NCBI RefSeq assembly: GCF_001457595.1 | Contig: NZ_LN831039.1 | Span: forward strand, 3,840,001 to 3,872,000 | DNA: 32,000 nt | Source: Mycolicibacterium smegmatis | GTDB lineage: Bacteria > Actinomycetota > Actinomycetes > Mycobacteriales > Mycobacteriaceae | Direction of reading: 5' to 3' | Part shown: positions 1 through 32,000 of the stretch, in pieces | Layout: the number at the start of each line of letters is the position of its first letter | How positions within the stretch are numbered: the first letter of the stretch is position 1 | Notes under the pieces: model-generated | Database searches by the model: none | What the model saw: only the letters and a program-made list of their open reading frames with translations | Told to the model about the DNA's origin: nothing | Translations under genes and position numbers: made by a program

Positions 1-3000
1 AGGAGCTGATCGAACGATTCCTGCGTGTGCTCGCGGCCATGATCGACGATCCGGAACGGAGAGTATCGACGATCGACGTGCTCGGCACCTCCGAGCGTGA
101 GCGGCTCGACAGCTGGTGCCGGCGAGAGCGGCTACGTGGAAAGGGTTCTGGTTCCTCATCGATTCCGGAACGATTCTCCGCACAGGTCGTTCGGACCCCG
201 GATTCGGTTGCGGTCACGTGCGGCGGAGAGTCGCTGACCTATGCAGAGCTCGACGAGACCGCCGATCGATTGGCAAACCTGTTGACCTTGCATGGCGCAG
301 GGCCGGGCACCTACGTCGCCATCATGTTGCCCCGATGCGCACAAGCGATTGTGGCGATCCTCGCCGTGCTCAAGACCGGTGCGGCATATCTGCCCATCGA
401 CCCGGTCCTGCCGGACGCACGTGTGCAGTTCATGCTCGATGACACCGCGCCGATCGCCGCGGTCACCAACGATGAGCTGCGCTCCCGGTTCGACGGGTTC
501 GCCGGGGTGGTCGTGGAGGCCGACGATCCGGCCATGTCCCTTCACCCCACCACCGCACTGCTGGCCCCCGCCGCCGATGACATCGCCTACGTCATCTACA
601 CGTCGGGCACCACCGGACGACCCAAAGGCGTGGCTGTCACCCATCACAACGTCACTCGGCTCTTCGACGCGCCCTATCCCGGTCTCACGTTCGGGTCTGG
701 CCAGGTCTGGACCCAATGCCACTCGACGGGATTCGACTTCTCGGTGTGGGAGATATGGAGCGCGCTGCTCCACGGAGGGCGGCTCGTGGTGGTGCCCGAG
801 TCCGTCACCAGCTCACCGAGCGACCTCCATGAACTTCTCGTCACCGAACACGTCACCATGTTCAGCCAGACACCGGCCGCTGCTGCGGCTCTGTCGCACA
901 CCGGCTTGGAGGATCTGACGCTGGTGGTCGGCGGAGAAGCGTGCCCGAGTGAGGTGGTTCAGCGCTGGGCGCCCAAGCGCACGATGATCAACGGGTACGG
1001 ACCAACCGAGACCACCGTATTCGCCTCCACCAGTGAGCCTTTGAATCCGTCCTCCCCGGGTGATGTTCCAATCGGCGCACCGGTACCCGGCGCCGCCGTG
1101 TTCGTCCTGGACTCGTGGCTGCGTCCGGTCCCACCGGGCGTCGCGGGTGAGGTCTACGTCGCCGGCGGCGGTGTGACCGTCGGCTACGTGCACCGGCCTG
1201 GTATGACCGCGTCGCGCTTCGTGGCTTGTCCGTTCGCGGCGGACGGCAGCCGGATGTATCGCACCGGTGACCTCGCTCGCTGGGGAACCGACGGCCAGCT
1301 GCGTTATCTCGGGCGTGCCGACGATCAAGTGAAGATCCGCGGCTTCCGGATCGAACTCGGCGAGATCCAATGTGCGCTCGCCGACCTCGACGGGGTCGAC
1401 CAAGCGGCCGTCGTCGTGCGCGAGGACCAGCCCGGTGACAAGCGACTGGTCGGCTACATCACCGGCACCATGGACCCGGCCGTGGCACGTGAAATGCTTG
1501 CCGATCACCTGCCGCCCTACATGGTTCCGGCGGCCGTCCTGCGGTTGGACACGCTACCTGTGACCGTCAACGGCAAACTCGATCAGCGCGCGCTCCCCGT
1601 GCCCGGGTACGGCAACACCCGGATTCATCGCCCGCCTGTGACCCGGACCGAGAAGGTGGTCGCGGGCGTCTTCGGCCAGGTGCTCGGTGTAGAGCAGGTC
1701 GGCATCGACGACTCGTTCTTCGATCTGGGCGGCGACTCCATCTCAGCCATGCGGTGCGTCGCCGCAATCAACACCGCACTGGATGTCGGAGTCGGAGTGC
1801 AGGATTTACTGCAGGCACCGCAGGTTCGCCTGTTGAGCAGGCAGATTGAGGGCGTCGGCGAAACCGACACGTTGGCCGCAGGCGGCGCAACCGTGGAGTC
1901 GGTGCACGGATCAGCCGACGTCACCGAGATCCGTGCCGCCGATCTGACACTGGACAAGTTCATCGACGACGCGGCATTGTCCGCGGCGCGGAACTTACCC
2001 CGAACCGACGCGAAGATCCGCACGGTGCTGTTGACCGGTGCGACCGGGTTCCTCGGACGATTTCTCGTGTTGGAATGGCTGCAGCGGTTGGAGCCTGTCG
2101 ACGGGAAACTGGTGTGCCTGGTTCGGGCCGCGTCCGACGCCGAGGCCCGTGTGCGACTTGAAAAGGTGTTCGACTGTGGTGACCCGCTGTTGCTCAATCG
2201 CTTTCGGCAGTTGTCGACGAACCGCCTGCAGGTGGTGGCCGGCGACAAGAGCGCAGCAGCACTGGGCCTCGACCAGGAGACCTGGACCGAGTTGGCTGCG
2301 TCGGTCGATCTGGTCATCGACTCCGCGGGCTTCGTCAACGGCATCCTGCCGTACCGGGAGTTCTTCGGCCCCAACGTCGCAGGCACCGCCGAGGTGATCC
2401 GGTTCGCACTCACCACAAAACTCAAGTCCTACGCCTACGTGTCGACCGCCGATGTGCGCCAACAGATCGATCCCGCGGCCTTCACCGAGGACGCCGACAT
2501 CCGCGTCATCAGCCCGAGCCGGCAGATGGACGCCGGCTATGCCAGCGGATACGGCAACAGCAAGTGGGCCGGCGAGGTCCTGTTGCGCGAGGCGCACGAC
2601 CTGTGCGGACTCCCGGTGCGAGTGTTCCGCTGCGACATGATCCTCACCGACACGACGTATTCCGGTCAGCTCAACCTGCCGGACAACTTCACCCGGATGG
2701 TGTTGAGCGTCGTGTCAACCGGTTTGGCGCCGGCATCGTTCTATCAACTGGACAACACCGGTGAGCGGCAACGTGCCCACTACGATGCGCTCCCCGTCGG
2801 GTTCGTGGCGGAGGCGATCAGCACGCTCAGCGTCGGCGCAGTCGACGGATTCGAGACCTACCACGTGATGAATCCTCATGACGACGGCGTCGGAGCCGAC
2901 CAGTACGTCGACTGGCTGATCGAGGCCGGCTATCCGATCCGGCGCATCGCTGACTTCGCTGAATGGTTGCGGCGCTTCGAAACCGCGCTCCGTTCCCTTC

Positions 3001-3266
3001 CTGAGCGGCAGCGCCAACATTCGGTTCTACAGATCCTCACCGCACGTCACGACCTGGCTCAGGGCGCCGACCTACAGGCCCCTGAGCCCACGCTCGGCTC
3101 GTACGGACCCACCGACCGGTTCCGCGCCGCGGTCCGTGAACACCGGATCGGCGGGGAGGGTGACATTCCCCACGTGACACCGCAAATCATCATCAAATAC
3201 GTCGCCGATCTGCAGCGCCTGGGGCTGCTCGATGCCCACCCCACATCCGCACCGCGGTCCGCGTAG
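1..3266 (+). CDS. Non-ribosomal peptide synthetase, 3' part (end of condensation domain, adenylation, PCP, terminal thioester reductase); 5' end lies outside the window
   Basis: The frame is open from nt 3 ([20 protein letters not shown] looks like the end of a C domain). A-domain core motifs: [72 protein letters not shown] motif [12 protein letters not shown]. Reductase motifs [10 protein letters not shown] and YGNSKWAGE. Stop TAG at 3264-3266. Confidence 0.9.
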
Positions 3267-3274
3267 TCGCACAC

Positions 3275-3340
3275 CTCCGCGATTGTGAAACGTCAGCGAA
3301 AAATCGGCCGAAATATCGCAGAGGTTTCACACTCGCGGAG
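3275..3340. repeat. 17-bp inverted repeat (1 mismatch) with a 32-nt spacer directly after the NRPS stop; possible terminator or regulatory hairpin
   Basis: CTCCGCGATTGTGAAAC (3275-3291) pairs with GTTTCACACTCGCGGAG (3324-3340). The reverse complement of the right arm differs from the left arm at one base. Confidence 0.35.
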
Positions 3341-3526
3341 TTTCTGCTGAGTAGAACTGGCCAGAAATTGTCAGCAAACCACCTCGGATTGCTGTCTTTC
3401 CTTTTCTGAAAGTTCGCTGGGAGAAGCGTCGTCGAGTCTGCGCAGCGGAATGCATTTCTCACGTCGAAAACTCCCGCCGGCGCATGTCACCCCGGCAACC
3501 GAATACGTCGTGACCGCGTCAAGTTT

Positions 3527-3581
3527 CTTGATATCAAGCCTTGTGAGCTGCGGATTCTTGTCGTACCGTCAACCAGGTTGA
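3527..3581. promoter_or_regulatory. Two perfect palindromes in the mmpS upstream region; candidate operator sites
   Basis: CTTGATATCAAG (3527-3538) and TCAACCAGGTTGA (3569-3581), the latter about 58 nt upstream of the mmpS ATG. They lie in a 373-bp comparatively AT-rich intergenic region. Confidence 0.3.
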
Positions 3582-3639
3582 TTAGTAGAACTAGGGGGTT
3601 TCCGTCAGCTCCTGCCGCCGCACATCGAAAGGGTCACGA

Positions 3640-4086
3640 ATGCAGCGGTTTTCGGTCGGAGGACGACTGAGGCAACGCTGGATGTTTCTGGTGGCGATCG
3701 TGGTGATCGTGGTCGCCGGTTTCACCGTGTACAGGCTCCACGGGGTTTTCGCCTCGCAGGACGTCACGTCCACGCCCAGTAATTCCGCCAATGAGATCGT
3801 TCAGTTCAACCCGAAACACGTCGTCATGGAGGTCATGGGCCCGCCAGGCGCGGTAGCCACCGTTACGTATCTGGACGTCGATGCCCAGCCGCAGCGCGCT
3901 GACAATGTCCCGCTGCCCTGGACCTACGACACGACCACCACCCAGCCCGGGGTGTTCGTCAACGTCCAGGCCCAGGGCGACCGCAGCTCGATCGGGTGCC
4001 GCATCACGATCGATGACGACGTCAAGGACGAAAGGTGGGTCAATACCGTGGACGCCTACACGTTTTGTCTGGAGAAGTCCGGATGA
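3640..4086 (+). CDS. mmpS: MmpS family membrane protein
   Basis: 148 aa with a single N-terminal TM (WMFLVAIVVIVVAGFTVY) and an MmpS-type C-terminus (AYTFCLEKSG). Stop TGA 4084-4086 overlaps the mmpL ATG 4083-4085 (ATGA coupling). Confidence 0.9.
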   Translation: MQRFSVGGRLRQRWMFLVAIVVIVVAGFTVYRLHGVFASQDVTSTPSNSANEIVQFNPKHVVMEVMGPPGAVATVTYLDVDAQPQRADNVPLPWTYDTTTTQPGVFVNVQAQGDRSSIGCRITIDDDVKDERWVNTVDAYTFCLEKSG

Positions 4087-6977
4087 GCGCGCGGTTCTCG
4101 GTACCGGCGATTCCGGACCTGATCCGGCGGTTCTCTGTTCTCATCGCGCTGTTCTGGCTGGGCCTGGCAGTCGTGACGAACGTGTTCGTGCCCCAGCTGG
4201 AAACCGTCGCCGAGGCCCACAACGTCTCGTTGAGTCCGCAGGACGCGCCCTCGTTGCAAGCCGCCAAGCGCATCGGCGAGGTGTTCGACGAATTCGATTC
4301 CGACAGTTCGGCAATGATCGTCCTGGAGGGTGACGAGCCGCTGGGCGACGAGGCGCATCGCTACTACGACGGCCTGATCGACAAACTGTCGAAGGACACC
4401 AAGCACGTCGAACACATCCAGAACTTCTGGGGGGATCCGCTGACCGCGGCCGGCTCTCAGAGCCAGGACGGCAAGTCCGCGCTGGTACAGATCTACCTGG
4501 CCGGAAATCAGGGTGAATCGCTGGCCAACGAGTCGGTCGACGCCGTGCGGGCCATCGTCGACGACACGCCTCCGCCACCGGGACTGCGGGCGTATGTCAC
4601 CGGCGCCGCTCCGCTGGTCACCGACCAGTTCGAGGTCGGCAAACAGGGCACGCTGAAAACCACCCTGCTCACTCTCGGCGTGATCGCGGTGATGCTGTTC
4701 TGGCTCTACCGCCGCGTCACCACGGTCCTGGTGGTCATGTTCACGGTGATGATCGAGCTGACGGCCTCCCGAGGGGTCGTCGCGGTGCTCGCGAACGCAG
4801 GCATCATCGACCTCTCGACGTATTCGACAAACCTGTTGACACTGTTGGTGATCGCCGCAGGCACCGACTATGCGATCTTCATCCTCGGCCGGTTCCACGA
4901 GGCCCGCTATGCCGAGCAGGACCGCCTCACCGCGTTCACCACCATGTACCACGGCACCGCGCACGTGATCCTGGGGTCGGGCCTGACGATCGCCGGTGCG
5001 GTGCTCTGCCTGACCTTCACCCGGTTGCCCTACTTCCAAAGTCTCGGTGTCCCCGCGGGCATCGGCGTCCTGGTGGCGGTCGTGGCAGCGCTGACACTGG
5101 CGCCCTCGATCCTCATCATCGGCAGGCACTTCGGCCTGTTCGAACCGAATCGGCCTCTGCGGACCAAGAATTGGCGGCGCATCGGCACCGCAATCGTACG
5201 GTGGCCCGGACCCGTTCTGGTGGTGACCATCGCGGTGGCGCTGATCGGACTCCTGGCTCTCCCGCAGTACACCACGAGTTACAACACCCGGCCGTACCTG
5301 CCCGCCACCGCCCCGGCCAACGTGGGGTACACAGCGGCGGAACGCCACTTCTCCGAGGCCCGTCTGAACCCCGAACTGATGATGATCGAGGCCGATCACG
5401 ACCTGCGTAATCCCACCGACATGATCTTGCTGGAGCGGGTCGCCAAGGCTGTGTTCCACACCGACGGCATCGCGCAGGTGCAGTCGATCACGCGGCCACT
5501 CGGAACACCGTTGGACCACACCTCGATTCCGTTCCAGATCAGCACCGGCAACGCATCGCAGATCAACAATCTGCCCTTCCAGCAAGCGCGAGGGGACGAT
5601 CTGCTCAAGCAGGTCCAGGTGATCAACGACGGCATCGATGTGCTGCGTCAGCAGTATGCGCTGCAGGAACAGTCCGGGGCCATCACCCACGAACAGTCCG
5701 AGGCATTCAAGAAGACCGTCGCCACCGCGCAGGATCTACGCGACAAGATCGCCAACTTCGACGACCAGTTCCGTCCGCTGCGCAACTACTTCTACTGGGA
5801 GCCACACTGCTTCGACATCCCGATGTGCGCCGCGATCCGGTCGGTGTTCGACTCCCTCGACGGAATCGACGAGTTGACCGACCAGTTGGCCAGCGTGTCC
5901 GGCAGCATCGCCAAACTCGATGAACTGCAACCGAAACTGCTCGCGCTGATCCCGCCACAGATCGCCAACCAGGAAGCCAACCGTGATCTGACGATGTCGA
6001 ACTACGCGACCACCACCGGTCAGAACGCACAGGCCGAGGAGTCGCTGGAAAACTCGACGGCGTTGGGTCAGGCGTTCGACGCGGCGAAGGTCGATGACTC
6101 GTTCTATCTACCGCCGGAGGCGTTCACCAACCCCGAGTTCCAGCGCGGCCTGAAGCTGTTCCTGTCGCCCGACGGCAAAGCGGCCCGGCTGATCATCACC
6201 CACGAGGGGGATCCCGCGTCACCAGAGGGCATCTCGCACATCGAGGCCATCCGGCACGCAGCCAAGGAAGCCGTCAAGGGCACTCCCCTGGCCGGGTCGA
6301 AGATCTATCTCGCAGGCACCGCGGCCACCTACAAGGACATCGCCGACGGCGCCGAATACGACCTGATGATCGCGGCGATCGCTGCACTCACCCTGATCCT
6401 GTTGGTGATGATGTTCGTCACCCGCAGCCTGGTCGCCGCACTGGTGATCGTGGGAACCGTGGCATTGTCGCTGGGCGCCTCGTTCGGGTTGTCGGTGCTG
6501 ATCTGGCAGGACCTTTTCGGCATCGAATTGTTCTGGATCGTGCTGGCGCTGGCGGTGATCCTGCTGTTGGCCGTGGGGTCCGATTACAACCTGCTGCTGA
6601 TATCCAGACTCAAGGAGGAGATCGACGCGGGCGTCAACACCGGCATCATCCGCGCCATGGCCGGTTCCGGGTCGGTGGTCACCGCGGCAGGGCTGGTGTT
6701 CGCGGCCACCATGGCCTCGTTCCTGTTCGCCGACCTGCGGGTGCTCGGGCAGATCGGGACGACCATCGCACTGGGTCTGTTGTTCGACACGCTGATCGTG
6801 CGCTCGTTCATGACACCGTCGATCGCCGCGCTGCTCGGCCGGTGGTTCTGGTGGCCGCTGCGGGTACGCCCGCGCCCGGCCAGCCAGATGCTCCGGCCGT
6901 ACGGTTCTCGCTCGGCGGTCCGGCAGCTGCTGCTGTGGGAGGACGATGATCCGGCCGTGGCACCAGTGCGCAAGTGA
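4083..6977 (+). CDS. mmpL: MmpL family RND-type transporter
   Basis: 964 aa counted from ATG 4083. The ORF-track start at 4035 lies inside mmpS. N-terminus MSARFSVPAIPDLIRRFSVLIALFWLGLAV, with two blocks of multiple TM helices separated by large soluble loops, typical of MMPL proteins. Confidence 0.9.
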   Translation: MSARFSVPAIPDLIRRFSVLIALFWLGLAVVTNVFVPQLETVAEAHNVSLSPQDAPSLQAAKRIGEVFDEFDSDSSAMIVLEGDEPLGDEAHRYYDGLIDKLSKDTKHVEHIQNFWGDPLTAAGSQSQDGKSALVQIYLAGNQGESLANESVDAVRAIVDDTPPPPGLRAYVTGAAPLVTDQFEVGKQGTLKTTLLTLGVIAVMLFWLYRRVTTVLVVMFTVMIELTASRGVVAVLANAGIIDLSTYSTNLLTLLVIAAGTDYAIFILGRFHEARYAEQDRLTAFTTMYHGTAHVILGSGLTIAGAVLCLTFTRLPYFQSLGVPAGIGVLVAVVAALTLAPSILIIGRHFGLFEPNRPLRTKNWRRIGTAIVRWPGPVLVVTIAVALIGLLALPQYTTSYNTRPYLPATAPANVGYTAAERHFSEARLNPELMMIEADHDLRNPTDMILLERVAKAVFHTDGIAQVQSITRPLGTPLDHTSIPFQISTGNASQINNLPFQQARGDDLLKQVQVINDGIDVLRQQYALQEQSGAITHEQSEAFKKTVATAQDLRDKIANFDDQFRPLRNYFYWEPHCFDIPMCAAIRSVFDSLDGIDELTDQLASVSGSIAKLDELQPKLLALIPPQIANQEANRDLTMSNYATTTGQNAQAEESLENSTALGQAFDAAKVDDSFYLPPEAFTNPEFQRGLKLFLSPDGKAARLIITHEGDPASPEGISHIEAIRHAAKEAVKGTPLAGSKIYLAGTAATYKDIADGAEYDLMIAAIAALTLILLVMMFVTRSLVAALVIVGTVALSLGASFGLSVLIWQDLFGIELFWIVLALAVILLLAVGSDYNLLLISRLKEEIDAGVNTGIIRAMAGSGSVVTAAGLVFAATMASFLFADLRVLGQIGTTIALGLLFDTLIVRSFMTPSIAALLGRWFWWPLRVRPRPASQMLRPYGSRSAVRQLLLWEDDDPAVAPVRK

Positions 6978-6992
6978 GAGAGAGGAATAGAA

Positions 6993-7481
6993 ATGATCTG
7001 GGGTGATCTCACGATTCTGGCCGGGGTCATGATCGTGGTGTTCGGCGCATGCATGTTCGTCTACGTGAGCCGGCTGGAAAAGCGCCCGCCCGCCGCGCTG
7101 GGCGAGCAGGTGGGCGCCCACAAGGCCGTGCTGGCCAAACTGCGCAAGCGTCAGCCGCTGACCCGCGACGAGTACGACTACGCCACCGAACTGGTCACCG
7201 ACGTCCGCTCGCCGCTGGCGTACGCGCTTCCCGGAGTCATGTTCAGCATGGGGTTCTTCTACGTGGTCGGATGCCTCTACGAGCTGCATGTGCACGGCGG
7301 TGATCCGTCGTTCCGTACGTTCGTCGGCCTCTTTCCGATGCTCAGCTCCGTCAACATCGCCGCTCAGTTGCGTCGCGTCGCGGGGTTGAAAGGCAAACTG
7401 CGGGACGCCACGGTGCTCGACGACGACACCGCGCCTGTGATGACTCCGGCCGGCCGGCACAGCGCCCCGACGGGGGCGTGA
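6993..7481 (+). CDS. Hypothetical small membrane protein downstream of mmpL
   Basis: 162 aa. ATG preceded by a purine-rich SD (GAGAGAGAGGAA). Hydrophobic segments ILAGVMIVVFGACMFVYV and GVMFSMGFFYVVGCLY. I recognise no family. Confidence 0.55.
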   Translation: MIWGDLTILAGVMIVVFGACMFVYVSRLEKRPPAALGEQVGAHKAVLAKLRKRQPLTRDEYDYATELVTDVRSPLAYALPGVMFSMGFFYVVGCLYELHVHGGDPSFRTFVGLFPMLSSVNIAAQLRRVAGLKGKLRDATVLDDDTAPVMTPAGRHSAPTGA

Positions 7482-7516
7482 ACAATTCGCGTAGTCGGCT
7501 ACTCGTGAGCGCGGCC

Positions 7517-7541
7517 CGAGGAAACACATAGCGTTTTCTCG
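7517..7541 (+). terminator. Candidate hairpin terminator after the mmpS-mmpL-ORF162 unit
   Basis: CGAGGAAAC (7517-7525) pairs with GUUUUCUCG (7533-7541), a 9-bp stem if one G-U pair is allowed, with a 7-nt loop. It lies 36 nt after the stop at 7481. Confidence 0.3.
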
Positions 7542-7616
7542 ACGGTGAAAATGTTCATCGCCGCCGCGCAGCCCTTGCTGTGCCTCACGAACTCATCTGG
7601 CCGAAGGGATCATTCG

Positions 7617-8603
7617 ATGAGTACACCGACAAAAACCAACAAACGCTCGAGCCTGACGAAGTACGAGGCGATCGGCTCGACCGGAGACCCGACGACCGCC
7701 GAGTCGTTGATCGTGGCGACCGAGTACGAGTCGTTGATCGTGGCGACCGAGTACGAGTCGCCGAACGGCCTGGATCTCAACAACACCGACCCGGACCAAC
7801 GCCGAGGTCGCCGCGCGTGGGTTGGTCGAACATGCCGAGCCCGGATCGACCGGTTCTGAGGAGGACGAGTCCGCGCCCGCGCTGCTCGACGCCATCGTCG
7901 GAAGCTATCCGGAACTCGAAGAGGTCGCCGAGGTCATCATCGGCGCCGACAACCGGGTCCGCGTCGCCAACACCACCGTGTACCCGTGGCGGGCCATCTG
8001 CGCACTGCAGATCACCGCCGCCGACAACCGCCGATTCATCGGGACGGGGTGGCTGATCAGCCCGCGCACCGTGATCACCGCCGGGCATTGTGTCTACATG
8101 CACGACGCGGGCGGCTGGGCCAGGTCGATCAAGGTGATCCCGGGCTGCAACGACGGCAGCGAGCCGTTCGGAAGCTACACCGGAACCGTGCTCCGCAGCG
8201 TCACCGGATGGACGTCAAGCAAGAACCGCGAACACGACTACGGTGCGATCATCCTGCCGTCCTCGTCACGTCCGGGAGGGCAGACCGGAACGTTCGGCCT
8301 CGCGGTGAGAAACGATGGGTTCCTGATGAATTCGGCACTCAACCTGTCCGGCTATCCCGGTGACAAGGGCGGCCGCCAGCAGTGGTTCATGGCGCAGCCC
8401 CCAAGCGGGTGTCGGACCGGGTGATCACCTATGACATCGACACCATGGGCGGGCAGAGCGGCTCACCGGTCTGGGTGCTCGAAAACGGCCAGCGTTACGG
8501 GGTCGGAGTGCACACCAACGGGAGTTCCTCCGGTAACTCGGCCACCCGCATCAACACCGCCGTGTTCAACAACATGGTGAACTGGAAGAACGCGGGGCTC
8601 TGA
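7617..8603 (+). pseudogene. Trypsin-like serine protease (S1 family, V8/Glu-endopeptidase-like), interrupted by one certain and one probable frameshift; no signal peptide
   Basis: Three ORF pieces. Frame 3, 7617-7859: ATG with a GAAGGGA SD, MSTPTKTNK.... Frame 1, to 8424: catalytic His TAGHCVY, Asp in EHDYGAI, GYPGDKG. Frame 3, 8382-8603: catalytic Ser GGQSGSPVW. The second shift maps to a C5 run at 8398-8402; one extra C would read ...AQPPKRVSDRVITYDIDT. The first shift (about 7797-7822) is inferred because frame 1 has no start before a weak TTG at 7822. Confidence 0.7.
7701..7760 (+). repeat. Perfect 27-bp tandem duplication (2.2 copies) inside the protease N-terminal region
   Basis: GAGTCGTTGATCGTGGCGACCGAGTAC at 7701-7727 and 7728-7754, then GAGTCG. 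It is in frame and encodes ESLIVATEY twice. Confidence 0.95.
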
Positions 8604-8610
8604 AATCTCC

Positions 8611-8853
8611 GTGGTCATCGTTGTTTTCGAGGATTCCGCCGGTCGCCCGCTGGCTGATGCCGTGGTCAGCATCGCCAGTGCGCCCGGCGAGATCCGCGAT
8701 ATCGGCATGGTCACCGACGAGCACGGCGAGATCGCGCTCGGTGACGCCGACGATGGGATCTACGATTTCGCGGTGTTCTCGGCCGGTACGTCACACCGTG
8801 TGTCGGCCCGGATCACCGGTTCGGATTCGCGGGTCACCGTCGTCGTGCAGTGA
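8611..8853 (+). CDS. Small beta-sandwich protein (carboxypeptidase-regulatory-like / Ig-like pattern), 80 aa
   Basis: GTG start 8 nt after the protease stop. The pattern VVIVVFEDSAGRPLADAVVSI...TDEHGEIALGD..DGIYDFAVFSAG...VTVVV resembles CarboxypepD_reg-type domains. Confidence 0.5.
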   Translation: MVIVVFEDSAGRPLADAVVSIASAPGEIRDIGMVTDEHGEIALGDADDGIYDFAVFSAGTSHRVSARITGSDSRVTVVVQ

Positions 8854-8875
8854 CGTCGCGCGTTCGCCAGACCCG

Positions 8876-9772
8876 TCACGTCGCGACATGTAGCAGCTCG
8901 CTCAGCCCGGTGCGGTGCATCATCTCGGCCTTCAACCGGTCAAGCACCGTGAACCCGACCTGGCCGCCGTCATCGGACGGGTCGACATGCACGCGGAAGG
9001 GCCGCTTGCCGAACGGGGCGTCTACGACCGCGACGACCGCGTCGGCCACGGTGGTGGGATCGGCCTCCGGTGGGACCAACTCGTTGAACGCCTTCTGGAT
9101 GCGCTCCCCGTAGCCGGTATATGGGCCCGCCTCGTACGCGGCGGCCACATCCTCATCCCCCGGCACAGCGGCATTCGCAAACTGATTGGTGCCGGACGTG
9201 AAGGCCCCTGGCACGATGATGGACGTTTCGACGCCCCACAGCGTCAACTCCCGGGCGTAACTGACCGCCAACGCATCCATCGCGGCCTTCGCGGCGAAGT
9301 ACGGTCCCAGATACGGTGGCGTGCCCCCGGCCGCACTGCTGCTCGACATCCACAGCAACAGCCCGCGGCGCCGGGCGCGCATGTGCGGCAGCACTGCACG
9401 GTTGACGCGCTGGGTGCCGACGACATTGATGTCGTACAACTGGGCCATCTGCTCGGCGGTGAACGCCTCGGCGGGGCCGAACGACATATGCCCGGCGTTG
9501 TGCAGGACCACGTCGACCCGCCCCGACTCCCCCAGCACGTGGTCGATCGCCGCATTCACCGACTCCTGGGAGCCGACGTCGAGTTCCACCGACCGCAGAT
9601 CCACGCCGTTCGTCTGCGCGAAGCCGGCGATGGCAGCCACCTGCGCCGCGTTGTGTCCGGCCGTGCCACGCATCGAGGCGTAGACCGTGTACCCGGCCAT
9701 GGCCAGCGCCTCGGCCGAGATCCGGCCGAATCCACTTGCCGCACCGGTGATCAGGACGACATTCGGGGTCAC
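8876..9772 (-). CDS. Short-chain dehydrogenase/reductase (SDR)
   Basis: N-terminal Rossmann motif VVLITGAASGFG, NAG motif (LHNAGHM), and YxxxK (YFAAKAA). The GTG start overlaps the upstream SDR stop (GTGA). Confidence 0.85.
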   Translation of the reverse strand: MTPNVVLITGAASGFGRISAEALAMAGYTVYASMRGTAGHNAAQVAAIAGFAQTNGVDLRSVELDVGSQESVNAAIDHVLGESGRVDVVLHNAGHMSFGPAEAFTAEQMAQLYDINVVGTQRVNRAVLPHMRARRRGLLLWMSSSSAAGGTPPYLGPYFAAKAAMDALAVSYARELTLWGVETSIIVPGAFTSGTNQFANAAVPGDEDVAAAYEAGPYTGYGERIQKAFNELVPPEADPTTVADAVVAVVDAPFGKRPFRVHVDPSDDGGQVGFTVLDRLKAEMMHRTGLSELLHVAT

Positions 9773-10548
9773 GCCGAGGCACCGTGCTGTGCGTGCGGGT
9801 CCGCGGCGTTCAAGATCGACACCACGTGGTCGTAGTCGCCGCGGGCCTCGCCGTAGCGCAGGAACTTCGCCTGCTCGACCAGGATCTCGTGGGCATCCGG
9901 TTCGGCTTCGAGCAAGGTCATCACGTCGGCGATGAAAACGTCGAGCGGCACGCCGTTCTCGTCCTCCTCGTGTCCGGGCATCAGTTGTGTGCGCACAGAC
10001 GGCGGCACCAGTTCCACGACCTTCACACTGGTGTCCGCGAGCTGCATGCGGATCGATTCGCTGAGCATGTGGATGGCGGCCTTGGAGGCGTTGTAGGTGG
10101 GCGTCACGCCCAGCGGTGTGAAGGCCAGACCTGAACTCACGGTGACGATCGTGGAATCCGGCTGCGCCTGAAGATGTTCGACGAACGCCGCGATCAATCT
10201 GATGGGTCCCAGCACATTCGTCTCGACGGTGGCCTCGGCCGTGGCCAGGAAGGTCTCCGGCTGGTGCCAGTCCTCGACGCGCATGATCCCGGCCATGGTG
10301 ACCAGGACGTTGAGGTCGGGGTGGTCGCTCAGCACCTGGTGTGCGGCGGCCGCGATGCTGGCGGGATCGGTCGTGTCGATGACGACGCCTCCCAGGTCGG
10401 GGTGCTCGGCGGTGATCCTGTCCAGCTCGGGGGTCCGGCGCCCGCCGATGATGACGGTGTTGCCCTTGTCCCGTAGTGCCAATGCCAGTGCCAGACCGAT
10501 GCCGCTGGTGGATCCAGGGATGAAGATGGTGTTTCCTGAGATCTTCAC
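9769..10548 (-). CDS. Short-chain dehydrogenase/reductase (SDR)
   Basis: IFIPGSTSGIGLALA glycine motif, VSSGLAF, and YNASKAA catalytic YxxxK. Confidence 0.85.
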   Translation of the reverse strand: MKISGNTIFIPGSTSGIGLALALALRDKGNTVIIGGRRTPELDRITAEHPDLGGVVIDTTDPASIAAAAHQVLSDHPDLNVLVTMAGIMRVEDWHQPETFLATAEATVETNVLGPIRLIAAFVEHLQAQPDSTIVTVSSGLAFTPLGVTPTYNASKAAIHMLSESIRMQLADTSVKVVELVPPSVRTQLMPGHEEDENGVPLDVFIADVMTLLEAEPDAHEILVEQAKFLRYGEARGDYDHVVSILNAADPHAQHGASA

Positions 10549-10579
10549 TGAGTTCTCCTCGTGCCAGATGGGTCGGTGG

Positions 10580-12130
10580 TCACGCCGGAGTCGGCGTGCC
10601 CGAAACAGATTCGAGCTCTTCGATGGCCGCGGCCACGCCCGCGCCGTACGCCGGATCGGCCTTCGCGCAGTGTCCGACCCACCGCTGTTGAATCTCGGCG
10701 GGCACCCCGCGCATGGCCCTGGCGGTGTTGCCGAACAACCTGCGCTGCTCGTCGGGTGTCATCAGCCGGAACAGATTTCCGGGCTGTGTGTAGTAGTCGG
10801 CGTCGTCCTCGCGGAAGTTCCAGTTGCGCGCCGAGACGTCACCGAGCGGCTCCGGCGGGTATGCATAGGCCGGCTGCTCCTGCCATTCCCCGTAGCTGTT
10901 GGGCTCGTAGCCCAAGGTGCTGCCGTAGTTTCCGTCGACACGCATGGCGCCGTCACGGTGATAGCCGTGCACCGGGCACCGGGCGGTGTTCACCGGGATC
11001 TGGTGGTGGTTGATCCCCAGCCGGTAGTTCTGTGCGTCGTTGTAGGAGAACAGCCGGCCCTGCAGCATCTTGTCCGGTGAGAAACCGATTCCCGGCACGA
11101 TTCGCGCCGGGGAGAATGCGGCCTGCTCCACCTCGGCGAAGTAGTTGTCCGGATTGCGGTTGAGTTCCCACTCGCCCACCTCGATCAACGGGTAGTCGGC
11201 GTGCGGCCAGACCTTGGTCAGGTCGAACGGGTGGTACGGCACCGTCGCGGCGTCGGATTCCGGCATGATCTGTACGCACAGCTTCCAGCGCGGGAAGTCG
11301 CCACATTCGATGGCCTCGTACAGGTCACGCTGATGGCTCTCGCGGTCCGTGCCGATGAGCGCCTCGGCTTCGGCATCCGTGAGGTGGCCGAGTTCCTGTT
11401 GGCAGACATGGTGGAACTTGACCCAATGCCGCACACCCTCGGCATTGACGAAACTGTAGGTGTGCGAGCCGAACCCGTGCATACGGCGGTAGGACGACGG
11501 GATTCCCCGGTCTCCCATCGTCATGGTCACCTGGTGCAGCGATTCCGGCAGCAGGCTCCACCAGTCCCAGTTGTTGTGCGGGCTGCGCAGATTGGTGCGG
11601 GGGTCCCGCTTGACGACGTGGTTGAGGTCGGTGAACTTCAGTGGGTCACGGATGAAGAACACCGGGGTGTTGTTTCCGACCAGGTCCCAGTTGCCCTCCT
11701 CGGTGTAGAACTTGACCGCGAACCCGCGGATGTCACGCTCGGCGTCGGCGGCGCCGCGTTCACCGGCCACGGTCGAGAACCGCACGAACAGGTCGGTCTG
11801 CTTGCCGATTTCGGAGAACAGTTTGGCCGTGGTGAACCGGGTGATGTCGCCTGTGACGGTGAAGGTCCCGTACGCGCCGGACCCCTTCGCGTGCATGCGG
11901 CGTTCCGGGATGACCTCCCGGTCGAAGTGGGCCAGTTTCTCCAGGTACCACACATACTGCAGCAGCATCGGGCCACGTGGGCCTGCGGTGATCACGTTGT
12001 TGTTGTCGACGACGGGCGCGCCTGCGATCGTCGTCAACTTGCCGTTCGACGATGTGCCGTTCGTCTCGGGCGCGGCCCCGTTACCGTTGGTGGTCACTTG
12101 CTCTCCTCTTCGACGGTCGATCGCGGTCAT
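10580..12130 (-). CDS. Monofunctional heme catalase (small-subunit type)
   Basis: Catalase core: [69 protein letters not shown], and [14 protein letters not shown] (proximal Tyr region). The start is ambiguous: ATG at 12130, or GTG at 12097 preceded by GAGGAG. The ORF-track extension to 12460 overlaps the LuxR gene and is rejected. Confidence 0.9.
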
Positions 12131-12169
12131 TCGACTCAACCAGCGGCCCGTGCTCGATTGCGCCCGTGT

Positions 12170-12206
12170 CACCCCGGGGCGCTGACGCCAGGGGTTTCCC
12201 GGGGTG
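12170..12206 (-). terminator. Candidate hairpin just downstream of the LuxR-family gene
   Basis: CACCCCGGG (12170-12178) and CCCGGGGTG (12198-12206) form a perfect 9-bp GC-rich stem with a 19-nt loop, 8 nt beyond the stop codon at 12214-12216. There is no U-tract. Confidence 0.3.
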
Positions 12207-12213
12207 CACGGAC

Positions 12214-14961
12214 CTACGGTGGCGGCAGTTCGCGGCTGCGTAGCTCCTTGCGGGATGCGACGCCGAGCTTGGAGAAGATCTTGCTCAAATGCCATTCGAC
12301 CGTGCGCGCACTGATGAACAACTGCGCCGCGATCTCGGAATTGGTCCGGCCCTCGGCGGCCAATCGGGCGATGTGGCTCTCCTGGCCCGTCAGCTCGACC
12401 ACTGGTCCCCCGTCGCGCCTGCGTACGGCCTCCCCGGTCGCTTCGAGTTCGCGCCGGCACCGATCGGCGAACCCTTCTGCGCCCATCTCGCTGAACATCT
12501 CCTCAGCACGGTGCAGCGCAGCGCGGGCATCCATCCGCCGCCCTTGTCGTCGTAGCCATTCCCCGTACACCAGATACGTGCGGGCCAGGTAGACGACGGC
12601 GGTGCTGCCCTCCAGATGCGCGATGGCGCTGCGGTATTCCGCCTCGGCCTCCGATCCCTCGGTCAGCAACGCCCGTGCACGTGCCGCAAGGCCCAGCGCG
12701 GTGGTGGTCCCGCCGGCCTCGGCACGTTCGACCAGCCGGGTGAGCGCCTCCCCCGCCGCTGCCGTCTCGGCGCTTCGCGAAGCCGCCTCGATCAACTCCA
12801 CGAGCACGAGGTTCGTGATGCCGATGTCGTCGTACGCCAGCGCGGCCCGGCAGCAGTTGAGCGCCTCGCCGTACTGGCCGAGGCTGTTGTGCAGTACCGC
12901 CGATGCGAACATGGCGGCGCCCACCGAGTAACCGTGGCCGTGGACCTTGTCCGCATCCTCGGTGATCGCCACGACGATTTCGCGTGTCGCCTTCTCCTGC
13001 CCCTGAAAGGCGGTCAACAGGGCGGTACCGACGCCGAGTTGAGGGCCGCCGATCGCTGTGGCGATGGCCTCTGCCTCGGAAAGGTGCGCCGCGGCGTCCG
13101 CCAACCGTCCGGAGAAGATCTCCGCCGTCGCGAGCGCACCGAGGGCCGGCGGAAGCGTGGCCAGTGCGCCGGCACCGGCGAGCAGCGCGTGCTGGCGCAG
13201 CGCGAGAGTTTCGAAGGCGTCGAAATCGAAGAGCTCCAGACAGATTCGCGTCGCCATGTCGTAATACTGCGGCTCCGCCGTTGCGTCGGCGTCGAGGCGT
13301 AGGAACTCCTGCATGGCCTTCTTCAACGACACGGCCCCGTCCACATATCCGTCGAGCATCCGAACGATCAGCCCGCACAGCAGGACATCAACCGCCCGCT
13401 GCGGCACGAGGGGCCCGACAAGCGGTCGGGCCGCGCCCGCGACGGACACTGCACTGGTCGTCGGGCCCGACATCCGGCCCGCCTGGATCGCCGCCGACAG
13501 CGCCTCGAACACGTTCTCGCGGGCGAGTTCTGGGGCTGCATCGGCCAGTCGCCCGGCGGTCTGCATCAGCAGCGGCACCGCATCTGCGGGGCGGGCCACC
13601 GCTCTGGCCCGCAGCCGGTCGATTCTGGCGGTCGTCAGGTCGTCGTCGGTCATCCGCCGGGCATCCACCAGCAGTGCCGCCGCCGACTGCGGCGCACCGG
13701 TGTCGAGTTTCGCCTGCGCGGCAGCGAGCGCACGCTCGACCCGCACCTGAGGGTCCGGGGTCAGACTGGATGCGAACGCCAGGAACGCCGCGGCCGCCGC
13801 GACCCCTCCCCGTTTGCGGGCGTCCCCGGCCGCGCTCTCCAACTGCGCGGCGACGTGCTCGTCGGGTCCGGCGGACGCGTGCCCCAGATGCCAGGCGAGG
13901 TGCTCGGTAGCGGAGGGCCCGTCGATGACGGCCGCCAGGGCCCGATGCGCCCTGCGGCGCTCGGCGGTACCGGCGTTTCGGTAGACCACTGACCGAATCA
14001 TGGGGTGGCGAAAGCACACCCGACTGTCGATCGAGATGAGATCGGCATCGACGGCCATATCCGCTGCGTCTTCGGGAAGACCGAGGTGGTCGGCAGCACC
14101 GGCCAACCATCGCGGGTCACCGGTGGGGTCTGCGGCGGCCACCAACAGCAGCGTCGTGGCGTGTGCGGGCAGATCGGCGAGGCGTCGATCGAAACTTCGT
14201 CGCAGCCGGCCGGCGAGCTGGTCGGCGTTCGCGAGCCCGAACCCGCCGGCCAGTTCCGCCGGTGTGAACACCCGGTGCAGCTCCAGTAGCGCCAGCGGGT
14301 TTCCGCGGGATTCGGCGAGAATGTTCTCACGCACCTGCTCGTCGATCTCCCCGGGCATCGTCCTGGTGAGCAGCGCCCGGGCGTCGTCGTCGGCGAGCCC
14401 GCGCAGTTGAAGTTCGGCGAGGCCGTTGAGGATTCGGTCCTCGCGTCGTTGGCACGCGGCAAACACGATCAGCGTCGGGTCGGCGTCCAGACGCCTGGCC
14501 GCGAAGGCCACCGCACGGAGTGACTCGGCGTCGACCCATTGCGCGTCATCGATCACACAAAGGGTCGGGCGTTCGGCCGATGCCTCCGACATCAACGTCA
14601 AGAGCGCAAGCCCGACGATCAACCGGTCCGGTGGGTCGCCGTCGGCCACGCCCAGCGCCACCTGCAGTGCGCGCTGCTGCGGCACAGGCAACCGGTCGAG
14701 GCGGTTGAGCAGCGGGGTGCACAGCTGGTGCAATCCGGCATAGGCCAGCTCCATCTCGGATTCGGAGCCACGGATCCGCAACACCCGGAAGTCGGCCGCG
14801 CGGGCGATCAGGTAGTCGAGGATGGACGTCTTCCCGACGCCAGGGTCGCCGCGCACGACGATCGTCGCGCTGTGCCCGCCACGTGCCTGGCTTAGCAGCC
14901 GCGCGAGCTGTTCCTGTTCACGATGTCTTCCGAGCAGACGGCGGGGACGGATTCCGGTCAT
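12214..14961 (-). CDS. LAL-type (large ATP-binding LuxR family) transcriptional regulator
   Basis: N-terminal Walker A ([12 protein letters not shown]), a long helical/TPR-like middle, and a C-terminal LuxR HTH ([45 protein letters not shown]). Start taken at ATG 14961 ([15 protein letters not shown]); the ORF is open to GTG 15009. Confidence 0.85.
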
Positions 14962-15054
14962 GCCGGCATGAACGTACGTTCCGCGAAAATCGATGTCAGC
15001 CGGTCGCACCGACTTCGCGCCGGCCGCACCCCGTTCACTCCGTCCAGGGTGCCG

Positions 15055-15693
15055 TCAGCCCGGCAGAGCGTTCGACGTGATGAGGCCGACGAAGTTCCCG
15101 CGGCGGAAGTCGGGGTCGAAATGCGCCAGCACGTCGTCGTTCATGGTCCCGAACGTGGTCTCCGGTCGGTGCCGCATGCCCTCGTTGAACGCGTTCAGGA
15201 TGCCGTCGGCGAAGTTGACCCGCGGATGGACCGCCAGAATCTCCTGGATCTCGGAGGAGTTGAGCGCGTCGAGCCCGAGTCCCAGCACGTCTGTCTCGAC
15301 CCCCGCGGTGACGAGCGCGATCTCAGGCTCCATGCGGTCGGGAATGCCGGGGGTGGTGTGCAGCGCGATCCCGAGCCACACCTGCCTGGCCTCGCGCTCC
15401 GAGAATCCGTGGCCCAGCAGGAACGAGCGTGCGGTGTCAGCGCCGTCGAGCTCGAAGCGCTGGTCGGTGCTGCCGTATTTCTGTGTCAGGCCGAGGTCGT
15501 GGAACATCGCGCCGATGTAGAGCAGTTCAGGGTCCGGCACCAACCCGCGCCGTGTGCCCTGCAGGCTGCCCCACAGGTACACCCGCCGCGAATGGTGGAA
15601 CACCAGGTCATCAGCGACGTCGCGGACGAGCTCGGTGGCCTCACGGGTGAGGGCGGAATCCGGAATCGCTACGCCGGCAATATCTTCGGCCAT
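15055..15693 (-). CDS. HD-domain metal-dependent phosphohydrolase
   Basis: 212 aa with H...HD signature (VFHHSRRVY ... GAMFHDLGL). Confidence 0.8.
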   Translation of the reverse strand: MAEDIAGVAIPDSALTREATELVRDVADDLVFHHSRRVYLWGSLQGTRRGLVPDPELLYIGAMFHDLGLTQKYGSTDQRFELDGADTARSFLLGHGFSEREARQVWLGIALHTTPGIPDRMEPEIALVTAGVETDVLGLGLDALNSSEIQEILAVHPRVNFADGILNAFNEGMRHRPETTFGTMNDDVLAHFDPDFRRGNFVGLITSNALPG

Positions 15694-15799
15694 CGTTTAT
15701 GCCTTTCGTGACACCACAGGGGCGTTTGACGGGACGCGGGCGGCGGTCGCCTGATCGCCGTTCCATCGTCCGGCCGACGGGACGCGATCCGCGCCCGTG

Positions 15800-18376
15800 T
15801 CACCCCCGGGTCGCGGCACGGGTGTCCTCAGGTGTGGCGATCTCGGAGAGGAACTGTTCGAAGGTGGTCGGGGTCCGCGTTTCGTCGTTGCGGGGTTCGC
15901 GCATGATGATTCGGCGTTCGGCGACGTCGAGAGTCATCTGGGTGGTGCCGCTCGCCATGTGTTCGGAGAATCCGGCCGCCAGGAGATCGTCGTGCATCGT
16001 CTGTGCGTCGATCTCCTGACGCAGCGGTGGTGCGTTTGCGGACGGTCTCACCGGTCGCCATGAGCTCGGTCCGTGCGCGCTCGGCGAAGCCGGCCATTCC
16101 CATCGACTCGAACATGTCGAGCGCAATGCGCAGCTGTGTGCGGGCGTCGGTGCGTCGGCGTTCCCGGCGCAGCCATTCGCCGTAGACCAGGTGGGCTCGA
16201 GCGAGATCGGTGCGCAGGCGCGTGCGGCAGCCTCCACGAGTTCCAGCGCGGCCCACGTCGACAACGCCATGTCGATCTGGCCTGCCGCGCGTTCGGCCGG
16301 CGGCAGCGCGGCCGGGTAGTCACCGATGCCGTTGTGCAGCAACGCTTCGGAGTACTCTGCGGTGCTCAACCAGATTCCTTCACCGCGCGCCATGACATCC
16401 GCCATTGTGGATTCGATCATTGTCAACGTTTCGGCCCGTTGACCGCGCGTGGCCGCGAGCTGGACACCGGGTTTGGTGGCGAGCGCGTCTCCGGTTGCCT
16501 CTGTCACGGTCTTCAGCTCCTGAAGCAGCGCCGCCGCGGCGCCGAGCTCACCGGAAAGGGTGAGCCATACCGCACGCGAACCGAGCGCGAGCGGCAGCTC
16601 CGCCAGCGCACCCGCAGTGCGCGCGAGCTCGATATGCCGTGCCGACAGCACATCCCAGCTTTCGTCGTCCCAGATGTGCAGTGCCGCAATACCTGCCAGC
16701 CACAGAAAGCGACGTTCGCCGTCGGCTACGCCATGTCGTGCGCTGCTGACGGCGCGCCGCAGGGTGGGCACCGCCGCCGCATATCCGTCGGTGAAATATG
16801 TCGAGAACCCCTCTAGCAGAAGGGCAGTCAGCGTTTCCCGTGGCGGTATCGAGGAGGTCCGCGCCGCACGGGCCACATCTCGCACGCCGCCGCCGACTGC
16901 GAGTCGGCCCGCGAAGATCGCGGCCTGCAACGCTTCGAGGTATGTGGTGCGGGACAACTCGGCATCGACGGCCTCCAGCCGCCGGGCGGCCTTGAGCAAC
17001 AGCGTCGGGGCATCACTGCCCCGGTCGGTGACGTAGGCCAGCTGCGCGCGGACCAGGTCTGCGCGGGCGCCCAGGTGGTCGGTGAGCGGGCCGCCCTCGA
17101 CCACGGCCAGCAGGTCTGCGGCGGCCTCGAACGCGCCGGCCTGTGCCTTCGACGAGGACGCAGCCAATGCACGCTCGGCGCGCAGGACCGGATCGAGCGT
17201 CAGCATCGTCGCGCGCTCCAAGAACGCAGCCGCGGCGGCCAGCCCGCCGCGGGCCTGTGCACGACTGGCGCATCGTTCGAGTTCCGCCGCGACCGCCTCG
17301 TCGGGGCCCGCTGTGGCCTGCGCCCGGTGCCAGGCACAACGGTCGGGGTCACGCTCCGAGTCGGTCACCTCGGCCAGGGCACGGTGTGCCAACAGCCGGT
17401 CTCGCAGCGTCGCCGACCGGTAGATCGCCGAGCGCACGAGCGGGTGACGGAACCGCACGCGGATACCGAACTCGGCCAACCCGTCGGCCGTCGCGGGTTC
17501 GCCGGCGTCGGCGTCGATGCCCAGGCGGGCCGCGGCCCGCCACATCAGCGTCGGATCACCGGTCGGCTCGGCCGCGGCGATCAGGAGCAGCCGTCTGGTG
17601 TGCTCCGGCAGTGCGGCCATCCGGCGCTGGAAGCTCTCCTCGATGCGGCCCGACAACCGCACCGCACTGGGAATTCCGAAGCCGCCCGCCAACTCCCGGT
17701 CGGTCAGGTCACGCGGCAGCTCCATCAGAGCCAGCGGGTTTCCCCGGGTTTCGGCGATGATCTGATCGCGAATCCGCTCGTCGAGCGGTGCGTTCCACAC
17801 CGAGTCCATGAGCGCCGCGGCGTCCGCGTGGGGCAACCCGGCCAGTTCCAGCGTCGGCAGTTTCGCGATCTCGGGGTCGGGGGTACGGGTGGCCATGATC
17901 AGCGCGATGGGATCGGCGCCCAGCCGGCGTGCCACGAACGAGAGCACCCGGACCGATGCGCTGTCCAGCCACTGCACGTCATCGATGAGGCAGACCAGAG
18001 GCTGCTCCTCGGCGACGTGGGACAGCAGACTCAGCGCGGCCAGCCCGATCAGCAGCCGGTCGGGCGCAGTTCCCGCATTCAGGCCGAATGCGCTGCCCAG
18101 GGCCTCGCGTTGCGGATCCGGTAGATGATCGAGCCGGTCCAGCATCGGCATGCACAGCTGCTGCAGGCCGGCGTAGGCGAGTTCCATCTCGGATTCGATC
18201 CCCGCGGGCCGGATCAGCCGGTACCCCTCGGCTCGGCCGGCCACGTACTCGATCAATGCCGATTTGCCCACGCCCGGATCGCCACACACCACCAGTGCGC
18301 TGCCCGAGCCAGCACGGGCCGAGCGCAGGACGTCGTCGAGCACGCGGGATTCGGTTCGCCGGTCAATTAACTCCAT
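15800..18376 (-). pseudogene. Decayed paralog of the LAL/LuxR regulator (frame-disrupting internal deletion, no recognisable HTH)
   Basis: The N-terminus parallels the 12214-14961 gene ([32 protein letters not shown]). The conserved [26 protein letters not shown]...[17 protein letters not shown] block lies in a different frame (ORF 15828-16256). The switch is at about 16205-16230, where roughly 55-60 codons present in the paralog are absent. None of the three frames downstream of about 16025 shows a LuxR HTH. Confidence 0.7.
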
Positions 18377-18436
18377 TGACCATGAATGGTCTCATTTCCG
18401 ACGAGTTGATGCTGGACATCACCGATCAGCGCTTTG

Positions 18437-19033
18437 CTACTCGCTGGATGGCGCGGCAAGACTAGTGCGTACCCGGCGGCGTCCTCGATGCAGGCGGGAC
18501 ATCACCGTGCCGATCGACACGCCCGTGGCCTCGGCGACCTGCTTGTAGGACAGCCCCACCACGTCCGCGTAGTAGATGGCCATCCGGTAGGTCTCGGGCA
18601 ATGCCCGGATCGCCGCGGTGAGCCGTCCGTCGGGAATGGACTCCAGCACGGCGGCCTCGGGGGTGCGCCACGGATGAGTCCGGCAGTCGGCCGGTGCCTC
18701 CTGGTAGAAGTCCGCGACGAGCAGCTCAGGAGGCCGGCGTGACCGGAGACGATGGCTGTCGACCCAGGCGTTGTGCATGATCCGGTGCAGCCACGCCGTG
18801 AGATTGGTGCCCTCGCGAAAAGTCCCGAACCCGGCGAACGCCCGCAACATGGTGTCCTGAAGAAGATCTTCGGCATCCTGGCGTGTGCCGGTCAGGTGCA
18901 GCGCCCCGATGAACAGGCGACCCTGCAACGGAAGTGTCTCGCGCTCGAAGCGGACGACGAGGTCCGGATCGGTCGGTGGTGATGGGGTCGGGTTGCGCGG
19001 CGATGCTGTCGGTTCGGCGAGTGGAGTGATCAC
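18437..19033 (-). CDS. ECF (sigma-70 family) RNA polymerase sigma factor, SigH-like
   Basis: Region 2: DAEDLLQDTMLRAFAGFGTFREGTNLTAWLHRIMHNAW. Region 4: LPETYRMAIYYADVVGLSYKQVAEATGVSIGTVMSRLHRGRRRV. From memory, this closely resembles the mycobacterial SigH pattern. Confidence 0.85.
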   Translation of the reverse strand: MITPLAEPTASPRNPTPSPPTDPDLVVRFERETLPLQGRLFIGALHLTGTRQDAEDLLQDTMLRAFAGFGTFREGTNLTAWLHRIMHNAWVDSHRLRSRRPPELLVADFYQEAPADCRTHPWRTPEAAVLESIPDGRLTAAIRALPETYRMAIYYADVVGLSYKQVAEATGVSIGTVMSRLHRGRRRVRTSLAAPSSE

Positions 19034-19099
19034 GGGGGATCCTCTCGGTGCGGGGCGGCCCCGATCGGGCGGCGGGTGTGTCCGTTCGAGGTTCCGCCC

Positions 19100-20200
19100 G
19101 ATCCGCTCTCACTCGCATCGGCAGGTGCCTAGCGGAAGTGGCTAGGTGTAGGAGGGCACGACGTTGGTGACGCCTACACGGAGCCTAGAGACTGGTGGCT
19201 GGCCGCCGGATCCACTGTGCGGCCGGTGGTAGTTGTAATGGATGTTCCAGATGGCTATTGCGGATGAGCGGGCGTCTTCGTTGGTGAACTCCCGAGCGTA
19301 GAGCAGTTCCTCCGCCAGGATGCGTTGGTAGCGTTCCACTTTCCCGTTATGGCGAGGCGTGTACGGCTTCGTGCGTTGGTGCCGAGCCCGCTGGCCGATG
19401 CTTCGGGCGAAGTCGCCGGACCGGTAGCAGGCTCCGTTGTCGGTGACGATTCGGTGGATGTGGATGATGCCGTGGGCGGCGAACCAGACCTTCGCTCGGG
19501 CGAGAAAGGTAGCCGCGGTCGCGCCCTTCTCGTCAGCGAGCGGCTCGGTGTAGGCAAGCCGGGAGTATCCGTCGATCGCCGAGTGCAGGTAGGTATAGCC
19601 AGCCTTGGCGCCGGCGGTCTTGGCGCGGTCGGCCGCGCGGTTCTGCGCGCTATCGCGGCCATGGATGCGCCATCCGCCGCCATCGGGGATGCGACCAACT
19701 TTCTTGACGTCGAGGTGGATCATATGGCCGGGCCAGCGGGCGGTGATCCGGCCCGGCTGGCGGTTAGATTCACCGTTCGGGTCGAGGAACCTTCGGTGAT
19801 TGAGGCCGAGGTGTGCCAGGTGCCGCGTGACGGTACGGCGGTTGAGCTGGATGCCCTGCTCGGACAGGTCATGTGTAATCCGCTGGGCTGACCACTTTTT
19901 CTCACGCCGACTGGTCTCGATCAGGGCGACTACGTGCGCTGGCGTTGCGGTGGGGCTGTGATGAGGCGTGGAGGAACGGTCGTGTAGGCCGAGTTCGCCG
20001 TGGCGTCGCCATCGATTGACCCACTTGCTCGCGCAGGCACGAGAGATGCCCATTTCCTTGGCTACGTGGGCGATGGGTCTGTTGCGGCATCGCTCGATGA
20101 GCCGATGGCGACCTTCGATCGTCAGCGGCGCGTTCTTGTGGGTCACTTTGTCGGACTGGGCGCGGATGCACGGCGCGCGGTGTCGCGGCTGTCGATGGCT
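19100..20200 (-). mobile_element. IS481-family insertion sequence (boundaries approximate, inverted repeats not confidently resolved)
   Basis: A single transposase ORF fills about 1 kb, as in IS481-type elements. The best candidate ends (19115-19143 vs reverse complement of 20141-20169) match at only about 14 of 29 positions, giving a 1055-bp element. No target-site duplication was found. Confidence 0.55.
19142..20146 (-). CDS. IS481-family transposase (HTH + DDE/rve integrase core)
   Basis: N-terminal HTH (IAHVAKEMGISRACASKWVNRW). DDE core: HLDVKK, LHSAIDGYSRLAY, TDNGACYRS, KPYTPRHNGKVERYQRIL. Confidence 0.9.
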   Translation of the reverse strand: MTHKNAPLTIEGRHRLIERCRNRPIAHVAKEMGISRACASKWVNRWRRHGELGLHDRSSTPHHSPTATPAHVVALIETSRREKKWSAQRITHDLSEQGIQLNRRTVTRHLAHLGLNHRRFLDPNGESNRQPGRITARWPGHMIHLDVKKVGRIPDGGGWRIHGRDSAQNRAADRAKTAGAKAGYTYLHSAIDGYSRLAYTEPLADEKGATAATFLARAKVWFAAHGIIHIHRIVTDNGACYRSGDFARSIGQRARHQRTKPYTPRHNGKVERYQRILAEELLYAREFTNEDARSSAIAIWNIHYNYHRPHSGSGGQPPVSRLRVGVTNVVPSYT

Positions 20201-20652
20201 TGGCGCACTTCGGTGATCGCCGCTCGGATCATGTACCCGTATGCATCGTCGTTGAGCGATGCGGTGTGATGCTCGGCGTTCTCGATGTGCTCGGTGGCCG
20301 CGTCGAACGAACCGAGGCGGCGGAGGTTGTCAGCGATATTGACGTAGAGACTGGGGTAGAAGCCGGCGACGTGAAGGCTTGCGTGGTACTGCTGGGCTCG
20401 ATCATCGCTGAGAAGGTTGGCGGCATCAAGGGCGCGGACGTCCCACATCAACGCGGCCGCAGGGTCTTCGTAGAGATCAGCCAGGTAGTGGGCAAGAGTG
20501 CAGCGATGGAACGGGTCGCCGGCTACGCCAATCTGCTTCCAGATAGCGAGCAATTCTTGTCGTGCAGACCCCTTATCGCCGTCGCGGCCGAGGACCACTG
20601 CTGTGGTGATGGCTTCCATTGTCGGGTCAGGCGAAGTGGCGTTGCTCGTCAT
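20143..20652 (-). CDS. Hypothetical all-helical (TPR-like) protein; the 3' end may run into the IS
   Basis: 169 aa with a helical-repeat-like composition (AHYLADLYEDPAAALMWDVRALDAA...). The stop overlaps the transposase ATG by 4 nt, so the last codons may be IS-derived. Confidence 0.5.
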   Translation of the reverse strand: MTSNATSPDPTMEAITTAVVLGRDGDKGSARQELLAIWKQIGVAGDPFHRCTLAHYLADLYEDPAAALMWDVRALDAANLLSDDRAQQYHASLHVAGFYPSLYVNIADNLRRLGSFDAATEHIENAEHHTASLNDDAYGYMIRAAITEVRQAIDSRDTARRASAPSPTK

Positions 20653-20721
20653 GAGAGTTGTTCTGTCCTTTCGGTTTAGAGGGTTACGGGCTTTCGGGCC
20701 GTCGTGCTGAGCGAAGTTCAG

Positions 20722-21762
20722 TCATGACAAAGAATTGAGGCACGGCATGGCGAGGGCGGTGAAGTCGCCATCGTCGGCTGATCGGATGGTGGCCGGTTGA
20801 TCGGCGCCACGGAGGTCGAGCATCAAGTCGCTGCCCAGTGCGTGGCTGATCGCCGGGTACAACGTGGTCAGCTCGAACCAGACGGTCAGGTCGGGGCCGG
20901 ATGCGTTTCCGTCGAGTTCCACCGCGCAGTCAGGCAGCACCACGCTCGGCTGGCTGGCAGCTATTCGAAGGCCGATCCTCTCCGGAGCCTGTTGCTCCAG
21001 TGCCTTGAGCAGGTCTTTCTTCTCGACGGTGACGCGATGTGTCACAGCGGGGAGCGAACTGAACATGAGCTTGTAGTCAGGAAAGGCCTCAGTCAGCAGA
21101 CGACAGTGCGCGACGGTGCTGTCGACCATGCGCAGGCCCAGGGTCTGTTCGTTTGCTTCCAGCGTCACGACGGGGCTTCGTCTGAGCCGCGAGGCTACGG
21201 CCCGAAGATCGTCTCCGGCGAGCGTCCCCGCCCAGGATGTGGCAGAGGGTTGGCTGGGCACCAGCGTCCGCGTGGCCAAGCGGTAGCGATCGGTCGCGGT
21301 CAGCGAGATGGTATCGGGATTCGATTCCAGGCGTACACCATTCAGGATGGGTAAGTCGGCATTGTGCGTCGTGGTAGCCACGACCTGGTCGATCGCTGCT
21401 GCGAGGACCGGGCCCGAGAGCGTGCACAGATTGAGGTGAGCCGCTTCGCCAAGGGAGGCCTTGAGCGTCGCGGCAGCCCGTTGCATCCCGGCTGCCTCGG
21501 CGGCAACCTTGGCTACGTGATCGTCGATCATTTGCGCCGCCTCCTGAGTGCCGGCGGAGAAGAATCTGCCGATGGCGGGCAGCGACATCCCGATCTCGCG
21601 CAGCTGACGCAACTGCAAGGCGCGGTCCAGCTGCTCCTCGCTATAGAGCCGGTATCCCGTGATTCGGTCGACCTGCTCGGGATTAAGCAAACCTGCATCG
21701 TCGTAGAACCGCAAAGCGCTGGCGGTCAGTCCGGCGAGCTTGGCGAACGCACCGATCGACAT
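20722..21762 (-). CDS. MerR-family HTH fused to two DNA polymerase III beta-clamp-like domains
   Basis: N-terminus MSIGAFAKLAGLTASALRFYDDAGLLNPEQVDRITGYRLYSEEQL is a MerR HTH. The rest carries clamp-like motifs: LPILNGVRLE..ISLTATDRYRLA, RLLTEAFPDYKLMF and C-terminal FTALAMPC. Compare E. coli DnaN LPILGNLLLQ..LSLTGTDLEMEM, KLVDGRFPDYRRVLP and YVVMPMRL (from memory). Start taken at ATG 21762; the ORF is open to TTG 21801. Confidence 0.75.
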   Translation of the reverse strand: MSIGAFAKLAGLTASALRFYDDAGLLNPEQVDRITGYRLYSEEQLDRALQLRQLREIGMSLPAIGRFFSAGTQEAAQMIDDHVAKVAAEAAGMQRAAATLKASLGEAAHLNLCTLSGPVLAAAIDQVVATTTHNADLPILNGVRLESNPDTISLTATDRYRLATRTLVPSQPSATSWAGTLAGDDLRAVASRLRRSPVVTLEANEQTLGLRMVDSTVAHCRLLTEAFPDYKLMFSSLPAVTHRVTVEKKDLLKALEQQAPERIGLRIAASQPSVVLPDCAVELDGNASGPDLTVWFELTTLYPAISHALGSDLMLDLRGADQPATIRSADDGDFTALAMPCLNSLS

Positions 21763-21939
21763 CAACTCTGGGTTGGTCACCCGAACATCGTCAGGCCTCA
21801 ACCAGCTTGAATGTCAACCGCGACGCGATCCGTCAACAACGTCTTGCCCCGCAACAGCTAGGCTTGCCGCTCCCGCATTTATCGCGTGCTCCGGCACGTG
21901 CCCTCACTGTTTGCGCCGTCGAGCAGCGTGCCCCTCGAG

Positions 21940-22387
21940 AAACGGCCTGCAGCAACCTGATTGACGATTGCGACTCAACGGTCGGGCTCGCGGCCTGGTA
22001 CGTCGAGAAGTTCCGCTCCTGGACCGACAACCGCTGCGAGCCCGATGATGCGCTCACCAAGGACGAGATGATCACCGACATCATGGTCTACTGGCTGACC
22101 GGGACCGCGCACTCCGCCATGCGCTTCTACAGCGAGTCCCGTGAGCACCCGGTCCACCTCGCCGCCGGCCGGCGGAACACACCACCTACCGGCGTCGCCA
22201 ACCTGCCCGCAGAGATTCCGATGCCGCCACGCGAATGGTGGAGCGCGCGTTCACCGTCGTTCATTGGACGGAACTCCCCCGCGGCGGCCACTTCGCCGCC
22301 TGGGAGGTGCCCGACTCGCTCGCCGAGGACGTACGGGCGTTCTTCCGACCGCTCAGAGCGTTCGAGCCGGCACGGCCGCGATCTTGA
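21940..22387 (+). pseudogene. Epoxide hydrolase (alpha/beta-hydrolase) C-terminal remnant, 5'-truncated and frameshifted
   Basis: Frame 3: STVGLAAWYVEKFRSWTD, DIMVYWLTGTAHSAMRFYSE, PTGVANLPAEIPMPPREW. Then, after a 1-nt shift at about 22238, frame 2: VERAFTVVHWTELPRGGHFAAWEVPDSLAEDVRAFFRPL, stop 22385-22387. The N-terminal half, including the nucleophile region, is absent. Confidence 0.7.
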
Positions 22388-22474
22388 ATTCACCCACGTC
22401 GCATCCGTTCGTCATGTAACCCTGAGCGGGATGCGGTGCAGAGACGCACCAGCGAACACAACAGGACGGGCGCC

Positions 22475-23249
22475 GTGACCCAAGGTTCAGGACGACTTGC
22501 AGGAAAATCGGCGGTGATCACCGGCGCCGCGTTCGGCATCGGCCGGGCGAGCGCTGTGCTCTTCGCGCGCGAGGGCGCGCGGTTGACGGTGACCGACATC
22601 CAAGGCGAGCCACTGCTGACGTTCGCCGACCAACTGCGCGACACCGGGGCCGGAGGTCGAGGCGATCATCGGCGACGTCTCGGTCGAGGACGATGCGCGC
22701 CGGATGATCGCGGCGGCAACTGAGCGTTTCGGCCGCCTCGATGTGCTGGTGGCCAACGCCGGCATCATCCCACTCGGCGACGCGCAGGAGGTGACGACCG
22801 CCGACTGGGACGACGTGATGGCCATCGACGGGCGCGGCATGTTCCTCACGTGCAAGTTCGGGATCGAGGCGATGTTGGCGACCGGCGGCGGCGCCATCGT
22901 CTGCTTGTCCTCGATCTCCGGTCTGGCCGGGCAGAAGCGGCAGGCGGCTTACGGGCCTGCCAAATTCATCGCCACCGGGTTGGCAAAACACCTCGCGGTC
23001 GAGTGGGCCGACCGGGGCATCAGGGTCAACGCCGTCGCCCCGGGCACGATTCGAACCGAGCGGGTCAGGCAGATGCAGGAAGAGCCGGGCGGCGCGGAAT
23101 ACCTGGCGACGGTCGAGGCCATGCACCCGATGGGTCGCGTCGGTGAGCCTGACGAAGTCGCCAGCGCCATCGCCTTTCTCGCGTCCGACGACGCGTCCTT
23201 CATCACCGGCGCCGTGCTGCCCGTCGACGGGGGTTACCTGGCGCAGTAG
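22475..23249 (+). pseudogene. SDR (FabG-like 3-oxoacyl reductase family) with a 1-nt frameshift
   Basis: Frame 2 from GTG 22475: GKSAVITGAAFGIGRASAVLFAREGARLTVTD...LRDTGA. An extra G at about 22652 moves the reading to frame 3: EVEAIIGDVSVEDDARRMIAAATERFGRLDVLVANAG...YGPAKFI...VLPVDGGY. Confidence 0.75.
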
Positions 23250-23320
23250 CGTCACTCGCAATTCGGGGGCACGGTCGGCGGTGCCACGGGTGACACTTGA
23301 TCACATGAGCGAGCAGTTGC

Positions 23321-23362
23321 AGAGATATCCAGAGATATCCATTGCCCCTCAACGAGATATCC
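23321..23362. promoter_or_regulatory. Three copies of GAGATATCC (two in perfect 10-bp tandem) upstream of the DUF1232 gene
   Basis: AGAGATATCC at 23321-23330 and 23331-23340; CGAGATATCC at 23353-23362. Each contains the palindrome GATATC. They lie 50-90 nt upstream of ATG 23413. Confidence 0.35.
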
Positions 23363-23412
23363 CGGATGAGTCGATACGATGTCCACATGCTCCGCATCGT
23401 TGAACTCGGCTG

Positions 23413-23850
23413 ATGACACACCTCTGGGGCACACTCATCGGGGTCGCGGTCGGCCTGCTCATCGTGTGGGCAGCGCTGCTGATCGCACTGGCCCTGGCAC
23501 GCCCCAAGGACCTCAGCGTCACCGATGCACTGCGATTGCTGCCCGACACAGTGGTTTTGATGCGACGCCTGGCCGCCGATCCGCAACAGCCCCGCGGTGT
23601 CCGGGTCCGTCTGCTCCTGCTGCTGGTCTACCTGATCCTGCCGATCGACCTCGTGCCCGATTTCATCCCTTTTCTCGGCTACGCGGATGACGCCATCGTC
23701 GTTGCAGTCGCGCTGCGCTCGGTCGCCCGGCGCGCGGGGTACGGCGCCCTCGACAAGCACTGGCCGGGCACCCCGGAAGGACTCGAATCCGTTCGCCGTC
23801 TCGCCGGCATCCCGAGTCCACCCGAACCCGGAGAATCTCCGGAACAATAG
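23413..23850 (+). CDS. DUF1232 / YkvA-family membrane protein
   Basis: 145 aa with an N-terminal TM and the signature ILPIDLVPDFIPFLGYADDAIV. Confidence 0.8.
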   Translation: MTHLWGTLIGVAVGLLIVWAALLIALALARPKDLSVTDALRLLPDTVVLMRRLAADPQQPRGVRVRLLLLLVYLILPIDLVPDFIPFLGYADDAIVVAVALRSVARRAGYGALDKHWPGTPEGLESVRRLAGIPSPPEPGESPEQ

Positions 23851-23884
23851 CTCGCGCCCAGTTCATTTCGGGCCGGCCGCTCAG

Positions 23885-25054
23885 CTAGTCGTCGTCGGCG
23901 GCGCCAGGGACGGCCGGTGCCTCGATACCCGGATGTTGTGCGCCGTCGTTGGCGCCCGAGGCGTCGTCGTCGCCGGCAATGAGCCCGAACACCGAGAAAC
24001 TCACGATCCAGTAGGCGACGTACCCCACCAGCAGCACCACTCCGTGCCAGCGGCGCAGGTGTCCGGTGAACAGCGCGTACGCCGCGAATCCGTTGATCAC
24101 GATGAGCGCAGGCAGATGCCAGCTGAAGACCTCCGGGGTGATCAACAGCGCACCGCCCAGCAGGGCGATGATGCCGACCTTCGCGGTCACCGAGAACACC
24201 ACACTGCCGATGACGTTGCCGACCCCGATCGCGGGCGCACCCCGCCGGAAGGGCTCGACGGTCAGGAAGATGTCCTCCAGGGACAGCACCAGTGTCGCGA
24301 TCGTCGCGCCGAAGACCGTGCCACCGATCGCGTATTCGTCGACGATGCCCTCGGTGCCCTCGGCCATGACCCAGGCACCGAGCACGACGCCGACCAACGC
24401 GACAAGCGCGAGCAGCAGCAACGCCCACCCAGGACGCTTGTTCGCCTTCGCCTTCGCCACATCACCGGTCTCGTAGAGACTGCCGCCGCCGCCCGGCCGA
24501 CCACCACCACCGGAGTTCCTGGCGCCGCTGCCGACGAGTTCGCGACTGTGCGCCACTTCCACGGCGTTCTCGGCTTCCACCACCTCCAGCACCTCCGCAC
24601 TGCGGAAGGTCGGCACGGCCCGCCGGGACTCGCGGTAGGCGATGTAGGCGATGAACACCACGAACAACGCGATGAGCACCACCCCGGTCACCCGGCTCAA
24701 CCCGCCGAGCAAAGCAGGCACGATCAACACGAGAGGTGCGATGGCGAACAGCGCGATGTAGTCCTTCGGGATCTCCACCGGCCTGGGCGCGAGGATGGCG
24801 GCCAGCGCGAGCACCAGGCCGGTCAGCGAGACGACGGTTCCGAAGATGACTCCGAGCGCGATGTCTTCGCTGCCCTCCAGGTTGAGCACCACGCCGAAGG
24901 CCAGATCGTCGAATTCGATGCCCGTGAACAGGATTGCGAGCAGAAAGAGCGATATCGCCAGGCCGCGCGCCGCTCCGACCAGATAGGTGATGAGTTTCTC
25001 GGCGCTGTAGATCAACAGGGCCGCACCGACGGTGAAGGCAATGATCGACGTCAT
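23885..25054 (-). CDS. CaCA-family (sodium/calcium exchanger-type) cation antiporter
   Basis: 389 aa from ATG 25054 (MTSIIAFTVGAALL). There are two multi-TM halves separated by a charged Gly-rich loop. Each half carries an acidic alpha-repeat-like motif (FTGIEFDDLAFG and LSLEDIFLTVEP). The ORF-track N-terminal extension to 25216 overlaps the miniprotein gene and is rejected. Confidence 0.75.
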   Translation of the reverse strand: MTSIIAFTVGAALLIYSAEKLITYLVGAARGLAISLFLLAILFTGIEFDDLAFGVVLNLEGSEDIALGVIFGTVVSLTGLVLALAAILAPRPVEIPKDYIALFAIAPLVLIVPALLGGLSRVTGVVLIALFVVFIAYIAYRESRRAVPTFRSAEVLEVVEAENAVEVAHSRELVGSGARNSGGGGRPGGGGSLYETGDVAKAKANKRPGWALLLLALVALVGVVLGAWVMAEGTEGIVDEYAIGGTVFGATIATLVLSLEDIFLTVEPFRRGAPAIGVGNVIGSVVFSVTAKVGIIALLGGALLITPEVFSWHLPALIVINGFAAYALFTGHLRRWHGVVLLVGYVAYWIVSFSVFGLIAGDDDASGANDGAQHPGIEAPAVPGAADDD

Positions 25055-25065
25055 CGGCAAACCTC

Positions 25066-25272
25066 TCAGTGTTGGTGTACTTCGCAGGCGCAGTACATGT
25101 TTCGACACGTGTAGCAGGCAGGCATGCCCTGGCAGCGCGGGCAGACGTCGCAGCTGACCGGCTCGGTGTGCCGGTGGGCATCCACGGAGTTGTACGATTC
25201 GCCGCAGTGGTAGCACGGCGGACGCCCGCTGTTGTCGTCCAATTCGCGAAGCTGATCGGTGGCCGAGTTCAC
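25066..25272 (-). CDS. Cys/His-rich miniprotein, 68 aa (zinc-ribbon or metallothionein-like)
   Basis: The GTG start overlaps the pqqE TGA (GTGA). Sequence: MNSATDQLRELDDNSGRPPCYHCGESYNSVDAHRHTEPVSCDVCPRCQGMPACYTCRNMYCACEVHQH, with 9 Cys and 5 His in the last 49 residues. Hand-counted GC3 is about 82 percent, which is coding-like. It ends 11 nt before the antiporter ATG. Confidence 0.5.
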   Translation of the reverse strand: MNSATDQLRELDDNSGRPPCYHCGESYNSVDAHRHTEPVSCDVCPRCQGMPACYTCRNMYCACEVHQH

Positions 25273-26399
25273 CGTCGTACCTGCAGGGGCAGCTGCGTCC
25301 GGGTGCGTCCGGGATTCGGTCGGGGAATCATCACACCGTCGTGCGGCAGCGTCGGGTCGTTGGCTGCCGCCACCGCCGTCTCGACCAGCCCGTGATCCGG
25401 GGAGAGATGACAGACGGGGTCGGTGCGGGCAGCGTCGCCGGTGAGCGCGAAAGCCTGGCAACGACAACCGCCGAAGTCGATCTCGCGACGGTCGCAGGTG
25501 CGGCACGGGTCGGGCATCCAGTCGTCGCCGCGGAACTGCCGGAAGAGTGGCGACTGCATCCAGATCCACTCCAGTGAATGCCTACGTACGTTGGTACCGG
25601 GCAGGCTCAGGCCGCGCGCCAACTCGTGGGCCGCTGGGCACGGCAGGGCTTCGCCGTTCGGCACCACGGTGAACTGGCGGCGTGCCCAGCCGGCCATGCA
25701 GGGTTTGGGATACTTCTCGTAGTAGTCGGGGATGACGTAGATGATCTCCATCCGGTTCCCGAGCCGGCCTCGAGCCGCCCGCACCACCGTCTGCGCGCGC
25801 TCCAATTGGTCTCTGCTGGGCAGCAATTCGGCGCGGTTGCGCCCCGCCCAGCCGTAGTACTGCGTGTTGGCCAGCTCGATCCGGTCGGCCTCCATCACGG
25901 CTGCCATGTCGAGGATGGCGCCGATCCGATCGATGTTCTGCCGGTGCAGCACCACGTTCAGCGTGAGCGGCCAACCCAGCTTCTTCACCAGCCGCGCGAC
26001 GTCGTGTTTGCGCTCGAACGAGGCGGTGCCGGCTATCCGGTCGGACACCTCTGGCTGATCGGCCTGAATGCTGACCTGGACATGGTCGAGCCCCGCGTCG
26101 CGCAGCTGCTCGGCGCGACGGGTCGAGAAGCCGAGCCCGCTGGTGATCAGATTGGTGTACATGCCGAGCCCGTTGGCACACCGCACGAGGTCGACGATGT
26201 CGTGGCGCTGCATGGGCTCGCCGCCCGAAAGGTGTACCTGAAGTACGCCCAGCTCGGCGGCCTCGGCGAACACCCTTTGCCATTCCACGGTGGACAGCTC
26301 GTCGCGATAGTTCTGCAGCGCAACGGGATTGGAGCAGTAGGGGCAGTGCAGCGGACAGGCATAGGTGAGCTCGGCGAGCAACGCATACGGCCTATCCAT
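25269..26399 (-). CDS. pqqE: PqqE, radical SAM/SPASM PQQ biosynthesis enzyme
   Basis: [25 protein letters not shown] (CxxxCxxC) and a SPASM-type Cys cluster near the C-terminus. ATG 26399 overlaps the pqqD stop by 8 nt. Confidence 0.9.
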   Translation of the reverse strand: MDRPYALLAELTYACPLHCPYCSNPVALQNYRDELSTVEWQRVFAEAAELGVLQVHLSGGEPMQRHDIVDLVRCANGLGMYTNLITSGLGFSTRRAEQLRDAGLDHVQVSIQADQPEVSDRIAGTASFERKHDVARLVKKLGWPLTLNVVLHRQNIDRIGAILDMAAVMEADRIELANTQYYGWAGRNRAELLPSRDQLERAQTVVRAARGRLGNRMEIIYVIPDYYEKYPKPCMAGWARRQFTVVPNGEALPCPAAHELARGLSLPGTNVRRHSLEWIWMQSPLFRQFRGDDWMPDPCRTCDRREIDFGGCRCQAFALTGDAARTDPVCHLSPDHGLVETAVAAANDPTLPHDGVMIPRPNPGRTRTQLPLQVRR

Positions 26400-26670
26400 G
26401 ATCGATCTCCATCCCGTGTTTGGCGACGAGGTCGGCGACGAAGCGTCGGACGTCGCCCTCGGCGATCTCGTCGTAGCGACTGCCGAGCTCGACCTGGATC
26501 TCCGCGATGGTCCGCCGGGCGTCACACAGCTCCACGATCGCCACGCCGGTGTCGTTGAGCACCCAGATCGTCTCCGGCGAGAGCAGGGCGTACTGCCCGC
26601 GCGCGGCGTCGAACCTCATCCGGACGTGGGGAGCCAGCCGCGGCCGGGCGGCGTCGTCAGCGATTTCCAT
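26392..26670 (-). CDS. pqqD: PqqD, PQQ biosynthesis peptide chaperone
   Basis: 92 aa from ATG 26670 ([42 protein letters not shown]...). It overlaps the pqqC end by 14 nt. Confidence 0.85.
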
Positions 26671-27373
26671 AAGCCTGGTCGATCGCATCGAGCATGCTCC
26701 ACAGCACGTCGCACTTGAAGGACAAGGCCGACAGCGCGGCCGTCTGGGTTTCCTGCGTGACGCAATGCCGTCGCACCACCTCAAGACCGTGTTCGGAGTC
26801 GCGGGGCGCCTGGGTGATGCGAGATCTGAAGTAAGAGAGTTCTTTCGGGTCGATCCAGGTGTAGTGACGTTCGAACGCCGCGAGCCGCTCGGCCATCAGG
26901 TCGGGTGCGAACAGCTCGGTCAGCGACGAGGCCACCGCCTCCAGCCATGGCCGGGTGCGGGTGAAGTTCACGTAGGCGTCGACGGCGAAGCGCACGCCCG
27001 GCAGCAGGTGTCGTGCGTCTTCGACCTCCGCCCTGGTCAAACCGACCGCTTCGGCCAGTCGCAGCCACGCCTCGATTCCCCCGGTTCCTTCGGTCGTGCC
27101 GTCGTGGTCGATGATTCGCTGGACCCAACGGCGCCGTATCTCACGGTCCGGGCAGGTGCTGAGGATCGCTGCGTCTTTCCGGGGGATGTTCACCTGGTAG
27201 TAGAAGCGGTTGGCCACCCACCCGCGGATCTCCTCGGGGCTGCACTGCCCGGTGTTCATCCGACGGTGGAAGGGATGCAGGTGGTGGTAATCCTTGACGT
27301 GCTCGCGAAGCGCTTCCTCGAACTCGTCGGGCGTCAGTGCCTGGGTTACTGCTCCTCGCGCCAGCGGTGCCAT
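26657..27373 (-). CDS. pqqC: PqqC, pyrroloquinoline-quinone synthase
   Basis: 238 aa: [46 protein letters not shown]. The SD GAGGAG spans the pqqB stop. Confidence 0.9.
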
Positions 27374-27382
27374 GGTTGCTCC

Positions 27383-28285
27383 TCAGATCTCCAGCTCGAG
27401 CCCGTCAGCGGCGACCTCGATGCCGTGGCGGTCGAGAATCCGCCGCTCCGGGGAGTCCTCGAGCAGGACGGGGTTGGTGTTGTTGATGTGGATGTAGACC
27501 TTGCGGTCGATCGGCAGCGATGCCAGCAGCTCGAGGCTGCCGCCGGCACCGGCGATCGGGACATGTCCCATCTCGCGTGATGTCTTGCCTGCCAGGCCGA
27601 GCCGGGGCATCTCGTCGTCGCGCCAGCAGGTGCCGTCGATCAGCAGGCCCGAGCAGTCGGCCAGTTCCTCGAGGACCTCCGGGGTCAGCCGTTGCACGCA
27701 CGGCAGGTACACCAGGCTGCGGCCACTACCTGCGTCGGTGAGTCGGTAGCCCACCACCCGGCCATGTGTCGCGGCTCCCGGGAATCGCATGGACTTGTCG
27801 GTGGGTACGTCGAACGCGCGGTACGACAACCCGTGTGATCCGTCGTCGAGCGGGACCTCGACCCCGGGCACCACCGGCTGCCACTTGACCGGGCAGTACG
27901 CCTCCAGTGTCCTGAGTACCCCGGTCCCTGTGGTGAGGGTTTCGTGCACCGACTCGGTCGCGTGGACTTCGAGACCACGCCCTTCCCGCATCAGCAGCAG
28001 TCCGAGGGTGTGGTCGAGTTCGGCGTCGGTGAGCAGCACAGCCTGAAGCCGGACCACTCTGCCTTCGTCGGGGTGCAGATCCGGGAAAGCCTCGATCTGG
28101 GATTGGATGTCCGGCGAGGCGTTGAACAAAAACCACTGTTTCCGATCAGCACTCACCGCGATCGACGACTGTGAGCGTGCCACGCAGGGTCGTGCGCCGG
28201 TCCGCACCGCACGGCACTGGGGACACCCGCAGTTCCACTGCGGAAACCCGCCGCCCGCTGCCGATCCGAGCACCCTCACCCACAC
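27383..28285 (-). CDS. pqqB: PqqB, metallo-beta-lactamase-fold PQQ biosynthesis protein
   Basis: MWVRVLGSAAGGGFPQWNCGCPQC, a typical PqqB N-terminus. 300 aa, GTG start. Confidence 0.9.
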   Translation of the reverse strand: MWVRVLGSAAGGGFPQWNCGCPQCRAVRTGARPCVARSQSSIAVSADRKQWFLFNASPDIQSQIEAFPDLHPDEGRVVRLQAVLLTDAELDHTLGLLLMREGRGLEVHATESVHETLTTGTGVLRTLEAYCPVKWQPVVPGVEVPLDDGSHGLSYRAFDVPTDKSMRFPGAATHGRVVGYRLTDAGSGRSLVYLPCVQRLTPEVLEELADCSGLLIDGTCWRDDEMPRLGLAGKTSREMGHVPIAGAGGSLELLASLPIDRKVYIHINNTNPVLLEDSPERRILDRHGIEVAADGLELEI

Positions 28286-28366
28286 AAGCGATCACTTCCT
28301 TCGTAGGAATACACGGCGGGGCGCCGGGCCGACCCGACCCGGCCCGACGCCCTCGCGGTGAGGCGA

Positions 28367-28480
28367 CTAGTCGTCGCCGTCCAGGACGGCCACGTATGCG
28401 GTCACCTCGGCGGAAACCCGGATCTCGGCGAACGTGGGACGCTCCCACTTCTGCAGGGCGCCTGCGGACTTCTTCTCCAT
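28367..28480 (-). CDS. pqqA: PqqA, PQQ precursor peptide (37 aa; below the ORF-track size cutoff)
   Basis: My own translation of the minus strand: MEKKSAGALQKWERPTFAEIRVSAEVTAYVAVLDGDD. It has the conserved W..P...EI.V..EVT.Y pattern (E-x3-Y crosslink pair). ATG preceded by GGAAGAGAG. Confidence 0.85.
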   Translation of the reverse strand: MEKKSAGALQKWERPTFAEIRVSAEVTAYVAVLDGDD

Positions 28481-28529
28481 GCTGTTCTCTCTTCCTTCTC
28501 TCGGGTTATGCGGATGCGTGGCGGACAGT

Positions 28530-30215
28530 TCAGTCGGGCAGTGTGAAGGCGATCAACGCGCTGCCGTGGCCCGCGCCGAGCATCCCGGGGAGGATGCCCT
28601 CGAGCCAGCCGCCCCAGCCGACCGGTACGACGACGTACTGCTTGCCGTCGACACTGTAGGTCGAACAACTTCCGTGATGCCCACTGCCACAGTTGAATTC
28701 CCACAACTTCTCGCCGGTGTTGGCATCCAGTGCGGCGAACTCGCCGGTCGGGGTGCCTGCGAACACCAGGTCTCCCGCGGTGGCGAGAACCGATGCGGCC
28801 ATCGGGTAGTCGAGACGCCAGCGCCACTTCTCCTCACCGTGGGAGTCGAACGCGCTCACCGAGCCCGCCATGTCGTCGATGTCCACCTGAACGGCAGCAC
28901 CCCAGTACGGGATACCCTCCCGGAACTCGCGTCGACGGCGGGTGGCCGTGGCGCCCACGTCGGCGACGGGAACGTAGAACATGTCCGTCTTCGGGCTGTA
29001 CGCCGCGTGCGTCCATTCCTTCGCCCCGGCCGGTCCCGGGTAGAAGTGGACGGGCTCACCCTCCTTGTCGGGATACTTGCGCGGCGTCACCTTGCCGTCG
29101 CGGGTGATGACACCCCAGTCGATCCGATCCACGAACGGGGTGACGTGCTGCAGTTCCCCGTTGGTGCGGTCCAGCACGAAGAAGTAGCCGTTCTTGTCGA
29201 AGTGGCCGAGCAGCTTCTTGCCGTCCCGCTCGAAGAGCGTCATCTCCATCGTGGAGTCGTAGTCCCACAGGTCGTGCGGGGTGAACTGGTAGTGCCACTT
29301 GATTTCTCCGGTGTCGACGTCGAGCGCGACGACGGAGTCGGTGTAGAGGTTGTCGCCCTCGCGCACTGCACCGTCGAAGTCGGGCGCCGGGTTACCGGTG
29401 CCGGCGTAGTACAGGTTCAGCTCGGGGTCGTACGTCCCGGTCACCCAGTGGTTGGCACCACCACGCTGCCAGGCCTCGCCGTCGGCAGGCCAGGTCTCCG
29501 AGCCCGGCTCCCCCGGCTTGGGAACGGTGTAGGTGCGCCACAGGTGCTCGCCGGTCTTGAGGTCCCAGCAGTCGATGTGTCCACGCACGCCGAACTCGCC
29601 ACCGGCGCTGCCGGTGATCAGCGTGTTCTTGACCACCAGCGGAGCCAGGGAGGCGCTCTCACCGGCCCGTACGTCGCCGATCGTCTTCTCCCAGACCATC
29701 TCTCCGTTGCTGGCGTCCAGCGCGAGCAGGTGGGCGTTGGGTGTCACGAAGAAGACCTTGCCGTCGGCCACCGCGCAGCCACGGTTGACGTTCCCGCAGC
29801 ACAGCGACACGTCGAAGGGCACTGCGTGCTTGTAGCGCCAGAGCTGCTGGCCCGTTTTCGCGTCCAGCGCCCAGAACCAGCCGTCCCACCCGGTGACGTA
29901 CATGACGCCGTCCACGACCAGCGGGCACGCCTCGAACGCATAGGTCGACGCCCCCGCCATGTGCCCGGAGGCCCCTGCCTGGAACACCCACGCCGGACCG
30001 ATGCGCTTGACGTTCTCGGTGTTGATCTGGTCAAGGAGGCTGTACCGCTTGCCGTCATAGGCCCCGTAATAGGTGAGCCAGTTGTGCGACTCCGCCCGCG
30101 CATTGAGGAGGCGGTTGTAGTCGACATCGGTTGTCACCGCGGGCGCGGTTCCCGGAATGGGGCTCAGCGCCGACTGATTGATCGCTTCGCCGGCGTCGAC
30201 GTATTCAACGGTCAT
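28530..30215 (-). CDS. PQQ-dependent alcohol/methanol dehydrogenase, XoxF-like (D-x-D type), no signal peptide
   Basis: 561 aa eight-bladed propeller quinoprotein. Key features: vicinal Cys SLCCGNVNRG (C139-C140), GGEFGVRG (E207), GTGNPAP (N275) and PHDLWDYDS (D318, D320; codons 29262-29264 and 29256-29258). ATG 30215 is preceded by a strong SD (AGGAAGGG). The N-terminus MTVEYVDAGEAINQSALSPIPG is not hydrophobic. Confidence 0.9.
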   Translation of the reverse strand: MTVEYVDAGEAINQSALSPIPGTAPAVTTDVDYNRLLNARAESHNWLTYYGAYDGKRYSLLDQINTENVKRIGPAWVFQAGASGHMAGASTYAFEACPLVVDGVMYVTGWDGWFWALDAKTGQQLWRYKHAVPFDVSLCCGNVNRGCAVADGKVFFVTPNAHLLALDASNGEMVWEKTIGDVRAGESASLAPLVVKNTLITGSAGGEFGVRGHIDCWDLKTGEHLWRTYTVPKPGEPGSETWPADGEAWQRGGANHWVTGTYDPELNLYYAGTGNPAPDFDGAVREGDNLYTDSVVALDVDTGEIKWHYQFTPHDLWDYDSTMEMTLFERDGKKLLGHFDKNGYFFVLDRTNGELQHVTPFVDRIDWGVITRDGKVTPRKYPDKEGEPVHFYPGPAGAKEWTHAAYSPKTDMFYVPVADVGATATRRRREFREGIPYWGAAVQVDIDDMAGSVSAFDSHGEEKWRWRLDYPMAASVLATAGDLVFAGTPTGEFAALDANTGEKLWEFNCGSGHHGSCSTYSVDGKQYVVVPVGWGGWLEGILPGMLGAGHGSALIAFTLPD

Positions 30216-30228
30216 TCTTGTTCCCTTC

Positions 30229-30699
30229 CTAGGGTCGCGGCTGATCGGGACGGTCGAGACGGGCCTCCGGTGGCACTTCGCCGAGAACGACGATCGCGGC
30301 GGTCAGACCCCGGCCTTCGTCGTTGCCGCCCGGCGAGCTGTACCAGTAGTAACCCGGGCCGTCGAGGTGCAGGACCGCCTTGCCCTTCGAGTGGTTGAGG
30401 AGCCAGAGGAACTTCCTGTCCCCGTTGCTCGGGAACAGCGCCGCGTGTGTGTTCTTGTCGTCGTTGATGACCGTCAGCTCGATGAAACCGCCGTGCGGCA
30501 TCACCAGAATCGCCGGATCCCAGGCGATCTCGTCCTCTTTGATCCGGATCGTCGCCTCCATCGTGCCATCGGCCCGTTCGGTCGCGGTGGCGATGGAACC
30601 AGTGCCCAGGACCCGGCCGAGCGCTGCGTGATTCTGCTTGTCCAAGCCGAGTTCGCGCAGTAGGTCGGATCGCTGATCTGGCTGATCTGTGACCGTCAT
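30229..30699 (-). CDS. Cupredoxin-like protein lacking type-1 copper ligands (no Cys)
   Basis: 156 aa. The pattern ATIRIKEDEIAWDPAILVMPHGGFIELTVINDDKNTHAALF ... GKAVLHLDGPGYYWYSSPGGNDEGRGLTAAIVVLG aligns by eye with cupredoxin-domain proteins (...HNF... / ...YxFxCxxPGHxxxGM). Here the Cys, second His and Met positions read S, G/N and L. The protein contains no Cys at all. Confidence 0.55.
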   Translation of the reverse strand: MTVTDQPDQRSDLLRELGLDKQNHAALGRVLGTGSIATATERADGTMEATIRIKEDEIAWDPAILVMPHGGFIELTVINDDKNTHAALFPSNGDRKFLWLLNHSKGKAVLHLDGPGYYWYSSPGGNDEGRGLTAAIVVLGEVPPEARLDRPDQPRP

Positions 30700-30843
30700 A
30701 GGACCTCACCTTCTCGTCGGTGAAACTTCGTTGTTTGTCGAGTGAAAAGTGCGGCGGACCGCATTCCCGTTCCATTCCGTTGATTTCGGCGATCCGGAAC
30801 ACGAGTTGGATGAGCGTTCAGAGTCGCGGACGCCGCTTGGCCG

Positions 30844-30870
30844 GTTACATCTCGCTGTGCGAGATGTAAC
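30844..30870. promoter_or_regulatory. Perfect 12-3-12 palindrome between katG and the PQQ operon; operator or hairpin
   Basis: GTTACATCTCGC TGT GCGAGATGTAAC. It lies 145 nt upstream of the first operon ATG (30699) and about 245 nt downstream of the katG stop. Confidence 0.4.
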
Positions 30871-31114
30871 TACGAAGACGATAGGTCCGGTCAACCCTTC
30901 GGTACAGGTGAGACCGCAGGGCGGTCATAGTGTGCCGTTCGCATGCCGCCAGGCACCGTTCGCAGTGATTCCGATCACGCGGACGAGACCGGCGGCCCGT
31001 CGAAAGTACGCATCGGCGACAGGCAGGACCTTCCCGTTCGCTGTGAAAGTCACACGTACGCACCATCGTTGACCGCCGCGCGCGCGTGGCGGGCCCGGGG
31101 CGGCGATCGCCGAA

Positions 31115-32000
31115 TCAGGTTCGGTCGAACAGGTCCAGGTTCATCACCTTGTCCCACGCGGAGACGAAGTCACGGACGAACTTCTCCTCAGCGTCCGCGC
31201 TCGCGTACACCTCGGAGATTGCGCGTAGCACGGGGTCTGACGCGAAGGACAGGTCGACCCGGCTCGCGATCCACGTGACCTCGCCGGTGCGCCGGTCGCG
31301 ACCCTCGTATGCCGCCGTCCAGTCGGCGGTGTCCGCCCTCGGTGTCCACTCGATGTTCACGTCGAGCAGGTTGACGAAGAAGTCGTTGCTCAGCGCGCCC
31401 GGCGATGCGGTGAACACACCCAGCGGGGATCCGCCGTGGTTGGCGCCGAGCACACGCAAACCGCCGAGCAGTACCGTCATCTGCGGCGCAGTCAGGGTCA
31501 ACTGGCTCGCACGGTCGACGAGCAGATGCTCCGGAGGTGGTCGGTTGCCCTCGCCGACGTAGTTGCGGAATGCGTCCGCGGTGGGTTCGAGTGCGGAGAA
31601 CCACTCGATGTCGGTCCACTCCTGTGGTGCGTCCGTACGCCCCAGCCGGCAGGGGACCTCGATGGGGTGACCGGCTTCGGCGGCGGCATGTTCGACCGCC
31701 GCGCAGCCGCCGAGCATGATCAGATCGGCAGCGGAGATCTGTTTGCCCCCGCGATGGGAATCGTTGAACCGTCGGCGAATCCGCTCCAGTCGGTCCAGGA
31801 CGATCGCCAGCTTCTCCGGCTCGTTGACCGCCCAGCTCCGCTGCGGTTCGAGACGGATTCGCGCGCCGTTCGCGCCGCCGCGCTTGTCACTGTTCCGGAA
31901 CGTCGAAGCCGAGGCCCACGCCGTGGTGACGAGTTGCGATACCGACAGTCCCGAACCGAGGATCTCACGCTTGAGTGCGGCGACGTCGTCGGCGTCCGCG
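31115..32000 (-). CDS. katG: Catalase-peroxidase KatG, C-terminal part (5' end outside the window)
   Basis: The frame is open to the window edge: ...[54 protein letters not shown]...[16 protein letters not shown]...[21 protein letters not shown], the typical KatG C-terminal domain. Confidence 0.9.

Follow-up and report, generated by a model that had tools for sequence, protein, structure and literature searches.

The principal finding in the window (the whole 32,000-nucleotide stretch of Mycolicibacterium smegmatis DNA analyzed here) was a minus-strand gene whose product joins a MerR-type DNA-binding domain to equivalents of domains II and III of the beta clamp, DnaN. This fusion, termed MerR-clamp, was confirmed by sequence profiles and structure prediction. 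With a gene for a TPR-like partner protein it forms the cargo carried by an IS481-family transposon, occupying the slot where sister transposons hold antibiotic-resistance genes. MerR regulators are a textbook case of small-molecule-switched transcription, and MerR-clamp is tentatively read as a sensor of molecules that bind the clamp pocket, one that is switched by its ligand, activates its own synthesis and might act as a decoy too, a reading to which we give somewhat less than an even chance. The features of the element are as follows.

21857..21862, minus strand: left target-site duplication CCTAGC (NCTAGN); the hexamer at 19141-19146 has the same sequence
21830..21856, minus strand: left terminal inverted repeat (IRL), TGTTGCGGGGCAAGACGTTGTTGACGG, with a 21/27 match to the reverse complement of the right repeat
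21787..21817, minus strand: MerR-type promoter, with -35 TTGACA (21812-21817), spacer (21793-21811) and -10 GACGAT (21787-21792)
21796..21814, minus strand: operator dyad overlapping the -35 and spacer, ACATTCAAG CTG GTTGAGG; family form ACCTTCGA-N5-TCGAAGG
20722..21780, minus strand: MerR-clamp gene, 352 aa from the probable start GTG 21780
21553..21780, minus strand: MerR winged helix-turn-helix (Pfam MerR_1, E 1.5e-16)
21454..21549, minus strand: long helix, residues 72-103, presumed MerR dimerization coiled coil (AlphaFold2 secondary structure)
21058..21435, minus strand: clamp-like domain, equivalent of DnaN domain II (Pfam, AlphaFold2, Foldseek and profile)
20725..21039, minus strand: clamp-like domain, equivalent of DnaN domain III (AlphaFold2, Foldseek and profile)
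20143..20652, minus strand: partner gene, 169-aa all-helical TPR-like protein, downstream of MerR-clamp on the same strand
19142..20146, minus strand: IS481-family DDE transposase, 334 aa (Pfam LZ_Tnp_IS481, HTH_32, rve and rve_3)
19147..19173, minus strand: right terminal inverted repeat (IRR), GCGTCACCAACGTCGTGCCCTCCTACA, read from the sequence
19141..19146, minus strand: right target-site duplication CCTAGC, read from the sequence

The element spans 19147-21856 (2.7 kb) and ends in 27-nt terminal inverted repeats that begin with TGT. Over its first 20 nt, IRL agreed at 17/20 positions with the inverted repeat of TnRErm46, TGTTGCGGGTCATGACGTTG (PMC6794481), and a related IRL was present at the same offset in approximately 25 loci. 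The GTG start of the transposase gene overlaps the TGA stop of the partner gene (GTGA), and its TAG stop (19142-19144) lies inside the target duplication. Complete copies with perfect duplications were found at three other loci (L090, L024, and L019), all at different sites. In M. conceptionense, a copy 94% identical to that in the window is flanked by a separate duplication at a different site. A search of metagenome contigs for an empty site corresponding to the insertion point in the window gave no match. The transposase shared 63-77% identity with those associated with erm(36), cmx, and erm(46), and the closest transposases were coupled to these genes or to the gene of an NAD(P)H-binding protein. 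The preliminary description had placed the gene next to an IS element. A chance IS neighborhood was rejected since 17 other loci, counting duplicates, had transposase homologues or remnants at the corresponding junction and since the unit has its own inverted repeats and duplication; the regulator, partner, and transposase form one transposon.

The open reading frame of the regulator had been given as 20722-21762. The frame itself is real, comprising 346 aa counted from ATG 21762 and being open upstream as far as TTG 21801, but its start was moved to GTG 21780 (20722-21780). This is most likely the true start, since GTG (75/80 sequences) or ATG (5/80) is found exactly 6 nt past the -10 hexamer in 80/80 sequences and since many deposited homologues begin with MTxPELMSIG.

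The N-terminal region matched the Pfam models MerR_1 (residues 1-69, E 1.5e-16) and MerR (E 1.4e-10), both passing the cut-offs, with a weak match to MerR-DNA-bind at residues 51-101. The closest solved HTH relatives by sequence were CueR, TipA, GlnR, and BmrR, and also BrlR and EcmrR. For the C-terminal region, DNA_pol3_beta_2 was matched at residues 116-229 (E 2.3e-10, 41 bits versus a cut-off of 27) and DNA_pol3_beta_3 weakly at residues 282-341 (E 0.05), while positions 128-271 of the dnaN model TIGR00663 aligned with residues 114-259. The family profile matched mycobacterial DnaN structures at DnaN residues ~140-380 (E 4e-19). The AlphaFold2 monomer (mean pLDDT 90) was laid out as the HTH, a helix of 32 residues (72-103), and two beta-alpha-beta modules (110-235 and 242-338), and DnaN was the top match of this model in a Foldseek search against the PDB (E 8e-18, ~255 aligned columns, 24% identity, rmsd ~3 A). 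By analogy with the family, the long helix would serve dimerization. The architecture put forward in the preliminary description (MerR HTH, helical linker, and about two of the three DnaN domains) was thus borne out by Pfam, TIGR00663, AlphaFold2, and Foldseek. The motifs that it had singled out, LPILNGVRLE...TATDRYRLA and FPDYKLMF, aligned to E. coli DnaN 155-178 and 241-247, respectively, and its C-terminal AMPC aligned to M362-P363.

MerR-clamp is distinct from a three-domain DnaN. It has two domains, aligned to DnaN ~140-380, and domain I was absent from both the AlphaFold2 model and the profile alignment; the dnaN equivalog score of 51.6 bits was far under the cut-off of 137.65. Since domain I is lacking, canonical ring closure should be impossible. 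Two apparent stand-alone two-domain clamp proteins were checked, one of which was a contig-end artefact and the other a frameshifted MerR fusion. A conserved internal start for a TipAS-like sensor-only product was not visible in the family alignment.

The positions of the peptide pocket were taken from the DnaN subsite residue lists in PMC11139829. The subsite I residues L155, T172, R176, P242, and M362 and the subsite II residue P363 were identical in 61/61 family members. T172, R176, P242, M362, and P363 were invariant also in relatives at 28-35% identity, in which L155 and L177 were each changed in one relative only, and the V247 and V360 positions remained hydrophobic across the family. 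With respect to E. coli DnaN, H175 is replaced by Y or F and G174 by R, and mycobacterial DnaN presumably carries F and R at these positions. In the window, subsite I residues of the domain II equivalent are L140, T157, R159, Y160, R161, L162, and P228, and the domain III equivalent has the C-terminal strand with L337, M339, and P340. Conservation of at least 95% was observed for 16 of the 241 clamp-module columns, and these included 5 of the 11 subsite I positions (Fisher p = 2.4e-4). Judged from the alignment, subsite I is the most conserved part of the clamp module, in keeping with the capture of clamp-binding proteins that had been suggested as a possibility; the family-conserved residues gather at the peptide pocket, not along the inner helices. 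Subsite II is altered in the subfamily of the window (N320 to E and Y323 to T, corresponding to E297 and T300 of the domain III equivalent), while the canonical N320/Y323 subsite is retained in some deep relatives. With subsite II changed in this way, canonical QLxLF motifs or griselimycin may be bound weakly. The griselimycin macrocycle occupies subsite I, fills subsite II only in part, and makes use of backbone hydrogen bonds (PMC11621423), and the canonical pocket of E. coli beta is also bound by ssDNA (PMC11139829).

The promoter was compared in 80 non-duplicate sequences (79 loci plus the window), and its register was maintained without indels in 80/80 (consensus TTGACCTTCGAGTTGGTTGAAGCCCGATGAT). 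The family promoter, found in all 80, consists of TTGACC, a 19-nt spacer holding the dyad, and a -10 hexamer with A2 and T6, with the start codon 6 nt on. The mRNA is probably leaderless, as implied by this distance. An over-long spacer (19-20 nt) with a dyad operator is characteristic of the MerR family, and binding of the regulator is predicted from this anatomy. Pairing was observed at 4-8 of the 8 dyad positions in 78/80 sequences, and the center of the dyad lies at what we take to be the same position as in CueR/PcopA (the copA promoter). The operator pattern had one match in the window, where 0.05 was expected by chance, and occurred once per locus, always at the MerR-clamp promoter. The operator is situated 12 nt inside IRL. 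No promoter with standard spacing (16-18 nt) was found anywhere in 19000-22000. The partner gene of Nocardia yamanashiensis has this promoter and operator in front of it but no adjacent regulator, the latter being found elsewhere in the species, an arrangement that was counted as support for a regulator able to act in trans.

The partner gene was directly downstream of the regulator on the same strand in 70/83 loci. The preliminary description had asked whether the helical protein is always adjacent; the partner is indeed conserved, but adjacency did not extend to all loci. In 13 loci the regulator was without a partner, and the one solitary partner gene found comes from a species in which a regulator, too, stands alone. 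A homologous partner still follows the regulator in a subfamily at 33% identity. None of the ~990 partner clusters had a significant Pfam match, only weak TPR matches being obtained. The AlphaFold2 model of the partner (pLDDT 88.5) consisted of 8 helices, its fold search produced generic TPR matches only (E > 0.01), and the top 120 matches listed from a search with the partner profile were all close relatives. Residues C51 and H55 were invariant. Both termini are conserved yet predicted to be disordered, and they differ strongly between subfamilies, while subsite I of the regulator is invariant. No clamp-binding (QLxLF-type) motif was seen in the flexible regions of either partner sequence. 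In Streptomyces, the partner was more conserved than the regulator (~63% versus ~50% identity), yet a decoy would need no TPR partner.

The family comprises at least 939 protein clusters at 90% identity, and relatives were confirmed in at least 482 stretches of species-representative genomes; at 50% identity there were 181 representatives (E <= 1e-10). As far as seen, it is confined to Actinobacteria. The distribution of the cassette is patchy; it occurs in fast-growing mycobacteria, Rhodococcus, Gordonia, Nocardia, and Streptomyces, with plasmid carriage on four large Streptomyces or Kitasatospora plasmids only. Of 82 sequences, 81 had an intact regulator and 65 an intact partner, but no more than 2 an intact transposase. 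The cargo pair was intact despite loss of the transposase in 50/82, most of these being also without recognizable inverted repeats. The cargo outlives the transposase in most genomes, and persistence of this kind was taken as support for a benefit to the host.

No other conserved neighbors were found within 8 kb on either side, and repair or replication genes were likewise unlinked. An apparent 41-locus neighbor cluster corresponded to an antisense ORF over the 5' end of the regulator, and an apparent 20-locus cluster was antisense to the transposase. The lower-GC block reported earlier is real but mild (62-64% versus 65-72% nearby). The case for a recent foreign origin from base composition is weak, the GC content of the cassette tracking that of the host elsewhere (mean difference, -0.3%). 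The proposed link to phage defense did not hold up, since the sole PADLOC match was an HTH-only similarity to mad1 and a search of 50,697 phage records gave no match. The statement that the fusion architecture has no known functional description agrees with the searchable full-text literature, in which none was found. The single mention of DNA_pol3_beta_2 in that literature was as a cargo-gene label in Frankia integrative elements.

From these features we infer DNA binding and activation by MerR-clamp as follows. The single MerR-type promoter, immediately inward of the left inverted repeat, would drive the regulator, the TPR-like partner, and the transposase in a row. A MerR-clamp dimer on the spacer dyad would keep this promoter poorly active, and the effector-bound regulator would realign the -35 and -10 elements and turn transcription on. 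The effector domain would be a copy of clamp domains II and III, without domain I, that retains the hydrophobic subsite I, where clamp-binding motifs and griselimycin-type cyclic peptides dock in DnaN. Because this pocket is retained, sensing of a pocket-plugging molecule is proposed. The favored ligand would be a clamp-targeting peptide antibiotic and the alternative a clamp-binding protein or peptide. Activation would raise the level of MerR-clamp itself, and the additional pockets could sequester the ligand in the manner of TipA or of dnaN amplification in griselimycin-resistant mycobacteria. It would raise the TPR partner too, as well as the transposase while the transposase gene is intact. 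TipA-class MerR proteins are described as minimal autoregulated drug-resistance systems (PMC7762955), and griselimycin resistance is documented to arise via dnaN amplification (PMC5694481). A narrower version, that of a transposon-borne inducible decoy that would detect griselimycin- or mycoplanecin-class peptides, overproduce itself, and titrate the drug off DnaN, is considered doubtful. The sensor or decoy model is opposed by the finding that the partner has no recognizable resistance function in Pfam or the fold search, and also by the altered subsite II and the lack of a conserved internal start. In addition, effector domains normally have to lie close to the DNA-binding domains in a MerR dimer; here, the signal would have to come from a two-domain module of 240 residues.

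The order of the genes on the transposon, in which a small partner follows the predicted DNA-binding autoregulator, would also suit a target-mimic toxin-antitoxin or addiction module. The TPR protein would then be a SocB-like toxin that blocks the host clamp pocket, and MerR-clamp the antitoxin, its decoy pocket neutralizing the toxin and its HTH autoregulating the operon, such that the module stabilizes the carrier DNA. This is consistent with the binding of the SocB toxin to the same DnaN pocket (PMC5694481), with the persistence of the pair after transposase decay and its pairing even at 33% identity, and with the occurrence of the one lone partner found in a species that has a lone regulator as well, while 13 loci have the regulator without the partner. 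However, the partner appears to be a plain TPR-like scaffold with neither a toxin or enzyme signature nor a PADLOC match, the QLxLF-type motif is missing from the flexible regions of both partner sequences, and an activator-type promoter (19-nt spacer) is unusual for toxin-antitoxin operons. The invariance of subsite I across subfamilies whose partner termini differ strongly also argues against it, and the module is deemed unlikely. An endogenous sensor of replication stress or DNA damage, whose pocket would read ssDNA or the unoccupied tails by which host polymerases or repair proteins bind the clamp and switch on a TPR adaptor, would also fit the conserved pocket. It is further supported by the binding of ssDNA to the canonical pocket of E. 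coli beta (PMC11139829) and by the canonical N320/Y323 subsite II of some deep relatives. A cassette that is patchy and moved by transposition is nevertheless not expected of a core-genome stress component, and with no repair or replication genes linked within 8 kb, we regard such a sensor as quite unlikely.

It was also considered that the pair serves the transposon itself, MerR-clamp by IRL holding or recruiting transposase or replisome proteins through its pocket and so coupling transposase expression or transpososome assembly to the replication state. The position of the operator 12 nt inside IRL and the lack of a standard-spacing promoter for the transposase, which is translationally coupled to the operon, would be accounted for in this way, and the beta clamp binds transposase peptides from nine IS families (PMC3971601). 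IS481 is absent from those families, though, and no clamp-binding-like motif was seen on reading the transposase sequence. Moreover, the cargo pair is intact in the 50/82 sequences that have lost the transposase, mostly without recognizable inverted repeats, and the sister transposons (63-77% identical transposases) hold the unrelated cmx or erm genes in the same slot, TnRErm46 transposing actively (PMC6794481). Service to the transposon is therefore judged decidedly unlikely. The preliminary description had raised the further possibility that a MerR dimer with four clamp-like domains forms a partial or alternative ring that grips DNA. The module is a genuine clamp fold, but domain I, which is half of the DnaN dimer interface, is absent, and the conserved residues are at the peptide pocket rather than on the inner helices. 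On the domain III side, the region of E. coli I272/L273 may be shorter and polar in MerR-clamp, as suggested by a helix register set by eye. All known clamps form a six-domain ring, which four domains cannot close, and a ring of this type is considered highly improbable.

For the preferred sensor reading, the transposon context bears on function, since the erm and cmx genes of the sister transposons make a protective or resistance role plausible and offer a route of spread. Actinobacteria both make griselimycins and are targeted by them. If true, the effector domain would derive from a protein essential for replication, keeping the pocket that binds drugs and partners and losing the part that forms the ring; a sensor made in this way from the target itself would be of a novel type. 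Should the pocket bind clamp-targeting drugs, the cassette would supply ready-made mobile resistance and sensing for a class of tuberculosis drugs whose reported resistance route is rare, costly dnaN amplification. Were the decoy model correct, mobile resistance to this clamp-targeting anti-tuberculosis class, which is under development, would already be in fast-growing mycobacteria and the other genera with the cassette. With proteins as ligands instead, MerR-clamp would amount to a transcription factor reading the clamp-binding code.

Among known systems, MerR-clamp resembles TipAL/TipAS, BmrR, the SkgA/AlbA type, and EcmrR in having an N-terminal MerR HTH, a coiled coil, and a C-terminal ligand-binding domain, here putative. 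As in the TipA class, the operator is in its own promoter, and the protein would control its own synthesis. Unlike in these systems, the effector domain is built as two beta-clamp domains in place of a TipAS or GyrI-like domain, and MerR-clamp has no evident short sensor-only isoform and is accompanied by a separate TPR-like gene in the operon. In common with DnaN it has the fold of domains II and III, at 24% identity to the mycobacterial protein, as well as pocket subsite I and the M-P motif at the C-terminus. It differs from DnaN in having two domains rather than three, in being fused to a sequence-specific DNA-binding domain, in lying outside the dnaA-dnaN-recF context, and, in the subfamily of the window, in its altered subsite II. 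DnaN-derived resistance to clamp-targeting peptides is exemplified by GriR, the extra DnaN self-resistance copy of griselimycin producers (PMC11621423). In SocAB of Caulobacter, a small protein acts through the DnaN pocket and has a neutralizing partner (PMC5694481); the likeness, drawn by description and not by sequence or fold, offers a possible logic for a pocket decoy only. The element itself is like TnRErm46/ISRe46 and the cmx and erm(36) sisters in that its inverted repeat starts with TGTTGCGGG (17/20 identical to that of TnRErm46), and like TnRErm46 in its 6-bp NCTAGN duplication and in the supply of the transposase TAG stop by the target (PMC6794481). As in the cmx element, the cargo is upstream of, co-oriented with, and overlapping the transposase start. 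Unlike in TnRErm46 and its sisters, this cargo consists of the MerR-clamp regulator and a TPR-like protein in place of a recognized resistance gene.

The ORF encoding the protein of the preliminary description lies on the minus strand:

20722-21762, minus strand, open up to 21801: MerR-clamp ORF

An N-terminal MerR HTH, as first described, was confirmed by a Pfam MerR_1 match at residues 1-69 (E 1.5e-16). The remainder, described as roughly two of the three DnaN domains, matched DNA_pol3_beta_2 at residues 116-229 (E 2.3e-10, exceeding the curated cut-off) and, weakly, DNA_pol3_beta_3 at residues 282-341. Residues 114-259 aligned with positions 128-271 of the NCBIfam dnaN model, at a score far under the equivalog cut-off, and a profile of 61 family members matched mycobacterial DnaN structures over DnaN residues ~140-380 (E 4e-19). 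An AlphaFold2 model for which the input was an alignment of 61 family members (mean pLDDT 90) gave a predicted layout of the HTH, a single long helix (72-103), and two clamp-type modules (110-235 and 242-338), and its top PDB matches in Foldseek were DnaN chains (E 8e-18, ~255 columns, 24% identity). By these alignments and models, the clamp module corresponds to DnaN domains II and III, beginning at the domain I/II boundary, and the original estimate of two domains is confirmed.

Such proteins are named "MerR family transcriptional regulator" or "DNA polymerase III subunit beta family protein" in databases. The preliminary description knew of no functional account of this architecture, and full-text searches found no study of MerR-clamp proteins; the only mention of the Pfam clamp domain outside DnaN that they found was as the label of cargo in integrative elements of Frankia. 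The representative search (E <= 1e-10) yielded 181 representatives at 50% identity; the family thus appears large and old, and every representative checked was a MerR fusion. The two apparent stand-alone clamp-like proteins that were checked proved to be artefacts. One of them, of 240 aa (128-1163 in homologous locus L097), is a frameshifted MerR fusion, and length-based architecture counts therefore need caution.

The clamp protein-binding pocket was compared on the basis of its published residues in E. coli beta (PMC11139829), whose numbering is used here. L155, T172, R176, P242, and M362 of subsite I and P363 of subsite II were identical in 61/61 members, and T172, R176, P242, M362, and P363 were invariant even in representatives of 28-35% identity. 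The changes seen in the 61 members were H175 to Y or F and G174 to R, while V247 and V360 were still hydrophobic. Across 74 sequences, only 16 of the 241 module columns were at least 95% conserved. Five such columns fall among the 11 positions of subsite I (Fisher p = 2.4e-4), and the remaining ones mostly border pocket residues or sit in the strand beside the C-terminal strand. Subsite II has changed in the subfamily of the window (N320 to E, Y323 to T) but is canonical in some deep relatives. This pattern suggests that the hydrophobic half of the pocket is the selected feature of the module. The griselimycin macrocycle occupies the same half, relying chiefly on its shape and on hydrogen bonds of the backbone, and leaves subsite II incompletely filled (PMC11621423).

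The sequence preceding the gene was compared between the window and 79 non-duplicate loci. All 80 sequences share, without indels, TTGACC, 19 nt, a -10 hexamer (A2, T6), 6 nt, and a start codon (GTG in 75, ATG in 5), which places the following features in the window:

21812-21817, minus strand: -35 of the MerR-clamp operon
21793-21811, minus strand: promoter spacer
21787-21792, minus strand: -10 of the operon
21778-21780, minus strand: GTG start of the MerR-clamp gene

The reading frame first reported is retained, but its start is probably to be replaced by this GTG. The protein is most likely of 352 aa and made from a leaderless mRNA; deposited homologues starting MTxPELMSIG are consistent with this product. 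A dyad lies inside the spacer and overlaps the -35, with the family form ACCTTCGA-N5-TCGAAGG; it occurs once in the 32-kb window (0.05 expected by chance) and once per locus elsewhere. Spacers of 19 nt that hold a dyad at this position are the hallmark of MerR-activated promoters, and the copA promoter, controlled by CueR, has the same geometry. The operon thus seems to be governed by its own regulator, which would bind the dyad.

The second gene of the operon and the surrounding element are:

20143-20652, minus strand: partner gene (169 aa), downstream of the regulator
19142-20146, minus strand: IS481-family transposase, its GTG start overlapping the partner TGA
21830-21856 and 19147-19173: imperfect 27-nt inverted repeats, 21/27 matching
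21857-21862 and 19141-19146: perfect 6-bp direct repeat CCTAGC, flanking the inverted repeats
19147-21856: 2710-bp cargo transposon with MerR-clamp gene, partner, and transposase

The partner, first noted as a helical neighbour, directly follows the regulator on the same strand in 70/83 loci, and no other conserved neighbour was found within 8 kb of the MerR-clamp gene. Its family (~990 clusters) has no significant Pfam family, only weak TPR matches, and the protein is modelled as a TPR-like bundle of eight helices (pLDDT 88.5), matching only generic TPR structures in the PDB. C51 and H55 are invariant, and both termini are conserved yet predicted disordered. A partner homologue (37% identity, E 4e-16) still follows the 33%-identical regulator subfamily of Kitasatospora and Streptomyces plasmids. 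In Nocardia yamanashiensis the genes are at separate loci: the partner alone lies directly behind the intact promoter and operator (L084, 3955-4010), apparently by deletion of the regulator coding region, and the regulator is at another locus (L039) without partner. The partner is therefore taken to be the probable regulated output, and the pairing to be functional and old. A metagenomic homologue (P0199; L086, 2358-3230) is fused to a glyoxalase/bleomycin-resistance-type domain, with a second glyoxalase-like gene upstream, a faint hint of a small-molecule binding link. On a Kitasatospora cathayae plasmid with a pair of the divergent subfamily (L087, 2757-6747), the genes immediately upstream of that pair encode an AAA ATPase and an HNH endonuclease, whereas transposases flank the near-identical pair of L088.

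The IS element had been described as adjacent; it is present, but the shared inverted repeats, the CCTAGC duplication, and the GTG/TGA overlap make it part of the same unit. Transposase homologues or decayed remnants occupy the same partner junction in 17 other loci of Actinomadura and Streptomyces (duplicates included) and in Mycolicibacterium conceptionense. Complete copies at other sites have their own perfect NCTAGN duplications (GCTAGA in L090, CCTAGG in L024, CCTAGC in L019). The inverted repeat of TnRErm46, an IS481-family transposon of Rhodococcus equi, is TGTTGCGGGTCATGACGTTG; TnRErm46 also generates NCTAGN duplications, and its transposase ends at a TAG supplied by the target (PMC6794481). 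The window element shares the duplication and the target-derived stop, and its inverted repeat is 17/20 identical. The transposase is also 63-77% identical to plasmid-borne transposases coupled likewise to erm(36), cmx, erm(46), or an NAD(P)H-binding protein gene. By these data the MerR-clamp gene and partner are cargo, in the slot where sister elements hold resistance genes.

Around the element, an ORF of weak codon bias abutting its left end (21807-22478, plus strand) matched nothing in Pfam at E 1e-5 and resembles the remnant of a gene within a decayed stretch. Beyond it, a short-chain dehydrogenase (22436-23249, plus strand) spans two overlapping frames (22436-22723 and 22704-23249), probably because it is a pseudogene with a frameshift or was missequenced. 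The gene for an ECF sigma factor (18437-19033, minus strand) has the orientation of the transposon and starts 108 nt past its right inverted repeat; transcription of the MerR-controlled operon could conceivably read through into it. Two neighbouring genes encode large AAA_16 regulators (15800-18376 and 12217-15054, minus strand); only the second has a LuxR-type GerE DNA-binding domain, and the C-terminal end of the first may be affected by truncation or a frameshift. A PQQ-related cluster (25272-30302, minus strand) comprises a PqqE-like radical-SAM/SPASM protein, ORFs 27386-28291 and 26660-27382, and a PQQ-dependent dehydrogenase.

The data best support a MerR switch that would have the clamp pocket as its effector site and would activate its own operon. 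A regulator or adaptor serving the transposon was also considered. Among 81 non-duplicate loci and the window, the regulator was intact in 81 and partial in 1, the partner was intact in 65, partial or fragmentary in 4, and absent in 13, and the transposase was intact only in the window and L061, partial or fragmentary in 14, and absent in 66. Cassette GC content tracks that of each host, and the invariant residues are kept although the proteins have diverged to ~50% identity. The pair therefore appears to be under long-term purifying selection independent of transposition, which argues against a function serving the transposon only. A target-mimic toxin-antitoxin pair has a precedent in SocB, and an endogenous replication-stress sensor is a further rival; the partial ring of clamp-like domains initially proposed found no support.

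For the MerR switch, we hypothesized that the ligand would be a clamp-targeting peptide antibiotic. This was ranked first because resistance genes are the cargo of sister transposons, the family belongs to Actinobacteria, TipA sets a precedent for a self-amplifying, drug-binding MerR protein (PMC7762955), and target amplification is the known route of griselimycin resistance (PMC5694481). The ranking is not strong, since the model leaves the role of the partner unexplained and subsite II is altered. Relative to known systems, the transposon is of a familiar IS481 type and may already have a name in ISfinder; it carries as cargo a MerR regulator whose effector domain is new.

What the first reader, a model, noticed from the sequence alone, without database searches (positions are those of the whole stretch)
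23885..30870. Compact nine-gene PQQ module with non-canonical accessory genes
Seen in the sequence: nine minus-strand ORFs are packed tightly enough to be one transcription unit. Junction by junction, there are gaps of 13, 49, 81 and 9 nt, then overlaps of 14, 8 and 4 nt, then a gap of 11 nt. The gene order is cupredoxin-like, PQQ dehydrogenase, pqqA-B-C-D-E, Cys/His miniprotein, CaCA antiporter.

Established knowledge: in proteobacterial XoxF/MxaF and ExaA/PedH systems the dehydrogenase is periplasmic. It is partnered with a c-type cytochrome (XoxG/MxaG/ExaB) and often XoxJ. None of these is encoded here.

Inference: this is a self-contained quinoprotein module in a mycolate-type actinobacterium. 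Its electron acceptor, metal supply and substrate are unexplained. The three accessory genes are the obvious candidates for those roles.
Basis: partly seen in the sequence, partly recalled or inferred. Interest (0 to 1): 0.8.

Follow-up and report, generated by a model that had tools for sequence, protein, structure and literature searches.

The report
Cytoplasmic lanthanide-type PQQ alcohol dehydrogenase module
A Mycobacterium-like genome carries a conserved gene set for a PQQ alcohol dehydrogenase that appears to work inside the cell, has the lanthanide-type active site, and is paired with a copper-less relative of a blue-copper protein and a catalase-peroxidase instead of the usual cytochrome c.

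Summary
The nine minus-strand genes and all eight junction distances are real. The "cupredoxin-like" gene belongs to the already curated MSMEG_3727 PQQ-associated family, so the cassette as such is known from M. smegmatis (MSMEG_3721-3727).

What appears to be new:
- **No export signal.** Neither the dehydrogenase nor its partner has a signal peptide, and this holds in 76 of 76 orthologues.
- **Lanthanide-type site.** All dehydrogenase orthologues carry the Asp-x-Asp motif (WDYD).
- **Copper site lost.** The partner has a cupredoxin fold. Its exported relatives in other phyla keep the Cys/His/Met copper ligands; the actinobacterial branch has Ser/Asp/Leu at those positions.
- **The unit is larger than nine genes.** A katG paralogue (cut by the window end) and a LytTR regulator lie upstream in most of 79 related loci. 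A conserved 21-bp-period direct repeat lies in front of the operon.
- **Interchangeable transporter.** The slot after pqqE holds either a CaCA or an MntP-type transporter. The Cys/His miniprotein is a real, unnamed family.
- **Methanol hint.** RuMP formaldehyde-fixation genes flank the module in 14 of 79 loci.

Best reading: a cytoplasmic lanthanide/PQQ alcohol (probably methanol) dehydrogenase whose electrons end on O2 or H2O2, with KatG handling the peroxide. The electron route is inferred. I rate it a new variant of a known kind, interest 0.7.

The parts
31115..32000 (-). 3' part (last 294 codons) of a katG catalase-peroxidase paralogue. The gene runs off the window end.
   Evidence: Pfam peroxidase, E 2.5e-28. 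It is 83% identical to the C-terminus of the 744-aa KatG of L010, which matches NF011635 at 1180 bits. katG lies on the same strand 150-800 nt upstream of the cupredoxin-like gene in most loci.
30935..30961 (-). Direct repeat GAACGG-N15-GAACGG (21-bp period), the putative binding site of the LytTR regulator. It lies 262 nt upstream of the ATG at 30699.
   Evidence: The exact pattern occurs 88-359 nt upstream of the cupredoxin-like gene in 57 of 76 loci from all orders. It also occurs upstream of detached pqqB operons.
30844..30870 (-). Perfect palindrome GTTACATCTCGC-ACA-GCGAGATGTAAC in the leader. It is specific to this window.
   Evidence: Read in the sequence. As RNA it folds at -20 kcal/mol, z -6.3. 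It is absent from 12 close relatives.
30229..30699 (-). MSMEG_3727-family protein: cupredoxin fold, no signal peptide, copper-ligand positions His85 / Ser122 / Asp127 / Leu132.
   Evidence: TIGR04339 at 268 bits and PF23509. The AlphaFold2 model matches CupA, auracyanin and the CuA domain in Foldseek. Ligand mapping is against exported homologues.
28530..30215 (-). PQQ-dependent alcohol dehydrogenase of the methanol/ethanol family. It has no signal peptide, a vicinal Cys-Cys, and the WDYD motif.
   Evidence: TIGR03075 at 649 bits. The best solved relative is PedH, 6zcw, E 2e-108. The N-terminus MTVEYVDAGEAI sits at the start of the open frame and WDYD is present in 76 of 76 orthologues.
28367..28480 (-). 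pqqA precursor peptide (37 aa) with the E-V-T-A-Y cross-link motif.
   Evidence: TIGR02107 at 38 bits against a cut-off of 20. Translation.
28319..28352 (-). G+C-rich 14-bp hairpin immediately after pqqA.
   Evidence: The 93-nt intergenic segment folds as RNA at -49.6 kcal/mol, z -2.8.
27383..28285 (-). pqqB
   Evidence: TIGR02108 at 380 bits.
26657..27373 (-). pqqC
   Evidence: TIGR02111 at 342 bits.
26392..26670 (-). pqqD
   Evidence: TIGR03859 at 93 bits.
25269..26399 (-). pqqE, a radical SAM/SPASM enzyme.
   Evidence: TIGR02109 at 514 bits.
25066..25272 (-). Cys/His-rich miniprotein (68 aa) from an unnamed conserved family. Its start codon overlaps the pqqE stop codon by 4 nt.
   Evidence: 39 homologous clusters. 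Nine invariant Cys plus His35 and His66. Found next to the pqqE/transporter genes in 30 loci. Third-codon-position bias against relatives. No Pfam or NCBIfam family.
23885..25054 (-). Divergent CaCA-superfamily cation antiporter. An MntP-type transporter takes its place in most relatives.
   Evidence: PF01699 matches in two stretches at 90 bits. TIGR00367 scores 83 bits, below its cut-off. Orthologues are in L015, L037, L050, L069, L075 and L082.

Best explanation
The window holds most of a conserved actinobacterial regulon for a PQQ alcohol dehydrogenase that works in the cytoplasm.

**Layout.** A regulator (GAF plus LytTR domains) lies outside the window. It probably binds a 21-bp-period direct repeat in front of the operon. 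The order is katG paralogue, repeat, copper-less cupredoxin-like protein, dehydrogenase, pqqA (followed by a hairpin), pqqBCDE, Cys/His miniprotein, cation transporter.

**Cofactor and metal.** PQQ is made in the cytoplasm and used there. The dehydrogenase has the lanthanide-type Asp-x-Asp site. The transporter (CaCA here, MntP-type in most relatives) most likely moves the enzyme's hard cation, Ln3+ or Ca2+.

**Partner protein.** The cupredoxin-like protein descends from a copper-binding, exported electron acceptor of this dehydrogenase clade. It has lost three of the four copper-ligand residues (Cys, His, Met). I take it to be a tightly bound subunit or adaptor.

**Electron route (inferred).** Actinobacteria have only low-potential menaquinone, no soluble cytochrome c, and little cytoplasmic copper. 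I therefore infer that PQQH2 is re-oxidised by O2, or by H2O2 through KatG. The co-resident KatG removes or uses the peroxide.

**Substrate (inferred).** Probably methanol or other short alcohols.

**Shown:** gene identities, lack of signal peptides, the WDYD motif, the ligand replacement, the synteny, and the repeat.
**Inferred:** the metal, the direction of transport, the complex between dehydrogenase and partner, the electron route, and the substrate.
For: - **Gene identities:**
- **No room for a signal peptide:** the dehydrogenase open frame begins 13-70 nt after the stop of the upstream gene, with the conserved N-terminus MT[VI]EY[VI]DAGEAI, in 76 of 76 orthologues.
- **Contrast with exported relatives:** homologous gene pairs from metagenomes (one protein labelled Thermoanaerobaculia, Acidobacteriota) carry lipoprotein signal peptides on both proteins.
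- **Metal site:** WDYD in 76 of 76 orthologues. It aligns with WDFD of lanthanide-dependent PedH and WDYD of XoxF. The Ca-dependent enzymes ExaA and 1kb0 have WDFS and WDYT. The metal-binding Glu and Asn positions also align.
- **Cupredoxin fold:** Foldseek probability 1.0 to CupA, auracyanin and the CuA domain.
- **Copper ligands:** Cys/His/Met in 116 of 117 exported homologues, Ser/Asp/Leu in 118 of 120 actinobacterial ones.
- **Obligate pairing:** the partner gene is directly upstream of the dehydrogenase in all loci of both branches.
- **Conserved neighbours:** katG in 69 and the regulator in 57 of 79 loci. No other gene outside the pqq genes and the transporter is widely conserved. The same order occurs on a Streptomyces linear replicon.
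- **Operator:** the direct repeat is present in 57 of 76 loci at a median of 222 nt upstream. It also precedes detached pqq operons.
- **Transporter swap:** close relatives (84-86% nucleotide identity) have pqqE-MntP-mini where the window has pqqE-mini-CaCA.
- **Substrate hint:** hxlA and hxlB lie within 10 kb in 14 of 79 loci. RuMP-cycle sugar-phosphate genes lie next to the Cryobacterium module.
- **Literature:** M. smegmatis needs mycofactocin, not PQQ, for growth on ethanol in standard medium (PMC6529628). That fits an enzyme left inactive without lanthanides.
Against: - No experiment bears on location, metal, substrate or electron acceptor.
- MntP and CaCA family members are best known as exporters. 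That fits poorly with supplying a cytoplasmic enzyme.
- The transporter and the miniprotein travel with pqqBCDE rather than with the dehydrogenase when the two are separated (L013, L016, L044). They may therefore serve PQQ synthesis.
- A vicinal disulfide, conserved here, is unexpected in a reducing cytoplasm.
- The katG link could reflect general peroxide stress or the H2O2 made by PqqC.
- katG is not adjacent in three exported-branch loci.
- RuMP genes are absent from this window.
- The model of the partner protein is of medium quality (pLDDT 69), and its ligand loop is the least confident part.
Confidence: 0.55

Rival explanations
1. The cupredoxin-like protein is still the electron acceptor. 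It would use a different redox metal at the remodelled His/Ser/Asp site, for example iron or a hard-ligand copper site. It would pass electrons on, possibly through the Cys-rich miniprotein acting as a rubredoxin- or ferredoxin-like carrier, to the respiratory chain.
For: - Exported homologues keep a complete type-1 copper ligand set and sit next to the same dehydrogenase with no cytochrome c nearby. The ancestral role was therefore probably electron transfer.
- Azurin is the natural acceptor of type II PQQ alcohol dehydrogenases (PMC8348568).
- His85 and many Asp/Asn/Ser residues around the old copper site are invariant.
- The miniprotein has CxxCG, CxxCxxC and CxxC motifs.
Against: - Cys, His and Met are all replaced in 118 of 120 members.
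- The miniprotein is missing from more than half of the loci, including all Saccharopolyspora and most Pseudonocardiaceae loci. It cannot be a general acceptor.
- The miniprotein gave no rubredoxin or ferredoxin match.
- Menaquinone is too low in potential to accept electrons from PQQH2 (established redox potentials; my own knowledge).
Confidence: 0.2
2. The cupredoxin-like protein is a metallochaperone. It would deliver Ln3+ or Ca2+ to the dehydrogenase in the cytoplasm, and the transporter would import that ion.
For: - The best structural match is CupA, a metallochaperone with a cupredoxin fold.
- The former copper site is lined with invariant hard-ligand residues: N79 D80 D81 N83 H85, N92 D94, N102 H103 S104, S121 S122 N126 D127 E128.
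- The PQQ-linked CaCA proteins carry unusually acidic alpha-repeat motifs, FTGIEFDD and LSLEDI.
Against: - One-to-one gene pairing, very high conservation and an invariant C-terminal tail shared with the copper-bearing exported branch all point to a permanent partner rather than a transient chaperone.
- No lanthanide-binding motif of a known kind is present.
- The idea cannot be tested with these tools.
Confidence: 0.15
3. The enzyme works outside the cytoplasm after all. It would be exported by a non-classical route, the CaCA or MntP transporter would export its cation, and katG would simply be a co-regulated stress gene.
For: - Every characterised PQQ alcohol dehydrogenase is extracytoplasmic (established knowledge).
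- Both transporter families are typical exporters.
- The vicinal Cys-Cys is conserved (sequence).
Against: - Neither protein has a Sec, Tat or lipoprotein signal in any of 76 orthologues, whereas the homologous pairs examined from other bacteria (L084-L088) have lipoprotein signals on both proteins.
- The copper site is lost in step with the loss of the signal peptide.
- All conserved partners (PQQ synthesis, KatG, and the RuMP enzymes present in some loci) are cytoplasmic.
Confidence: 0.08

Closest known systems
M. smegmatis cassette MSMEG_3721-3727 (pqq genes, PQQ-ADH MSMEG_3726, MSMEG_3727 family TIGR04339/PF23509), with katG MSMEG_3729
   Same: The gene families and order are the same. The cupredoxin-like gene scores 268 bits against TIGR04339. 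The cassette and its lone PQQ dehydrogenase were noted by Haft 2011 (PMC3023750) and by Krishnamoorthy 2019 (PMC6529628). MSMEG_3729 is one of three katG genes and is not the orthologue of M. tuberculosis katG (PMC9325904).
   Different: In the papers I could search, none assigns a function, location, metal or partner role. The M. smegmatis locus itself was not available to me, so its transporter and miniprotein content is not checked.
PedH (P. putida KT2440, PDB 6zcw) and XoxF: lanthanide-dependent PQQ alcohol/methanol dehydrogenases
   Same: PedH is the best solved relative (E 2e-108). The Asp-x-Asp motif, metal-binding Glu and Asn, and vicinal Cys-Cys are shared.
   Different: PedH and XoxF are periplasmic, have signal peptides, and use cytochrome c (PedF, XoxG). 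Here there is no signal peptide and no cytochrome c. A copper-less cupredoxin-like partner and katG stand in their place.
Exported branch of PF23509 paired with a lipoprotein PQQ-ADH (Acidobacteriota and soil metagenomes)
   Same: These are homologous two-gene units with the same order and spacing. They share WDYD in the dehydrogenase and the C-terminal tail GEVPxEARLDRP in the partner.
   Different: Both proteins carry lipoprotein signal peptides. The partner keeps the Cys/His/Met copper ligands. No pqq genes, katG, LytTR regulator, transporter or miniprotein are attached.
Azurin or amicyanin as cupredoxin acceptors of quinoprotein dehydrogenases
   Same: A small cupredoxin is dedicated to a quinoprotein dehydrogenase (PMC8348568). 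This probably applies to the exported branch.
   Different: The window's protein lacks the copper-binding Cys, the second His, and the Met.
CupA (S. pneumoniae), a metallochaperone with a cupredoxin fold
   Same: It is the top Foldseek match (4f2e, E 6e-6). It shows that a cupredoxin fold can be used for something other than electron transfer.
   Different: Sequence identity is 12%. CupA binds Cu(I) through Cys and Met, which are absent here. CupA is also membrane-anchored.
AlgR/AgrA-type LytTR regulators and their direct-repeat sites
   Same: The regulator has a LytTR domain. The operator is a direct repeat with a 21-bp period. Its core CCG(T/C)TC, read on the other strand, resembles the AlgR site CCGTTCGTC (that site is from my own knowledge).
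   Different: The N-terminus is a MimR_N/GAF sensor rather than a receiver domain. Binding was not tested.

Membership tests
pqqABCDE biosynthesis operon | All five gene products match the curated equivalog models, and PqqA has the Glu-x3-Tyr motif. | tested here: met
   TIGR02107, TIGR02108, TIGR02111, TIGR03859 and TIGR02109 are all above their cut-offs. PqqA contains EVTAY.
[quoted passage not shown] | Score above the curated cut-off. Vicinal Cys-Cys, catalytic Asp, and metal-binding Glu and Asn. | tested here: met
   649 bits against a cut-off of 480. LCCGN, GGEFG, GNPAP and WDYD align with PedH, ExaA and XoxF.
Lanthanide-dependent PQQ-ADH (XoxF/PedH/ExaF type) | An extra metal-binding Asp two residues after the catalytic Asp (D-x-D). 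| tested here: met
   WDYD is in the window and in 76 of 76 orthologues. Ca-dependent enzymes have S or T at that position.
Lanthanide-dependent PQQ-ADH (XoxF/PedH/ExaF type) | Activity that depends on Ln3+. | not testable with these tools
   This needs enzyme or growth assays with La/Ce against Ca.
Lanthanide-dependent PQQ-ADH (XoxF/PedH/ExaF type) | Periplasmic location (signal peptide) and a dedicated cytochrome c partner (XoxG or PedF). | tested here: not met
   There is no signal peptide and no room for one. No CxxCH motif occurs in the nine proteins. No recurrent cytochrome gene appears in 79 loci.
MSMEG_3727 family PQQ-associated protein (TIGR04339 / PF23509) | Score above the curated cut-off and a position next to PQQ genes. 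| tested here: met
   268 bits against a cut-off of 75, and 266 bits against a cut-off of 27. The gene is always directly upstream of the dehydrogenase.
Cupredoxin / type-1 blue copper protein | Greek-key beta-sandwich cupredoxin fold. | tested here: met
   The AlphaFold2 model (pLDDT 69, pTM 0.69) matches CupA, auracyanin, the CuA domain and Cupredoxin_1 with probability 1.0.
Cupredoxin / type-1 blue copper protein | Copper ligand set His ... Cys-xn-His-xn-Met. | tested here: not met
   His85 is kept. The other positions are Ser122, Asp127 and Leu132. Exported homologues have GCPVxNHxGRGM there.
CaCA (Ca2+/cation antiporter) superfamily | Two Na_Ca_ex domains. | tested here: met
   PF01699 matches in two stretches at 90 bits.
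CaCA (Ca2+/cation antiporter) superfamily | Canonical alpha-repeat signature G(S/T)SxPE, and membership of the YrbG-type equivalog. | tested here: not met
   TIGR00367 scores 83 bits against a cut-off of 180. The motifs are FTGIEFDD and LSLEDIFLTVEP. The canonical signature is from my own knowledge.
HNH / zinc-ribbon proteins (considered for the miniprotein) | A significant profile match and the catalytic His-Asn-His pattern with two CxxC pairs. | tested here: inconclusive
   Only a marginal match to HNH endonuclease 4h9d (E 0.0016) and sub-threshold zinc-knuckle hits. The AlphaFold2 model is poor, pLDDT 58.

The most novel reading that the evidence does not exclude
KatG is the terminal electron acceptor of a cytoplasmic lanthanide/PQQ alcohol dehydrogenase. 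The copper-less cupredoxin would act as the docking adaptor. The system would then be an alcohol:H2O2 oxidoreductase. It would also provide the first physiological electron donor for a catalase-peroxidase and the first cytoplasmic lanthanide enzyme in Gram-positive bacteria.
Probability: 0.12. Interest if true: 0.9.

Novelty: new variant of a known kind. Interest (0 to 1): 0.7.

Why it matters
Every characterised PQQ alcohol dehydrogenase and every known lanthanide enzyme works outside the cytoplasmic membrane of Gram-negative bacteria and passes electrons to cytochrome c.

If this module works as read, three things follow:
- Actinobacteria, including mycobacteria, rhodococci, streptomycetes and arthrobacters (224 species-level genomes matched), would use PQQ and probably lanthanides inside the cell.
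- They would need a way to bring the metal in.
- They would have to solve the electron-acceptor problem differently, with peroxide chemistry as the leading candidate.

It would also explain why the M. smegmatis PQQ cassette has looked silent in standard, lanthanide-free media. It gives testable roles to a katG paralogue, to a curated family of unknown function (MSMEG_3727), and to an unnamed miniprotein family. The link to RuMP genes in some lineages suggests an unrecognised route of methanol use in Gram-positive soil bacteria.

Tried and rejected
- **Longer first gene.** Extending it to 30870 fails because an in-frame stop lies two codons before the ATG at 30699.
- **Known RNA elements.** Rfam gave no match anywhere in the window.
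- **Promoters and terminators.** The sigma-70 scan found 0 promoter-like sites and 4 terminator-like sites, no more than in shuffled sequence. It neither supports nor splits the operon.
- **The palindrome at 30844-30870 as a conserved operator.** Rejected, because it is absent from 12 close relatives.
- **Structure of the miniprotein.** The AlphaFold2 model was too poor (pLDDT 58) to search with. Profile searches gave only marginal HNH and zinc-knuckle hits.
- **Further conserved neighbours that could be an acceptor.** All-against-all clustering of ORFs in 79 loci found none beyond katG, the regulator, the pqq genes and the transporter. The same analysis on 83 exported-branch loci found no cytochrome c and no recurrent peroxidase.
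- **A degenerate KatG.** Rejected. The Arg/Trp/His, Tyr, Met and proximal-His motifs are all present.
- **Annotated records.** The one plasmid-collection hit (Streptomyces, NZ_CP109439) carries no annotation in the held table.
- **Literature.** Seven searches found no description of a Gram-positive or cytoplasmic lanthanide/PQQ dehydrogenase.
- **Not done.** The M. smegmatis locus itself could not be fetched.

Full report
**1. The observation**

The nine minus-strand ORFs are present. Their coordinates are:

| Gene | Coordinates |
|---|---|
| MSMEG_3727-family protein | 30229-30699 |
| PQQ alcohol dehydrogenase | 28530-30215 |
| pqqA | 28367-28480 |
| pqqB | 27383-28285 |
| pqqC | 26657-27373 |
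| pqqD | 26392-26670 |
| pqqE | 25269-26399 |
| Miniprotein (68 aa) | 25066-25272 |
| CaCA-type transporter | 23885-25054 |

Seven proteins pass curated NCBIfam cut-offs. CaCA passes only Pfam's cut-off, and the miniprotein matches nothing.

The stated 5' end (30870) is too far upstream, because a stop codon lies two codons before the ATG at 30699.

Downstream of CaCA lies a convergent DUF1232 gene (23413-23850, + strand), so the unit ends at 23885. No CxxCH motif occurs in any of the nine proteins. The nearest relatives are Mycobacterium genomes or bins at 84-88% nucleotide identity.

**2. What was already known**

The "cupredoxin-like" gene is a member of TIGR04339/PF23509, the "MSMEG_3727 family PQQ-associated protein" (268 bits against a cut-off of 75).

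[quoted passage not shown] Krishnamoorthy et al. (2019) mention MSMEG_3721-3727. They note that PQQ does not substitute for mycofactocin during growth on ethanol in their media (PMC6529628).

The cassette as a genomic association is therefore known, but I found no functional work on it.

**3. The dehydrogenase**

It belongs to the methanol/ethanol family (TIGR03075, 649 bits). Its best solved relative is the lanthanide-dependent PedH (6zcw, E 2e-108).

- **Metal site.** The alignments show the metal-binding Glu (GGEFG) and Asn (GNPAP) and the vicinal Cys-Cys. They also show WDYD, the catalytic Asp plus the extra Asp that marks lanthanide enzymes. PedH has WDFD and XoxF has WDYD. The Ca-dependent enzymes ExaA and 1kb0 have WDFS and WDYT.
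- **Conservation.** All 76 orthologues recovered from other genomes have WDYD.
- **No signal peptide.** All 76 begin with MT[VI]EY[VI]DAGEAI. In most of them, including this window, the frame is closed by a stop codon 0-10 codons upstream; in the rest the open stretch is the out-of-frame tail of the upstream gene, so there is no separate room for a signal peptide.

**4. The partner protein**

- **Conservation.** The family is very conserved, at 78-93% identity across four actinobacterial orders. It is also narrow, with 143 representatives at 50% identity.
- **Fold.** An AlphaFold2 model (pLDDT 69, pTM 0.69) matches cupredoxins with Foldseek probability 1.0: CupA, auracyanin, the CuA domain of N2O reductase and Cupredoxin_1 proteins.
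- **Exported relatives.** More distant family members have lipoprotein signal peptides and the motif GCPVxNHxGRGM plus an upstream His, which is a complete type-1 copper ligand set.
- **Ligand replacement.** In the window the same positions read H85 ... S122 ... D127 ... L132.
- **The split is clean.** Cys/His/Met occurs in 116 of 117 top exported-branch proteins, and Ser/Asp/Leu in 118 of 120 actinobacterial ones.
- **Exported pairs.** Exported-branch genes sit 12-18 nt upstream of a dehydrogenase orthologue that has its own lipoprotein signal peptide and WDYD. In 83 such loci the pair is the only widely conserved unit. No cytochrome c recurs there.
- **Shared tail.** Both branches keep the C-terminal tail GEVPxEARLDRP, which suggests a retained docking function.

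I infer that the ancestor was an exported blue-copper acceptor for this dehydrogenase clade, as azurin is for type II alcohol dehydrogenases (PMC8348568). The actinobacterial pair lost its export signals and its copper site together.

**5. The wider module**

A scan of one genome per species found relatives in 224 genomes, and 79 loci were analysed. The main results are:

- **Obligate pairing.** The partner gene is directly upstream of the dehydrogenase in every locus that extends far enough.
- **katG upstream.** A catalase-peroxidase gene lies upstream on the same strand, usually 150-800 nt away. It is present in 69 of the 79 loci.
- **Regulator.** Before katG, in 57 loci, lies a regulator with GAF and LytTR domains. 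Precomputed Pfam hits add a MimR_N domain.
- **katG in this window.** They are 83% identical to the KatG of L010, and that full-length relative keeps the catalytic Arg/Trp/His, the adduct Tyr and Met, and the proximal His. In M. smegmatis the corresponding gene, MSMEG_3729, is one of three katG genes and is not the orthologue of the M. tuberculosis gene (PMC9325904).
- **No other conserved neighbour.** Clustering of all ORFs found no other widely conserved neighbour.
- **Same order elsewhere.** A 1.56-Mb linear Streptomyces replicon carries the same order.

**6. A conserved operator**

Aligning the leader regions showed a direct repeat, GA(A/G)CGG-N15-GA(A/G)CGG, with a 21-bp period.

- The exact pattern lies 88-359 nt (median 222) upstream of the partner gene in 57 of 76 loci from all orders.
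- Only 83 such patterns occur in 1.33 Mb on both strands. My rough composition estimate is about 8 by chance.
- The pattern also precedes pqqB operons that are detached from the dehydrogenase (L013, L016, L044, L073).
- In the window it is at 30935-30961.
- Direct repeats at this spacing are typical of LytTR regulators, and the core resembles the AlgR site (my own knowledge).

Binding was not tested.

**7. Transporter and miniprotein**

After pqqE most loci have an MntP-type transporter, found in 42 loci. The window and six other loci have a CaCA protein instead.

Close relatives at 84-86% nucleotide identity read pqqE-MntP-mini where the window reads pqqE-mini-CaCA. Two unrelated cation-transporter families therefore fill one slot, which argues that they move the same ion.

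The PQQ-linked CaCA proteins share acidic motifs, FTGIEFDD and LSLEDIFLTVEP, in place of the usual signature.

The miniprotein is a real gene:
- It has 39 homologous clusters, nine invariant Cys, and invariant His35 and His66.
- It shows a third-codon-position bias against relatives.
- It lies at the end of the pqq genes, almost always beside the transporter, in 30 loci of Mycobacteriales, Micrococcales and Nocardioides.
- It has no family. The only lead is a marginal match to an HNH endonuclease (E 0.0016).

When the pqq operon is detached from the dehydrogenase, the transporter goes with pqqBCDE. That weakens a simple "metal for the dehydrogenase" reading.

**8. Substrate**

The RuMP genes hxlA and hxlB (TIGR03128 at 235 bits, TIGR03127 at 221 bits) lie within 10 kb of the module in 14 of 79 loci. 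These are Saccharopolyspora, several Micrococcaceae, Rhodococcoides and Flexivirga. The Cryobacterium locus is followed by GAPDH, PFK, RpiB, Rpe, transaldolase and transketolase genes.

This points to formaldehyde as the product, and so to methanol as the substrate, in those lineages. The window has no hxl genes.

One paper reports Arthrobacter isolates growing better on methanol with Ce3+ than with Ca2+ (PMC5606694).

**9. How it most likely works**

*Shown:* a pair of proteins without export signals; a lanthanide-type active site; on-site PQQ synthesis; a copper-less cupredoxin partner; a linked katG and regulator with a conserved operator; and an interchangeable cation transporter.

*Inferred from established redox chemistry (my own knowledge):*
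- PQQ/PQQH2 lies near +90 mV. It cannot reduce NAD+ or menaquinone (about -74 mV).
- Actinobacteria have no ubiquinone and no soluble cytochrome c, and bacteria avoid cytoplasmic copper.
- The high-potential acceptors left in the cytoplasm are O2 and H2O2.

The conserved katG then makes sense in one of two ways. It may scavenge H2O2 made by O2-dependent re-oxidation, as catalase does alongside alcohol oxidase in methylotrophic yeasts. Or it may itself be the oxidant. I favour the scavenger version.

Confidence is about 0.85 for the anatomy and about 0.35 for the electron route, which gives 0.55 for the statement as a whole.

**10. Rivals**

- The partner is still an electron carrier with a different metal (0.2).
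- The partner is a metallochaperone for Ln3+ or Ca2+ (0.15).
- The enzyme is exported by a non-classical route (0.08).

Their evidence is set out in the rival explanations.

**11. Novelty**

The cassette and the MSMEG_3727 family are known. In the papers I could search I found no description of:
- the cytoplasmic location;
- the lanthanide signature in Gram-positive bacteria;
- the cupredoxin ancestry and copper-site loss;
- the katG/LytTR regulon and its operator;
- the transporter swap;
- the miniprotein family.

I therefore rate it a new variant of a known kind. All functional claims rest on sequence inference.

Noticed in passing
window 30844-30870 (- strand): A perfect 12-bp-arm palindrome, GTTACATCTCGC-ACA-GCGAGATGTAAC, lies in the operon leader (RNA fold z -6.3). 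It is absent from 12 close relatives, so it is probably a strain-specific operator or hairpin.
   Followed up: partly
window 28319-28352 (- strand): A strong G+C-rich 14-bp hairpin lies right after the pqqA stop codon, with no U tract. It may stabilise pqqA mRNA or attenuate read-through into pqqB.
   Followed up: partly
window 10580-12460 (- strand): A monofunctional haem catalase (Pfam Catalase, E 7e-183) lies 11 kb from the module. The window therefore carries two H2O2-removing enzymes.
   Followed up: no
window 19082-19108 (- strand): A second match to the GA(A/G)CGG-N15-GA(A/G)CGG repeat lies about 75 nt upstream of an ECF-type sigma factor ORF (18437-19033). It could be chance or a further regulon member.
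   Followed up: no
window 19142-20146 and 20722-21801 (- strand): An IS481-family transposase lies next to an ORF that combines a MerR HTH domain with DNA polymerase III beta-clamp-like domains. An insertion sequence this close to the module fits with mobility of the region.
   Followed up: no
window 27-3266 (+) and 4035-6977 (+): A carboxylic-acid-reductase-like protein (AMP-binding, PP-binding, NAD_binding_4) and an MMPL transporter. Both are typical mycobacterial lipid genes.
   Followed up: no
window 12214-15009 and 15800-18376 (- strand): Two large regulator-like ORFs with an AAA_16 ATPase domain, 931 and 858 aa, in tandem. The first also has a LuxR-type (GerE) HTH.
   Followed up: no
window 23413-23850 (+ strand): A convergent DUF1232 gene lies directly after the module. 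It is syntenic in several mycobacterial relatives (L007, L009, L010, L063).
   Followed up: partly
L086 11920-17283: In one exported-branch locus a 1787-aa secreted protein with an animal-haem-peroxidase domain follows the dehydrogenase. It is seen in only 2 loci (L086 and one other), which may be copies of the same contig. It is notable given the katG link in Actinobacteria.
   Followed up: partly
L087, L088 and about 18 of 83 exported-branch loci, upstream of the cupredoxin gene: An ArsR-type HTH regulator and an AHSA1/SRPBCC protein lie upstream of the copper-type cupredoxin/dehydrogenase pair in L087 and L088. L087 also has a TonB-dependent receptor next to it. Two unannotated ORF clusters recur in about 18 and 10 of the 83 loci and may be these genes.
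   Followed up: partly
L017 6084-6440 and 10 further loci (mostly Saccharopolyspora), downstream of the dehydrogenase: A stand-alone protein of about 120-150 aa with only a LytTR domain follows the dehydrogenase where the pqq genes are absent.
   Followed up: no
L003 2643-3047, also L030, L058, L074: In Micrococcales an HbpS-like (GlcG family) haem-binding protein gene lies just upstream of the cupredoxin-like gene, and katG is inverted.
   Followed up: no
L034, L058, L041/L076 (Psychromicrobium, Micrococcaceae RIT 802, Pseudarthrobacter J47): Two copies of the cupredoxin-like/dehydrogenase/pqqA unit occur within 10-15 kb of each other. In L034 they are in inverted orientation.
   Followed up: no

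Follow-up and report, generated by a model that had tools for sequence, protein, structure and literature searches.

A conserved Cys/His-rich mini-protein gene linked to a PQQ alcohol dehydrogenase cassette in Mycolicibacterium smegmatis and other actinobacteria

In the textbook view, the PQQ-dependent dehydrogenases of methanol and other alcohols belong to the periplasm of Gram-negative bacteria, where they hand their electrons to a dedicated cytochrome c. In Mycolicibacterium smegmatis, the gene for a dehydrogenase of this type lies together with genes for PQQ synthesis, a catalase-peroxidase, and a cation transporter, and a reading frame of 68 codons, rich in Cys and His, lies between the last pqq gene and the transporter gene. 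Is this frame a gene, and with which of its neighbors does the product (hereafter the mini-protein) work? In the literature searched, the M. smegmatis cassette MSMEG_3721-3727 is mentioned in passing only (PMC6529628; PMC3023750). The stretch analyzed here, referred to as the window, comprises 32,000 nucleotides of the M. smegmatis genome (GCF_001457595.1 NZ_LN831039.1:3840001-3872000), and positions are counted from its first nucleotide. The genes of the cassette, all on the minus strand, are as follows:

23885-25054, minus strand: CaCA transporter (Na+/Ca2+ exchanger type), the last gene of the operon (PF01699, TIGR00367)
25066-25272, minus strand: mini-protein gene, 68 codons plus stop with a GTG start (translation, homologues, purifying selection, and a matching public gene call)
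25269-26399, minus strand: pqqE, radical SAM/SPASM protein of 376 aa (TIGR02109, 513 bits, cutoff 381; PF04055/PF13186; gene call)
26392-26670, minus strand: pqqD (TIGR03859 and PF05402; gene call mapped from L119)
26657-27373, minus strand: pqqC (TIGR02111, 342 bits)
27383-28285, minus strand: pqqB (TIGR02108, 380 bits)
28367-28480, minus strand: precursor of 37 aa, MEKKSAGALQKWERPTFAEIRVSAEVTAYVAVLDGDD, read from the sequence, which we take to be PqqA from its E-x3-Y motif (EVTAY)
28530-30215, minus strand: methanol/ethanol-family PQQ alcohol dehydrogenase, ADH (TIGR03075, 649 bits)
30229-30699, minus strand: MSMEG_3727-like PQQ-associated protein of 156 aa without Cys (translation; homologues carry PF23509)
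31115-32000, minus strand: katG, catalase-peroxidase, C-terminal part only (TIGR00198/NF011635), its frame continuous to the window edge

The mini-protein gene sits where the initial annotation had placed it, between the PQQ-synthesis genes and a cation transporter, since the upstream gene matches PqqE (TIGR02109) and the downstream one encodes a Na/Ca-exchanger family protein. Its GTG (25272-25270) overlaps the pqqE TGA (25271-25269) in a GTGA arrangement, and the ATG of the antiporter gene, at 25054, lies 11 nt past its stop, both as described before. Beyond the CaCA gene are convergent plus-strand genes for a DUF1232 protein and an SDR protein; two minus-strand candidates in this region, orf214 (23203-23847) and orf247 (22518-23261), were discarded as wrong-strand readings of these genes.

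The translation of window positions 25066-25272 on the minus strand is VNSATDQLRELDDNSGRPPCYHCGESYNSVDAHRHTEPVSCDVCPRCQGMPACYTCRNMYCACEVHQH, followed by the stop. Residues 1-16 form a variable acidic N-terminus and residues 17-68 a Cys9His2 core with the pattern CYHC-x17-CDVCPRC-x5-CYTC-x4-CAC, plus HRH and EVHQH, exactly as claimed from the initial inspection, and the GC3 value of about 82 percent given at that time was computed as 0.81. A chance open frame in GC-rich DNA, not a gene at all, has to be considered for such a short sequence: the frame is open for 167 codons upstream, within pqqE, which is commonplace in high-GC DNA. The comparative data refute this explanation and leave it a negligible probability. 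In codon alignments from 31 genomic loci, the median pairwise dN/dS was 0.155 (394 locus pairs, mean dS 1.2), and minority bases at codon positions 1/2/3 numbered 173/173/463, so that the reading frame is conserved with the third-position bias of a coding sequence. The Cys/His columns are kept across at least five orders, and the gene stays intact while the neighboring genes change. The GTG start in the window is aligned to the ATG starts of the homologues, and the identical 68-aa product, with the same start, is called by public gene callers. Judging from these comparisons, the 68 codons make up a genuine gene, conserved among relatives, that encodes a small Cys/His-rich protein. Because the product has no hydrophobic stretch or signal peptide (maximum Kyte-Doolittle(11) value of 0.35) and a net charge of -4, it is predicted to be soluble and cytoplasmic.

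A protein search with the mini-protein retrieved 39 homologous protein clusters of 57-81 aa (E = 1e-17 to 1e-28), throughout which the Cys pattern is conserved, and a broader family profile retrieved 87 clusters. Eleven soft-metal ligands (nine Cys and two His) are invariant within 47 residues, namely C20, C23, H35, C41, C44, C47, C53, C56, C61, C63, and H66; Cys and His together make up about 23% of the core residues. Invariant residues of the non-ligand type are R17, P51, T55, R57, M59, and Y60, while the first ~16 residues vary freely in the alignment. Scanning GTDB with each species represented by one genome gave 30 mini-protein loci, in Mycobacterium, Mycolicibacterium, Rhodococcus, Nocardioides, Marmoricola, Intrasporangiaceae, Arthrobacter, Paenarthrobacter, Pseudarthrobacter, Psychromicrobium, Cryobacterium, Solirubrobacteraceae, and Prauserella, and look-ups added Amycolatopsis, Pseudonocardia, and Streptomyces mutabilis as hosts; Amycolatopsis methanolica 239 has a member too.

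The mini-protein has no Pfam match at E ≤ 10 and no NCBIfam match at E ≤ 0.01, and together with 15 family members it gave no significant match to Pfam, NCBIfam, or PHROGs, permissive thresholds included. Our literature search found no description of the mini-protein and no experimental study of the cassette. The earlier statement that it is not a component of described pqq operons thus holds for the family databases and for the literature searched. By these searches, the mini-protein founds an undescribed family with no match in Pfam, NCBIfam, PHROGs, or among known folds. In some databases, family members carry the name "recombination activating protein 1," which we reject as a propagated misannotation without support. 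The oldest-looking record under this name that we found is AIJ24615.1 of A. methanolica 239, a protein of 95 aa as annotated.

With which neighbor is the mini-protein associated when many loci are compared? The ADH cassette is present in all 41 loci of the subfamily, with the mini-protein gene at its 3′ end. Thirty-three loci have the order (KatG)-M3727-ADH-pqqABCDE-[transporter]-mini-protein. In 26 of these 33 pqq-type loci, pqqE and the mini-protein gene are separated by a gene for a membrane protein of the MntP family (PF02659), and in two by a CaCA transporter gene; in the window, L001, and L011, the CaCA gene is instead downstream of the mini-protein gene, and in L005 and L025 the mini-protein gene comes after pqqE with no transporter match between or downstream. 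In the remaining eight of the 41 loci, the mini-protein gene directly follows the ADH gene at gaps of 70-670 nt, and no pqq or radical SAM gene was found within the 8-10 kb flanks. In three of these (L032, L035, and L036, for which Pfam-annotated calls were used), the neighbors are MimR_N/LytTR regulators and genes of the RuMP cycle, with hexulose-phosphate synthase in all three and phosphohexulose isomerase, transketolase, and FBPase in L032 and L035. Because these eight loci hold the mini-protein gene with no pqq or radical SAM gene in these flanks, the mini-protein tracks the dehydrogenase module and not PqqE. The constant partner of the mini-protein is the dehydrogenase module, not PqqE.

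This result bears directly on the earlier suggestion, made from the single locus, that the mini-protein might be a second peptide substrate of the adjacent radical SAM/SPASM enzyme. In its wider form, the suggestion is that the mini-protein helps PQQ biosynthesis, either as a Cys-rich PqqE substrate in the manner of SCIFF/ranthipeptides or as a small electron donor to PqqE. SPASM enzymes often act on Cys-rich peptides, and four loci (the window, L001, L005, and L011) have a mini-protein start that overlaps the stop of pqqE. However, these four are the only ones among the 41 loci with the direct 4-nt overlap, and thus the part of the earlier proposal concerning position after pqqE did not stand, while that concerning the Cys pattern did. 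In addition, PqqE matches at equivalog level and is accompanied by a PqqA and a PqqD of its own, it is the sole SPASM enzyme nearby, and no SCIFF or other RiPP-precursor model of NCBIfam matched the mini-protein. The E-x3-Y motif is missing; there is only E25-x-Y27, with a Glu that varies across the wider family. Conservation is lowest in the N-terminus, the would-be leader, and the entire core of 50 residues is invariant, so that the variable part is not a core peptide. Sister-clade pqq cassettes without the mini-protein exist as well. Taking these points together with the eight loci free of pqq and radical SAM genes, we regard a role with PqqE as very unlikely and reject the substrate reading; a specific tie to this enzyme is not supported.

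The pqqE junction itself is secondary, which also speaks against a role with PqqE. In the loci where an MntP gene precedes the mini-protein gene, the two overlap by 1 or 4 nt at start and stop in 24 of 26 cases; the remaining pair of loci have gaps of +7 and +11 nt. In L003 and L040, the start of the MntP-like gene shares a GTGA with the stop of pqqE. In L001, the nearest relative of the window locus, the mini-protein gene starts with GTGAACTCTCTCTTCGCTCTG (VNSLFAL), the same 21 nt with which the MntP-like gene starts in L003 and L040, and the mini-protein gene of the window retains GTGAACTC (VNS) of this start. The match of these starts points to an in-frame deletion of the body of the MntP-like gene, by which its start was grafted onto the mini-protein. 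By this comparison, the GTGA junction of the window is the inherited pqqE/MntP junction and is secondary for the mini-protein. In this lineage, the MntP-like gene was deleted in frame and a CaCA transporter gene added downstream. L001 also has a truncated second copy of the C-terminus of the mini-protein after the CaCA gene; this copy is a scar left by that rearrangement.

The association with the dehydrogenase was also followed in the reverse direction. A search of metagenome contigs with ADH gave 80 loci, in which the M3727-ADH pair is near-universal. Wherever ADH is at least 81% identical and enough downstream DNA is available (L039, L040, L049, L051, L054, L055, and L057), the mini-protein is always present. 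About 20 adequately long loci with an ADH of 70-76% identity gave no mini-protein by tblastn or by a profile HMM against six-frame ORFs; these loci have an MntP or NRAMP-like transporter gene after pqqE (NRAMP-like was read by eye). Because these sister-clade cassettes lack the mini-protein, it is an accessory restricted to a clade and not indispensable for this type of enzyme.

What kind of enzyme does the mini-protein accompany? ADH begins MTVEYVDAGEAINQSALSPIPGTAPAVTTDVDYNRLL... and has no hydrophobic or twin-arginine segment (N-terminal maximum Kyte-Doolittle(11) value of 0.85). It keeps the vicinal CC and has a WDYD motif, and the most similar protein of solved structure is the lanthanide-dependent PedH (6zcv; E = 6e-109), in which WDFD is aligned to WDYD. 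The second Asp of this motif marks lanthanide-type PQQ dehydrogenases. We infer that ADH is a cytoplasmic, probably lanthanide-type quinoprotein.

For a leaderless ADH, one may ask whether the mini-protein is a redox carrier, that is, a protein with an Fe(Cys)4, Fe-S, or Cu center that serves as the cytoplasmic electron acceptor or relay. Such a carrier would stand in for XoxG, ExaB, or PedF, the periplasmic cytochromes c that Gram-negative cassettes encode next to the dehydrogenase; xoxG and exaB often directly follow the dehydrogenase gene. No cytochrome c gene was found in the cassette of the window, its ADH has no signal peptide, and the mini-protein gene comes directly after the ADH gene in eight loci, all of which speak for such a carrier. 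The knuckles CYHCG and CPRC of the mini-protein are rubredoxin-like (CxxCG and CPxC), and its C-x2-C-x5-C spacing is also found in Wbl proteins, which are likewise small and actinobacterial. In addition, the conserved KatG points to unusual redox chemistry. On the other hand, no rubredoxin (PF00301), ferredoxin, HiPIP, or Wbl (PF02467) model of Pfam or NCBIfam matched the mini-protein, which differs from rubredoxin and Wbl proteins in having more than twice as many ligands and a non-helical prediction. Among distant members, the middle Cys triad is spaced in different ways (C-x2-C-x2-C, C-x3-C-x-C, or C-x-C-x2-C), unlike the fixed motifs of Fe-S proteins. Moreover, the sister ADH clade has no mini-protein gene, and the universal MSMEG_3727-like protein is a better candidate for an obligatory partner. 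Weighing both sides, we consider a redox carrier unlikely, though of some interest. It is similarly doubtful, and slightly more so, that the mini-protein is a new small metal-center redox protein that replaces cytochrome cL/c550 for a leaderless lanthanide-type ADH in Gram-positive Actinobacteria. A c-type cytochrome of the XoxG/ExaB/PedF type was rejected as a candidate identity, as the mini-protein has neither CxxCH nor a hydrophobic N-terminus.

The transporter genes suggest another role, proposed in similar form in the initial annotation, in which the mini-protein would be a metallothionein-like metal buffer, a metallochaperone, or a sensor working with the co-encoded MntP or CaCA protein. 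A transporter gene adjoins in about 33 of the 41 loci (L005 and L025 have no match), usually with translational coupling, and the Cys/His content of the core is high. The bacterial metallothioneins SmtA and BmtA, as well as MymT, are similar in size (core of ~55 residues) and cytoplasmic like the mini-protein, and the ligand set of SmtA, Cys9His2 (Zn4Cys9His2), is equal in number to that of the mini-protein. However, the Cys spacing differs, PF02069 gave no match, and the mini-protein is tied to a catabolic enzyme cassette and not to metal-resistance genes. The many invariant non-ligand residues suggest that the protein has a defined surface for interaction and is not a buffer. Thiolate and imidazole are also poor ligands for the metals of ADH, Ca2+ or Ln3+, and a Ca/Ln chaperone role was discarded for this wrong ligand chemistry. 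Furthermore, some of the eight loci with the mini-protein gene directly after the ADH gene (for example, L035, L051, L054, and L057) gave no transporter match in 7-22 kb of locus sequence, and cassettes with an MntP or NRAMP-like transporter gene and no mini-protein exist. We therefore hold a metal-handling role to be quite unlikely.

Comparison with known folds gave leads of another kind. AlphaFold2 with an alignment of 76 sequences produced a model with a pLDDT of 75.5 (81-86 over residues 21-60) and a single short helix, whereas with 40 close homologues the pLDDT was 53 and the model was unusable. A Foldseek search of the PDB with the mini-protein model found nothing below E = 0.8. The weak sequence and fold matches, non-significant as a set, are all to Zn-binding modules (HNH, LIM, RING, eS26, and C2H2), and a Pseudomonas metallothionein structure ranked 23 (E = 9.4). 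With its paired CxxC knuckles, its invariant His residues, and a predicted core with almost no secondary structure, the mini-protein may be a generic multi-zinc finger or zinc-knot protein.

The top match of a PDB profile search was the HNH nicking endonuclease of Geobacter metallireducens (4h9d), with E = 0.006 (A1, 40 sequences) and 4e-4 (A3, 76 sequences). The alignment pairs CxxCG, the invariant His (H35), xPV, and PACxxCxN, so that CxxC(G)...H-x-x-P-V...P-A-C-x-x-C-x-N is common to both proteins. In HNH proteins, two CxxC knuckles bind structural Zn. On this basis, the mini-protein might be an HNH-derived (beta-beta-alpha-metal) zinc finger that binds nucleic acids, either as a regulator of the cassette or as a relic of a mobile element, and distant relatives in mobile or defense-type neighborhoods, one of them beside a protein read by eye as HNH-like, would fit. 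However, 4h9d is the only HNH chain matched, the match is absent with A2, and no Pfam model matched, PF01844 and the other HNH models included. The predicted fold is not beta-beta-alpha, as the model has no beta-hairpin followed by a helix, and 4h9d ranked only fifteenth in Foldseek (E = 7). The mini-protein carries five additional invariant Cys and an additional invariant His; Arg takes the place of the Asp that precedes the catalytic His, and CxxCxxC that of the middle Asn loop. N58, aligned to the last metal ligand of HNH proteins, is conserved in the PQQ subfamily only and not family-wide. Finally, the strict linkage to the cassette over several orders argues for a dedicated role. A nucleic-acid-binding finger is thus an improbable identity for the mini-protein, and we treat the HNH relation as a lead from profile comparison, not as membership.

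When 1.84 billion representatives were searched exhaustively with a profile, only 18 proteins were retrieved. Two long matches, P0042 and P0051, were discarded as unrelated, the match being limited to an RPxCxxCG stretch. The credible distant members, of 53-104 aa and from Streptomyces and Actinacidiphila, share the pattern C-x2-C...Y...H-T-E-P-V-x-C-x(1-3)-C-x(1-2)-C-x-G-x-P-x-C-Y-x-C-x4-C-x-C-x2-H. Their neighborhoods include a type I-E CRISPR-Cas system, a TPR protein, FtsK/recombinase genes, and integrative-element-like regions, and one of them follows a 473-aa protein with a DHDH..P..G motif, the one read as HNH-like. These contexts have nothing in common with the PQQ cassette or among themselves, and thus no function can be derived from them; the occurrence of the same Cys pattern in unrelated contexts suggests that the fold is a generic module. 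From these neighborhoods, the ancestral role of the module may concern nucleic acids.

Among the readings considered, we tentatively prefer, at somewhat short of even confidence, that the mini-protein is a multi-metal, probably zinc, knot protein and an accessory partner of the cytoplasmic ADH. A cytoplasmic chain of ~66 aa would form a compact knot about two or three bound metal ions, for which Zn(II) is the most probable identity. A speculative split of the ligands would assign C20/C23/C53/C56 to Zn1 and C41/C44/C61/C63 to Zn2, with H35/C47/H66 as an open third site; it is proposed because of the HNH and eS26-like alignments and because C20, C23, H35, and C53 are missing together in the natural variant P0052. 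As a small adaptor or accessory subunit, the knot would dock on ADH or on the MSMEG_3727-like partner of ADH and may aid assembly or stabilization of the enzyme, or its coupling to a downstream acceptor. Three observations weigh against parts of this proposal: the C44-x2-C47-x5-C53 spacing would fit an Fe-S type of site too, the sister-clade ADH cassettes (70-76% identity) work without the mini-protein, and the distant relatives with the Cys pattern occur in unrelated contexts. Small proteins inherited with the enzyme are known from quinoprotein clusters, such as the MSMEG_3727 family (PF23509), MxaI, and XoxG/ExaB, and the mini-protein is like them in this respect. Unlike them, it is limited to one actinobacterial enzyme clade, and it is unrelated to all of them in sequence; it is Cys/His-rich, in contrast to the Lys-rich MxaI and to the MSMEG_3727-like protein, which has no Cys.

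A small Cys/His metal-binding module is a familiar kind of protein. What is new here is an undescribed family and its strict tie to a quinoprotein cassette of Gram-positive bacteria, and the comparison also corrects the misannotation as "recombination activating protein 1" and shows that a RiPP-substrate reading derived from a single locus was wrong once loci were compared. Unlike the periplasmic quinoproteins of Gram-negative bacteria, the cassette encodes an enzyme with the lanthanide-type Asp and no export signal. A cytoplasmic ADH raises the questions of how its metal is supplied, how its vicinal Cys pair is kept up, and how its electrons are disposed of. Should the redox-partner reading be true, the mini-protein would take the place of cytochrome cL/c550 for a quinoprotein that operates within the cell. 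Being one of only two cassette-specific components without an assigned role, the mini-protein offers a short and tractable handle on these questions.

The dehydrogenase of the cassette and the catalase-peroxidase that accompanies it are encoded in the window as follows.

28530-30215, minus strand, PQQ alcohol dehydrogenase (ADH); homologues in L001-L118 (the homologous genomic and metagenomic loci)
31115-32000, minus strand, katG (catalase-peroxidase); also in L032, L035, L036, L039 and others

ADH lacks a signal peptide, has WDYD as its lanthanide-type motif, and contains a vicinal CC, in the window as well as in its homologues in L001-L118, which together imply, at the level of sequence prediction, a cytoplasmic quinoprotein in Actinobacteria. 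No experimental study of a leaderless actinobacterial PQQ ADH was found in the literature searched. A Cys-free MSMEG_3727-like protein (PF23509) is essentially always encoded upstream of ADH. A second copy of this pair (and of KatG), inverted and located <10 kb from the cassette, is present in L004, L019, and L028, and the sole ADH of L028 lies on the strand opposite the pqq genes. The katG gene adjoins the ADH module in many loci, in either orientation, which hints that the ADH system makes, or has to cope with, H2O2.

In L032, L035, and L036 (Amycolatopsis, Pseudonocardia, and Streptomyces mutabilis), the module of ADH and the mini-protein is found amid MimR_N/LytTR regulators and ribulose monophosphate (RuMP) cycle genes (hexulose-phosphate synthase, phosphohexulose isomerase, transketolase, RPE, and FBPase), with no pqq genes near it in these three loci. 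These surroundings look like a methylotrophy island.

NCBI and UniProt list members of the mini-protein family (e.g., RJT76252.1, TFD69590.1, WP_144745541.1, and AIJ24615.1) as "recombination activating protein 1", a name that no result of our analysis backs. Because AIJ24615.1 of A. methanolica 239 is annotated as 95 aa, its start was probably called too far upstream. Distant relatives (L031, L033/L034, L037, and L038) share the Cys pattern at lengths of 53-104 aa, some of them with a WxxxTEFRLFEDEDP-type N-terminal extension, and their surroundings vary: one adjoins a type I-E CRISPR-Cas locus, another follows a gene for a 473-aa protein with a DHDHVTPY motif, which we read as HNH-like, and others are located downstream of a TPR protein or close to FtsK/recombinase genes. 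Two long proteins with many tandem repeats from the exhaustive profile search, P0042 (1434 aa) and P0051 (284 aa), were discarded as unrelated repeat zinc-finger proteins, as the profile matched them at RPxCxxCG stretches only (25 and 4 stretches, respectively).

Elsewhere in the window, one ORF joins a MerR HTH to DnaN similarity beside two other genes.

20722-21801, minus strand, ORF with an N-terminal MerR HTH and similarity to the central domain of DNA polymerase III beta (DnaN)
19142-20146, minus strand, adjoining IS481-family transposase
18437-19033, minus strand, adjoining ECF sigma factor

Probable traces of rearrangement were observed around the mini-protein. In L001, the nearest relative of the window, one feature lies between the CaCA gene and an RpiB-like gene.

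L001:8164-8268, truncated second copy of the mini-protein C-terminus (…PVSCPRRKTMPACRTCRNMYCACEVHQH, then stop)

This is probably the scar of a rearrangement in which MntP was lost and CaCA gained; no such remnant is present in the window. In L015, the stretch that separates the CaCA gene (about 8557-9645) from that of the mini-protein (10001-10192) contains a short pqqE-like tblastn match, which may be a duplicated pqqE 3' fragment that a rearrangement left behind.

Cation transporters are frequent in the cassette.

Window 23885-25054, minus strand, CaCA-family cation transporter
L003:9450-9989, MntP-like cation transporter
L088:10825-12531, cation transporter
L107:14951-16657, cation transporter
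L070:7716-9281, cation transporter

They come, in different lineages, from three unrelated families: MntP-like, CaCA, and, in the sister clade (cassettes without the mini-protein), a type that resembles NRAMP on visual inspection of its GPG…MGGG N-terminus. This recurrence suggests a common requirement to move a metal for ADH.

Follow-up and report, generated by a model that had tools for sequence, protein, structure and literature searches.

The locus under study lies on the reverse strand of a 32,000-nucleotide stretch of the Mycolicibacterium smegmatis genome, here called the window, and includes a PQQ-dependent dehydrogenase gene, a small gene directly upstream and a set of pqq genes. Its features, in window coordinates, are the following.

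31115 to 32000, minus strand: 3' part of a katG paralogue (catalase-peroxidase), running past the window end and located 415 nt upstream of MSMEG_3727
30700 to 31114, no strand assigned: katG-MSMEG_3727 intergenic region, the presumed operon promoter region, with a perfect 12-bp inverted repeat at 30844-30870
30229 to 30699, minus strand: MSMEG_3727, predicted cupredoxin-fold partner, 156 aa (TIGR04339/PF23509)
28530 to 30215, minus strand: MSMEG_3726, PQQ-dependent dehydrogenase of the methanol/ethanol family, 561 aa
28367 to 28480, minus strand: pqqA, 37-aa PQQ precursor peptide with the E-V-T-A-Y motif, sequence read directly
27383 to 28285, minus strand: pqqB (TIGR02108, 380 bits)
26657 to 27373, minus strand: pqqC (TIGR02111, 342 bits)
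26392 to 26688, minus strand: pqqD, assigned from position and sequence only, start ATG at 26688 or 26670, overlapping the pqqC end
25269 to 26525, minus strand: pqqE, radical-SAM enzyme (TIGR02109, 514 bits)
25066 to 25272, minus strand: small Cys-rich protein, 68 aa with 9 Cys, starting at a GTG that overlaps the TGA of pqqE
23885 to 25054, minus strand: membrane transporter of the CaCA family (Na+/Ca2+ exchanger type), 389 aa (PF01699, TIGR00367), last gene of the operon

A 443-aa version of the CaCA ORF proved to be over-extended, as the GC3 profile and a homologue put the true start at 25054, thus exposing the separate Cys-rich ORF. An apparent stop inside katG in the ORF list was rejected, the translation being open to the window end, and a cluster labelled c20 was recognised as an antisense artefact of MSMEG_3727. 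The Cys-rich protein shows the pattern C-x2-C ... C-x2-C-x2-C ... C-x2-C-x4-C-x-C and matched no family model, and a homologue from another locus returned no Pfam or NCBIfam match. The 12-bp inverted repeat was not found verbatim at other loci.

The translation of the 561-aa ORF corresponded exactly to MSMEG_3726. The TIGR03075 profile scored 649.4 bits (cutoff 480) over residues 28-536 of the 561, and PF01011 scored 288 bits. The ATG at 30215 lies 13 nt past the TAG of the upstream gene MSMEG_3727 and is preceded, 7-15 nt upstream, by AGGAAGGGA, the strong Shine-Dalgarno sequence described in the first-pass annotation. The nearest upstream in-frame stop occurs at 30303-30305, 30 codons away, with no ATG, GTG or TTG in between, and this 30-codon stretch falls inside the MSMEG_3727 coding sequence. 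The same annotation had depicted an N-terminus devoid of basic or hydrophobic features; the first 27 residues, MTVEYVDAGEAINQSALSPIPGTAPAV, indeed contain no Lys or Arg and three Asp or Glu. The highest 12-residue Kyte-Doolittle mean within the first 60 residues was 0.93, the net charge of the N-terminus was -3, and inspection of hydropathy and of lipobox or RR motifs revealed neither a basic n-region nor an h-region.

An extra Asp two residues past the catalytic one is the mark of lanthanide-dependent PQQ alcohol dehydrogenases (PQQ-ADHs) such as XoxF, ExaF and PedH. In MSMEG_3726 the motif WDYD begins at residue 317, giving D318 and D320, and a vicinal Cys pair is located at positions 139-140, both as originally annotated. 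The metal ligands E207 (GGEFG) and N275 (GTGNP) and the catalytic D318 align with the corresponding PedH residues, and the stretches GGEFG, GTGNPAP and TPHDxWDxD are conserved between the two proteins. All catalytic residues are intact and the GC3 value is 0.88. Judged by its sequence, MSMEG_3726 is an intact PQQ dehydrogenase with a lanthanide-type active site.

Homologues of MSMEG_3726 were collected in 120 clusters showing 76-91% identity and, except for two outliers, a length of 559-568 aa. Relatives are encoded in 309 species genomes; the 80 that were fetched all belong to Actinomycetota (80/80), and the family members span Arthrobacter, Streptomyces, Pseudonocardia, Nocardioides and others. 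All 120 clusters start with MT-x-EYVDAGEAI, and both WDYD, including D320, and the CC pair are invariant (120/120). An N-terminal hydrophobic stretch above threshold was present in none of the 120 clusters, whereas among the full-length representatives of the remaining PQQ-ADH clusters 90 of 113 had one; the threshold, set at a mean hydropathy of 1.9 or more over 12 residues, is crude, signals being judged by hydropathy and motif inspection. To our knowledge, all characterised PQQ-ADHs of the methanol/ethanol family bear a signal and are periplasmic or extracytoplasmic. Our literature search on MSMEG_3726/3727 and on actinobacterial or cytoplasmic lanthanide PQQ-ADHs retrieved no published characterisation, only two genomic mentions.

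The protein had been labelled XoxF-type; the lanthanide Asp implied by this label was confirmed, but the label itself is imprecise since PedH is the best solved match. Among solved structures, PedH (6zcw/6zcv) scored 366-368 bits, followed by the XoxF enzymes (6dam 302, 4mae 284, range 277-302) and by MxaF at about 250. In a library clustered at 50% identity the family groups alone with a Gemmatimonadota clade, the next relatives being at most about 46% identical. By these library identities and PDB scores the MSMEG_3726 family looks like a separate clade, and it appears nearer to the PedH-type alcohol dehydrogenases than to the XoxF1-5 clades.

The product of the upstream gene is identical to MSMEG_3727, the name-giving protein of its family, with scores of 268 bits for TIGR04339 (cutoff 75) and 266 bits for PF23509 (cutoff 27). 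A homologue of this protein is encoded directly upstream of the dehydrogenase in 80/80 loci. A sequence-profile search of the PDB returned no match and Pfam Cupredoxin_1 reached only E=0.3. An AF2 model was calculated from a 141-sequence alignment including the Gemmatimonadota clade and showed a pLDDT of 85.9 and a pTM of 0.82; 30 close homologues alone gave a pLDDT of 56. A Foldseek search with this model returned 223 PDB matches at E<=0.001, the best 50 of which were all cupredoxin-fold proteins, with auracyanin 6kol on top (E 8.5e-6). The model thus suggests that MSMEG_3727 keeps the cupredoxin fold.

The type-1 copper site itself is largely replaced. Three ligands are swapped (Cys to S122, His to D127 and Met to L132) and H85 is retained, the S/D/L combination occurring in 118/120 actinobacterial partners. 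New candidate hard ligands, E128, H103 and N83, are fixed in the actinobacterial protein, and its C-terminal tail EVPPEARLDRPDQPRP is invariant. As three of the four copper ligands are missing, a role as type-1 copper electron carrier is excluded for the actinobacterial MSMEG_3727, and its assignment as an ordinary blue-copper acceptor was rejected. The N-termini of the homologues at the 80 loci show neither a hydrophobic nor a twin-arginine signal, and MSMEG_3727 has no signal peptide; many homologues carry a stop codon two codons ahead of the start. Export of the dehydrogenase by Tat hitch-hiking on MSMEG_3727, whose N-terminus ('RSDLLRELGL...') is faintly Tat-like, was discarded, because at none of the 80 loci does a homologue show a twin arginine or an h-region.

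Gene neighbourhoods were counted on those 46 loci that had 6 kb or more of flanking sequence to each side. Here katG was present in 46/46, a LytTR regulator in 44/46, the Cys-rich ORF in 29/46 and a CaCA or MntP-like transporter in 27/46, the CaCA and MntP families being best known for efflux, which fits less readily with metal supply. katG lies directly upstream on the same strand in 51/71 loci. Over all 80 loci a Cys-rich homologue was detected in 51, on the same strand in 49 of these 51, right after the dehydrogenase gene or after pqqE, and tblastn matches to pqqA fall downstream of the dehydrogenase in many loci. In Pseudonocardiales the module adjoins the formaldehyde-fixation genes of the ribulose monophosphate (RuMP) pathway encoding hexulose-6-phosphate synthase (HPS) and 6-phospho-3-hexuloisomerase (PHI); NCBIfam models identified HPS, PHI, transketolase, GlpX and PFK among the neighbours. 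This linkage makes a methanol-related role of the family possible. Among the operon genes and the annotated conserved neighbours there was no cytochrome c or XoxJ-type domain, and the conserved neighbours bear no signal peptide.

The closest outgroup consists of Gemmatimonadota orthologues (sequences P0242, L082, L083 and P0419-P0538), whose dehydrogenases are 58% identical to MSMEG_3726 (n=3). They share WDYD, CC, the metal ligands, the two-gene order and the conserved C-terminal tail of the partner. However, the three dehydrogenases display lipobox signals where the actinobacterial enzymes carry just 'MT', and the MSMEG_3727 homologues have a lipobox in 104/120 cases and the C/H/M ligand set in 115/120. 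The Gemmatimonadota pair therefore differs from the actinobacterial one in having two lipoprotein signals and a complete His/Cys/His/Met type-1 copper site, and its small partner looks like a blue-copper cupredoxin resembling a quinoprotein electron acceptor. The surroundings differ as well: katG and pqq genes were both absent from the Gemmatimonadota loci (0/6 each), the Cys-rich protein was missing, and the neighbours included TonB-dependent receptors (3/6) and DUF2231 membrane proteins. By this comparison, the actinobacterial pair appears to have lost both export signals and the copper ligands of the partner, and its module to have gained katG, the LytTR regulator, the Cys-rich mini-protein and pqqABCDE.

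These observations led us to favour, with some reservation, the hypothesis that an exported quinoprotein/cupredoxin pair was relocated to the cytoplasm in Actinobacteria and that MSMEG_3726 is its catalytic subunit. We know of essentially no cuproproteins in the bacterial cytoplasm, so the joint loss of copper ligands and signals is what such a relocation predicts. The comparative evidence favours a cytoplasmic location over an unrecognised export route, and MSMEG_3726 most likely works inside the cell, where it probably oxidises methanol or other primary alcohols. The ancestor would have been an exported lipoprotein dehydrogenase with a lipoprotein blue-copper acceptor. After relocation, PQQ made in the cytoplasm and Ln3+ (or Ca2+) would be loaded directly onto MSMEG_3726, the enzyme would oxidise methanol or other primary alcohols in the cytoplasm, and in loci with linked RuMP genes the resulting formaldehyde would be fixed on the spot. 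More speculatively, with cytochrome c and copper being absent, electrons might exit through the Cys-rich protein, the remodelled cupredoxin or both and might finish on O2 or H2O2; the invariable linkage of a catalase-peroxidase would then be explained.

A precedent for lanthanides in the cytoplasm exists in M. extorquens (PMC7391723). One point against the cytoplasmic model is the conserved vicinal Cys pair, since a strained disulfide would need to persist in a mycothiol-reducing cytoplasm. The standard medium of the M. smegmatis ethanol-growth study reportedly contained no added lanthanide. In that medium, the PQQ genes were dispensable for growth on ethanol (PMC6529628). A fuller version of the hypothesis would have Actinobacteria run a cytoplasmic lanthanide PQQ alcohol dehydrogenase whose former blue-copper partner has become a hard-metal (Ln/Ca or Fe/Mn) subunit or metallochaperone, with electrons passing via a novel Cys-rich carrier to a dedicated catalase-peroxidase or to O2 in an H2O2-linked pathway feeding RuMP; taken as a whole, we regard this scheme as improbable.

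MSMEG_3726 might also be cytoplasmic and yet work in vivo with Ca2+ or some other cation, having simply inherited D-x-D from a lanthanide-type ancestor. This reading, which we hold to be unlikely though worth serious attention, is consistent with the CaCA antiporter encoded by the last gene of the operon, and among the annotated neighbours none of the known lanthanide uptake systems (TonB receptor, Lut ABC transporter, lanmodulin) was seen. It also agrees with the presence of D-x-D in the Gemmatimonadota clade, from which it follows that the motif predates the relocation. However, D320 is invariant in all 120 family clusters, free cytoplasmic Ca2+ is very low, and an extra Asp introduced into Ca2+ enzymes disrupts them. 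In the characterised enzymes the extra Asp is needed for lanthanide coordination (bioRxiv 10.1101/2020.02.25.964783).

A different location was considered as well, with the pair still reaching the cell envelope in spite of its missing N-terminal signal, by SecA2 in mycobacteria, by riding on a partner that does bear a signal or by a type VII-like system, and with MT-x-EYVDAGEAI as the recognition element. The 12 N-terminal residues are strikingly conserved from Met1, more so than is usual where the homologous segment is just a lipoprotein tether, and the vicinal Cys pair is better suited to an oxidising compartment. Moreover, mycobacteria can export some signal-less proteins through SecA2; KatG and SodA of M. 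tuberculosis are examples, and at the present loci the conserved neighbour is katG. Nevertheless, the partner also lacks a twin-arginine or hydrophobic signal, no conserved neighbour carries one, and a mycobacteria-specific route cannot explain a missing signal in a family that extends to Arthrobacter, Streptomyces, Pseudonocardia and Nocardioides. A type VII-like route is disfavoured by Y5, which is off the YxxxD/E spacing of T7SS substrates. Finally, if copper could still be reached outside the membrane, nothing would account for the replacement of three ligands in 118 of 120 partners, and we therefore find signal-less export quite doubtful.

That the start was mis-called, a concern of the first-pass annotation now settled, or that the gene is a decaying remnant whose real protein has or had a signal peptide, is scarcely credible, because the 30 codons that separate the ATG from the next in-frame stop upstream contain no start and fall inside the MSMEG_3727 coding sequence, the same type of N-terminus is conserved from Met1 in the orthologues (120 clusters and 80 genome loci), and the high GC3 (0.88), complete catalytic residues and family identity of 76-91% speak against decay.

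If relocation to the cytoplasm is true, the rule that PQQ-ADHs are periplasmic would be overturned, and under the fuller scheme outlined above MSMEG_3726 would be without precedent both as an intracellular quinoprotein dehydrogenase and as a lanthanide enzyme in Gram-positive bacteria. Spread over at least 309 actinobacterial species, a cytoplasmic version would bring lanthanide biology to a major soil phylum, and intracellular handling of lanthanides and PQQ as well as a new kind of electron acceptor would be required. Actinobacterial methylotrophs such as Amycolatopsis and Pseudonocardia might thereby have a second methanol dehydrogenase, and the absent phenotype of MSMEG_3721-3727 in media without added lanthanide would be accounted for. 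That two signal peptides and a copper site were lost together would provide a clean natural example of a periplasmic redox module adapting to the cytoplasm, and the host being M. smegmatis mc2 155, the cytoplasmic model is open to direct genetics. Gram-positives have been dismissed as hosts in surveys because PQQ-ADHs, including the known lanthanide enzymes, were held to be periplasmic by definition, and a recent survey explicitly does not expect XoxF in these bacteria (PMC10875860).

Among known systems, PedH and ExaF belong with MSMEG_3726 to TIGR03075 and have the same vicinal Cys-Cys, metal ligands (Glu/Asn/Asp) and additional Asp. However, they are Sec-exported periplasmic enzymes delivering electrons to a c-type cytochrome, whereas MSMEG_3726 is signal-less, has a copper-less cupredoxin as its partner and lacks a neighbouring cytochrome c gene. 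The XoxF1-5 enzymes (4mae, 6dam, 6oc5) have the D-x-D signature and the PQQ propeller in common with MSMEG_3726, but they are periplasmic, and neither xoxG (cytochrome cL) nor xoxJ accompanies the M. smegmatis gene. Amicyanin, which serves methylamine dehydrogenase, and azurin, which serves Pseudomonas quinoprotein alcohol dehydrogenases, have the cupredoxin fold predicted for MSMEG_3727; in contrast to acceptors of this type, the actinobacterial protein is without three of the four copper ligands.

The actinobacterial nicotinoprotein methanol:NDMA oxidoreductase (Mno/Mdo) and the mycofactocin-dependent alcohol dehydrogenases carry out in the same organisms what is proposed for MSMEG_3726, namely cytoplasmic oxidation of methanol or primary alcohols feeding RuMP, although their folds and cofactors (bound NAD(P), mycofactocin) are unrelated. 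The growth of M. smegmatis on ethanol in the laboratory is owed to nicotinoprotein and mycofactocin-dependent enzymes and not to the PQQ genes (PMC6529628). As for H2O2, to which katG synteny by itself would link MSMEG_3726, yeast peroxisomal alcohol oxidase and catalase offer an analogy only, with no homology, in which a methanol oxidiser and a catalase share the compartment of formaldehyde assimilation.

The product of the open reading frame at 28530-30215 matches MSMEG_3726 (Mycolicibacterium smegmatis mc2 155) exactly, and the gene lies in an operon ordered MSMEG_3727, MSMEG_3726, pqqA, pqqB, pqqC, pqqD, pqqE, a Cys-rich ORF and a CaCA-type transporter. The features considered were the following:

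10580-12460, 12214-15009 and 15800-18376, minus strand: catalase (PF00199) and two AAA_16 proteins, as one group
23885-25054, minus strand: CaCA-type cation transporter (Na+/Ca2+ exchanger family), last operon gene
25066-25272, minus strand: Cys-rich ORF, 68 aa, GTG start overlapping the pqqE stop
28367-28480: pqqA
28530-30215, minus strand: MSMEG_3726 PQQ dehydrogenase, 561 aa, ORF read from the sequence
30844-30870: perfect 12-bp inverted repeat, GTTACATCTCGC-aca-GCGAGATGTAAC, in the katG-MSMEG_3727 gap
31115-32000, minus strand: katG paralogue (catalase-peroxidase), ending 415 nt upstream of MSMEG_3727

The inverted repeat may serve as an operator or form an RNA hairpin; none of the other 83 loci contains a verbatim copy. 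In M. smegmatis the housekeeping katG, which is linked to furA, is a separate gene, MSMEG_6384 (PMC3260234). An IS481-family transposase (284 bits, 19142-20146, minus strand) lies about 4 kb past the operon end. At 9-18 kb from the dehydrogenase are the monofunctional catalase and the two large STAND-type AAA_16 proteins, of which that at 12214-15009 also bears a GerE DNA-binding domain of the LuxR type. At the far end of the window, a carboxylic-acid-reductase-like protein (27-3266, plus strand; AMP-binding, PP-binding, NAD_binding_4) and an MmpL transporter (4035-6977, plus strand) appear unrelated to the PQQ-dependent alcohol dehydrogenase (PQQ-ADH).

MSMEG_3726 was assigned to TIGR03075, the methanol/ethanol PQQ-dependent dehydrogenases (NCBIfam, 649 bits against a cutoff of 480). 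Its nearest solved structure was PedH, an ethanol dehydrogenase that depends on lanthanides (6zcw/6zcv, about 367 bits), followed by XoxF (6dam, 302; 4mae, 284) and MxaF (about 250), so that the label "XoxF-type" given in the first-pass annotation fits only loosely: the lanthanide-type signature is present but PedH outscores XoxF. The ORF, its D318/D320 D-x-D motif and the vicinal pair C139-C140 were found as that annotation had described them. The metal/PQQ site was kept in the PedH alignment, namely GGEFG (E207), GTGNPAP (N275) and TPHDLWDYD (D318, D320), so the lanthanide-type signature is genuine, and both WDYD and CC were conserved in 120/120 homologue clusters. As a PQQ-ADH of the lanthanide type, MSMEG_3726 is intact. 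That its physiological metal is Ca2+ rather than a lanthanide we consider unlikely, and this question is orthogonal to that of location.

A Shine-Dalgarno-like AGGAAGGGA precedes ATG 30215, which is separated from the MSMEG_3727 stop by 13 nt. The 30 codons back to the nearest in-frame stop fall within the MSMEG_3727 coding sequence and contain no ATG, GTG or TTG. Residues 1-27 include three acidic residues and no Lys or Arg, and the N-terminus MT-x-EYVDAGEAI or a near variant was present in every one of the 120 homologue clusters that the search returned (76-91% identity). Using as signal criterion a 12-residue hydropathy mean of at least 1.9 within the first 60 residues, none of these 120 clusters reached the threshold, while among other PQQ-ADH clusters it was reached by 90 of 113 full-length representatives. 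The ribosome-binding site and the missing export signal noted at first reading were therefore borne out, also when a mis-called start was checked on orthologues, and an annotation error is ruled out by the upstream stop without a start codon and by the conserved N-termini. The absence of a signal is fixed throughout this large family.

A library clustered at 50% identity, searched exhaustively, showed the family to be isolated: fragments aside, the sole close representative was P0242 (60% identity by HMMER, 58% in the MAFFT alignment); further relatives showed at most about 46% identity and most had ordinary signal peptides. P0242 and the L082 and L083 orthologues come from Gemmatimonadota, and all three dehydrogenases carry a lipoprotein signal (…LVAGC, …AALGC, …VAAC) where the actinobacterial enzymes show just MT, the segment after the lipobox cysteine being the alignment counterpart of the actinobacterial N-terminus. 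An MSMEG_3727 homologue, longer at 182-224 aa, also precedes these genes. Neither katG nor pqq genes occurred in the six Gemmatimonadota loci examined; a TonB-dependent receptor adjoins the pair in three and a DUF2231 membrane protein occurs in two (L082:6441-8762, L083:12616-14778, L084:9413-11599), a layout as expected for a conventional periplasmic system. These receptors and DUF2231 proteins are candidates for lanthanide or PQQ uptake and for a membrane electron acceptor of the exported version.

The upstream partner was identical to MSMEG_3727 (156 aa; TIGR04339/PF23509, "MSMEG_3727 family PQQ-associated protein") and adjoins the dehydrogenase in 80/80 actinobacterial loci. Its AlphaFold model was confident (pLDDT 85.9, pTM 0.82, 141-sequence alignment), and the best 50 PDB matches listed were all cupredoxin-fold, including auracyanin, Cupredoxin_1, FtrB, CuA domains and multicopper oxidases. 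Among 120 Gemmatimonadota-type homologues, 104 had a lipobox, 110 a hydrophobic h-region and 115 the full type-1 copper ligand set. In 118 of 120 actinobacterial proteins, Ser, Asp and Leu replace the Cys, His and Met ligands and the signal is missing; His85, the first copper ligand, is invariant in both groups, and the actinobacterial group has gained Glu128, His103 and Asn83 as fixed positions. Sequence and model show that actinobacterial MSMEG_3727 is a cupredoxin lacking the type-1 copper site and that export signals were lost family-wide on both proteins. In the outgroup state, the dehydrogenase is exported and paired with a blue-copper acceptor.

Relatives of MSMEG_3726 were found by genome scan in 309 species genomes; all 80 genomes fetched from these were Actinomycetota, among them Mycobacterium, Arthrobacter, Cryobacterium, Saccharopolyspora, Amycolatopsis, Pseudonocardia, Streptomyces, Nocardioides and Rhodococcoides. 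katG lies beside the pair in 72/80 related loci. For 46 of the 80 loci, 6 kb or more of flanking sequence was available on either side; katG occurred in all 46 of them, a regulator of the GAF/PAS-LytTR type in 44, the Cys-rich ORF in 29 (51/80 overall) and an MntP-like or CaCA transporter in 27. The Cys-rich ORF, same-strand in all but two loci, directly follows the dehydrogenase or pqqE; it has nine Cys (C-x2-C ... C-x2-C-x2-C ... C-x2-C-x4-C-x-C) and a C-terminal EVHQH, and its homologue from one other locus matched no Pfam/NCBIfam model. Its possible roles in the system are as a metal-binding carrier of electrons or in the handling of disulfides. Many loci have an MntP-like (manganese-efflux family) gene instead of CaCA, e.g., L050:6315-6866; both families move hard cations and could handle Ca, Ln or Mn for the enzyme. 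An M19 membrane-dipeptidase-family gene recurs at the edge of mycobacterial-type loci, just upstream of the LytTR regulator (L065:401-1861; neighbour-gene cluster c19, 9 loci). Pseudonocardiales neighbours were 3-hexulose-6-phosphate synthase, 6-phospho-3-hexuloisomerase, transketolase, GlpX and phosphofructokinase (NCBIfam) and, by inspection, presumed fructose-bisphosphate aldolase, ribulose-phosphate epimerase and RpiB. Together these make up the RuMP set for assimilating formaldehyde, which suggests that methanol is a physiological substrate in these organisms. The module is thus linked to PQQ synthesis, katG, the Cys-rich protein and cation transporters, and to RuMP in some orders.

The bacterial cytoplasm makes essentially no copper available to proteins, so relocation there predicts the loss of both signal peptides and of the copper site, and all three are gone in the actinobacterial lineage. 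The first-pass annotation had proposed either a cytoplasmic lanthanide quinoprotein or an unrecognised export route; the outgroup comparison supports and sharpens this proposal. Non-classical export of MSMEG_3726/3727 would not predict the paired signal loss together with the copper-site loss, and we regard it as quite improbable. We rather favour, with some confidence, the reading that MSMEG_3726 is a PQQ-ADH of the cytoplasm whose site is of the lanthanide type. The enzyme would acquire its PQQ and a trivalent lanthanide (or Ca2+) in the cytoplasm, which is not chemically absurd since lanthanides reach the cytoplasm of M. extorquens (PMC7391723), and would there oxidise primary alcohols such as methanol. 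As electron carrier, the Cys-rich protein is a candidate; alternatively, it may be the factor forming the C139-C140 disulfide. The remodelled cupredoxin may act as a structural subunit or offer a site for a hard metal. That katG is universal suggests either H2O2 production from reduced PQQ and O2, or a peroxidase acting as electron sink. One of the main weaknesses of the cytoplasmic reading is the conserved Cys-Cys pair.

Haft (2011) pointed out that M. smegmatis has a single PQQ alcohol dehydrogenase, MSMEG_3726, encoded within the pqq cassette (PMC3023750). Krishnamoorthy et al. (2019) mentioned MSMEG_3721-3727 and showed that ethanol growth under their conditions is due to mycofactocin, not PQQ (PMC6529628), and a 2024 survey did not expect XoxF, being periplasmic, in Gram-positive genomes (PMC10875860). 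No study that we found characterises MSMEG_3726, its lack of a signal, the D-x-D motif or the cupredoxin that has degenerated. The gene family is therefore already catalogued but the biology proposed here is not; it would surprise specialists and is directly testable in a model organism. MSMEG_3726 shares its metal/PQQ site with PedH, its top-scoring solved relative. The Gemmatimonadota pair has the lipoprotein signals and copper site and the actinobacterial pair has neither.
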